From assembly GCA_964514965.1 (NCBI GenBank), contig CAZETV010000001.1:963063-995062 (forward strand): a stretch of 32,000 nt of DNA, written 5' to 3'. The stretch is from Candidatus Hadarchaeota archaeon (lineage in GTDB: Archaea > Hadarchaeota > Hadarchaeia > Hadarchaeales > Hadarchaeaceae). This document shows positions 1 through 32,000 of this stretch, piece by piece. How positions within the stretch are numbered: position 1 is the stretch's first letter; each line of letters begins with the position of its first letter. Both the position numbers and the translations under genes were made by a program. The notes beneath the pieces were generated by a model. The model was not told the DNA's origin, did not search any database, and was given only the letters and a program-made list of their open reading frames with translations.

Positions 1-461
1 TCGGCGGGGACAATATCGCCTAGACGGACGCGAACAACATCTCCCGGCACGAGTTCCTTGGCAGGCAATTGAATCCATTTGCCATCGCGCAAAACCCTCG
101 CATTTGGGGCTAGTTTCTGTTTCAATAATTCAATGGCATTTTCTGCCTTGTGCTCCTGCCAGAACCCGACTACCCCGTTCAGAACCAGCAGGGAAAAGAT
201 TATCACAAAGTCCTCCCAGCGCCCGATAGCTGCCGAGATTACCAGTGCAACTTCGATCATCCACGGTATCGGGCCCCAGAAATAGCCCAGAAACTTGAGA
301 TAGGGGTTTACCTTCTTTTCAAGTAGCTCATTAGGACCGTATTGCTCCAGCCGACTCTTTGCCTCTGAAGAGGAAAGTCCCTTTTCGCTGGAGGAAAGTT
401 TCTTAAACAGTTCATCTATACTGATACCTTTCGCATCTTGTGCCTTCATCGTACTTTTCAT
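1..461 (-). CDS. P-type ATPase, plasma-membrane H+-ATPase-like (P3A type), N-terminal ~153 codons; gene continues past the window start
   Basis: Absent from the ORF track because it runs off the edge. My reverse-strand translation from ATG at 461 gives [72 protein letters not shown]...[33 protein letters not shown]. The GLSSxEAxxRLxx[16 protein letters not shown] and LVPGDxVxxxLGDIxPAD blocks are hallmark N-terminal/actuator motifs of this family. Confidence 0.85.
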   Translation of the reverse strand, partial: [153 protein letters not shown]

Positions 462-509
462 GGGATAAACGCCTCTTAAGTAGCTTTTATCATATCCTCT
501 TGCTGATGA

Positions 510-743
510 TTACTTCACAGTTATGCATGTGCAGTGAGCATGATTACATACTTTAGTTGAAACGCTCCCCATAAACACCTTTGAGAACCTACCCTGACCG
601 CGATTCCCCATAACTATCAGGCCCACTCTCTTCTTTTTTGCCAAAGCAAGAGTCAATTCAACCGCTTTCTTAGAATGTTCTGAACCATCCAATGCAACTA
701 GTATCCTACGCAGGGAGAATTTTACAAGCTTCTTGTTTTTCAA
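510..743 (-). CDS. Universal stress protein (UspA family), unusually short; the central part of the domain is missing in frame
   Basis: 77 aa. The N-terminus ILVALDGSEHSKKAVE and the C-terminus GLIVMGNRGQGRFSKVFMGSVSTKVCNHAHCTCITV (G-x2-G-x9-GS nucleotide loop) are both Usp hallmarks. They are joined directly, whereas Usp domains are normally ~140 aa. Confidence 0.6.
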   Translation of the reverse strand: MKNKKLVKFSLRRILVALDGSEHSKKAVELTLALAKKKRVGLIVMGNRGQGRFSKVFMGSVSTKVCNHAHCTCITVK

Positions 744-779
744 TAACTGACCCTTTTTTATTATATGGATATTAGCTTA

Positions 780-1604
780 TTAAGCATAAATTCTGGATTT
801 GGATATTTTTCTGGCTTCTTCCATAATTTTATTCAAACTGTCTTGAGGCAATTCTGTCATTTTTTTCAGGCGCTCAAATCCGTAGTCGAGCAGATCCTTT
901 GTCAGCATTATCCCTGCTTGAAACAATCGATCCTTCGCGAACCCCTTGACAGACCTCAAAATTGTAATAGGATAAATTTTCTTCTCCTCTATCATCCTCT
1001 CCAAGCTCTCCATTCGCGGGTGTCTCCAGCTCGTGATTTTCAAGCCGGCGCATCTTGCATACTTCCTCGCCTCACCCGTTAATTTGGTATTGCAGACCAG
1101 CCAGGCGTGGTCAAAATCATCGCCTAAATCCAAGAATCTCGCGTGGGTGTACATGGCAACTTTCAAATCGGTGTATATCCCGAGGGCGTTGTGGTACTTG
1201 CACTCCACCAGATAACGTTTGGCGTCCTTTTCCGCGACGATGTCAATCTCGTGGTCAACACACTTGCCCCGGATGACCTGCCCCACCTTGGTCTTGTAGC
1301 CGTAATTTTGAAGCAGTTCGGCGACGAACTTTTCAAAGGGGAAACCGGTGGGGCCGAGGGTCATGATCGCCCTCTTCAGGTCGTATCTGATGGCGGCTTC
1401 CGGTTCCTTTTTGAGCAGTTTGAGGGTGAGGTTCAGGACCTCTCTGGTGGTTATCCCGTCGTAGGCTCTCTTCTCGACTTCTTTCGCGATCCTATCGGCC
1501 AGCTCTCTTGATGCCCCCGCCCTCAGGCAGGTTTTCCTGACCTTTTCGACATCGAGTTCTTCTTTTTCCCCCGATGCCTTTATCACGTACATTTCGACAC
1601 TCAT
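780..1604 (-). CDS. ATP-cone domain fused to an Mrr-type (PD-(D/E)xK) restriction-endonuclease domain plus a C-terminal helical domain
   Basis: Track ORF 780..1727. I trim the start to the ATG at 1604 (MSVEMYVIKASGEKEELDVEKVRKT...), because the 41-codon extension is low-complexity and overlaps a repeat. MYVIKASGEKEELDVEKVRKTCLRAG...ITTREV matches the ATP-cone pattern. FEKFVAELLQNYGYKTKVGQVIRGKCVDHEIDIVAEKDAKRYLVECKYH matches the Mrr catalytic core (D...ExK). Confidence 0.75.
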   Translation of the reverse strand: MSVEMYVIKASGEKEELDVEKVRKTCLRAGASRELADRIAKEVEKRAYDGITTREVLNLTLKLLKKEPEAAIRYDLKRAIMTLGPTGFPFEKFVAELLQNYGYKTKVGQVIRGKCVDHEIDIVAEKDAKRYLVECKYHNALGIYTDLKVAMYTHARFLDLGDDFDHAWLVCNTKLTGEARKYARCAGLKITSWRHPRMESLERMIEEKKIYPITILRSVKGFAKDRLFQAGIMLTKDLLDYGFERLKKMTELPQDSLNKIMEEARKISKSRIYA

Positions 1605-1708
1605 GCTTACGATTTCACGCGAATGGATAAATTTTTCGCAATAGGTGTAAAAATAACTGAAATTCAAGACGCTTGAATTCAGCAGATGATGGAGATATTT
1701 AGGATGGA

Positions 1709-1745
1709 GGTACAAACCTGGGTTCAAACTCTTAATACCACACCA
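1709..1745 (+). repeat. Left copy of an imperfect ~37-bp direct repeat (GGTACAAACCTGGGTTCAAACTCTTAATACCACACCA)
   Basis: Aligns with 3402..3437 (GGTACAAATCCGGTACAAACTCTTAATATCGCACCA), 31 identical columns of 37 with one 1-nt gap by hand alignment. Each copy contains two tandem GGTACAAA-like 11-mers. An inverted GGGTACAAATCC lies at 1847..1858. Confidence 0.65.
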
Positions 1746-1778
1746 TATGCATTCTGAAGTAGTTTAGGCATTTTCAGA

Positions 1779-1798
1779 GGAGATTTCCGGAAATCTCC
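1779..1798. promoter_or_regulatory. 20-bp perfect palindrome GGAGATTTCCGGAAATCTCC, candidate operator in a divergent intergenic region
   Basis: The sequence is its own reverse complement. It lies between the divergent genes 780..1604(-) and 1980..2369(+). A 14/15 match to one arm plus centre (GGAGATTTCCCGAAA) occurs at 6877..6891. Confidence 0.5.
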
Positions 1799-1979
1799 CA
1801 GAATTTTGCTGGAAATTTTTTGGAGATAAAAAGTGGCTAAACTTCTGGATTTGTACCCACACTAATCGTTTTGAGGACCATGCATAAGTATAAATTCCTA
1901 GCCGAGAATCTACCGTTGAAAAAAGATTAATAAAACGAAAACTGTATATAGTTATTGTTGCGTATTATCTAAAGATAGT

Positions 1980-2369
1980 ATGCAAGCTGAAGAGCAGATT
2001 GTGGAGATGTTAAAGAGGATCAGCGAGGACCTCCATGCCATTAGAAGGCACACCAACCGCTTAGTTAGGGACTCCTACAGACATGAGCTAGAAAGGATTG
2101 CGAGCACCCCTGAACGTCAAGAAATATGGCGCCTATGCGATGGAACACTGAGCACCGAAGAGATAGCGAAAAGAGTGGGAATATCTGTAAGAACTGTTCA
2201 ATACTTCGTCCAAGAAGCCGAGAAGGCGGGGCTACTGGTTTCGGTAAGGAGAAGTTATTCAAGAAGAACTGAGGATTATGACGAGATTCCTTCAGAATGG
2301 AAACCGTACAAAAAGCATACATTGCCAAAAGAGGTGGCGACTGAACAATCGTTAAGGAGGGAGTTATGA
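1980..2369 (+). CDS. Helix-turn-helix DNA-binding protein (unassigned family)
   Basis: 129 aa. LSTEEIAKRVGISVRTVQYFVQEAEKAGLLV is a typical HTH/winged-helix segment, preceded by a helical N-terminus (VEMLKRISEDLHAIRRH). The stop abuts the next ATG (TGA-ATG at 2367-2372). Confidence 0.5.
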   Translation: MQAEEQIVEMLKRISEDLHAIRRHTNRLVRDSYRHELERIASTPERQEIWRLCDGTLSTEEIAKRVGISVRTVQYFVQEAEKAGLLVSVRRSYSRRTEDYDEIPSEWKPYKKHTLPKEVATEQSLRREL

Positions 2370-2741
2370 ATGAGTTTGGAAGCCAGAGATGACCAGAAGA
2401 AGGTCATTGAACTACTGAGCGAACTCGCAAAATGGACAAGGTTCGAAGGAGTTCAGAAGGCCCGCCAAGTTCTCATGGAAACTCTAAAGAAAGACTCAGA
2501 GAAGCTTGCCTATCATTATAGTGACGGACGAGGTTCAGCCGAAGTGGCTAAGCTTACTGGTATTAGTGATTTCGCGGTCAGAAGTTACTGGAAAAAGTGG
2601 GCAACACTTGGGCTAGTCGTCCCCTCTGAGAAGTTTAAGGGTAGATATAAGCGGGTTTTTTCATTGGAAGACCTTGGTATTGAACTACCTTTGAAAAAGC
2701 AGAAGGGGACAACAGAGAAAAGCCCGGAGGTGAAATTGTGA
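2370..2741 (+). CDS. Helix-turn-helix protein, paralogue-like of the preceding ORF
   Basis: 123 aa with the same layout as the preceding ORF: N-terminal helix VIELLSELAKWTRFE, then SAEVAKLTGISDFAVRSYWKKWATLGLVV. Compare xEEIAKRVGISVRTVQYFVQEAEKAGLLV in the upstream ORF. A GGAGG lies 11 nt before the following start. Confidence 0.5.
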   Translation: MSLEARDDQKKVIELLSELAKWTRFEGVQKARQVLMETLKKDSEKLAYHYSDGRGSAEVAKLTGISDFAVRSYWKKWATLGLVVPSEKFKGRYKRVFSLEDLGIELPLKKQKGTTEKSPEVKL

Positions 2742-2881
2742 TGACAAACGCCAAATCCATGTCGCAATTTGAAACATTGATGCTGGACAAGCTAGACCAA
2801 CTTATAGAGAGGTTGAATTCATACCAATTTCTCTCCCTAGAAAAATGGCTGACGCTAAGCAAATTACCGTTGACGACATAG
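2741..2881 (+). CDS. Small hypothetical ORF (46 aa), translationally coupled
   Basis: Below the track cutoff. The ATG at 2741 overlaps the upstream TGA by 1 nt (gTGATG), and GGAGG lies at 2726-2730. Translation: MTNAKSMSQFETLMLDKLDQLIERLNSYQFLSLEKWLTLSKLPLTT. Its 3' end overlaps the ATG at 2845 of the next ORF. No family recognised. Confidence 0.3.
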   Translation: MTNAKSMSQFETLMLDKLDQLIERLNSYQFLSLEKWLTLSKLPLTT

Positions 2882-3354
2882 ACTCATTCTCTAGGGTTCG
2901 GAATCAACCATCAAACCAAGATGCCATCCCTATCGATGAAAGGATGTTCAAAGAGGGATTAAAGAGAATCTTAGGAGAGGAAGGAAATTTCCAAGATTGG
3001 GGCGGAGAGTCTGATGATTTATTTTCAACACGCTTAATGATGAAAGGAGAAAGGAGGAACGTGGCCTTTGGACTAAAAGGAAAAGGAACAACAGGCATAC
3101 TCACTCCTAAGAAAATGGGAAAACGGGGCGATCAGATACAAAAGCTTTTCAGGGCACCGGCGGATGTCTTCATAGTTCAGTACTGGAATCAAATCGATGA
3201 GAGCATCATTGAGCAAATGAAAAATTTCGCCATTGCGAAATCCGTATTGGAACAGAGAAGAATCTATCATGGAGTGATTGATGGAAAAGATACCCAGCGT
3301 ATTATTGCAAATTATCCTGAGTTTTTCTTGAATGTCCAGTCTGCTACAAATTAA
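2845..3354 (+). CDS. Hypothetical protein with a restriction-endonuclease-like (Mrr/PD-(D/E)xK-type) core; family unassigned
   Basis: 169 aa. The layout FKEGLKRILGEEGNFQDWGGESDDLFS...RRNVAFGLKGKG...DVFIVQY follows the helix / acidic strand / x-x-K strand / strand order of Mrr-type nuclease cores, with GLK in place of E/QxK. Coding status is likely; the function is inferred from pattern only. Confidence 0.4.
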   Translation: MADAKQITVDDIDSFSRVRNQPSNQDAIPIDERMFKEGLKRILGEEGNFQDWGGESDDLFSTRLMMKGERRNVAFGLKGKGTTGILTPKKMGKRGDQIQKLFRAPADVFIVQYWNQIDESIIEQMKNFAIAKSVLEQRRIYHGVIDGKDTQRIIANYPEFFLNVQSATN

Positions 3355-3401
3355 ATTAATGTCAGAACGAAAGAAAGTGAGTAGGAAGATTTATTCTAGA
3401 G

Positions 3402-3437
3402 GGTACAAATCCGGTACAAACTCTTAATATCGCACCA
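3402..3437 (+). repeat. Right copy of the ~37-bp imperfect direct repeat
   Basis: GGTACAAATCCGGTACAAACTCTTAATATCGCACCA; see 1709..1745. Lies 48 nt after the stop of ORF 2845..3354. Confidence 0.65.
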
Positions 3438-3539
3438 CTTTGGTGTAGTTAACTTATCCCCTTCTTTTTTTTAACTGCTCTAAAACGAGCGGTGCCTTAG
3501 AGCCACTAGACTTGTATAAGCAAGTGATTAGCGACTTTC

Positions 3540-3567
3540 AAAAAGTCCCCACGGGGCTTGACTTTTT
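3540..3567 (+). terminator. Imperfect GC-cored hairpin followed by T5 (AAAAAGTCCCCACGGGGCTTGACTTTTT)
   Basis: AAAAAGTC (3540-3547) pairs with GACTTTTT (3560-3567), and CCCC pairs with GGGG inside. A third arm GACTTT at 3533-3538 allows an alternative pairing. A role as terminator or protein-binding site is not established. Confidence 0.3.
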
Positions 3568-3612
3568 AAACACGTGCCCTATTTTTTAAACAGACTCCGT
3601 GGAGGCTGAAAG

Positions 3613-4296
3613 ATGAAATCAGAAAAGATTAGGACTGTCACGATAATAGGCGGTACAGTCACCGTTTTTGTAGTTGTTGTCGCTTTAGGTTATTTACTTA
3701 ATATTCCAATTTCTGAGAGTCTTCTTATTATTGCTATTCTCACCTTCGCTTTTACAACTTGGCAGACATATTTAGCGAGAAAAGCATTGCGTGGGGAGAC
3801 TTACGAAAGACCTCCGCTTAGACGAGTGGGCTTCCTTAAACCTTTGCCCAAATATGAATCTGATGTTGGGCATGATAATCGCGTTCGTTTTAATAAAATG
3901 GTTGAGGGAGACAATTGGATTTTCGAGGAAGTTACACTTCCAAAAAATAGCCAAGTAAATCTAGCAATTACTTGGTGCACCAAAGAAAAACAGTCCTTAC
4001 AACACGTGCGAGTGGGTTTTGGATTGGGACACAAAGTGAAACCAAGAATTGTTAGAAGCGTGCCTTGGTGGGCTGCTAAAGATATCAATCCTCTAAAACC
4101 CATCGAATACATCGACCTAGATGGTTATTATCACATTGAATATCGGATTTCTCGAAAGTTCGGAAAAGGGGCTCCGTTTATTGCTGGATTCAGGATTGAA
4201 ACTGGAAGTCGCAGAGAGTATCGTTTCTGTGTTAACGTATACTCTGAAGAAGCGAAAGAGTCATTCGAGAAGATTTTGAAGGTCACCGTAGAGTGA
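3613..4296 (+). CDS. Membrane-anchored hypothetical protein (two N-terminal TM helices plus a beta-rich C-terminal domain)
   Basis: 227 aa. GGAGG lies 8 nt upstream of the ATG. Hydrophobic segments TVTIIGGTVTVFVVVVALGYLL and LLIIAILTFAFTTW. No recognisable family. Confidence 0.6.
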   Translation: MKSEKIRTVTIIGGTVTVFVVVVALGYLLNIPISESLLIIAILTFAFTTWQTYLARKALRGETYERPPLRRVGFLKPLPKYESDVGHDNRVRFNKMVEGDNWIFEEVTLPKNSQVNLAITWCTKEKQSLQHVRVGFGLGHKVKPRIVRSVPWWAAKDINPLKPIEYIDLDGYYHIEYRISRKFGKGAPFIAGFRIETGSRREYRFCVNVYSEEAKESFEKILKVTVE

Positions 4297-4365
4297 TGAC
4301 ATCTTGGAGATGATTACCTGCGATATCGAGTCAAGATTGGTCACCATAAACATGGCGGGTCTAGC

Positions 4366-5169
4366 ATGGACAGGTTTAGAAAGTTTATCAAATTTGTCAG
4401 GCGCGAGCCTAGAAATAAAACCCATTATTCAAAACCCGAGAAAGACATTTGGCAAATTAATCTTATCAAATCAATTGAAAAAGAAGAGCGCGTGAGAATC
4501 AAACTCACTAATACATCAGTGCCCCACTATCGTTGGTTCTTTGACGAGATTCGCCTCCCACTTCGTAACATCGAAAATGCCAGCAAGAAAGATTTGCTGT
4601 CAACAACTTATCACGAAGTGGGACACGCAAAGACGAAAATAAAAAGCGTAATAGATTTTTTTGCAATCTTAATGACATCTCTTGTTTCAATCGCGTCCGC
4701 ATTTATAGCTCTAGGTATACTTGCCCTGCGTTCGTCGCCTTTTTGGGGGATGTTTATTGCGGTTTACCTCCTGATTTTGGTTCTTATCCTTCCGTTGATA
4801 ATGGTAGTAGTGTTACTCCGACCTATTAGAGGGGCTTTCGTTGGTTCGGTTATTTTCACGTTATACCTACTTATCCCAATTATTCTCGCTCCGTTCTCAT
4901 CTTTTATCGTGGTTTTCTTCAGTGCGGCGTTCTCAGCACTCTTTGCCGCATCCGTGAGGCTAAAGGACTCAGTTTCTGAATGGCGGGCTGATATTTTTGC
5001 GGCCAAGAAAATTGGTGCAGAGCGACACTTCAAAGCTAAGCCATGGTGGACAAAAGCTCGCCGCAAGAAAATTACATCGTGGCAACGTTTTTGGTTCAAA
5101 ATTTTTATGCCGTATTATGTTTGCTCGCTTGAAAAGCGGATTTCAATCATTTCGAAACACTTAAAATAA
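4366..5169 (+). CDS. Polytopic membrane metallopeptidase-like protein (M48/HtpX-like HExxH ... ExxAD arrangement)
   Basis: 267 aa. It has YHEVGHAK (HExxH), then about four hydrophobic helices, then SEWRADIFAAKKIG. That last block matches the ExxAD third-ligand helix of M48-type peptidases. Confidence 0.5.
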   Translation: MDRFRKFIKFVRREPRNKTHYSKPEKDIWQINLIKSIEKEERVRIKLTNTSVPHYRWFFDEIRLPLRNIENASKKDLLSTTYHEVGHAKTKIKSVIDFFAILMTSLVSIASAFIALGILALRSSPFWGMFIAVYLLILVLILPLIMVVVLLRPIRGAFVGSVIFTLYLLIPIILAPFSSFIVVFFSAAFSALFAASVRLKDSVSEWRADIFAAKKIGAERHFKAKPWWTKARRKKITSWQRFWFKIFMPYYVCSLEKRISIISKHLK

Positions 5170-5257
5170 ATCTGGCGGTGGAACCTCCCAGATGACTCAG
5201 CCGGAGTATCTACAATATTTTTTTCGAAAATAAACAGTAGGTCCACTAAGTTGTGCG

Positions 5258-6058
5258 TTAGGAGTGTATTGGCACACTTTCATGTTGTCTTATTAATTTT
5301 AAACTCATTTCTAACATGAGATGAATTAAAAAGACACATTCATCTACTCCAAGATTTTCCAAATTCCGGCCATGAGCAGGATCTGATATTTCACCATAAA
5401 GACCTTTCATAATTTTGCTTATATTTGCAGATAGTTGAATTTCTCTTTCGAGAACATCAAAGTTACTTCTCATAACCGTACTTACAGCCCTATTACGCGC
5501 TCTCAGAATTTCTTTTACCAGATGCTCATACCCTGCTCTAAAGTTGACTAATGCAAGTTGGAAATTTTTTGATATCGACTCGAACCCCCTCCCGAACAAC
5601 CTTAAACTAAGGTTGAAACCATTTTTTTGCAAACATTTTTTTAATTCATTTACTTCTTCTGGAAGTTTTTTAGTAGGCATTGTTCCAAGCGGTATGAGCC
5701 CAGCATTTTCATCATACTTAAAACCATCTCTTACTAAACACTGATTGATTAGCTTAATGTTATTTGACCAGGGGATAATCATCTTAATGTTAGCCCTGAT
5801 TAACTCTGTGACAAACGGAATCATATCTTGAATCCTTTCGTTATTATTAAGGTTATGCAGGATAGCCTCTAATTTTGCTACTTTACTAGATGAAGTTTTA
5901 TCTATTCCTTCAAGTAAAGTTGTATAGTCATCTTCAGTTTTTATTATTTCAAGTTTTTTAAGTATTCCTTTGATGCAGTATTCCGTTATATCACTACATT
6001 TTTCGGCGATAATTTGAATTGATGCGGTACTGATTACAGATGAATATTCGTCACTCAA
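5258..6058 (-). CDS. Hypothetical protein with a C-terminal Abi_C-like (HEPN-superfamily) region
   Basis: Track ORF 5258..6169. I prefer the TTG at 6058, preceded by GAGGAGGTAAAA, which removes the 86-nt overlap with the upstream gene. The C-terminal ALVNFRAGYEHLVKEIL...ISKIMKGLYGEISDPAHGRN...DECVFLIHLMLEMSLKLI resembles the Abi_C helix pair with its ...AHG motif. The usual R/N upstream of the His is absent. Confidence 0.45.
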   Translation of the reverse strand: MSDEYSSVISTASIQIIAEKCSDITEYCIKGILKKLEIIKTEDDYTTLLEGIDKTSSSKVAKLEAILHNLNNNERIQDMIPFVTELIRANIKMIIPWSNNIKLINQCLVRDGFKYDENAGLIPLGTMPTKKLPEEVNELKKCLQKNGFNLSLRLFGRGFESISKNFQLALVNFRAGYEHLVKEILRARNRAVSTVMRSNFDVLEREIQLSANISKIMKGLYGEISDPAHGRNLENLGVDECVFLIHLMLEMSLKLIRQHESVPIHS

Positions 6059-6083
6059 TTTTACCTCCTCTTTTGACCATTTT

Positions 6084-6548
6084 CTAATAATACATGAATA
6101 CCAGAATGAAAAAGAGAACAATCCCGCCAATAACCAAAATTGCTGAACGTAGTATTTTATTATTTTCAAGAGATGCGACTAAAGAGTTCTTTTCTATGTT
6201 TAATTGGCCTTTTGCTAACCTAAACTCATTACTTAGTCTTTCCTCAACTTTTCCTGCCATTTTTAATGCTAATTTTTTTGAGCTGAACGAACGTAGAGCT
6301 ATTTTGAAAACACAATACACTAACGCCATAACGATAGCAACTAAGGGTATCAACAAAAGCAAATAAAACTCGAACGTAATATTTTTCGCTAAACTTCTAA
6401 GGATACCGGCCCCTAGAATCACCCCAGCCGCTGTTAAGATTGTTGAAGCTATTTTGGAATTAAACTTATCAAAATACCTATAGCTTTTCATCGCCTGTTC
6501 ATACAAGCGTAGCAGCTTATCTGATTCTTCCTTTTCAGATACTTTCAT
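6084..6548 (-). CDS. Small three-TM membrane protein, unknown function
   Basis: 154 aa. It has a charged N-terminal helix (EESDKLLRLYEQAMKSYRYFDKF), two adjacent TM helices, an amphipathic linker and a C-terminal TM helix (SAILVIGGIVLFFILVFMYY). Confidence 0.55.
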   Translation of the reverse strand: MKVSEKEESDKLLRLYEQAMKSYRYFDKFNSKIASTILTAAGVILGAGILRSLAKNITFEFYLLLLIPLVAIVMALVYCVFKIALRSFSSKKLALKMAGKVEERLSNEFRLAKGQLNIEKNSLVASLENNKILRSAILVIGGIVLFFILVFMYY

Positions 6549-6567
6549 CAGCGCCCCCCAATTTTAT

Positions 6568-6819
6568 TCATTTCGATGCTCGTGTTACCCTAATCTCTTT
6601 TCGCTTTGGATCCACATCTATTCTCAACAAATCTCCTGACTTGAAGGGAAACGCTGAATCCCTAGCGACCTCAGTGGGCACATAGATGAAGAACTTGTCG
6701 TAAACCTGCTCCCCTGTCTTGGTCGGGCGGTTGATTAGCCTACCCTCACCTTTTAACACCAATTTGCCATCCCTCATTGGAACCACAACCATTTGGGCTA
6801 AACATTTTCCGAATACCAC
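6568..6819 (-). CDS. AbrB/SpoVT-like (swapped-hairpin) small DNA-binding protein
   Basis: 83 aa. FIYVPTEVARDSAFPFKSGDLLRIDVDPKRKEIRVT follows the SpoVT-AbrB pattern (xIPkevaexlgl.xGDxlxix...xxixl). The start is uncertain (GTG at 6819 or an internal ATG). Confidence 0.45.
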   Translation of the reverse strand: MVFGKCLAQMVVVPMRDGKLVLKGEGRLINRPTKTGEQVYDKFFIYVPTEVARDSAFPFKSGDLLRIDVDPKRKEIRVTRASK

Positions 6820-6981
6820 ATAGGTAAACTAAATTGGTATCACAAACTATTTAAGTTTGGCCCCGCCAGATTTCAAGGAGATTTCCCGAAAATTGGAGGT
6901 GAGCGAGTTGCACCAGCCAGGCTTCGAGCAAGTCCCCGGGCTCCCGAACGTGCTTCAGCCCGATCAGGATGAGCCTGCGCG

Positions 6982-7167
6982 CTATCTCTTGGCTTTACTG
7001 CGCAGGAGTTCTTCAACAGCCTCCACTCTTAAACGCACCGCTTCTTTGATGAACTCCGCTCTGGAGGTGTATCCGAACTCTGAGTGCTCGACCACCTTAT
7101 CCACCCGGAGCAGCAGGTCCTCTAGTAGCTGGATTGTTTTCCACCGGCGCTTGGAGCTTCCAACCAT
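6982..7167 (-). CDS. Ribbon-helix-helix (CopG/Arc family) protein, antitoxin-like
   Basis: 61 aa. RWKTIQLLEDLLLRVDKVVEHSEFGYTSRAEFIKEAVRLRVE is a classic RHH pattern: beta-strand, helix, then G-x-S/T-R-S/A-E-hydrophobic helix. Confidence 0.7.
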   Translation of the reverse strand: MVGSSKRRWKTIQLLEDLLLRVDKVVEHSEFGYTSRAEFIKEAVRLRVEAVEELLRSKAKR

Positions 7168-7247
7168 TCTCGACCTCCGTGCGGAAGCTGAAAATTGCTT
7201 AGTCGGGCGGGATGTTTGATCCGGTTGGGGGCATCAAGATTTCCCCG

Positions 7248-7255
7248 TTATAAAG
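7248..7255 (+). promoter_or_regulatory. Putative archaeal TATA box (TTATAAAG) about 30 nt upstream of the TTG at 7285
   Basis: The box and its spacing are conserved at the paralogous locus (TTTATAAA at 10633-10640, TTG at 10671). The surrounding AACCTCCACTyAAA is also conserved. Confidence 0.4.
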
Positions 7256-7284
7256 AACCTCCACTCAAAACCTGGGCGGGTGAC

Positions 7285-7596
7285 TTGAAGTCGATAAAAT
7301 CTGTATTCGGGAAAGATGTCGTCCTGGACTCATCGACCATCAAACAGATTTTGAGAGGACACCCGGAAATGGCGAAACTGCGGGACCTGAAGGAGAGCAT
7401 CTCGCTCGCGGTTGCCTGCCCGGACTTTGTCTTCGGGGGGAGGTACGGGGAACACATCGCCGCGAGGAAAATTGAATCTGGGGCCTTCGAGGGCAGGTGG
7501 ATGATGGTGCCCTACGAGGAAGGCGGCAGGGTGAAGACGGCATTTGTGATTTCGAACGTCGAGAAGGTCAAGAAGGCCGTGCTGTGGAAGCGGTGA
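7285..7596 (+). CDS. Toxin-like small protein with an RGHPE motif (resembles the PBECR/RelE-like nuclease class; family uncertain), upstream partner of DUF2283
   Basis: Track ORF 7195..7596. I trim to the TTG at 7285 because the paralogous remnant at 10671 has an in-frame TAG just upstream of the equivalent TTG. Sequence: MKSIKSVFGKDVVLDSSTIKQILRGHPEMAKLRDLKESISLAVACPDFVF...RVKTAFVISNVEKVKKAVLWKR. Confidence 0.5.
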   Translation: MKSIKSVFGKDVVLDSSTIKQILRGHPEMAKLRDLKESISLAVACPDFVFGGRYGEHIAARKIESGAFEGRWMMVPYEEGGRVKTAFVISNVEKVKKAVLWKR

Positions 7597-7631
7597 TAAA
7601 TAGCGTACGGGGCATCGACATCTTTTTGATA
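7593..7631 (+). pseudogene. 5' stub of a DUF2283 gene (first ~10 codons only)
   Basis: GTGATAAATAGCGTACGGGGCATCGACATCTTTTTGATA aligns with GTGATAGACGCGCGGGGCATCGACATCTTTTGTGATA at 10769. It keeps the same GTGA start/stop overlap with the toxin-like gene. Homology then ends and the frame runs into unrelated sequence. Confidence 0.45.
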
Positions 7632-7745
7632 TTCTCTAAGAAAAAGAATGACCGGCAAAAACTGGCTCAGCATTCAGGGCGAGAGAGAAAACAATCGGTG
7701 CATTTTTTTAAGGAGAGTTATTAAAATGTTAAAGGTGGGAAGTGC

Positions 7746-8033
7746 TTGAGCTTTAGATATTGCCCCGGTGTTAAAGACATCGTTGGGCCCGCGCAGATAA
7801 TAACAAGAACCTGCCCCTCCTGTGGTGAGGAAGTGGAGTTTTTCAGCGATGAAAGCGAGAGTAAATGCCCTAAATGTGGGCGCATGCTGCATCGAGAAGC
7901 TACATCGTCCTGCGTAATTCGGTGCCAGTACGCAGAAAAGTGTATAGCCGATCTAAAAGAAAGAGGTCTAATACCACCGTCGAGAGCTGAAGAGCTTAGA
8001 CGTATAGCAAAAAAAAGGGAATCAAATGAATGA
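7746..8033 (+). CDS. Small Cys-rich zinc-ribbon protein
   Basis: 95 aa. TTG start preceded by AAGGTGGG. Contains CPSCGEEVEFFSDESESKCPKCG (CxxC-x14-CxxC) plus CVIRCQYAEKC. Overlaps the next gene by 8 nt. Confidence 0.5.
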   Translation: MSFRYCPGVKDIVGPAQIITRTCPSCGEEVEFFSDESESKCPKCGRMLHREATSSCVIRCQYAEKCIADLKERGLIPPSRAEELRRIAKKRESNE

Positions 8034-9237
8034 AAATGAGGAACTGAAACGGGCAATAAAGGATTTAATCAAGCAACTGCATGCAGGAAAAAAACCAGAA
8101 GAGATGAAAGAGAATTTTAAAAACGTCCTAAAGAACATAGGCCCAACGGAAATAGCTCGCGTGGAGGAAGAGCTTATAAAAGAGGGCATGCCGCAAGAGG
8201 AAGTTCGAAGACTCTGCGATGTCCATCTAGCTGTCTTCAGGGAGTCGCTCGAAAAACAAAAAGTCGGGGTCAGCTCGGGGCATCCGATCCACACTTTGAT
8301 GGAAGAGCATAAAATTATCTTGCAGTTCTTAGAAAAACTGAGGAATGTTGTAGAGAAGGTCAAACAGGCGGGAGATTTTGGTTCCGTCGGCGAAGAGATG
8401 AAAGAGTTAAAGCATATTTCGGAGCATTTGATGGAGGCGGAAAAACACTACGTGAGAGAAGAAAACGTCCTCTTCCCGTATCTCGAAAAACATCGAATAA
8501 CTCAACCTCCGGCCATCATGTGGGCTGAGCACAACGAGTTGAGAGGGGAAAAGAAAAAGCTTCACGAACTCGTGGAGAAGCACAAGGTTCTAAGTTTTCA
8601 GGATTTCGTGAGGCAGCTTGGGGAAGTTACGCTATCCATTACAGAGCTCCTGTCAAGTCATATTTACAAAGAAAATAACATACTTTACCCTGCGGCCTTA
8701 AGGGCCATAACCGATGAGGAATGGAAAGAGATTAGGAAAGAATGTGACGAACTTGGGTATTGTTGCTTTACACCGGAATACGTTACAAGAGCCGCTACCG
8801 AAGAAGCGGGGAAGGGCGGGCCTGAAAAAGTGCTGGAAGGGTTTATAACATTTGATACCGGGAGCTTGTCGAAAGGGGAGATTGGAGCGATTTTAGATAC
8901 ACTCCCCGTCGACGTCACTTTTATCGATGGAGAAGATACCGTTCGATATTTCAGCAGATCTAAAGAAAGGATTTTTCCGCGGGCAAAAGCGGTTATAGGC
9001 CGTAAAGTCCAGCAGTGCCACCCGCAGAAGAGTCTACACCTCGTCAACCGAATTCTCAACGATTTCAAAAACGGCCACAAAGACGTTGCAGAGTTCTGGA
9101 TTCAAAAAGATGGGCGTACGATTTACATCAGATATTTTGCCGTCCGTGGCATAGACGGGAAATACCTCGGCTGTCTAGAAGTGACCCAAGACATCACAGA
9201 GATACAGAAAATCACAGGAGAAAAACGCTTACTCTAA
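8026..9237 (+). CDS. DUF438 / hemerythrin-like / PAS-type three-domain protein (putative redox or O2/NO sensor)
   Basis: 403 aa. The N-terminal LIKQLHAGKKPEEMKENFKNVLKNIGPTEIARVEEELIKEGMPQEEVRRLCDVHLAVF is the DUF438 signature. The central HPIHTLMEEHKIIL...HYVREENVLFP is hemerythrin/HHE-like. The C-terminal VTFIDGEDTVRYFS...RIFPRAKAVIGRKVQQCHPQKS...FWIQKDGRTIYIRYFAVR is the PAS-like module usually fused to DUF438. Confidence 0.8.
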   Translation: MNENEELKRAIKDLIKQLHAGKKPEEMKENFKNVLKNIGPTEIARVEEELIKEGMPQEEVRRLCDVHLAVFRESLEKQKVGVSSGHPIHTLMEEHKIILQFLEKLRNVVEKVKQAGDFGSVGEEMKELKHISEHLMEAEKHYVREENVLFPYLEKHRITQPPAIMWAEHNELRGEKKKLHELVEKHKVLSFQDFVRQLGEVTLSITELLSSHIYKENNILYPAALRAITDEEWKEIRKECDELGYCCFTPEYVTRAATEEAGKGGPEKVLEGFITFDTGSLSKGEIGAILDTLPVDVTFIDGEDTVRYFSRSKERIFPRAKAVIGRKVQQCHPQKSLHLVNRILNDFKNGHKDVAEFWIQKDGRTIYIRYFAVRGIDGKYLGCLEVTQDITEIQKITGEKRLL

Positions 9238-9270
9238 ACAATATTTAAATGTAAAATGGGGTAGTTCGTC

Positions 9271-10479
9271 TCACAATTTTTTAAATTCGACATTCAAGAT
9301 TATTTCTTTTTTTTCCAATTCATCTAAAATTCTCTTCCGCACCGTTTGGGGTAGTGCCTCGGGTGGTAAAATTCCATGGAGTCTTTTTCCCTTATGAATT
9401 GACTTCAAGAATACGGTCGAGGAAATTGCAGTTGGATAAGAGACATAGTTTGCGCCATGAAGCTTCTTGTTTATCATTTTTTGTGAGAATATTGTGTAAG
9501 TTTTGACCGAGATTTCACTCTTCCCCAGCCGACCTTTGCAGTCAACAAAAATTCCTAAAAATGCATCTTCTAAAATTTCGTCGTCCAAACTTTTAACGAA
9601 TTCCTTGGTGGTCGGTGTGCCCCTGATGATTGAATATGCGAACCTTCTGGGAGAAATTCTGAATTTTCCAACTCTTATTTTTTCATCTTCAAAAATTCCA
9701 AGTTTGAACAATGCCATCAAGACTTCGATATCTCCTCCCCCTCCCTTGACGTCGACATTCCTGACTTTCACGAAATGTGGGATCGTGTAAGGTTCGTCGT
9801 GAGAAAGGAGATAGCAAGGCATGCTGCCGAACGGTTTTGGGTATTCGTATAGCTCCCTCTCGGTAAATGGTTCTTTGACTATGAATCGATAATTCCTGTA
9901 TATGAGCGGGCTTGAAGCAACGTCAAACAAACCCTCTCTCGACCAGGGGAGCACGAATTCCAGACCCCTCTGTTCCTCTAAAGTTCTTATTTTCACACTT
10001 TCCATGGTGTCGAACTCCCCGGTGGACTCCTTTACCATCAAATTCGTTAGGCCCGGGGAAACGCCGGCGTTTATCAGACCGAATAATTTTTCTTTTTCGA
10101 ATTTTTTGTTCAATAAAAGTTGTTCCGCGATTTTTCTCTGGTAATCGCCGTAACAAGCCAAATCTAGATAATTCACCCCAGCCTTCAGGCAAAATTCGAG
10201 AACTTTTAAATTCACCAAAAGGTCTCTGCCGTGAACTTCTATATAGCTCGGAAGGGCATTCACGACAAAATCGCATTTTTTCATGAAACCTTTAACAGCT
10301 TTGAAATTCAGAGCATCGGCCCCTTCGAACTCTATAGCTTTAAAATCTTTCAACAAAAAACTCCTCGCGATTTTTTTGTTCCTGTCTATGCAATAGATTT
10401 CATCCACAAATTTCTCTTTCAAAAGCAGTCTGATTATTGTGGAACCGATCGTGCCGCAGCCCAAAACCAGTATGTTCAT
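9271..10479 (-). CDS. Saccharopine dehydrogenase-like NAD(P)-binding oxidoreductase
   Basis: Track ORF 9271..10539, trimmed to the ATG at 10479 so the protein begins MNILVLGCGTIGSTIIRLL (Rossmann GxGxxG at the extreme N-terminus). The ~400 aa length and VNALPSY...INAGVSPGLTN block fit this family. Confidence 0.7.
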   Translation of the reverse strand: MNILVLGCGTIGSTIIRLLLKEKFVDEIYCIDRNKKIARSFLLKDFKAIEFEGADALNFKAVKGFMKKCDFVVNALPSYIEVHGRDLLVNLKVLEFCLKAGVNYLDLACYGDYQRKIAEQLLLNKKFEKEKLFGLINAGVSPGLTNLMVKESTGEFDTMESVKIRTLEEQRGLEFVLPWSREGLFDVASSPLIYRNYRFIVKEPFTERELYEYPKPFGSMPCYLLSHDEPYTIPHFVKVRNVDVKGGGGDIEVLMALFKLGIFEDEKIRVGKFRISPRRFAYSIIRGTPTTKEFVKSLDDEILEDAFLGIFVDCKGRLGKSEISVKTYTIFSQKMINKKLHGANYVSYPTAISSTVFLKSIHKGKRLHGILPPEALPQTVRKRILDELEKKEIILNVEFKKL

Positions 10480-10632
10480 CTCGATACACTTCCCTCTCGG
10501 CCCAGCAATAGTACTTTTTTCTCCATAGCCTAAAAGCAATCAGATTAGTTTTGTTACATGTCCCGTACTCCAATTTTGCCCTATTACCCTTGATGGAACT
10601 AATTTTTCGTGCAGAGTTCTATTTTTTGCCCC

Positions 10633-10640
10633 TTTATAAA
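10633..10640 (+). promoter_or_regulatory. Putative TATA box (TTTATAAA), paralogous to 7248..7255
   Basis: Same position relative to the TTG at 10671, inside the conserved upstream block. Confidence 0.4.
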
Positions 10641-10670
10641 CAACCTCCACTTAAAGCCTAGACGGGAAAC

Positions 10671-10772
10671 TTGGAATCAGTAAAATCTGTCTTTGGGAAC
10701 GACATCATCCAGGACTCATTTATAATCTCGAACGGAGAAAAAATCAAGAAGGGCGTGCTATGGAATCGGTGA
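10671..10772 (+). pseudogene. Internally deleted remnant (33 codons) of the RGHPE toxin-like gene
   Basis: MESVKSVFGNDIIQDSFIISNGEKIKKGVLWNR joins the N-terminal ~16 residues and C-terminal ~15 residues of the 7285..7596 protein (KSIKSVFGKDVVLDS ... FVISNVEKVKKAVLWKR). The central ~70 codons, including the HPE motif, are missing. Confidence 0.55.
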
Positions 10773-10993
10773 TAGACGCGCGGGGCATCGACATCTTTTG
10801 TGATAGAGATAACGATGCCCTTTACATCAGTTTTGGGAAGGTCCAAGAGGCAGACGATTCCGAGCTGATCGACAACGATGTGGTGGTCAGGTACAGGAAA
10901 GGCAGGATAATTGGCGTCACGGTGCTCGAGTTCTCCAAACGTCCCCCCGCCAAAATATGGGGGGGGCCAGCGAGAGTTTCAACCACCGCCTGA
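10769..10993 (+). CDS. DUF2283-family small protein (antitoxin-like partner)
   Basis: The track gives 10760..10993. I prefer the GTG at 10769, which overlaps the upstream TGA and is conserved at 7593. GIDIFCDRDNDALYISFGKVQEADDSELIDNDVVVRYRKGRIIGVTVLEFSKR matches the DUF2283 pattern (xYDxExDxLYIxL...vD.d..GxivGiEiL). Confidence 0.65.
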   Translation: MIDARGIDIFCDRDNDALYISFGKVQEADDSELIDNDVVVRYRKGRIIGVTVLEFSKRPPAKIWGGPARVSTTA

Positions 10994-11011
10994 ACTTTAT
11001 CCGAAAGAATC
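10981..11011 (+). repeat. Left copy of a 31-bp direct repeat AACCACCGCCTGAACTTTATCCGAAAGAATC
   Basis: 30/31 identical to 14449..14479. Contains the stop codon of the DUF2283 gene. Confidence 0.75.
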
Positions 11012-11102
11012 TCAGCCTAGGAGGCAGTGAATTTTTGAACTCCTCAAATTTTGTTACCTAAAACGCACATAAAATTTTAATTCAAAGTAAATATTGACAA
11101 AC

Positions 11103-11228
11103 ATGAAAAACTTTGAAATCGTAAAGATTCTGGGAGAGATTGCGGGCTTTTTAGAAATGGAGGATGTGAAATTTAAACCCAGAGTAATCAAGAAAATACC
11201 TTTCGGAGCTCATTTCCAATCCCACTAG
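11103..11228 (+). pseudogene. Possible N-terminal fragment of a family-X DNA polymerase (41 codons)
   Basis: MKNFEIVKILGEIAGFLEMEDVKFKPRVIKKIPFGAHFQSH. The opening NxEIaxiLxEIAxxLEhxxxxFKxRa resembles the first HhH helix pair of PolX/Pol-beta-like proteins, and the frame then terminates. Recognition is by memory of the motif only. Confidence 0.35.
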
Positions 11229-11264
11229 CTCTTATTTTTATTTTAGAATAGTTAAATATAAAAG

Positions 11265-12026
11265 ATGATGAAGATTCCTTTGAAAGAGATAGATGCGGTT
11301 ATTTTTGACATGGACGGGGTTGTGACGGATTCCGCCAGCACTCACGCTGCTGCTTGGAAAAGACTGTTCGATGAATACCTGCAAAAACGTGCCCGTTCGA
11401 GGGGGGAGCATTTTCGACCCTTTGACGCTAATGTTGACTATCACCGCTACGTCGACGGCAAGCCTCGGTACGACGGCGTTGAGAGTTTCCTCAAATCACG
11501 TGGGATTTCACTTCCCCGTGGTTATCCAAAAGATACACCTGATCAAGAAACTGTATGCGGACTCGGTAATAAGAAAAACAAGTATTTCCTCAATCTCTTG
11601 AAAAAACAAGGCGTGAAAGCCTATCAGTCCTCGGTCAAATTCATTCGGAAGCTTAAAACGAGAGGTGTTCGAACAGCCATCATATCTTCGAGCCGGAATT
11701 GTAGCGAAGTGCTGGAAGCGGCGGGTGTCCGTGGCCTTTTTGATGTAAAGGTCGACGGCGTGGACGCTGCAAAGCTTGGCCTAAAAGGTAAGCCAGATCC
11801 GGCTATTTTTCTTGAAGCCAACAGGCGACTTAACGTGGAGCCAGCACGAACCATGGTGATCGAGGATGCGCTAGCAGGAGTTGAGGCAGGGCATCGAGGC
11901 AAATTTGGGTTTGTTGTCGGAGTAGACCGATTAGGGCACTCTAAAGAGCTCAAAGAAAAGGGCGCAAACTTAGTGGTTCGGGACCTCGCCGAACTAGAAA
12001 TCCACGATGCCGAGAAGGAGGGTTGA
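11265..12026 (+). CDS. HAD-superfamily hydrolase, beta-phosphoglucomutase family
   Basis: 253 aa. VIFDMDGVVTDS is the DxDGxxTDS nucleophile motif. It also has AIISSSRN, GKPDPAIFLEA and VIEDALAGVEAG. The 4-nt overlap (TTGA) with the GH65 gene fits, since GH65 enzymes release beta-glucose-1-phosphate. Confidence 0.75.
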   Translation: MMKIPLKEIDAVIFDMDGVVTDSASTHAAAWKRLFDEYLQKRARSRGEHFRPFDANVDYHRYVDGKPRYDGVESFLKSRGISLPRGYPKDTPDQETVCGLGNKKNKYFLNLLKKQGVKAYQSSVKFIRKLKTRGVRTAIISSSRNCSEVLEAAGVRGLFDVKVDGVDAAKLGLKGKPDPAIFLEANRRLNVEPARTMVIEDALAGVEAGHRGKFGFVVGVDRLGHSKELKEKGANLVVRDLAELEIHDAEKEG

Positions 12027-14422
12027 TTGAGTTGGGAATTTGGTCACTGGCATACGAGAGTTTCGACCCCTCCCAAGAGCGCCTGCGGGAGACCCTTTGT
12101 ACACTCGGCAATGGTTATTTTGCCACGCGTGGTGCTGCCCCAGAATCCATTGCAAGCGAGGTACACTATCCAGGCACATACGTGGCCGGATGCTTCAACC
12201 AGCTGAAATCAGAAATCTCCGGTCAAGTCATCGAAAATGAAAGTATGGTGAATGTACCCAATTGGCTTCCCTTAACTTTTCGATTAGAAGGTGGAAAATG
12301 GTTTGACCTAAAAGAGGTCGAGCTAATAGACTACCGTCAAGAGCTGGATTTGCGCAAAGGTGTGCTCACTAGGTTCATTCGCTTCAGCGACGAACAAGGA
12401 AGGCGAACTCGAGTTATTCAGCGCCGTTTTGTTCACATGGGAAACCCACATCTCGCTGGTCTAGAGACAACGATCGTGGCTGAAAACTGGTCAGGGCAAC
12501 TCCAAATTCGCTCTGCCCTTGATGGCCGGGTAGCCAACACCGGAGTCGAGCGTTATCGCCAGCTCAACAACAGACACCTCGAACCAGTTGAAACTGCAGC
12601 CAATGATGATGTTATCTATCTACAAGTAGAGACTAATCAGTCCCATATTCGAATCTCAGAGGTTGCAAGAACAAGGCTATTCATGGATGGAGAGTTGATC
12701 AAAGCCGAGCGGCATGTAATCGAAGAGCCGGGATATATTGGCCATGAATTTTCAGTCAACTTGGAAGAAGAGAAGAAAATAACAATTGAAAAGATAGTGG
12801 CTCTCTTCACCTCCAGGGATCAGGCAATATCCGAAAGCGGCCTCGAGGCTAAAAAGGAGATCAACCGCGCCGCCAGCTTCGATGAATTACTCGAGCGCCA
12901 TGCCTTAAGTTGGGATCATCTCTGGCGCCGATGCCACCTTTCGATTGAGGGTGATGAACGCCTAGCAATTATCCTCCACCTACACATTTTTCATCTGTTG
13001 CAGACTGTATCCTTAAACACAATTGACCTAGATGTTGGAGTTCCCGCGCGCGGACTGCACGGAGAGGCTTATCGCGGACACATCTTGTGGGACGAGTTAT
13101 TCATCTTCCCCTTCCTAAACCTTCGTATTCCAGACATCACACGTAGTCTGTTGATGTACCGATACCAACGTCTCCGGGAGGCACGCTCGGCAGCGAAAAG
13201 GGCTGGATACGACGGAGCGATGTATCCTTGGCAAAGCGGCAGCAACGGTCGCGAAGAAAGTCAAACACTTCACCTAAATCCACGCTCTGGGCGTTGGATA
13301 CAGGATAACTCACACCTACAGCGTCATGTCAACATTGCAATTGCCTACAACGTATGGAGTTACTATCAAGCTACTGGCGACACCGACTTCATGTCCTTCT
13401 ACGGAGCAGAAATCATCATTGAGATTGCGCGTTTCTTGGCGAGTATAGCCACATATAATCGGTCACTTGATCGTTATGAGATATGTGGAGTCATGGGGCC
13501 TGATGAGTATCATGACAAATACCCAGATACTGATAAACAAGGTATAGACAACAACGCATACACGAACCTCATGGTCGTCTGGACCCTGTGTCGAGCTCTG
13601 GAGGTGCTTGAGCTACTTCCCGACGATCGCCGCGAGTCGCTATGGGAAAACCTAGGCTTAACGCAAGAAGAGTTAGAACGGTGGGACGATATCAGTCGTA
13701 AGATGCGTCTCATTTTTCACAACGATGGTATCATCAGCCAGTTTGAGCATTACAATCAACTTAGAGAGTTCGATTGGGAAGGCTACAAGAAAAAGTATGA
13801 AAACATTCAAAGGCTGGACCGAATCCTCGAAGCCGAAGGAAGCAGTCCGAATCGTTACAAACTCTCGAAACAAGCTGATGTACTGATGCTTTTTTACCTG
13901 CTTTCTGCTGATGAATTGAGAGAGTTATTTGCTCATCTCTCCTACCCATTTGAATACGAAACCATTCCTAAGAATATAGAGTACTACCTCAAACGGACAT
14001 CGCATGGCTCTACTTTGAGCCGGGTGGTTCATTCATGGGTGTTGGCTCGATCCAAAAGAGAGCTATCTTGGAAACTGTTCAGAGAAGCTTTGGAAAGTGA
14101 TGTCTCAGATATTCAGGACGGCACCACATCAGAAGGGATTCATCTTGGAGCCGTGGCAGGCACAATTGATCTCATTCAACGATGTTATACCGGCATTGAA
14201 ACACGAAAAGACACATTATGGCTGAATCCCTCATTGCCAAGGGAGTTAAAGCGGTTGCAGTTCGATATATGCTATCGGCATCATTATCTCAACATCCAGA
14301 TTACACACAATCGACTTAAGATAAGCACCCGTAAGTACGACGTTGCACCAATTAAAATTGGTTTCAGGGGTGAAATCGTAGAGCTTAAACCAGGTGAAAC
14401 CAAGGAATTCACGCTTCGATGA
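12023..14422 (+). CDS. Glycoside hydrolase family 65 disaccharide phosphorylase (trehalose/kojibiose/maltose-phosphorylase type)
   Basis: 799 aa. ETLCTLGNGYFATRGA near the N-terminus; HGEAYRGHILWDELFIFPF, YPWQSGSNGREESQ and VMGPDEYH...NNAYTN are typical GH65 catalytic-domain blocks. AAGGAGGG precedes the TTG start. Confidence 0.85.
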   Translation: MIELGIWSLAYESFDPSQERLRETLCTLGNGYFATRGAAPESIASEVHYPGTYVAGCFNQLKSEISGQVIENESMVNVPNWLPLTFRLEGGKWFDLKEVELIDYRQELDLRKGVLTRFIRFSDEQGRRTRVIQRRFVHMGNPHLAGLETTIVAENWSGQLQIRSALDGRVANTGVERYRQLNNRHLEPVETAANDDVIYLQVETNQSHIRISEVARTRLFMDGELIKAERHVIEEPGYIGHEFSVNLEEEKKITIEKIVALFTSRDQAISESGLEAKKEINRAASFDELLERHALSWDHLWRRCHLSIEGDERLAIILHLHIFHLLQTVSLNTIDLDVGVPARGLHGEAYRGHILWDELFIFPFLNLRIPDITRSLLMYRYQRLREARSAAKRAGYDGAMYPWQSGSNGREESQTLHLNPRSGRWIQDNSHLQRHVNIAIAYNVWSYYQATGDTDFMSFYGAEIIIEIARFLASIATYNRSLDRYEICGVMGPDEYHDKYPDTDKQGIDNNAYTNLMVVWTLCRALEVLELLPDDRRESLWENLGLTQEELERWDDISRKMRLIFHNDGIISQFEHYNQLREFDWEGYKKKYENIQRLDRILEAEGSSPNRYKLSKQADVLMLFYLLSADELRELFAHLSYPFEYETIPKNIEYYLKRTSHGSTLSRVVHSWVLARSKRELSWKLFREALESDVSDIQDGTTSEGIHLGAVAGTIDLIQRCYTGIETRKDTLWLNPSLPRELKRLQFDICYRHHYLNIQITHNRLKISTRKYDVAPIKIGFRGEIVELKPGETKEFTLR

Positions 14423-14448
14423 GTAGTCTTTTTCATATCCAATCGGAT

Positions 14449-14479
14449 AACCACCGCCTGAAGTTTATCCGAAAGAATC
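14449..14479 (+). repeat. Right copy of the 31-bp direct repeat AACCACCGCCTGAAGTTTATCCGAAAGAATC
   Basis: See 10981..11011. Here the repeat contains the last five codons plus stop (GAT TCT TTC GGA TAA on the minus strand) of gene 14465..14683. Confidence 0.75.
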
Positions 14480-14683
14480 CCCACGGCCTGTGTATCGAGC
14501 AATTACATGACGCAAATCGGCCGGCCTGTTTGAAGTCGCCAGAACGCGCAATCCAGATAGAGACCTCACCTTGCCACACCGTGGGCACCTCTTTGTTTGC
14601 TGGCCGGACTCAACGATTAAAAATTGGTGACATTTACATTGAACAAGCCCGTATCTCAAACGTGTCCGAATTCCCTTTTTCAA
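14465..14683 (-). CDS. Small archaeal zinc-ribbon protein (DUF1922-like)
   Basis: 72 aa, TTG start. LVQCKCHQFLIVESGQQTKRCPRCGKVRSL is a C-x-C ... CxxC ribbon followed by a short helical tail, as in the DUF1922 family. Confidence 0.5.
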   Translation of the reverse strand: MKKGIRTRLRYGLVQCKCHQFLIVESGQQTKRCPRCGKVRSLSGLRVLATSNRPADLRHVIARYTGRGDSFG

Positions 14684-14694
14684 GGACGATGCCC

Positions 14695-14805
14695 TCAGTG
14701 CCTTTCTTGTCGCTGCTCCGATTTCTCCCTCTCCCTTCTCTTTCGCTCTCGGAATCCTTTTAGGATCTTTTTTCTTTTCATCCCTTTACCTCTCATTTTA
14801 GCCAT
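14695..14805 (-). CDS. Candidate very basic micro-protein (36 aa, or 28 aa from the third ATG)
   Basis: MAKMRGKGMKRKKILKGFRERKRREREKSEQRQERH. It fits the 130-nt gap between eL43 and the DUF1922-like gene, and AGAGGTAAAGGG precedes the third ATG. No family recognised; it could be non-coding. Confidence 0.25.
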   Translation of the reverse strand: MAKMRGKGMKRKKILKGFRERKRREREKSEQRQERH

Positions 14806-14824
14806 TTTGCCACAATCCAGCCAT

Positions 14825-15037
14825 TCATGGCAGGTACGCGCCACCCGCGAATTTGGTACCACATCGGCGGCACTGCCATATCCCCGAACTGAGCCGCCTC
14901 GTATTGAAAACTCCACAGTTAGGACACTTTCGCGCGCGCCTTTTTTCGAGTTCGATCTTAACTTTTCGCTTACGAACCTTTACACCGTACCTTGGACCTA
15001 ATCCACTGCTAGAAACTTTTTTCCTCCTCCGACCCAT
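14825..15037 (-). CDS. rpl37ae: Ribosomal protein eL43 (L37Ae)
   Basis: 70 aa. RYGVKVRKR..., CPNCG...x...WQCRRCGTKFAGGAY is the characteristic eL43 zinc ribbon. Confidence 0.85.
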   Translation of the reverse strand: MGRRRKKVSSSGLGPRYGVKVRKRKVKIELEKRRARKCPNCGVFNTRRLSSGIWQCRRCGTKFAGGAYLP

Positions 15038-15081
15038 AACGATTCTTCCAGCACCAATCCCACTAATTTACAACTTGCTTT

Positions 15082-15341
15082 TTACTCTACGACTTCCATC
15101 AATCCAACTTTCTCCATTTCTCCAACAATAAACTCGATTGCTCCCTTCACTGCACTTTCTTCTTGCTTTGTTTTTTGGCTAACCTCTTTTGCTAAATCTT
15201 CGGTTGTCACTTGTCCATCACACTTATCCCAAATCAAAATTGCAACCTTATCTGCCTTGAAAGATTGACCTTCATCGTTTACTAGTGAAAGCTCACCAGC
15301 TTTGTTTTTGCCAACTTGCCTTTTTTCTTAAATTTTTTCAT
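15082..15341 (-). pseudogene. PqqD-like small protein whose reading frame is offset by one nucleotide from its SD-ATG
   Basis: GGGGGTGGAAA-ATG at 15341 opens a frame that stops after 19 codons. The 81-codon open frame 15327..15082 has no start codon near its 5' end. It reads ...AGELSLVNDEGQSFKADKVAILIWDKCDGQVTTEDLAKEVSQKTKQEESAVKGAIEFIVGEMEKVGLMEVVE, which is PqqD-like (IWxxCDGxxTxxEia). One extra A in the A6 run at 15321-15326 would fuse the two frames. Confidence 0.45.
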
Positions 15342-15360
15342 TTTCCACCCCCTCATTTTT

Positions 15361-16995
15361 TTACATTACTCCAGCACCAGGTGCCATGGGCGCGCGAGGC
15401 GGCGTTCCCCCCGTGGCTTTCTTAGCTGAGATAACATCATCTATTCTAAGGACCATCTCAGCCACTTCAGCTGCTGACTTGATTACTTGCTCTTTAACCC
15501 TCAATGGCTCTATAACCCCAGCTTCTAGCATGTCCCTGAGCTCACCAGATGGGACATCCAATCCAATTTTCGCGCCATCTTTTTCGTGCCTTGCTCTGAG
15601 GGCGACAAGAATATCGATTTGATCGAGACCCGCTGTTTCAGCAAGTGTTTTCGGTATTATCTCCAATGCATCTGCGAACGTGTTTATTCCTAAAGCTTCT
15701 TTCCCGCCAACGCTGCTGGAATAGTTTCTGACTTCCTTCGCAACTTCTATTTCCGAACTCCCGCCGCCAGTGACCGCTTTTCCATCTTCAACAACCGCTG
15801 AAACTGCCGAAAGGGCATCATGCATCGCTCTTTCTGCTTCGTCTACTACGTGCTCGGTCCCGCCCCTCAAAATGATGCTAACAGCTTTTGGGTCCTCACA
15901 CCCTTCAACAAACAACATTTTTTCGTCTGCAATTTTTCGCTCTTCGACCAAACCGGCATTGCCCAGATCCTCCGCTGAAAGGTCCTCAACAGTTGTAACG
16001 ATCTTTGCTCCACTAGCCTTGGCCAGTTTTTCCATATCTGATTTTTTGACCCTCCGGGCGGCCAAAACACCGACTTTCGAGAGGTGATGCTGTACTAGGT
16101 CGTCTATACCCTTCTGACAAAATATGACATTTGCACCTGCTGCAACTATTTTATCAACCTTTTCGCGGAGCATTTTTTCTTCCTCATTGAGAAATGTCTT
16201 GAGCTGCGTTGGATCCGTTATCTGAATTTTTGCGTCGGTCTCCGTCTTCTTTGTTTCAAGCGCACACTCCAAGAGAGCAATTTTGACACCCTCGGCCCGC
16301 TTTGGCATTTCTGGGTAAACAATCTCTTTGTCGACGATCACGCCTTTCACGAACTCTGAATCTCCTAACCCCCCTCCTTCTTGTTTTTGAACCGTTATAT
16401 GATCAATATCGGCTGTTACCGTACCATTTGTCTTCTCTACGATGTGCTTGACCGCCTGTATGGCAAGTTCAGCCAACTTTTTTCTCCCATCTCCAGATAC
16501 CCTCCCCGCCATTGCGGTCAAGGCTACATCCTGCAAAGTCTTCTCGTCGTTAATTGCAACCTGAACCGAACTGTTTTTAAGAGCCTTTATCGCCTTTTCC
16601 GCTGCTAACCGATAGCCTGAGATAATTCTAGTGGCATGGATATTTTGGTCAAGCAATTCTTTGGCTTGTTTCATGAGTTCTCCAGCTATTACAACAGAAC
16701 TTGTTGTACCATCACCCACCTCGGTATCCACGGTCTTGGCAATTTCGACCATCATCTTTGCCGCTGGATGCTCAATCTCTACCTCACCCAGAATAGCCTC
16801 CCCATCATTCGTGATAGTCACGTCACCCATACTATCGACTAGCATTTTGTCAGTCCCCTTTGGACCGAGAGTTGATCTTACGGCTTCAGCAATCGCGCAA
16901 GCTGCCATGATGTTACCTTCTCGAGCATCTTTACCTCTAGTTCTTTGAACATCTTCCTTCATGACCGCAATAGGTATTCCTCTTGTTTGACCCAT
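15361..16995 (-). CDS. ths: Thermosome subunit (group II chaperonin)
   Basis: Track ORF 15361..17085, trimmed to the ATG at 16995 ([29 protein letters not shown]...). [39 protein letters not shown] and GGGSSEIE are canonical CCT/thermosome motifs. Confidence 0.92.
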
Positions 16996-17147
16996 CAAGG
17001 TTTCATTCTCCTGAGAATTTTTCCTTTCTTTTTTGAAGAAGTGAACGATGTTATTTAAAATTTTGTGAAAACATTTAAATAACATGACTTAAAATTGCGT
17101 TTCACCCTTTAGATTATAGTATAAATTTAAAAAAATAGAAATAATAA

Positions 17148-17351
17148 TCATCTTTTGATAGGCAAAGGGCCTCTCTTAGCCTTGCATTTTTCACAAACTA
17201 GAGAATAAGTTTTATTTGTAGGATTCTCTATCCGCACCATTGATCTTTTGCCGCATTTTGGAAAGATATCTTCGTTCTCTCCGCAAAATTGGCACGCTCC
17301 CTGATTATTAACGATACAGTTTTCAAATAAACCTTTTACGTGCTCGCGTTC
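17148..17351 (-). pseudogene. Cys-rich zinc-ribbon ORF lacking a start codon (5' end apparently replaced)
   Basis: 67 open codons: EREHVKGLFENCIVNNQGACQFCGENEDIFPKCGKRSMVRIENPTNKTYSLVCEKCKAKRGPLPIKR. TAG TAA lie immediately upstream, and there is no ATG/GTG/TTG before codon 38. The upstream boundary coincides with the start of the third DUF2283 copy. Confidence 0.3.
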
Positions 17352-17558
17352 TTACTAAAGGATATTGACATCGTCTGTGATAGAGATAACGATGCCCTTT
17401 ACATCAGTTTTGGGAAGGTCCAAGAGGCAGACGATTCCGAGCTGACCGATAACGATGTGGTGGTCAGGTACAGAAAAGGCAGGATAATCGGCGTCACGGT
17501 GCTCGAGTTCTCCAAACGGCCTCTTGCCAGGATATGGGAAGGGCCAATGAGGACTTAA
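17340..17558 (+). CDS. DUF2283-family protein, third copy (5' end not homologous to copy 2)
   Basis: 72 aa from a GTG. Region 17376..17518 differs from 10799..10941 at only 4 of 143 nt by my count. No toxin-like gene lies upstream. Confidence 0.55.
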   Translation: MLAFLLKDIDIVCDRDNDALYISFGKVQEADDSELTDNDVVVRYRKGRIIGVTVLEFSKRPLARIWEGPMRT

Positions 17559-18246
17559 TGGCCCGCTTGAGTTCACGACTTATTCCGGGCGTTTGGAGAT
17601 TCACGTGAAAAAGCAGTACTGTTTAGTTATTTTTTGGGTTGTTTTCCGAAATTTCGATTTTGCCAGTCTGATGGATTTAGAAGTTCCAAAGTTGAAATAA
17701 TAGATGATTTTAAAATAGCGATGAGGAAATTGGGAAAATAATTTCAGTATTCTTAATTATGTGACGAAGCTACGAAAGACATGGATGAAGAACTACAGTG
17801 TTTCTATTAGATCAGTACTCTAGAAATCTAATGTTAACGTGTCATTGATATTTCCGTTGCCACGTTTAACAGTAGATTTGATGCTTCCGCTTTCCTTTTG
17901 ATTTAGTCTAGGTACAAATTCACTGTGTTGAATTGACTAAATAGGATAAGGCTGAAATAAGTTATTAATGCCCCGAAATGTCAGAAAGGAGCTTTTAATG
18001 GGCTTTTTTAATGTGAATCAATCACAAGCAGAAAAAGCGATTTTTATTTTTGCAATCCAAAAAAGAGTAAAATAATCTTTTATACAAAAATCATGCAATA
18101 TAAAGATTGTTTTTTTTGGTTTTTGGCCAAATAAATTACCTAATCTTTAATCTAAATTACTAAATTCTAGCATAATTTAAATATTAAATCTGTATACTAA
18201 CCAAAAGGTTTATAAAGGCTAAAATTTCGTAAAATGTGGGGGTAAC

Positions 18247-18381
18247 GTGATACTACTCACAATAACAATCGGATTGGCAGTACTGTTTTCAATAGTTCTA
18301 CCGATTGTTTATATGTGGAAGTTTATTTCTGAAGTTAAGAAAGGGTACTATACAACAGAACGTCATGAAAGAGGGGAATAA
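18247..18381 (+). CDS. 44-aa single-TM micro-protein, putative small subunit of the downstream symporter
   Basis: Below the track cutoff. GTG at 18247 after GGGGGT. Translation: VILLTITIGLAVLFSIVLPIVYMWKFISEVKKGYYTTERHERGE. Its TAA overlaps the ATG at 18381 by 1 nt. Small TM partners are common upstream of SSS-family transporters. Confidence 0.4.
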   Translation: MILLTITIGLAVLFSIVLPIVYMWKFISEVKKGYYTTERHERGE

Positions 18382-19838
18382 TGGAAGAACTAATCTTTAT
18401 TGCTGTGAGTATTCTTTACATCATTGTAATGTTAGGTTTTACCGTCTGGATGCATAAGAGAAAGTTTGTAAGGAATTTAAACGATTTCTTGATTGCTGGA
18501 TGGGCAATTGGAGGATCATTAATCGGAATGAATATGCTAGCAGGTTGGACGAATGCTTTTACAATATTTGTTAACTCAGAATTATCAGCCGTTTTCACTT
18601 TTCCAAATTATATGATTTTACTTGTCGTTGGCATAATGGTGCCGATGTTGATGGGAATTTTTATAGCCAAACCATTAAAGAGAAAATTTGCTAAAGGGTA
18701 TGGGATAATTGATTTTCTAGACAAAAGATTTAATTCAGTGTCTCTCAGGTCTTGGGGTTACATTTGCTGTATAGTCCCCGCTTTCCTAATGATTTTCGCG
18801 AATCTTTTCATGTTAGGTGCTTATGGTACTGCTTTAACTGGGATACCTTTAGAGTACCTTGTGCTGATGTTTGCAATACTTGTCATAATTTATTGCACGA
18901 TAGGAGGGTGGTGGCATGTGCTTTTCACAGATTTCGTTCAATTCATGTTCACTTTCGTTGGTATCGCTATTTTCCTGATAGTTGTGTTATCACAGTTCGG
19001 TGGAATAGAAGGGATATATAACGGCATTATGCAAGTAAATCCTGGTTTCTTTGGTTTTGTGTCGTCTATTCCGTTCTGGAAACTTGTGGTTGTTCTTTTC
19101 CTCACTATACTAGCGGGTGTTTTCGCCGCTCAGTATATCTGGATGGGCTTCCAATCAGGAAAATCAGAAAAAGAAATGAACTTCGCATTTTCTTCATTCT
19201 TCTTCGGATATCTTCCTGTGGCAGCTTTGGGTTTCGTTTCAAGTTTAGTAGCAATATCGCAAAATATTGATGTGGTGGCTGCAACAGGTTACATTGGCGA
19301 TGCACCAATAGTAATTTTGCAATATCTTCCATTCTGGTTAACCGTATTAGTATGGTTGATCATTCTCCAGTTTGCTATTACTACACTTGACACCCAACTC
19401 GTTGCTTCTTCAAGTCTGACCGAGATAGGAGTCATCAGACCAATTGCCAAGCTTAGGGGAGTTAAGCTTTCTCCTGGAAGGGAAATGTCAATCTCAAGGA
19501 TAATCATTGTGGTGTTAGGTCTCCTTGCCACTTTCTTTGCGCTGAATAAAATAGGCTTCTTAGAATATTTGTTCATGTTAGGATTTTGGCAAGTTTCGAT
19601 TATGGGCATGAACGCGCTAGGTGCTTACTGGGACAAAGTTACAAAGTGGCCAGCTATCATAGGCACAACTGTAGGTACTTTGGTGGGCGCATATTACTTC
19701 TTCATTCTAAATGATGATTTTGTTGGCTTCACGTTGATGTTGATCATATCTCTCGTGCTCATGGTAATACTGTCATATGTACCGCCCTTTAACAAGAAGA
19801 AATTTGATTTCAAAACTATGCAAGAAGTAAAGAGATAA
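18381..19838 (+). CDS. Sodium:solute symporter (SSS) family transporter
   Basis: 485 aa, about 13 hydrophobic helices. LNDFLIAGWAIGGSLIGMNMLAGWTNAFT and GIIDFLDKRFN correspond to the conserved N-terminal SSS blocks (dyflagr..g....g.sl.at..sa.t; t..efl..Ry). Confidence 0.65.
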   Translation: MEELIFIAVSILYIIVMLGFTVWMHKRKFVRNLNDFLIAGWAIGGSLIGMNMLAGWTNAFTIFVNSELSAVFTFPNYMILLVVGIMVPMLMGIFIAKPLKRKFAKGYGIIDFLDKRFNSVSLRSWGYICCIVPAFLMIFANLFMLGAYGTALTGIPLEYLVLMFAILVIIYCTIGGWWHVLFTDFVQFMFTFVGIAIFLIVVLSQFGGIEGIYNGIMQVNPGFFGFVSSIPFWKLVVVLFLTILAGVFAAQYIWMGFQSGKSEKEMNFAFSSFFFGYLPVAALGFVSSLVAISQNIDVVAATGYIGDAPIVILQYLPFWLTVLVWLIILQFAITTLDTQLVASSSLTEIGVIRPIAKLRGVKLSPGREMSISRIIIVVLGLLATFFALNKIGFLEYLFMLGFWQVSIMGMNALGAYWDKVTKWPAIIGTTVGTLVGAYYFFILNDDFVGFTLMLIISLVLMVILSYVPPFNKKKFDFKTMQEVKR

Positions 19839-19934
19839 TCGGGCACATTCTAGCCTACCTTCCGGAAGCCTTAATCTAAAGGTTAGTGTTGTGGCAAGTG
19901 CGAGGAGTGGTAAATTTATTATTGGGGAAGGTAA

Positions 19935-20210
19935 ATGATTCAGGCCACGGTAACGCTTCTAAACAAGGCCGGACTGCACGCTAGACCGGCGGCTTTGTTT
20001 GTACAAACAGCCAGAAAGTTTAACGCACAGATTTTGGTTAAGAAGGATGAGAAAGAAGCTAACGCTAAAACCATTCTAGGAATTTTATCTCTGGGAGCTG
20101 AGAGTGGTAACGTAATCACAATTGAAGCAAATGGGGAAGATGCTGAGGAAGCTGTAAAAACTCTAGTCAACTTGGTTAATATGAAGTTAGGCGAGGATGA
20201 ATCTTCGTAA
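19935..20210 (+). CDS. ptsH: PTS phosphocarrier protein HPr
   Basis: 91 aa. VTLLNKAGLHARPAALFVQTARKF holds the active-site His15 context, and ANAKTILGILSLGA is the region around position 46 (Thr here). GGAAGGT precedes the ATG. Confidence 0.88.
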   Translation: MIQATVTLLNKAGLHARPAALFVQTARKFNAQILVKKDEKEANAKTILGILSLGAESGNVITIEANGEDAEEAVKTLVNLVNMKLGEDESS

Positions 20211-20218
20211 ATGCGTGA

Positions 20219-21526
20219 TTGCACATGTTGATAAGACCCCCCTTCCTGTTCGAGTTAATATACATCGCGATATTCGCTGCGTGGGCGTGCTTGATGTCCC
20301 ACCAAAAGATATTATGCTATAACGATGGCACCAGATCTCTATACCCCGAATTTTACGAGGGACGAATGACATACACTCAATTTGCAGGCGTATTGTTCAG
20401 CATGAATATTATTTGGTTTCTCTTCGGTCTGCCTTTCGCGATGATGGTAGGGATGGTAAATTTTATGACATTGTTCATGATGAGCGACGTAATCGGGGTT
20501 CGTGCCCCCAACAAACTTTCCGCCCTGGTATTGGGGGGCGCTTGGGGTGTACTTCTTGTTTTAATTTTTCGCGGGCTTCTGACATACTCTGGGCAACTGC
20601 CGTTTAATTTTTTAATTCCTCTAAGTCTTGGTTTCGAAAAAATTTTGACTTTCTTTTCAGTACTTCCAATGGTAGCGGCGGTTTATCTATGGCGCTGGAA
20701 AATTGGGGGGATAAGCGTAATATTGGGTCTGATCTGCCAGGTAATGTTGCGATGGACAAATACGACACTTAATCCCGATATCACCACTTTGTATGTTACA
20801 TTGATTTTTCTGTTTGCAGTGGCGATTTACAAAGACTTGACAAAAAGGAAAAATGGAGAAACAACTCCCCCGCTGCAAGACTCGATTCTTGTAAAACGTT
20901 ATGCTAGAATTAGGAAAAATTGGAAATATGCTGCTATATCGGGTGCATTATTGGGCGCCGCAGTTAATCTTCTCATAATTCACTGGTGGCCCGCAGCTCC
21001 CCTTCTTGTCGAGGGGGACCGTTTTTTGGCCGCCCTCATGATTCTACCGATATGGATATGCTGGTGGTCAGCGGGGATAAATACTGGATTGACAGCTGGC
21101 ATGATGTCCCATCAAGCCCTTGGATTCACGATGGTGGCGGCATTATTGTTGCCGAGTTGGTCAGAAAATTTATTGGCGCCATTCGTTAGTGCGATTATTG
21201 GGGTTGCGGAGTTTTCCTTATTCGCACTGTTTATACCTAAATTGGCTAGAGGATTAGAAAGATTCGCTACAGTGAAAGAGGTAACTCTTGCTATGCAAAC
21301 CGTCTTGGGAGGAGCGATGGAAGTGGGTCTGACTTTTTTGGGACTTTATACTGCGTTTATTATGGCGAACACATTTGGTTTGTTTATAGTTGTTGCAGGA
21401 TACTTGACTAATGAGATACTCGGGAGGCCGATAACAAGAATGGCTGTGGCGCCCATTTCTTGCATAGCTCTTGGGGTATTGCTCAACGTGATCGCTGTGG
21501 CCGGACTAACCCTACCGGTTATCTAA
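20219..21526 (+). CDS. Polytopic membrane protein, YhfT-like by size and context (putative permease)
   Basis: 435 aa from a TTG. Alternative starts are the ATG at 20225, or the ATG at 20366 preceded by GAGGGA. At least 10 hydrophobic helices. E. coli YhfT in the equivalent cluster is a membrane protein of about the same length. Homology is not verified here. Confidence 0.5.
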   Translation: MHMLIRPPFLFELIYIAIFAAWACLMSHQKILCYNDGTRSLYPEFYEGRMTYTQFAGVLFSMNIIWFLFGLPFAMMVGMVNFMTLFMMSDVIGVRAPNKLSALVLGGAWGVLLVLIFRGLLTYSGQLPFNFLIPLSLGFEKILTFFSVLPMVAAVYLWRWKIGGISVILGLICQVMLRWTNTTLNPDITTLYVTLIFLFAVAIYKDLTKRKNGETTPPLQDSILVKRYARIRKNWKYAAISGALLGAAVNLLIIHWWPAAPLLVEGDRFLAALMILPIWICWWSAGINTGLTAGMMSHQALGFTMVAALLLPSWSENLLAPFVSAIIGVAEFSLFALFIPKLARGLERFATVKEVTLAMQTVLGGAMEVGLTFLGLYTAFIMANTFGLFIVVAGYLTNEILGRPITRMAVAPISCIALGVLLNVIAVAGLTLPVI

Positions 21527-21791
21527 TTCTCGTTTCTAAAAACCCATTTAGATCAGGCAAGTAAATTTAAAGAATTTTCACGGAGAAAAATATCGCAGGT
21601 CTGTGGGTGCGGGGTTAAGGATTTATGTATAAAAAGTGATTTAACTAATCGAAGCAATAAAAATGGGGAAACTACGTGTTCCGCATAATCAGATATATAA
21701 AGGAATCAGAAATTTGTGAAAGAACAGTTGGCTCGGGTAAAGTTATCATAATGGAACATAGCGCTCAAGATTCGAGTCAACGAAAATCCTC

Positions 21792-22229
21792 ATGGTGAAT
21801 TCATTGTGTGAAGAAAAGGGCGATATTCCAAACAATATAAAAACTGAGGAGTTTACTTTAGAAAATCGATTGGAGCTATTGAGAAAGAGCGGTCAAATTA
21901 GTGAACAAGTGCTTGCAGAAACGAAGGAAGTTAAGCAGATTATTGAAGATAAATACAAAATTAAACTCACAGAGAAGAGAAGGCGAGACAGAATGTTTGT
22001 AACTCATGTGGCATTGGCATTGCAGAGGTTAATCAAGGGTAATGAAATTGAAAAAATTTCTCCGGATATTATCGCTGAAGTTAAAGGATACCCGGAAGAG
22101 TTTGGATTTGCCAAGGAAATTGCGGATAAGATTGAAAGGAAGTTGAACGTGAAAGTTCCTGAGAGCGAGTTAGCTTTTGTCGCGGCTTATTTGTGTATAT
22201 TTCATGGAAAGATTGAACAATTTAAGTAA
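21792..22229 (+). CDS. Stand-alone PRD (PTS regulation domain) protein, YhfY-like
   Basis: 145 aa. MFVTHVALALQRLIKGNEI (His72) and LAFVAAYLCIFHGK (His138) look like the two conserved His-bearing helices of a PRD module. There is no RNA-binding or HTH domain. The start is uncertain. Confidence 0.55.
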   Translation: MVNSLCEEKGDIPNNIKTEEFTLENRLELLRKSGQISEQVLAETKEVKQIIEDKYKIKLTEKRRRDRMFVTHVALALQRLIKGNEIEKISPDIIAEVKGYPEEFGFAKEIADKIERKLNVKVPESELAFVAAYLCIFHGKIEQFK

Positions 22230-22234
22230 CTGAT

Positions 22235-23971
22235 GTGGAAACTATGCGGGAAGTTAATGCTGGCCGCAACAGAGAGGTCATTTCGCTCAAATTCAGCGGT
22301 GCGCCTACATCTCTTGGCGTTAGTATCGGCAAGACAAAAGTCTATAAGCGAGAAAGTGGGGAGGAAAAAAAAGAGCCCGTAGAAAGCGACAAAGAACTGG
22401 GTAAAGTTAGGAAAGCTATCTCAAAGTCGATACATCAGATAACGCAACTAAGAGAGGAAACATTTAAAAAATTTGGAGAAAGTAAGGCAAGGATTTTTGA
22501 CGCGCACTTGTTAATCTTAGACGATCCATCCTTAAAATCAGGCGTAGAAAAAAGAATTATTGAGGGCGAAGCTGCAGAGGTCGCTGTCCGGGAGGTTATG
22601 AACGAGATACGCAAAAGTTTCAGCTCGATGAAAAGTGAATACATGCGAGAAAGGGTTGAAGACATTGAAGACATCAAAATGAGGATACTGGGGAATTTAA
22701 GGGGGGCTGCAGGCACTTTCTTGACTCTAGAGGATAAAAGAGTGATAGTGGCGAAGGAACTCTTCCCGTCTGACACCGTGATGCTAAAGGATAAGGCCCT
22801 GGCATTCGTCACGGAAAAAGGGGGAAAAACTTCTCATGTTTCTATTATCGCCAGAACTATGGATATCCCTTGCGTGGTTGGCATTGATGGCATCTCGGCA
22901 AAGGCAAATGATGGAGACACGATCATAGTTGATGGAAATGATGGTACAGTGATTATTCACCCCACGCAAGAAGAACTTGACGTTTATCAACAGAAAATAG
23001 AACAAAATCTAATCTATAGGCGAGAACTTGAAAAAGGAAAATACGAGCCAGCTGTGACTAGAGATAGTAGAAAAATTGAAGTCACTGCTAACGTTGGAAG
23101 GCTGGAAGAAGTACCCAATGCTTTAGAAAAAGGGGCAGATGGGATCGGCCTTCTTCGAACGGAATTTCTTTTCCTAAACAGAAAAGTTCCCCCCAGCGAA
23201 GATGAGATAATAGAAGTTTTCAGGGAGATTGGGAAGAAAATGGGAGAAAAGCCCGTTATAGTGAGGACTCTGGATGTGGGGGCAGACAAGCTGCTCCCGT
23301 ATATAAAAGTAACCAAGGAAAATAACCCCTTTTTAGGAGTACGGGGGATAAGGCTTTGTTTTAAATCTGCAAAAGAAATCTTTAAAGGTCAACTAAGAGC
23401 GATTATCAAGGCAAGGAAATACTGCAATATCAAAGTAATGTTTCCGATGATCAGCACAGTTGAAGAGGTTAAGTTCGCCAAAAAAATTTTCAAGGAAGTA
23501 GCAAAAGAATTAGGGGTTCCAGCTGAAGAGATGGGAAAAATTGAGCTTGGCATAATGATCGAAACACCATCAGCAGCCCTAATATCGGATTCGCTCGCCG
23601 AGGATGTGGATTTCTTTAGTATTGGGACAAATGACTTAACTCAATATACTCTGGCGGCAGATCGAACTAACGAAAATCTTTCAGAATTATATAATCATCT
23701 TCATCCATCTGTGATTATGTTAATGGATATGACAATTAGATCTGCTCATAAAAGAGGGAAATGGGTAGGAGTTTGTGGTGAAATTGCTGGAGATTTCGAT
23801 GCTATCCCTCTTTTGATAGGTTTAGGTGTGGAAGAACTCAGCGTTGCATTTTCCCGAATTCCCGAAGTCAAGAATATGATTAGAAAAATTTCCGTTAGTG
23901 AGGCAAAAGAATTAGCAAGAAATGTTTTAAAAGCTAGAACAATTTCAACAGTTAAAAATATACTAAAATAA
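22235..23971 (+). CDS. ptsI: PTS Enzyme I (phosphoenolpyruvate-protein phosphotransferase)
   Basis: 578 aa. GAPTSLGVSIGKTKVY at the N-terminus, the GGKTSHVSIIARTMDIPCVVG phospho-His loop, GIGLLRTEFLF, FFSIGTNDLTQYTLAADR, and the VGVCGEIAGD catalytic Cys. Confidence 0.92.
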   Translation: METMREVNAGRNREVISLKFSGAPTSLGVSIGKTKVYKRESGEEKKEPVESDKELGKVRKAISKSIHQITQLREETFKKFGESKARIFDAHLLILDDPSLKSGVEKRIIEGEAAEVAVREVMNEIRKSFSSMKSEYMRERVEDIEDIKMRILGNLRGAAGTFLTLEDKRVIVAKELFPSDTVMLKDKALAFVTEKGGKTSHVSIIARTMDIPCVVGIDGISAKANDGDTIIVDGNDGTVIIHPTQEELDVYQQKIEQNLIYRRELEKGKYEPAVTRDSRKIEVTANVGRLEEVPNALEKGADGIGLLRTEFLFLNRKVPPSEDEIIEVFREIGKKMGEKPVIVRTLDVGADKLLPYIKVTKENNPFLGVRGIRLCFKSAKEIFKGQLRAIIKARKYCNIKVMFPMISTVEEVKFAKKIFKEVAKELGVPAEEMGKIELGIMIETPSAALISDSLAEDVDFFSIGTNDLTQYTLAADRTNENLSELYNHLHPSVIMLMDMTIRSAHKRGKWVGVCGEIAGDFDAIPLLIGLGVEELSVAFSRIPEVKNMIRKISVSEAKELARNVLKARTISTVKNILK

Positions 23972-24189
23972 TAAAATTTCTTTAGTTTTAAGCCAGAAAG
24001 TGTTCTTAATGTCCCATTTTCATCACTCGAATTTAATGGGCTCGACAGTTTTGAAAGAACAGCTAATCCATGCATTAGTCCATCCGAGATCGACTCTACT
24101 TGCTTCACTTCTAAAATTATTTGAGAAGTTTTTTAAGGCCCAAGGTAAAACTATTCCAATGAAAAATTAATGTATCCAGGGGTAACCTC

Positions 24190-25134
24190 ATGAAAAAAGT
24201 GCGAACTGTTTTAGGTTCTATCTCTCCTGAGACCTTAGGAATTACATCAATGCATGAGCATGTGATACTGCATAGGCCATGGTACGCGGATTCTGATGCT
24301 AATTTAGACGAGGTTAATGTCATGACCGACGAACTGATGTACTTTAAGAAGGCTGGTGGAAGTTCTCTCATAGAAAGTAGCACACCATTAAATTGGTCAT
24401 CAAAAAAACTTGGACAAGACCTGAATGATTTGGAAAATATATCTAAAAAATCTGGAATTAATATTATTCTTTCTACTGGATTTTATATTGAACCACTCAT
24501 TAACCCAATCGTGTATAAACTAGATGACGATGAGTTAGTCGAAAAAATAACTAAAGATATAAGTGAAGGTATAGAAGGAACTGGAGTCAAAGCGGGGGCC
24601 ATTAAGGTCGCCACAAGTTGGGGCCAGATAGCAAAAGTTGAAGAAAAGGTTTTGCGGGTTGCGGCGAGAGCGAGTCTAAATACAGGGGCACCAATTTTTT
24701 TACATACTAGCGTTGCAACAATGGGTATGGAAATTTTAGACATTCTGGAGAGTGAGGGAGTGGACCTTGCTCGAGTGGCTGTGGGTCATTTAGACGACAC
24801 TGCACGCATAGCTGAGAATTTTAATTCGGAGCTGGAATATCATGCGGCCATCGCTAAAAGAGGGGCATACGTCCAATATGACTCCGTTCATAAAACGAGA
24901 ACGATCCCTGATGCTCTGAGAGTTAATTTGATTGTAAACATGATTGAAAAAGGCTATGTAAAGCAAATAACATTGGGGCAAGATATTTCGAGGAAAAAAT
25001 ACTTGAAAACACATGGCGGGTATGGGTATTCTTCTCTATTGGAAGAGTTTGTTCCAGAATTATTGAATAATGGTCTTAAAGAAGAAGTCAATACAATTTT
25101 GGTTGAAAATCCGAAGAGGTTATTATCCTTTTAG
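24190..25134 (+). CDS. php: Phosphotriesterase homology protein (Php/YhfV-like amidohydrolase-fold metalloenzyme)
   Basis: 314 aa. VLGSISPETLGITSMHEHV carries the HxH metal motif. IFLHTS, VAVGHLD and ITLGQDI supply the later His, His and Asp ligands in the expected order. Confidence 0.78.
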   Translation: MKKVRTVLGSISPETLGITSMHEHVILHRPWYADSDANLDEVNVMTDELMYFKKAGGSSLIESSTPLNWSSKKLGQDLNDLENISKKSGINIILSTGFYIEPLINPIVYKLDDDELVEKITKDISEGIEGTGVKAGAIKVATSWGQIAKVEEKVLRVAARASLNTGAPIFLHTSVATMGMEILDILESEGVDLARVAVGHLDDTARIAENFNSELEYHAAIAKRGAYVQYDSVHKTRTIPDALRVNLIVNMIEKGYVKQITLGQDISRKKYLKTHGGYGYSSLLEEFVPELLNNGLKEEVNTILVENPKRLLSF

Positions 25135-25224
25135 CTTTAACACTCTCGCTCTTTATGCATAGAGACGAATTGCTTGGCAAGCTTTAGTTGCATTGATATT
25201 CCCTAACTAAATCATAAATTATAA

Positions 25225-26436
25225 TTAAAAATTGAATATTTCATTATAGAAACTTGCGCCGGACTCAGGGCGTTCCACGTTGAATACTTCAGCTATTGTA
25301 GCAGGTATGTCGGCCAAAGTTTTTCTGACCCCTAAGTTTACACCTATTTTTATATTTTCACCAGTTATCAAAAGAGGGGTATACTCCCTAGTGTGCCATT
25401 TATGCTTTGTGGGGTCATTGCCGTGGTCTGCCGTTATTATAAAAATATCTTGACTTTTCAAACGCTCTAATATTTTTCCAATACCCTTATCAACAATTTT
25501 CAACTTTTCAGCATATTTAAATGGGTCTTGTTCATGCCCCGCCAAATCGGTTTCTTGCACTGTTGCAGCGATAAATGTACTCTTATTTGATTTCATTTGC
25601 GCCAAGACAGAATTTAACACTTCATCTGTAGGGACTGCTGGTATTCTAATCGCAGTATCGCATTGTATCAAATCTTGTACTTTGCCTATCAATACGACAT
25701 TCACTCCATGCCTCCCGAGTATTGTTGGGATCTGTTTTTTTGAATCTATGCCGTAACCCATATGTCGGCACATGTAGTTCTCGTTATAAACTTCTAAAGC
25801 TGGGGTATCAACTCCAATTTTTCCACCGATTCCCTTTTTGACATTTTTTAAAATATCTCCCAAATCATAGCCTTTTGATCCAAATGCTATTACTCTAGCC
25901 ACTTTTACAGTCTCCCTAACTAATTTTTCAATTTTCATGACCTCATCAAAAGAAATATAGTCCAACGAGGCTGTCATATTGAAAACACTTCGATCAGGAT
26001 TAGTCTCAATATTATCTGCGATAACAACAGCTTCATTTACGGCCAAAATTGGTATTTTTGGGAGGGGGACCGTAACTTTATATCCTTCTTTTTCCAGTGC
26101 CTTTCTCACTTTTTTTAAATCTGTTCTGAATAGGTGTTTAATGGGGCGTTTTGGCTTAGTGCCCATTATTTCATTATGCCCATCAAATGTGTCGGCTCCG
26201 AAGTGCTTTAACATACATTTTCCAAAGCTGGCGATAGCGTTCTCGCCTACAGCGTTCATCCCGGGAATTTCATCTATATTCCCCATCCCCATTTTTTCAA
26301 AATTTCGAAGCTTCAAGCTTTTAACTTCTTTAGCTATGCTTCTTAGCGTGTTGGCACCTCTATCTCTCTTTGGTGCGTCTGGCATCTCGCCTACGCCAAG
26401 ACCATCGATAATTAGTAGAATCACTTTATTTCTCAT
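25225..26436 (-). CDS. Phosphopentomutase-fold metalloenzyme (YhfW/DeoB-like mutase)
   Basis: Track ORF ends at 26448. I prefer the ATG at 26436, after GGTGGAAATT. VILLIIDGLGVGEMPDA...GANTL at the N-terminus and IITADHGNDPTKHKWHTREYTPLLI at the C-terminus are the alkaline-phosphatase-superfamily mutase motifs shared with DeoB. YhfW versus DeoB cannot be resolved by eye. Confidence 0.72.
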   Translation of the reverse strand: MRNKVILLIIDGLGVGEMPDAPKRDRGANTLRSIAKEVKSLKLRNFEKMGMGNIDEIPGMNAVGENAIASFGKCMLKHFGADTFDGHNEIMGTKPKRPIKHLFRTDLKKVRKALEKEGYKVTVPLPKIPILAVNEAVVIADNIETNPDRSVFNMTASLDYISFDEVMKIEKLVRETVKVARVIAFGSKGYDLGDILKNVKKGIGGKIGVDTPALEVYNENYMCRHMGYGIDSKKQIPTILGRHGVNVVLIGKVQDLIQCDTAIRIPAVPTDEVLNSVLAQMKSNKSTFIAATVQETDLAGHEQDPFKYAEKLKIVDKGIGKILERLKSQDIFIITADHGNDPTKHKWHTREYTPLLITGENIKIGVNLGVRKTLADIPATIAEVFNVERPESGASFYNEIFNF

Positions 26437-26451
26437 AATTTCCACCAAAAG

Positions 26452-27639
26452 CTAATCAACGATTAAACTACCGTTTCCGTCAAATAGTCCTAGTATCTTG
26501 GGTTTGCCTCTTTGTATCCCATCAACCACTGCTATATTCGCCCTAGTAACGAACATTTGCGTTCTAAAAGAGAATATTACTGTGTCTCCAATTTTTACAC
26601 TAACTTTTGGTTTAAGGCGTAGCGTGGCATAATAATCTATGCTTCCTGGTTCAATATTTTCAACAAGCACTTTTCTTTCGGTTATTGTATCAGGATCACT
26701 GCTGACTAATGCTGCGTCTGGATTATGGCGGCTGTAGAATCCTCCTCCAAAGCAATAAGCTTTATTCCCTGATAAGTGGGAAACTTCGCTTACATACACA
26801 TAAGCTGGAATCTCGGGCTGATTTGTCAAGACATGTAAGGGCGTCGTTCCGGTTAAAGCGTGCCCTGGTTCTCCATGAGTTGCACCTTTTTCGGCTAATA
26901 ATGGTATCGTGGATGCACAGTTATCTTTAGGAGCGTTTATTTGCTGTATTTCAACGCTTAATCCTTTCTCTAATCTATCCGCGGCCCTCAGAATAGTATC
27001 AAAATTAGGGGTTGGCTCTATTCTCCCTAATTTTTCATTGTAAAACAAACATGGGAAACTAGTTACACCTACCACCTTTACATTTTCAAATCTATTTATT
27101 TTTTTAATTACATTGACAATTTTCTCTTCAGGAAAACCGCCTTCTTGATACGGATAAAAAAAGTCCTTTTTCCCCACAACTCGGACAAGCAAATTTTGCA
27201 TTAAATTTAGCTTCTTGGCGACTTTGGATATTTGTCGAGCTTTTTCTATGCTGAAGACTGTGATGACTTCAGGTTTCATTTTGAGAACATTTTCAACATC
27301 ACTTTTTGGTATCTGCACTAAATGGCCAACATGCCCTACAGGTATTCCGTGTTTATGCAATATTTTAGCTTCCTCCACGCTCACGGCTACAGCTTTCTCA
27401 ATACCAGAATTCACTATCGCCCGGGATACTATCGGGTTTCGTCCAAATTGTTTGCTCATAAAATAGAGTGAAATGTTTGCGTCATCTGCTGCCTTTTTTA
27501 TAATTCTTGCGTTATTTCTTATCGAATCTAAATCTATAACGTACGTATTGGGGGGAACTTGACCTTTTTGGTGCAATGCCGTTGATATTTTGATCAGCAT
27601 TAAGTTATTTCTGGTAGTCACATTTAGGAAATCAACCAA
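26452..27639 (-). CDS. Alanine-racemase-fold (fold-type III) PLP protein, YhfX-like
   Basis: 395 aa. YVIDLDSIRNNARIIKKAADDANISLYFMSKQFGRNP has the N-terminal barrel with the candidate PLP lysine in MSKQ. Size and position next to the mutase mirror E. coli yhfX-yhfW. Confidence 0.55.
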   Translation of the reverse strand: MVDFLNVTTRNNLMLIKISTALHQKGQVPPNTYVIDLDSIRNNARIIKKAADDANISLYFMSKQFGRNPIVSRAIVNSGIEKAVAVSVEEAKILHKHGIPVGHVGHLVQIPKSDVENVLKMKPEVITVFSIEKARQISKVAKKLNLMQNLLVRVVGKKDFFYPYQEGGFPEEKIVNVIKKINRFENVKVVGVTSFPCLFYNEKLGRIEPTPNFDTILRAADRLEKGLSVEIQQINAPKDNCASTIPLLAEKGATHGEPGHALTGTTPLHVLTNQPEIPAYVYVSEVSHLSGNKAYCFGGGFYSRHNPDAALVSSDPDTITERKVLVENIEPGSIDYYATLRLKPKVSVKIGDTVIFSFRTQMFVTRANIAVVDGIQRGKPKILGLFDGNGSLIVD

Positions 27640-27780
27640 GGTTGTTCGCCTCTTAATTCATGTTTTTGGCCCGCTTCATTTTTATTATTTACTTCTTAGG
27701 CCCCACTTCTTCTCCGGGAATTGTTCTGAAATCTAGGACGTTTTTCTGATGATCTGCGCGAAATAGCTTGTGCACCTGTA

Positions 27781-28155
27781 TTAAGCCAGGCCATGTTTCT
27801 TCAGCATGGCAGGAAGGGCAATTTGTAAAAACTTGTTGAGCGAGTCCGATGCAAATGCACTACCAAAAACTACTTTTCCATCCATCACCGCGTTTTCTAT
27901 TTCTTTTGGATTTAATTCTTTAACAATGAAGCATTTTTGATATCCCAAAATAGCTGTAGGGATAGCTAAAATTCCACTTCCAGTCCAACAGCAGCCAATT
28001 ATGTAATCTGCTTCACCATTTTTTAATAAATTTACTGCCTCTATTTCTGAAAGACCTATTAAAGATTCTACATTTTTATATGGTAACTTGTTCACTTCTT
28101 TAGCAGCTGATTCTTTACCCGCACCTATAAAAACGAGTTTAATTTTATTTTTCAA
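27781..28155 (-). CDS. Small DUF2620-like protein (YhfU-like)
   Basis: 124 aa. TTG start after AGAGGT. KLVFIGAGKESAAKEV...GEADYIIGCCWTGSG. Size and position between the two PLP-enzyme genes match E. coli yhfU. Homology is not verified. Confidence 0.45.
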   Translation of the reverse strand: MKNKIKLVFIGAGKESAAKEVNKLPYKNVESLIGLSEIEAVNLLKNGEADYIIGCCWTGSGILAIPTAILGYQKCFIVKELNPKEIENAVMDGKVVFGSAFASDSLNKFLQIALPAMLKKHGLA

Positions 28156-28167
28156 TTACTTAACCTC

Positions 28168-29289
28168 TTATTTTTTGATATCTTTAATAGACTCCTTAAG
28201 TATGCGGATAACGGTGTCAGGACCAGCCTGGAATGGAACCACTCTAAGCATGTAGTCCATTAATTCTGGAGCATATTCTTTGAATCTTTTTGACTCTGGG
28301 ACTATTGCTACGGTGGATTCATACCGTGACTCACAACCAACAAGGTGCGATTGAGCTCCGTATTTCCATACTTTATTCGAAACTTTTTCAGCGGTAGGTT
28401 CCTTAAGTTTAACAAGAATTTGTCTTATATGGGAGTTCGAAACAGCCGCCCAATCTACGCCATCAACTTCTCCATCATTAAGACGTTTGCAGACTTCGTT
28501 CACGACTCTATCCTGTATCGCTCGCAATACTGGCGCGTATACCAAGGATCTCAAGGTATCCATAGCTTCTGGCCCCTGAACTTGGCAACCCCCGGAATAA
28601 TTATCTTCATTTATTTTATCAATCAGTTTACACCCTTTCTCACTACCGGCCAAAACGAGGCCCATGCCCGGGGGCGCTAGAAGTTTGAATAATGAAAATG
28701 CTGATATGTCGGCCCCTAGTTGAACACCAATTTTTTCTACACGCATTGCGGCATAATCTTCGTCAGTCATAATTAGCGGGTCGTATTTAGTTGACTTGAC
28801 TGCATTTATTACTTCTTCTAAACGATATTTATCTGTAATTCTGTCGTACATATGGTCAATAAAAACTGCCTTTATATTTTCATTAATCACATTTTCCAAT
28901 CCATCTAACTTGTTGTAGTCCGAATAGGCGAGTTTGAGACCCATTATGCGTATCGTGGTCGATGTTGTTTTGTAAACAGGCCCATCATGGACAAGAATTT
29001 GATCCCCTGGATTAAGAGCGGCCATAAACATTGCTCGTATCGCCCCAGTCCCAGACCCTCTGACAAGAACCGCTGCTTTTACATCGAAAAATTCGGCCAG
29101 ACAATTTTCTACCTTGTTTGTAAAAATAGGTTTTCTTAGAGGCATTGCTAAACCGTAATCTCCCGCTTGTAAAATTTCAAGCCCATTAAAGTGGTCGCAT
29201 ATAGTATCGACAAGTTTAAACTGCATCTTAATGGCCTGTTCCAAAGAAAGTTGTTTGAAAGGATAAATTTTGACCATTTTTCTATCCAT
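28168..29289 (-). CDS. Fold-type I PLP-dependent enzyme, YhfS-like
   Basis: 373 aa. GGTGA precedes the ATG. AAVLVRGSGTGAIRAMFMAALNPGDQILV... and ADISAFSLFKLL (candidate PLP-Lys strand) fit the aminotransferase/SelA-like fold. Family placement is by context. Confidence 0.5.
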   Translation of the reverse strand: MDRKMVKIYPFKQLSLEQAIKMQFKLVDTICDHFNGLEILQAGDYGLAMPLRKPIFTNKVENCLAEFFDVKAAVLVRGSGTGAIRAMFMAALNPGDQILVHDGPVYKTTSTTIRIMGLKLAYSDYNKLDGLENVINENIKAVFIDHMYDRITDKYRLEEVINAVKSTKYDPLIMTDEDYAAMRVEKIGVQLGADISAFSLFKLLAPPGMGLVLAGSEKGCKLIDKINEDNYSGGCQVQGPEAMDTLRSLVYAPVLRAIQDRVVNEVCKRLNDGEVDGVDWAAVSNSHIRQILVKLKEPTAEKVSNKVWKYGAQSHLVGCESRYESTVAIVPESKRFKEYAPELMDYMLRVVPFQAGPDTVIRILKESIKDIKK

Positions 29290-29602
29290 TTATTTCACCA
29301 TCAATCTTCATATAAATACTTCTATTAATAGTTTGGGTTCTGTATAAATTATTATAATTTTTTATCATGGTACCGCATATGTATTGTGTTTTTAGATAAA
29401 AATTCCGAAAAATTTGAGTTCCGATAAGAATGAACAAACAGTTTTAATGAAAATATCGCGGTTTACTAAAGTAAATCGAGAAATCAAAAAACTCATGTCG
29501 GGTTGAAAGGTACCGCCCAGTGATAAGTTGCCTATTTTTTGGGGCATGAATTTCAAAGCTTGATTAAGATGAATTGAGAGAGATGTTTATTCTTGAATTT
29601 TT

Positions 29603-32000
29603 TTATAGATAACGTTGTTTCTCTGCCTCTTCCGCACGAAGCGCGGCGTGGGCAGCGGCTATTCTCGCGACCGGGATTCTGAAAGGTGAACATGATACAT
29701 AATTCAAACCAAGTTCGTGGCAAAACTTTATCGATTCGGGATCTCCCCCATGTTCGCCGCATATTCCTATCTCCAGATCGGGCCTCCTACCCTTGCCAAG
29801 CTCCGCACCGATTCGCATGAGCTTTCCCACGCCTTTCTTGTCCAACGTCTGGAATGGGTCCACATCGAGTATTCCCTGGGCGATGTACTTAAACATGAAT
29901 TTTCCTTCAGCGTCATCCCGTGAGTAAGCGTATGTCATCTGCGTCAGGTCATTGGTTCCAAACGAGAAAAATTCAGCGTACTCTGCGATTTCGTCGGCCG
30001 TGAGAGCGGCACGAGGTACTTCTATCATGGTACCGAACTTGTAAAACACATCGATCCCGTGTTTAGACATCACTTCGCGCGCTACCCGCTCAAGTTGCTC
30101 GCGCACCACCTTAAGTTCGTTGACGTGACCAACAAGGGGAATCATGATTTCCGGTCTCGGGTCGCTGCCTTCCCGCTTGAGTTCACATGCCGCCTCGAAT
30201 ATCGCCCGAACCTGCATCTCATTGATGTCGGGGTGGATTATCCCAAGCCTGCATCCTCGGAGCCCCATCATCGGGTTGGCCTCCCGCATTTCCTCGACCC
30301 GCTTCAAAAGTTTCTCCTCGGCTTCGAGTTCGGCTGGTTTCTCCCTGTTCATTCGTCGCGTAATCACCTCTTCCAGCAACTCCTCGTACTTGGGCAGAAA
30401 TTCATGCAAGGGTGGGTCGAGGAGCCTTATCACCACAGGCAGGCCGTTCATCTCCTTCAAAATTCCCTTGAAATCACCCTTTTGAATCTCGAGCAATTTT
30501 CCGAGAGCGTCTCTGCGCTCATCCTCTGTCTCGGCGAGTATCATTTGGTGGACGAGCGGCAGTCTCTTCTCCTCGAAGAACATGTGCTCAGTCCGACACA
30601 ATCCTATCCCTTGAGCTCCAAGCTCCCTTGCTCGTTTAGCATCATGCGGATAGTCGGCGTTCGCCCAGTTCTGCAGTCGTTTGAACTCGTCAGCTGAAGA
30701 AAGAAGTTTTTTGAACTCGACTGATATTTGCGGCTCTATCAACGGTGCCTCGCCAAGTATGACCTCGCCGTTTGAGCCGTTTATCGTGATTGTATCGCCT
30801 TCTTTAACTGTTACCCCATTCACATCGAACAATCGCTTATCCGGGTCTATCTTGATGGACTCACAACCGACTACTGCGGGTTTCCCCATCCCTCTCGTTA
30901 CCACTGCCGCATGGCTTGTCATTCCCCCTCTAGACGTGAGAACTCCCTGTGAGGCGATTATTCCCCCCACATCGTCCGGGCTTGTTTCCGGACGAACGAG
31001 TATGACTTTTTCTTTTTTCCCGCCCATCTCTTTTGCTTGCTCGGAATCAAACACAACTTTTCCAACCGCAGCACCCGGGCTAGCGTTAAGACCTTTCGCG
31101 ATTACTCGGACGTCAGCTTTCAGGTCTACCTGTTTATGTAACATTTGCTCAATTTGTTTAGGGTCAATCCTCAGGACGGCCTCTTCTTGGGTTATCAATC
31201 CTTCCTCAGCCATATCAACCGCTATTTTAACCGCAGCCTGAGCAGTCCTTTTTCCAGCTCGCGTCTGAAGCATGTAGAACTTCCCTTGCTCGACCGTGAA
31301 CTCAACGTCCTGCATCTCTCTGTAATGTTGTTCAAGTTTTCTTGCGATGTCGAGAAGCTGCTGGTAGAGGTGTGGAGCTTTTTCCTCAAGTTCTGCAATC
31401 TTAAGGGGAGTCCTAACTCCAGCTACTACATCCTCCCCTTGGGCGTTGAACAGGAATTCGCCGAAAAGTTTCTTCTCACCAGTGGCGGGATTGCGAGTAA
31501 AAGCAACTCCTGTTCCAGAGTCGGCCCCCATGTTTCCAAACACCATGGTGACAACGTTAACCGCAGTATACAGGTCATGAGGTATCTTGTAGAACTCGCG
31601 ATACTCCTTTGCCCGCTTTGTGTTCCAGGACTTGAAAACTGAGATTATCGCCCCTCTGAGCTGTTCATGTGGGTCATTCGGAAATTTCTCACCTTTTTCC
31701 TCTATTATTTGTTTGAATTGTCTGACTATTTCCTTCAGGTCTTCGGCTTTCAAGTCGGTGTCTAGCTTGGCCCCAACTTTGCTCTTGCGCCCATCAAATG
31801 CCGCCTCAAACTTTTTACCTTCGACCCCGAGCACTATCTTGCCGAACATCTGAATGAACCTGCGATAAGCGTCGTAGGCGAACCGCTCGTTTTTAGTCCG
31901 TTTTGCCAGCCCCTCAACACTCTCATCGTTAAGGCCGAGGTTGAGAATAGTATCCATCATGCCCGGCATCGAGAGCATGGAGCCAGAGCGAATGGAAACG
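29603..32000 (-). CDS. ppdK: Pyruvate, phosphate dikinase (partial; N-terminus lies beyond the window end)
   Basis: The frame stays open to nt 32000 (…VSIRSGSMLSMPGMMDTILNLGLND). GGMTSHAAVVTRGMGKPAVVG is the phospho-His loop; also GLCRTEHMFF, FFSFGTNDLTQMTYAYSRDD and ICGEHGGDPESI. Confidence 0.92.
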   Translation of the reverse strand, partial: VSIRSGSMLSMPGMMDTILNLGLNDESVEGLAKRTKNERFAYDAYRRFIQMFGKIVLGVEGKKFEAAFDGRKSKVGAKLDTDLKAEDLKEIVRQFKQIIEEKGEKFPNDPHEQLRGAIISVFKSWNTKRAKEYREFYKIPHDLYTAVNVVTMVFGNMGADSGTGVAFTRNPATGEKKLFGEFLFNAQGEDVVAGVRTPLKIAELEEKAPHLYQQLLDIARKLEQHYREMQDVEFTVEQGKFYMLQTRAGKRTAQAAVKIAVDMAEEGLITQEEAVLRIDPKQIEQMLHKQVDLKADVRVIAKGLNASPGAAVGKVVFDSEQAKEMGGKKEKVILVRPETSPDDVGGIIASQGVLTSRGGMTSHAAVVTRGMGKPAVVGCESIKIDPDKRLFDVNGVTVKEGDTITINGSNGEVILGEAPLIEPQISVEFKKLLSSADEFKRLQNWANADYPHDAKRARELGAQGIGLCRTEHMFFEEKRLPLVHQMILAETEDERRDALGKLLEIQKGDFKGILKEMNGLPVVIRLLDPPLHEFLPKYEELLEEVITRRMNREKPAELEAEEKLLKRVEEMREANPMMGLRGCRLGIIHPDINEMQVRAIFEAACELKREGSDPRPEIMIPLVGHVNELKVVREQLERVAREVMSKHGIDVFYKFGTMIEVPRAALTADEIAEYAEFFSFGTNDLTQMTYAYSRDDAEGKFMFKYIAQGILDVDPFQTLDKKGVGKLMRIGAELGKGRRPDLEIGICGEHGGDPESIKFCHELGLNYVSCSPFRIPVARIAAAHAALRAEEAEKQRYL

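Follow-up and report, generated by a model that had tools for sequence, protein, structure and literature searches.

In bacteria, tRNA-integrated elements and cis-mobilisable elements (CIMEs) accrete in tandem (Guedon et al. 2017, PMC5704250), and the ssrA islands of Dehalococcoides are an example of tandem accretion at an RNA gene (PMC3146451). The locus described here, in a window of 32,000 nucleotides from the genome of a Candidatus Hadarchaeota archaeon, resembles these systems in that its packets lie between direct att repeats that look like the 3' end of an RNA gene, are stacked, have lost their integrase or never had one, and carry accessory or defence cargo. It differs from CIMEs in several respects: the host is an archaeon, the whole genome is devoid of tyrosine and serine recombinases, the att unit copies no resident tRNA and is instead a conserved pseudo-3'-end with two GKWCAAA half-sites, and the copies are dispersed (contigs C1 and C2) rather than gathered in one array behind one tRNA; mobilisation of the window packet, moreover, is putative. 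Integron cassettes, those of archaeal integrons included, are comparable as short, promoter-poor accessory packets with a recurring recombination site (attC) and half-sites at their ends. Unlike integrons, this genome encodes no IntI-type integrase (no PF00589 match), the repeat has direct internal half-sites and a tRNA-like end without an attC-like palindrome, and the cassettes between the joints occur in both orientations, some of them being multi-gene operons with their own promoters.

The cargo recalls other described systems. Mrr and winged-helix fusion endonucleases are type IV, modification-dependent restriction enzymes (Helbrecht et al. 2024, PMC11037411), and they share with the protein family represented in the window a size of about 300 aa, the joining of a winged-helix DNA reader to a domain that, in our family, is predicted to have a restriction-endonuclease-like topology, and the occurrence as a solitary gene of patchy horizontal spread with no adjacent methyltransferase. 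However, our family, of about 295 aa, resembles Mrr_cat, DpnI-type and other known catalytic domains neither in sequence nor, at a significant level, in fold, Gly or Ala stands at the acidic position of its (D/E)xK motif (A/G-F/L-K), and it is preceded by one to seven small paralogous HTH genes that those enzymes lack; the window copy, in contrast to its full-length relatives, has no winged helix at all. The C proteins of restriction-modification systems are likewise small HTH proteins whose genes directly precede a nuclease-type gene and are coupled to it in translation, but the HTH found here differs in type (an N-terminal helix with a HTH_23/sigma-r4-like motif), up to seven paralogues follow one another, and a methyltransferase partner is missing. 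Set against these systems, the block is in our view probably a cargo cassette in an integrase-less, tRNA-end-jointed array, its cargo being a decayed copy of a widespread, uncharacterised operon.

The direct repeats that a sequence-only reading had seen on either side of the block were confirmed, with 31 of 36 positions aligned between 1709-1745 and 3402-3437 and one indel; a repeat search returned direct segments of 25 nt at 88% and of 13 nt at 85%. The 17-mer core of the repeat occurs twice with at most 3 mismatches (0.14 expected), and GGTACAAA occurs five times against 0.90 expected, a number reached in none of 100 shuffles. Both joint copies are on the forward strand: R1 at 1705-1747 (nhmmer E=3.6e-13; aligned with 25 other copies and followed by a linker) and R2 at 3398-3437 (E=1.3e-11; of an attR-like P-core-B' form). 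The joint consensus, of about 40 nt, reads TGGAG-GGTACAAA-N4-GGTTCAAAC-YCTTAATACC-RCACCA, and each repeat contains two GKWCAAA half-sites in direct orientation, 11-12 nt apart. An inverted 12-nt copy of the repeat start, GGGTACAAATCC, lies on the reverse strand at 1847-1858 (100% complementary to 3401-3412) and, as judged by comparison with locus L124 and with C2, occupies the spot where the next direct copy would be expected. The first gene of the cassette starts 235 nt downstream of R1. Of the intervening DNA, about 85 nt (1746-1830, forward strand) form a conserved linker with a 20-bp palindrome, GGAGATTTCCGGAAATCTCC, at 1779-1798; this linker is part of the repeat family and not of the cassette, and it would represent the P' arm.

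The same family was found well beyond the window. Five full copies of the joint are present in the organism's own genome (nhmmer E 1e-11 to 1e-13), three of them on another contig, C2, and packets are bounded by the family there and in relatives as the window packet is by R1 and R2. At least 8 of the 13 same-genus genomes carry it, flanking unrelated genes, and HTH1, HTH2 and the 169-aa gene of the window block are absent from all 13. The 26 aligned joint copies have about 45 nt in common, and their flanks differ on both sides. The gene adjoining the cassette, outside the four-gene block, encodes an ATP-cone + Mrr_cat + AF1548-like_C nuclease (780-1604, reverse strand; Pfam). Genomes G007 and G008 carry it at 94% DNA identity, with the right half of the repeat directly next to its 3' end; its outer flanks are different in all three genomes, with G007 and G008 diverging at the repeat, whose half-sites bound the gene in this comparison. 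The divergence of G007 from the window begins exactly after GGAGGTACAAA. A search for an empty site or other alleles turned up no empty site and showed that this exact Mrr protein is not on record and that the only other contig carrying HTH1 and this locus is identical to the window. A single mobile element between the C2 copies was considered and rejected, as the genes for TBP, UPP synthase and SPFH lie there.

The likeness of the repeat to tRNA genes is seen at its 3' end, ...CGCACCA, as in tRNA-Leu, tRNA-Gly and tRNA-Glu, and in the 28-nt tail, which is spaced like a T-arm, acceptor and CCA; the body of the repeat matches no resident tRNA. In six loci of relatives, a genuine tRNA-Leu 3' end (...CCCGCACCA) is followed directly by the linker seen behind R1 and then by the next repeat copy, such that six repeat copies stand 38-55 nt behind genuine tRNA-Leu ends, joined to them by the R1-type, palindrome-bearing linker. 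The same linker also separates two tandem repeat copies on C2. R2, for its part, runs into a tRNA-Glu-type trailer, CACCA-CTTTGGTGTAGTTAACTTATCCCC and a T run (3432-3472, forward strand), that matches the tRNA-Glu trailers of relatives: at G013:C43 and G002:C223, the same 40 nt (88-93% identity) lie directly behind a genuine tRNA-Glu ending in ...GGGGGCACCA. The organism's own tRNA-Glu gene (C1:236469-236546) has neither CCA nor this trailer. No tRNA gene adjoins the repeat array of the window, in which ARAGORN and Rfam found no tRNA or RNA gene; the nearest tRNA-Leu-type gene lies 10.6 kb upstream of the window and is not followed by the linker. On this evidence, R1 may be read as an attP-like P-core-P' junction and R2 as a P-core-trailer (attR-like) junction.

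We infer the following mechanism for the joints. Elements with an attP composed of GGTACAAA-N4-GGTTCAAAC-CCCTAATAC, CGCACCA and the palindrome-bearing linker would recombine with the 3' ends of tRNA genes ending in GCACCA; the reaction would be carried out by a recombinase encoded elsewhere and absent from the organism's own genome, and repeated insertions together with internal deletions would leave a chain of packets. Neither PF00589 nor PF00239 had a match in that genome, tyrosine integrases are encoded in 11 of the 13 genus members, and none of the repeat copies examined in the relatives has an integrase within 1.5 kb. Among the possibilities first proposed from the sequence was an integrated cassette of small size that has att-like repeats but lacks an integrase, and this one gains support from the genus-wide tRNA-like joints, from the tRNA-Glu trailer at R2, from the recombinase searches of the genome and from intact relatives of the operon that have an RNA gene on one side and a copy of that gene's 3' end on the other (see below).

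Could the repeat be something other than a recombination site? One alternative, which we regard as unlikely, is that it acts mainly as a movable promoter or leader, or is a small RNA gene of tRNA origin, copies of which have come to stand before genes. In nine repeat copies a TATA-like box, TTAATA, does precede a conserved ATG (ATGGCCGGCGCA...) by about 23 nt, as would be expected of a leaderless transcript in archaea, so that the repeat may also have a promoter role, and the T-arm, acceptor and CCA spacing of the 28-nt tail would suit a small RNA. However, the genes next to R1 and R2 begin 175-235 nt downstream, and the signatures at the joints are those of recombination: differing flanks, half-sites at the ends of cassettes, and the fusion of R2 to a foreign tRNA trailer at GCACCA. 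As for an RNA, a tRNA gene within the repeat was rejected and a small RNA gene is disfavoured on the same grounds, namely that at best 3 of the 5 T-stem pairs form, that the variants are not compensatory and that neither Rfam nor ARAGORN gives a match.

The other possibility raised from the sequence, a self-contained regulated nuclease module in which the GGTACAAA repeats are operators of HTH1 and HTH2 controlling the operon from both ends, seems improbable to us. It draws on the fact that the operon encodes at least two DNA-binding proteins, on the position of R1 within a divergent promoter region and on the regular pair of GKWCAAA half-sites, 11-12 nt apart, in each repeat. This proposal was not borne out by the distribution described above, with the repeats in at least 8 of 13 genus genomes and HTH1, HTH2 and the 169-aa gene in none; in relatives and on C2, furthermore, the repeats flank unrelated genes and follow tRNA genes, and homologous operons elsewhere have no repeat of the window type. 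We thus take the repeats as att-type joints, not operators, because the family occurs in relatives that lack these genes, follows tRNA-Leu ends, and at R2 is joined to a tRNA-Glu trailer.

Within the cassette, the four abutting ORFs were found as originally described, at 1980-2369, 2370-2741, 2738/2741-2881 and 2845-3354 (129, 123, 47/46 and 169 aa), with junctions, in order, of TGA|ATG, GTGATGA and a 37-nt overlap; all are on the forward strand. HTH1 (1980-2369) is a winged-HTH protein (Pfam HTH_24, E=2.2e-7) with homologues in operons of the ~295-aa gene, and HTH2 (2370-2741), preceded by an AGGAGG Shine-Dalgarno sequence, has weak Pfam HTH matches only. They had been taken for paralogues, and are alike over the 30-residue HTH (33% identity, E=0.007) and not beyond it. 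The 47-aa ORF (2738-2881) sits where the ancestral small HTH gene, of about 57 aa, was and retains a GGAGGTGA ribosome-binding site. It is probably not a conserved gene, as judged from searches of annotation libraries that returned neither relatives nor a family match; that it might be a remnant of the small HTH gene was rejected, the small-HTH profile giving E=0.14-0.22 and no match. The last ORF encodes the C-terminal domain of the ~295-aa family and belongs to a 5'-truncated gene (2821-3354).

This truncation had been overlooked when the ORF, itself real, was first described. Its 425 homologues are mostly of 290-296 aa, their C-terminal part covering 95% of the 169-aa query, and the ORF aligns with residues ~131-293 of the ~295-aa proteins, with homology extending only 8 codons upstream of its ATG. 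By these alignments, the window gene is 5'-truncated, with about 123 N-terminal codons deleted. Compared with the intact locus L008, about 540 nt are replaced in the window by about 80 nt, such that the small HTH gene and the N-terminal codons are gone; a separate truncation is seen in L139, at codon 89. The window operon keeps only HTH1, HTH2, the filler ORF and the C-terminal domain. Its ancestral function has probably been lost, since deletion has removed the small HTH gene together with the entire winged-helix domain. The cargo was probably acquired horizontally, its closest relatives lying in Bathyarchaeia-type contigs.

In its intact form, the operon follows a recurrent order. Full-length members are usually preceded by the one to seven small paralogous HTH genes, and small-HTH genes stand beside the family gene in 59 of 77 loci; in L008 the order is a 133-aa HTH1-like, a 144-aa HTH2-like, a 57-aa HTH and a 293-aa protein. 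Homologues of HTH1 share an operon with the ~295-aa gene in L008 (36% identity, E=4.5e-16), L026 and L027, and those of HTH2 adjoin it in L008 (44%, E=2.8e-32), L007, L026, L027, L029, L032, L037, L045 and L055. Thus HTH1, HTH2 and the nuclease-like gene travel together, a point first raised as a question for all four genes, and the 47-aa ORF, having no relatives, does not belong to the set. No catalogued defence or toxin-antitoxin system matched, in agreement with the initial impression that the combination was undescribed: PADLOC gave only generic HTH (Csa3/CasR-type) matches for HTH1, and a weak PDC-M05A match (E=0.0016) to the winged helix of P0002, a full-length member.

The family falls into 1,098 clusters at 50% identity, spread over archaea and many bacterial phyla, and is present in 161 GTDB species genomes from both domains of life, with no sequence match in Pfam, NCBIfam, PADLOC, PHROG or PDB; a Pfam search of its longer fusion variants also returned nothing. 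Among 97 neighbouring proteins at 77 loci, no methyltransferase family was common to two or more and no large neighbour was conserved; a single N6_N4_Mtase lies 6.6 kb away in L150. Most copies are alone among housekeeping genes, and some loci are inside larger elements with serine recombinases or ParA. An apparent case of two copies in one genome (L047 and L048) proved to be merely overlapping contig ends.

The N-terminal domain of full-length members (P0002 model) is a winged helix, for which Foldseek gave TubR, Sso10a and MarR with probability 1.0 and TMt 0.6-0.7; it also resembles AspA. For the C-terminal domain, the nuclease fold suggested earlier is putative: the modelled topology fits it, and no significant match to a known fold was found. 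The AF2 model (pLDDT 91.6) has an a-b-b-b-a-b core (H32-43, E48-50, E59-66, E69-78, H93-103, E108-113), an order that fits a restriction-endonuclease-like topology. Foldseek against PDB and BFVD returned no match with E<0.01, the sub-threshold matches being MspJI (TMq 0.36), phage restriction endonucleases (0.34-0.35), an Mrr-like domain and RPB5; a PDB profile search with the domain found nothing, and hhalign against the Mrr_cat of the neighbouring gene gave a probability of 0.03%, the Mrr_cat profile being shallow. The catalytic motif of the PD-(D/E)xK superfamily consists of an E in helix 1, a D opening strand 2 and (D/E)xK in strand 3; across 73 sequences, E32, D58 and K78 are invariant together with D51 and E55, and these acidic and Lys residues suggest catalysis. 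The ~295-aa protein is most likely a DNA-targeting nuclease of the defence or selfish kind, with expression or activity under the control of the HTH proteins encoded upstream; we predict this because its architecture is that of the Mrr and winged-helix fusion type IV enzymes and because its distribution is solitary, patchy and cross-domain. The putative nuclease activity and defence role are those of the family.

In two Bathyarchaeia loci, the intact operon is flanked by an RNA gene on one side and by a repeat of that gene's 3' end on the other. The element in L008, of 3.4 kb, has an intron-bearing tRNA gene at one end; at the other, 29 nt of the tRNA gene's 3' end are repeated and overlap the stop codon. 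In L032 the element, of 3.1 kb, is bounded by a 23-nt repeat of the 3' end of RNase P RNA. These loci lend themselves to a further explanation, in our judgement very improbable, in which the ~295-aa protein is the integrase or homing enzyme of a minimal element of about 3 kb that enters structured RNA genes at their 3' ends, with the HTH proteins as accessory factors and the window copy as an immobilised remnant. Indeed, both elements encode HTH proteins and the ~295-aa protein alone, only 0-171 nt separate the end of the gene from the right repeat, and the targets differ (tRNA versus RNase P RNA). If this were true, the HTH array and the ~295-aa protein would be a new site-specific integration machinery that could explain the integrase-less cassette arrays of these archaea. 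However, direct repeats flank the family at just two or three of about 85 other loci, and flanking direct repeats or tRNAs as a general property of the family were therefore rejected; no flanking direct repeat was found at most loci, three close archaeal ones included. The same archaeal contigs also carry other repeat-bounded cassettes without the ~295-aa gene, the genus of the window is rich in such cassettes and has a homologue in none, and the loci inside larger elements with serine recombinases or ParA point the same way. Equally remote is the idea that the operon, instead of being a nuclease system, serves to maintain a plasmid or element by partition or copy control, with the winged-helix protein as a centromere-binding adaptor, for which the likeness of the N-terminal domain to TubR and AspA and a ParA/CbiA-like gene directly 3' of the family gene in L151 and L026 could be cited, but ParA adjacency is rare (not among families common to two or more of the 97 neighbours), most copies are solitary among housekeeping genes, and the invariant acidic and Lys residues of the C-domain suggest catalysis.

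Returning to the cargo cassette as the preferred reading, the window copy has its value as a pointer to the family and not as a working system, because it is only a decayed example. The family behaves as would a defence or selfish gene that moves horizontally. What the locus exposes is a large family without a match in the annotation libraries searched, with an unusual conserved grammar of paralogous mini-HTH genes followed by a winged-helix and nuclease-like protein. The joints themselves, readable as attP-like (R1) and as attR-like with a foreign tRNA trailer (R2), offer concrete substrates for tracing the missing recombinase.

On the forward strand of the window, an ORF listing bore out the four tightly coupled ORFs and their junctions as the sequence-only reading had described them. 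HTH1 (1980-2369, 129 aa) matches the winged HTH family HTH_24 of Pfam (E=2.2e-7), HTH2 (2370-2741, 123 aa) gives only faint HTH signals in Pfam, and neither the 47-aa ORF (2738-2881) nor the 169-aa ORF (2845-3354) has a Pfam match; the likeness between HTH1 and HTH2 is confined to the HTH (33% over 30 residues, E=0.007). The neighbouring gene, oriented in the opposite direction on the minus strand, encodes an ATP-cone/Mrr_cat/AF1548-like_C protein according to Pfam. The direct repeats proposed to flank the block, R1 (1709-1745) and R2 (3402-3437), are real by alignment (25 nt at 88% plus 13 nt at 85%, with one indel), as is the inverted 12-mer at 1847-1858, a perfect complement of 3401-3412. 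They also exceed chance expectation: the 17-nt core of the repeat occurs twice vs 0.14 expected, and GGTACAAA five times vs 0.9 expected. The inverted 12-mer corresponds to the repeat's initial 12 nt, located where the next direct copy is expected, such that inverting the 28-nt stretch 1831-1858 would restore TGGAG-GGGTACAAATCC.

Judged by its distribution, the ~40-nt repeat unit is best described as a genus-wide joint and not as a sequence private to the four-ORF block. In its own genome (1.28 Mb in three contigs, with the window on contig C1), a repeat profile found five full copies with E from 1e-11 to 1e-13, two in the window and three on C2, and DNA similarity added a sixth, degenerate one on C2 (~133.8 kb). 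The C2 copies flank accessory genes of other kinds, namely a Sacsin/NOV_C pair of 223 and 834 aa and an ORF of 419 aa; we ruled them out as ends of one element because of the genes for TBP, UPP synthase and an SPFH protein located in between. Among the 13 other same-genus genomes, at least 8 carry the unit, often in several copies, and 26 aligned copies have in common the core TGGAG-GGTACAAA-tctg-GGTTCAAAC-CCCTAATACCGCACCA, outside which the sequence differs on either side. As HTH1, HTH2 and the 169-aa gene are found in none of these 13 genomes, the suggestion that the repeats are operators of the HTH pair is not supported. Another ~40-nt block in the window (7240-7283) has more than 25 further occurrences across the genus and two more in the own genome.

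The unit is repeatedly associated with the ends of tRNA genes. In six loci of relatives (L106, L109, L112, L115, L116 and L118), it lies 38-55 nt downstream of the 3' end of a genuine tRNA (...CCCGCACCA), to which it is joined by a linker bearing GGAGATTTTCCGGAAATCTCC; this linker with its palindrome is the one that follows R1 in the window (1746-1830). The 40 nt after R2 (3432-3472), in turn, are the trailer found directly behind a genuine tRNA-Glu ending in GGGGGCACCA in the genomes G013 and G002. The own tRNA-Glu (C1:236469-236546), 730 kb away, ends in GGGGGCA; the trailer present at 3432-3472 is missing from it, as is the CCA. Together, the R2-linked trailer and this trailer-less gene suggest that the tRNA 3' end was rearranged in the past. 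We discarded the repeat unit itself as a tRNA: its putative T-stem pairs at no more than three of five positions without compensation, and searches for tRNA and RNA genes with ARAGORN and Rfam gave no match.

We read the repeat copies, the tRNA trailers and the breakpoints as signatures of site-specific recombination. R1, of the form P-core-P', would be an attP-like junction and R2, of the form P-core-B', an attR-like one, with the recombination core in or near CGCACCA and further breakpoints at CAAA half-sites. Neither tyrosine (PF00589, which would include XerA) nor serine (PF00239) recombinases were matched in the three contigs of the 94.5%-complete own genome; tyrosine integrases are encoded by 11 of the 13 genus members, with 1-8 matches each, and in the genus loci examined there is no integrase within 1.5 kb of a repeat copy. 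The first of the two original proposals, an integrated cassette that has att-like repeats but lacks an integrase, is supported by the genus-wide joint family and by the absence of a recombinase match in this genome. The array in the window would be a variant of the tandem accretion and cis-mobilisable elements that have been described in bacteria (PMC5704250), but an archaeal one, in a genome without a recombinase match.

By the same comparisons, the ATP-cone/Mrr nuclease gene (780-1604) is a cassette itself (780-1745). It is common to G007 and G008 at 94% identity (loci L017, G007:C31, and L018, G008:C91), and the outer flanks are different in all three genomes. Divergence between G007 and the window starts exactly after GGAGGTACAAA, and in both G007 and G008 the gene's 3' end directly borders the right-hand half of the repeat (CAAACCCCTAATACCGCACCA), past which the DNA is unrelated. 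Of 60 relatives, a single one (G045, of another family in the same order) yielded the 169-aa gene and HTH2, which are adjacent there, and two others yielded HTH1. The G+C content of the four-ORF cassette is 0.40-0.45 vs 0.48 for the genome; from sequence, we take the cassette to be a recent, horizontally acquired insert.

The 169-aa gene is truncated at its 5' end. Nearly all of the 425 homologues of its product are 290-296 aa long and cover 95% of the query with their C-terminal halves, and the window protein begins at residue ~131 of the full-length proteins. In-frame similarity to the closest relative (P0002, 79% identity) stops 8 codons upstream of the ATG (IPISLPRKMADAKQ), which indicates the truncation. 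The closest intact locus, L008, contains eight coupled genes of 100, 119, 99, 109, 133, 144, 57 and 293 aa, where the homologues of HTH1 and HTH2 are the 133-aa protein (36%, E=4.5e-16) and the 144-aa protein (44%, E=2.8e-32), respectively. The last four of these genes align colinearly with the window, except that ~80 nt stand in place of ~540 nt, which in L008 hold the 57-aa HTH gene and the initial ~123 codons of the large gene. This scar is occupied by the 47-aa ORF, which retains a GGAGGTGA ribosome-binding site but has no match to the small-HTH profile or elsewhere. The metagenomic locus L139 (1-1148) shows an independent 5' truncation, with homology from codon 89, and there a tRNA-Leu-type 3' end faces the truncated gene from downstream; L080 carries a split copy.

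The full-length proteins form a family of ~295 aa, mostly 288-320 aa, with 1,098 clusters at 50% identity in an exhaustive profile search and no match in Pfam, NCBIfam, PADLOC, PHROGs or PDB sequences. A scan of GTDB species genomes gave 161 encoding loci, of which the 80 kept belong to Bathyarchaeia, Nitrososphaeria, Nanoarchaeota, Halobacteria, Thermoplasmata and many bacterial phyla, including the isolates Chryseolinea serpens DSM 24574 and Afipia sp. One to four members of a small HTH family (~55-90 aa; L-x-x-IK-x-LL-x-L-x-L-x3-G-x5-IA-x2-LG) stand next to the gene at 59 of 77 loci, as a rule directly upstream of it and with an overlap. At least nine loci also have an HTH2 homologue, and at least three an HTH1 homologue; the HTH genes and the nuclease-like gene do travel together. 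Among 97 neighbouring proteins, no larger conserved neighbour (top Pfam family Phage_integrase, three times) and no common methyltransferase family was found.

The model of the 169-aa C-terminal domain (pLDDT 91.6, pTM 0.88) has an order of elements (helix 32-43; strands 48-50, 59-66 and 69-78; helix 93-103; strand 108-113) that fits a restriction-endonuclease core, and E32, D51, W52, G54, E55, D58, R70, K78, G79, G92 and Q97 do not vary among 73 sequences. Foldseek gave nothing significant for this domain, with recurring weak matches to MspJI, phage restriction endonucleases, an Mrr-like domain and RPB5 (TM 0.3-0.37, E 0.03 to 0.4); profile-profile comparison with the Mrr_cat domain of the neighbour gene was negative, and the acidic position of the (D/E)xK motif is Gly or Ala. 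We therefore call the domain nuclease-like by topology alone. In the full-length model (pLDDT 87.7), the N-terminal winged helix matches TubR, Sso10a and ArsR/MarR proteins with probability 1.0 and TMt 0.6-0.7.

Some intact relatives lie at RNA genes. The L008 operon has an intron-bearing tRNA gene on one side and, on the other, a 29-nt direct repeat of that tRNA's 3' end, overlapping the 293-aa gene's stop codon. In L032, 23-nt direct repeats (GGCG[GT]GTTACAACCAACACACCA; 2037-2060 and 5150-5173) bracket a 3.1-kb element encoding 96, 169, 65 and 309 aa, and the left one is the 3' end of an RNase P RNA gene, identified via L080 5247-5551 (RF00373); tRNA genes adjoin L007, L011 and L139. We consider it very improbable that the operon is the integration machinery itself, as flanking repeats were seen at just 2-3 of roughly 85 other family loci, and the same archaeal contigs carry other repeat-bounded cassettes without the gene. 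Three close archaeal loci, which lie near serine recombinases or ParA, have no flanking repeats. As to other cassettes, those on Bathyarchaeia-type contigs (L008 2318-3504; L011 1190-4548) have direct repeats of a tRNA 5' part at their ends: 23-nt repeats bracket a LAGLIDADG_3-like gene, and two cassettes that precede a tRNA-His have 22-nt repeats including 8 nt upstream of the tRNA. In some archaeal loci, among L151 (3324-4184), L026 (8549-9409) and L149 (1-3405), a ParA/CbiA-like gene directly follows the ~295-aa gene, or large serine recombinases and a TFIIB gene are nearby; these operons seem to be parts of larger elements resembling plasmids or viruses. From the scarcity of flanking repeats and the cassettes that lack the gene, we conclude that the operon is cargo riding different vehicles.

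With its winged helix and restriction-like domain, ~300 aa, and solitary, patchy occurrence, the family resembles Mrr and the wH-fusion type IV enzymes, which combine these traits (PMC11037411). On the sequence evidence, the cargo in the window is a decayed member of an undescribed and very widespread operon type, which by analogy probably encodes a regulated DNA-targeting nuclease.

Follow-up and report, generated by a model that had tools for sequence, protein, structure and literature searches.

Enzyme I and HPr within a yhf-type gene island of a hadarchaeal chromosome: comparison with bacterial loci suggests a PTS link through a small PRD protein

Several described systems share parts of their composition with the locus analyzed here. 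The yhfS–yhfZ cluster of E. coli K-12 (b3376–b3383) has the same S, T, U, Php, W, X and Y components, with similar protein sizes and the same catalytic Lys, Cys, Thr and His residues, and the Yhf cassette also occurs in Bacillota, Atopobiaceae, Fusobacteriaceae and other bacteria. In PTS-Ntr and DhaKLM, proteins of the EI/HPr type are active without a sugar-translocating EIIC; these systems use EIIA-type domains (EIIA-Ntr, DhaM), whereas the only candidate acceptor in our locus is a PRD protein. The fructose PTS of haloarchaea is an archaeal PTS with bacterial-type EI and HPr (PMC2405797), a combination also present in a Thermoprotei operon (L047) and in our locus; however, the haloarchaeal and Thermoprotei systems have EIIA, EIIB and EIIC beside EI/HPr, while the present island has none of them. 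A cassette of Enterococcus faecium with the order SFCGS–DUF4312–DUF4311–DUF4310–amidohydrolase–DgaE-type PLP lyase–aldolase–BglG regulator (PMC11934601) follows a similar architectural logic, combining a small YhfU-related Cys protein and an amidohydrolase with orphan membrane proteins, a PLP enzyme of fold type I and a PRD regulator. Its membrane proteins and enzymes are different ones, however, its regulator is a complete BglG-type protein, a PTS EIIC gene lies close by, and no homology to YhfT was detected in it.

The window, i.e., the whole 32 kb stretch of archaeal chromosome under analysis, contains at 18247–29289 an island of ten genes coding for an SSS transporter, HPr, EI and homologues of YhfS, T, U, Php, W, X and Y, organized as two convergent operons. 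All ten open reading frames of the preliminary description were found in place, each matching the family assigned to it there. The features are as follows:

17560..18246, no strand: AT-rich non-coding spacer of ~690 bp, left border of the island
18247..18381, + strand: 44-aa single-pass membrane ORF, overlapping the SSS start codon
18381..19838, + strand: divergent SSS family transporter, 485 aa (PF00474 1.4e-12; TIGR00813 70 bits, below cut-off)
19935..20210, + strand: HPr phosphocarrier, 91 aa (PF00381 4.7e-30; TIGR01003 99.8 bits, cut-off 47.9)
20219..21526, + strand: YhfT-family polytopic membrane protein (PF10797 2.2e-57)
21792..22229, + strand: YhfY-like stand-alone single PRD protein, 145 aa (PF00874 3.3e-18)
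22235..23971, + strand: PTS Enzyme I, 578 aa, or 575 aa from 22244 (TIGR01417 585 bits, cut-off 341.7)
24190..25134, + strand: Php-like PTE-family amidohydrolase, 314 aa (PTE PF02126 6.2e-63; NF007373 187 bits)
25225..26448, − strand: YhfW-like phosphopentomutase-family metalloenzyme (NF009049, YhfW-type mutase, 473 bits, cut-off 254)
26452..27639, − strand: YhfX-like fold-type-III PLP enzyme (YhfX-like_C PF21279 1.8e-32; PF01168 4.8e-16)
27781..28155, − strand: YhfU-like DUF2620 protein, 124 aa (DUF2620 PF10941 3.3e-18)
28168..29289, − strand: YhfS-like fold-type-I PLP enzyme (YhfS-like_C PF22475 7.2e-24; PF01053 3.6e-12)

The seven Yhf homologues, one apiece, passed their family-specific models and were 28–40% identical to the E. 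coli proteins: BLASTP against E. coli K-12 gave near-full-length alignments for YhfS (40%), YhfT (28% over 436 aa), Php (33%), YhfW (38%) and YhfX (40%), and matches partial in length for YhfU (40%) and YhfY (29%), while no YhfZ homologue was found in the window by the same comparison. The yhfS-T-U-php-W-X-Y-like gene content proposed earlier was borne out, and the frames at 20219-21526, 26452-27639, 27781-28155 and 28168-29289 had significant profile matches to the YhfT, YhfX, YhfU and YhfS families, respectively. Catalytic residues were retained: H15 of HPr, H201 and C514 of EI, H72 of the PRD protein, C56 of YhfU, the catalytic-type T87 of YhfW, K63 of YhfX (an alanine-racemase N domain joined to a YhfX-like C domain) and K202 of YhfS. 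In contrast to the E. coli and other bacterial cassettes, the island is without YhfZ, has additional EI, HPr, SSS and 44-aa ORF genes, is divided into convergent operons and resides in an archaeal host.

The island is genuine. An independent Logan assembly was 100% identical over 17416–31317, crossing the right junction and reaching 1.7 kb into PPDK, a gene that is flank-like, and a second organism from a different sample (GCA_012975005.1) had the same ten genes, colinear and with the same PPDK junction, at ~88% nucleotide identity; dN/dS was 0.09–0.20 for nine of the island genes. A bacterial contig mis-joined into an archaeal one would account for the GC3 of 0.37 in the island against 0.48 in the flanks and for a codon usage (RSCU) correlating less with the flanks (r = 0.57) than with Firmicutes Yhf clusters (0.84–0.88), and the left junction at 17086–17415, on the thermosome side, is covered by the source contig only. 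Against the background of the two independent records of the right junction such an artefact is nevertheless extremely improbable, the more so as the nearest named relatives of the EI are archaeal, the HPr is most like a Thermoprotei HPr among those compared and the closest bacterial homologue reaches only about 52% identity.

EI, HPr and SSS share the codon usage of all other island genes, a single signature unlike that of the flanks. By this measure the island is foreign; its transfer is old, and it predates the split of the two archaeal populations. Its EI is no more than 46% identical to anything, the value of its best full-length relative. The nearest named relatives are archaeal EIs in canonical PTS operons, the closest of them in a Thermoprotei MAG (46%). 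The closest YhfX relatives (56–58% identity) are solitary genes in Hadesarchaea or on Hadesarchaea-type contigs. The suggested acquisition from bacteria thus stands only in part: the bacterial-type Yhf enzymes and the foreign codon usage agree with it, but there is no close donor and the EI kin are archaeal.

As described before, complete EI and HPr genes alternate with those of the Yhf set in an archaeal context of thermosome (NF041083, 758 bits) and eL43 (PF01780) genes. The HPr possesses His15 and has Thr46 in place of the bacterial Ser46, which is likewise missing from the Thermoprotei L047 HPr; the EI includes three PEP-utiliser Pfam domains, with H201 in GGKTSH and C514 in CGEIAGD. Purifying selection on both is strong (dN/dS 0.10 and 0.20, respectively). 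The gap from the HPr stop to the YhfT start is 8–14 nt and that from the PRD gene stop to the EI start 5 nt, a layout that links the PTS and Yhf genes. Pfam searches of all sizeable ORFs and phmmer with seeds from every PTS family found no EIIA, EIIB or EIIC in the 32 kb window, which takes in 18 kb on the left side of the island and 2.7 kb on its right and belongs to a contig at least 1.03 Mb long, so that the earlier remark on the lack of EII held within this range.

Two island proteins were considered as hidden Enzyme II components and dropped. YhfT is probably a permease; its identity to bacterial members of the family is only 25–31%, and it was at most 30% in a comparison with the 55 homologues found. 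Its AF2 model (pLDDT 89.9, pTM 0.88) has a two-fold internal repeat; it gave no significant fold match in the PDB, solved EIICs included, and hhalign gave no match to eight EIIC/EIID seeds, which argued against a hidden EIIC. For YhfU, taken as a candidate EIIB, the fold was instead that of an RpiB-like isomerase: the PDB profile matches were weak, but to RpiB-type isomerases and aligned on the Cys motif, hhalign against E. coli RpiB gave P=0.003, with no match to EIIB and EIIA seeds, and the top 11 Foldseek hits of a single-sequence model (pLDDT 74) were all of the RpiB/LacAB family (prob 1.0, TM ~0.6), EIIB being absent among the top 50. Both YhfU and these isomerases have a five-stranded α/β fold, and the Cys after β3, invariant in the YhfU family alignment, aligns with the catalytic Cys66 of RpiB; in contrast, YhfU is shorter (~120 against ~150 aa) and below the Pfam LacAB_rpiB threshold (best E-value 0.065), and its isomerase role is a prediction. 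Because YhfU appears isomerase-like and YhfT resembles no known EIIC, the island, judged by sequence and structural models, has no disguised Enzyme II. Twelve of the 17 YhfU members also matched PF14272, which relates YhfU to the small Cys protein of the E. faecium cassette.

The island was also compared with 36 bacterial Yhf loci. The YhfY gene was present in all 34 loci whose sequence spans its usual position and is thus a core gene, adjoining yhfT or yhfU in most Bacillota loci. A canonical EII was found inside none of the 36 cassettes, and all 36 lacked the SSS transporter; in the island the SSS gene has the same low GC3 as its neighbors and is kept in L051 with a dN/dS of 0.14. One bacterial locus, L013, has its own EI and HPr (Z–HPr–EI–X–W–Y–U–S–T) and another, L018, ends in HPr; these two clusters are unrelated, so that the PTS link is recurrent, and the co-location of PTS and Yhf genes is not confined to archaea. 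The bacterial comparison suggests a PTS dependence of the orphan yhf genes that runs through the small PRD protein. Alternatively, EI and HPr might be general PTS proteins of the archaeon serving a canonical EII encoded elsewhere, with the Yhf link reduced to ordinary PRD-type cross-talk: the EI of the Thermoprotei MAG adjoins a complete Lac/Chb-family EIIC/EIIB/EIIA set, most bacterial Yhf cassettes rely on EI/HPr encoded elsewhere, and the window is a small part of its contig. This appears unlikely in view of the interleaving of EI/HPr with Yhf genes only 5–14 nt away, their sharing of the foreign codon usage and their retention with the island in the second organism, the independent origin of the same arrangement in two bacterial lineages and the lack of EII on both sides of the island within the window.

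The window PRD has the fold of the BglG/LicT-family regulators, but is a single PRD without the RNA-binding CAT or a DNA-binding domain. In the family alignment H72, R79 and E126 were invariant, H72 being the only invariant histidine; its His–x6–Arg motif aligns with H207 of LicT PRD2, H72 facing the position occupied by Asp in the 1H99 mutant. The YhfY-family profile scored 42 bits with LicT PRD2, the HPr-phosphorylated domain, and 20 bits with PRD1. The second canonical histidine position is occupied by Tyr133 in the window protein and by Asn in E. coli. Of the two phospho-histidines initially suggested, H72 therefore stays a candidate, while H138 does not, its position not being conserved. 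The PTS connection of the orphan YhfY, proposed in the preliminary description, gained weight from the core-gene status, the likeness to LicT PRD2 and the two bacterial clusters with PTS genes.

The preferred reading is that of a long-resident, foreign-derived and functional catabolic island with a pathway gated by phosphotransfer from PEP through EI and HPr to H72 of the PRD protein, to which we assign a probability of roughly one half. EI and HPr would be present because the Yhf cassette is intrinsically PTS-dependent via its core PRD protein, and phosphate would pass from PEP to EI (H201), HPr (H15) and then to the YhfY-like protein at the equivalent of LicT H207, whose phosphorylation state would switch the pathway on or off. 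Both this transfer from HPr to the PRD and its regulatory consequence are predictions. In bacteria the PRD protein probably acts together with the regulator YhfZ; as this partner is missing here, the direct target of the PRD protein is presumably the YhfT permease, an enzyme or a regulator encoded elsewhere. The earlier notion of a PRD-controlled module accordingly keeps its PRD protein but loses the visible output, and such control is inferred. SSS and YhfT may import a compound to be degraded by the Php-type lactonase/amidohydrolase, YhfW, YhfU, YhfX and YhfS; we infer that it probably derives from an amino sugar or a sugar acid and is probably phosphorylated. Relatives of Php are described as hydrolyzing phosphorylated sugar lactones in Korczynska et al. 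(2014), as cited in PMC10971088, and the Php-like protein scored 137 bits, below cut-off, with NF045706 (phospho-furanose lactonase). The gaps in this mechanism are the absent YhfZ output and the dN/dS of 0.45 of the PRD gene, the least constrained gene of the island.

No kinase gene was found in the window or in the 36 bacterial cassettes, and a purely regulatory role consequently leaves the source of phosphate on the presumed phospho-intermediates unexplained. By analogy with DhaKLM, a PTS-dependent dihydroxyacetone kinase in which DhaM sets a precedent for phosphoryl-donor logic, EI and HPr, possibly via the PRD protein, might phosphorylate the substrate; Yhf would then be an uptake or kinase system that is driven by the PTS, lacks an EII and has YhfT as its partner in the membrane. 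The strong selection on EI and HPr, the position of the PRD gene beside yhfT or yhfU in Bacillota, the lack of a visible output for a purely transcriptional role without YhfZ and the membership of YhfW (phosphomutase), the RpiB-like YhfU and Php in families acting on phosphorylated sugars speak for such a donor function. It is doubtful, however, given that no island protein has an EIIA/EIIB fold or sequence signature, that YhfT is unlike any EIIC and that PRD domains are, to our knowledge, regulatory phospho-acceptors only, with phosphate donation to small molecules never shown. Moreover, the substrate described for the RpiB-like relative DhuI (4u8f) is 4-deoxy-L-threo-5-hexosulose-uronate, which makes the phosphorylated substrate itself a presumption.

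The 44-aa membrane ORF had no Pfam or NCBIfam matches and, from its position, might be a small accessory symporter subunit. In the left flank, the protein previously assigned to a DUF1922 type proved to be different: the + strand ORF at 17340–17558 is a DUF2283 protein, and the zinc-ribbon ORF on the opposite strand had no DUF1922 match. Gene calls placed several starts slightly later than listed above (EI at 22244, the YhfW end at 26436 and the YhfS end at 29277), and YhfT more likely begins with the ATG at 20225; these later positions are the probable true starts of the four genes.

The island (window 18247–29289) consisted of two convergent gene groups, in which the PTS proteins HPr and Enzyme I (EI) were encoded together with an SSS-family transporter and homologues of the E. 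coli proteins YhfS, T, U, Php, W, X and Y:

Within 18247–29289, plus strand: 44-aa membrane ORF, SSS-family transporter, HPr, YhfT-family membrane protein, single-PRD protein (YhfY-like), EI, Php-type (PTE family) hydrolase
Within 18247–29289, minus strand: YhfS-like, DUF2620/YhfU-like, YhfX-like and YhfW-like genes

The likeness to the yhfS-T-U-php-W-X-Y set, proposed in the preliminary description from the sequence alone, was confirmed at the level of individual families: the Yhf-specific profiles PF10797 (2e-57), PF21279, PF10941 and PF22475 (models of YhfT, YhfX, YhfU and YhfS, respectively) were matched in the island, the YhfW-like protein scored 473 bits with NCBIfam NF009049 (cut-off 254), and BLASTP against the E. 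coli K-12 proteins gave 28–40% identity across the Yhf homologues, with alignments over nearly the whole protein for S, T, Php, W and X and over part of it for U and Y. By Pfam/NCBIfam and BLASTP, homologues of all six core genes S, T, U, W, X and Y (core set according to the bacterial census) were present in the window, and the catalytic residues were retained (C56 of YhfU, T87 of YhfW and the PLP lysines of YhfX and YhfS). YhfZ (HTH_41 plus YhfZ_C) gave neither BLASTP nor HMM matches in the window, its domain being found on no window ORF. The 44-aa ORF at the upstream end (18247-18381, plus strand), with a single transmembrane segment and without any family match, overlapped the start codon of the SSS gene by 1 base and may be a small symporter subunit.

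The complete EI and textbook HPr read from the sequence also stood up to comparison with curated models. The EI contained the domains PF05524, PF00391 and PF02896, scored 585 bits with TIGR01417 (cut-off 341.7) and carried the active-site residues H201 in GGKTSH and C514 in CGEIAGD; with these sequence characteristics of a PTS Enzyme I, it is a predicted phosphotransferase. The HPr scored 99.8 bits with TIGR01003 (cut-off 47.9) and had His15 in GLHARP. The regulatory Ser46, the HPr kinase site of the Firmicutes-type HPr, was replaced by Thr46 in the island protein and by Asn in the HPr of the Thermoprotei MAG; Ser46 is dispensable for PTS phosphotransfer.

The flanks were archaeal, as had been claimed: a thermosome subunit (NF041083, 758 bits) and eL43 (PF01780, 1e-19) were identified, indicating that the host is an archaeon. 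The possibility that bacterial and archaeal contigs had been misjoined was addressed with independent sequences. The Logan assembly of run SRR14802574 was 100% identical to window 17416–31317, including the island and 1.7 kb of the pyruvate,phosphate dikinase (PPDK) gene, while a contig from a second organism (JABAOC010020914.1, GCA_012975005.1) aligned colinearly with window 18123–29792 (nucleotide identity 85–91%) and held all ten genes and the PPDK junction, its apparent gaps being runs of N. The right-hand junction was thus reproduced twice, and independent support covered all but 330 bp between the thermosome gene and position 17416. The exact YhfX protein was also recorded on an NCBI contig of 1,030,738 bp. 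Between the two organisms, dN/dS was 0.09–0.20 for HPr, YhfT, EI, Php, YhfW, YhfX, YhfU, YhfS and SSS, indicating that the island genes are maintained by selection; it was 0.45 for the PRD gene, with the changes concentrated in the N-terminal extension.

The absence of Enzyme II (EII) held within the 32-kb window: no ORF gave a Pfam PTS_EII* match to EIIA, EIIB or EIIC, and phmmer searches seeded with 16 EII proteins, which represented every PTS family (Glc/Fru/Lac, Asc/Gat, Man and Gut), were negative. Since many Bacillota have the PRD, DUF2620 and YhfT genes side by side, a disguised EIIA/B/C set was tested for using profile searches against PDB, relaxed Pfam thresholds, AlphaFold models, Foldseek and hhalign. 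The YhfU family had an invariant Cys in a D-Y-x-x-G-x-C-x-T-G-x-G motif after the third β-strand, and its profile gave weak matches to five RpiB/LacAB-type structures in PDB, aligned exactly at the catalytic Cys motif. Pfam LacAB_rpiB was matched by only 3 of 17 YhfU members, below the gathering threshold (best E-value 0.065), and Gly_rich_SFCGS more strongly, by 12 of 17. With a single-sequence AlphaFold model of YhfU (pLDDT 74, pTM 0.70), the top 11 Foldseek matches in PDB were all RpiB/LacAB-family isomerases (prob 1.0, TM ~0.6; among them 3qd5, 5ifz, 3s5p, 1nn4, 1o1x and 4u8f) and EIIB was absent from the top 50. In hhalign, YhfU aligned over its full length with E. coli RpiB (P = 0.003, Cys56 opposite Cys66), and no alignment was obtained with EIIB seeds (UlaB, Lac-IIB, FruA, ManX) or EIIA seeds. 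An EIIB-type fold with an N-terminal phospho-Cys loop was rejected for YhfU on account of the position of the Cys after β3 and of the Foldseek and hhalign results. In its model, YhfU shares the α/β fold and the C-x-T-G-x-G Cys loop with the RpiB/LacAB isomerases; by its Pfam score, it is at most a distant relative of these enzymes.

The YhfT model, built with confidence from a 54-sequence alignment (pLDDT 89.9, pTM 0.88), had an internal two-fold repeat and no significant match to any solved structure in Foldseek (best E-value 0.3, TM ≤0.26); its profile matched neither eight EIIC/EIID seeds nor any PDB sequence, and an EIIC-type fold was not recognized. As a cryptic EIIA/B/C set, YhfY/YhfU/YhfT was thus ruled out for the RpiB-like YhfU and found no support for YhfT, which removes the tempting idea of a hidden EIIB/EIIC pair. 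The predicted RpiB-like fold of YhfU and a YhfT model unlike every solved structure appear to be new. Two Yhf clusters from Negativicutes and Bacillota MAGs (L037 and L038) each encoded two YhfT paralogues and had yhfU at their far end; YhfZ was not detected in the retrieved sequence.

In a census covering 36 bacterial loci, for which HMMs were derived from proteins of the window and of E. coli, Z, Y, U, T, S, X and W emerged as the core of the Yhf cassette. YhfZ was present in 32 of these loci; php was missing from seven, five of which were otherwise complete. The small PRD protein was found in all 34 loci with sequence over its usual position. A canonical EII was located inside the cassette in none of the 36, and EII homologues occurred within the ±10 kb flanks only twice, in a separate MurNAc operon (L011) and as a Glc-family EIIBC upstream of yhfZ (L025). 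Two unrelated bacteria had general PTS genes within the cassette: the order was Z–HPr–EI–X–W–Y–U–S–T in a Clostridia MAG (L013) and Y–U–T–php–S–X–W–HPr in a Fusobacteriaceae MAG (L018). With the archaeal island, Yhf–HPr associations thus number at least three independent cases, two of them with EI, and this recurrent co-location in gene order points to a functional dependence of the Yhf cassette on a PTS relay.

Bacterial-type PTS genes have already been described in archaea, there with EII (PMC2405797), and the locus of the nearest archaeal EI, from a Thermoprotei MAG (L047, 10001-16125), was likewise a canonical PTS, with EI–HAD–HPr next to genes for EIIC, EIIB and EIIA of the Lac/Chb family and for a SIS-domain protein, in contrast to the EII-free island. 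One possibility is that the island EI and HPr serve a general PTS, with canonical EII genes elsewhere in the genome, beyond the 32 kb examined. For archaeal biology, the island represents a PTS relay that lacks a sugar-specific EII within the 32 kb and that purifying selection has preserved in at least two populations. The component families are all known already; what appears to be new is that EI and HPr of an archaeon are encoded within a Yhf cassette and that no EII accompanies them over the 32 kb analyzed.

The most probable point of contact between relay and cassette is the 145-aa protein with a single PRD (PF00874, 3.3e-18) and no other domain. Two candidate phospho-histidines had been proposed for it, of which only H72 stood: in an 18-member alignment H72, R79 and E126 (window numbering) were the only invariant residues, and H138 was not conserved. 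The second canonical PRD histidine position was occupied by Tyr133 in the window protein, by Asn in E. coli and by Tyr in several Bacillota. The family profile scored 42 bits with PRD2 of LicT and 20 bits with PRD1, and H72 aligned with the position occupied by Asp in structure 1H99 of a LicT mutant, which is His207 of LicT. HPr phosphorylates PRD2 of LicT, and the alignment fits a direct phosphotransfer from HPr to a single histidine of YhfY. The conserved phosphorylatable PRD histidine is common to the island protein and the BglG/LicT-type regulators; however, the latter have duplicated PRDs and an RNA- or DNA-binding effector domain, and since both are missing in the island protein, it falls outside the BglG/LicT family and is merely PRD-related.

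In the best-supported reading, the Yhf cassette would be intrinsically PTS-dependent via YhfY and, once established in an archaeon, would have required its own EI and HPr; the phosphoryl group would pass from PEP through EI and HPr to H72 of the PRD protein, and the pathway would be gated by the phosphorylation state of this protein. The neighboring regulator YhfZ would be the obvious partner of YhfY in bacteria. Because YhfZ is absent in the archaeon, the PRD target there should be sought elsewhere (the YhfT permease, one of the enzymes or an unlinked regulator), and this is the weakest link of the model. The putative substrate can be approached through the enzymes: YhfW as a phosphopentomutase-family mutase, YhfU as an RpiB-like isomerase, Php, and the PLP enzymes YhfX and YhfS point to a phosphorylated compound derived from an amino sugar or a sugar acid. 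Characterized relatives of Php are described in PMC10971088, citing Korczynska et al. (2014), as opening phosphorylated sugar lactones.

The lack of a kinase in any of the cassettes keeps alive another role for the relay, that of an EII-less PTS in which the phosphoryl group on the substrate would ultimately come from HPr~P or YhfY~P. In its full form, with Yhf as a hitherto unrecognized type of PTS-dependent pathway without Enzyme II, HPr~P acting directly or via YhfY at or after passage of the substrate through the putative novel-fold permease YhfT, and the archaeal island (EI, HPr, PRD protein, YhfT and enzymes) as its minimal self-sufficient version, this proposal is rather improbable. Returning to the gating of the pathway by the PRD protein, the archaeal island and the two bacterial HPr-bearing variants suggest that a PTS relay is needed and that its acceptor is the one-histidine protein. 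Such comparative evidence, linking the orphan Yhf cassette to the PTS via a stand-alone PRD protein with a predicted single phosphorylation site, appears to be new. For decades, no function has been assigned to the yhfSTU-php-yhfWXYZ cluster of E. coli K-12, and the finding makes its function directly testable; no functional studies of the yhf genes (YhfT, YhfU, YhfY) or of the DUF2620 and SFCGS/DUF431x families were found in the searchable literature. A cassette of E. faecium CP101129 combines a YhfU relative (Gly_rich_SFCGS) with DUF4310, DUF4311 and DUF4312, an amidohydrolase, a DgaE-type PLP ammonia-lyase and a BglG regulator (PMC11934601), and the Yhf and SFCGS/DUF431x cassettes may be sister systems.

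The proposed acquisition from bacteria was supported in part. The island differed from its flanks in GC3 (0.37 vs 0.48), and its RSCU correlated at 0.57 with the flanks and at 0.84–0.88 with the Yhf clusters of Thermoanaerobacter and Tepidanaerobacter. In a word-index search, YhfT alone retrieved only two proteins. A scan of GTDB species representatives with a YhfT alignment yielded 34 loci from Enterobacteriaceae, many Bacillota, Atopobiaceae, Fusobacteriaceae, one alphaproteobacterium and Coprothermobacter, all bacterial, which marks the Yhf cassette as being of bacterial type. The best bacterial identity was 46–52% for S, X and W and 25–31% for YhfT. No donor could be named for EI: among 1.84 billion proteins searched, EI had ≤46% identity to any full-length representative, the top named matches were archaeal (Thermoprotei, Thermoproteota/Korarchaeota and Caldisphaera MAGs) with bacterial sequences interspersed, and the neighbor-joining tree was star-like with the window EI alone on a long branch. 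Judged from these comparisons, the transfer into the archaeon is not recent. The nearest relatives of YhfX (56–58%) were solitary genes in Hadesarchaea-type contigs, which is only a hint of a Hadesarchaea affinity of the host. In these contigs (L004-L010), the solitary YhfX-like PLP genes adjoined a sugar ABC transporter and a GlmA-type GH35 gene, and in one of them (L010, 535-9914) ADP-dependent kinase-family and glucosamine-6-P-isomerase-family genes were located nearby, a neighborhood that hints at amino sugars as the substrates of YhfX-family enzymes.

Several observations concerned the surroundings of the island. The flanking protein assigned to DUF1922 in the preliminary description proved to be a CxxC…CxxC zinc-ribbon frame (17148-17342, minus strand) that had no DUF1922 match and no usable start codon, possibly a gene remnant; its upstream end was abutted by a DUF2283 ORF on the opposite strand (17340-17558, plus). 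Between the latter and the island, an AT-rich stretch of ~690 bp without a convincing ORF (17560-18246) may be an integration border or a promoter region. On the other side, the PPDK gene (29603-32000, minus; TIGR01828, 1227 bits) matched its model only from position 96, indicating that the gene either exits the window end or has a disrupted N-terminus. The thermosome ORF (15361-17085, minus) extended 30–37 residues past the profile at its N-terminus, the true start probably being an internal Met (MGQTRGIPI…). Rfam and tRNA scans of the window gave no RNA or tRNA genes. Further upstream, a β-phosphoglucomutase-family HAD hydrolase (TIGR02009, 165 bits) directly preceded a GH65 phosphorylase/hydrolase of 799 aa (11265-14422, plus), which looks like an archaeal maltose/trehalose/kojibiose phosphorylase pair, and a DUF438–hemerythrin–PAS_10 protein (8026-9237, plus) looks like an oxygen/iron or redox sensor. 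Finally, an unusual combination of an ATP-cone, an Mrr-type restriction endonuclease and an AF1548-like C-terminal domain was encoded at 780-1727 on the minus strand.
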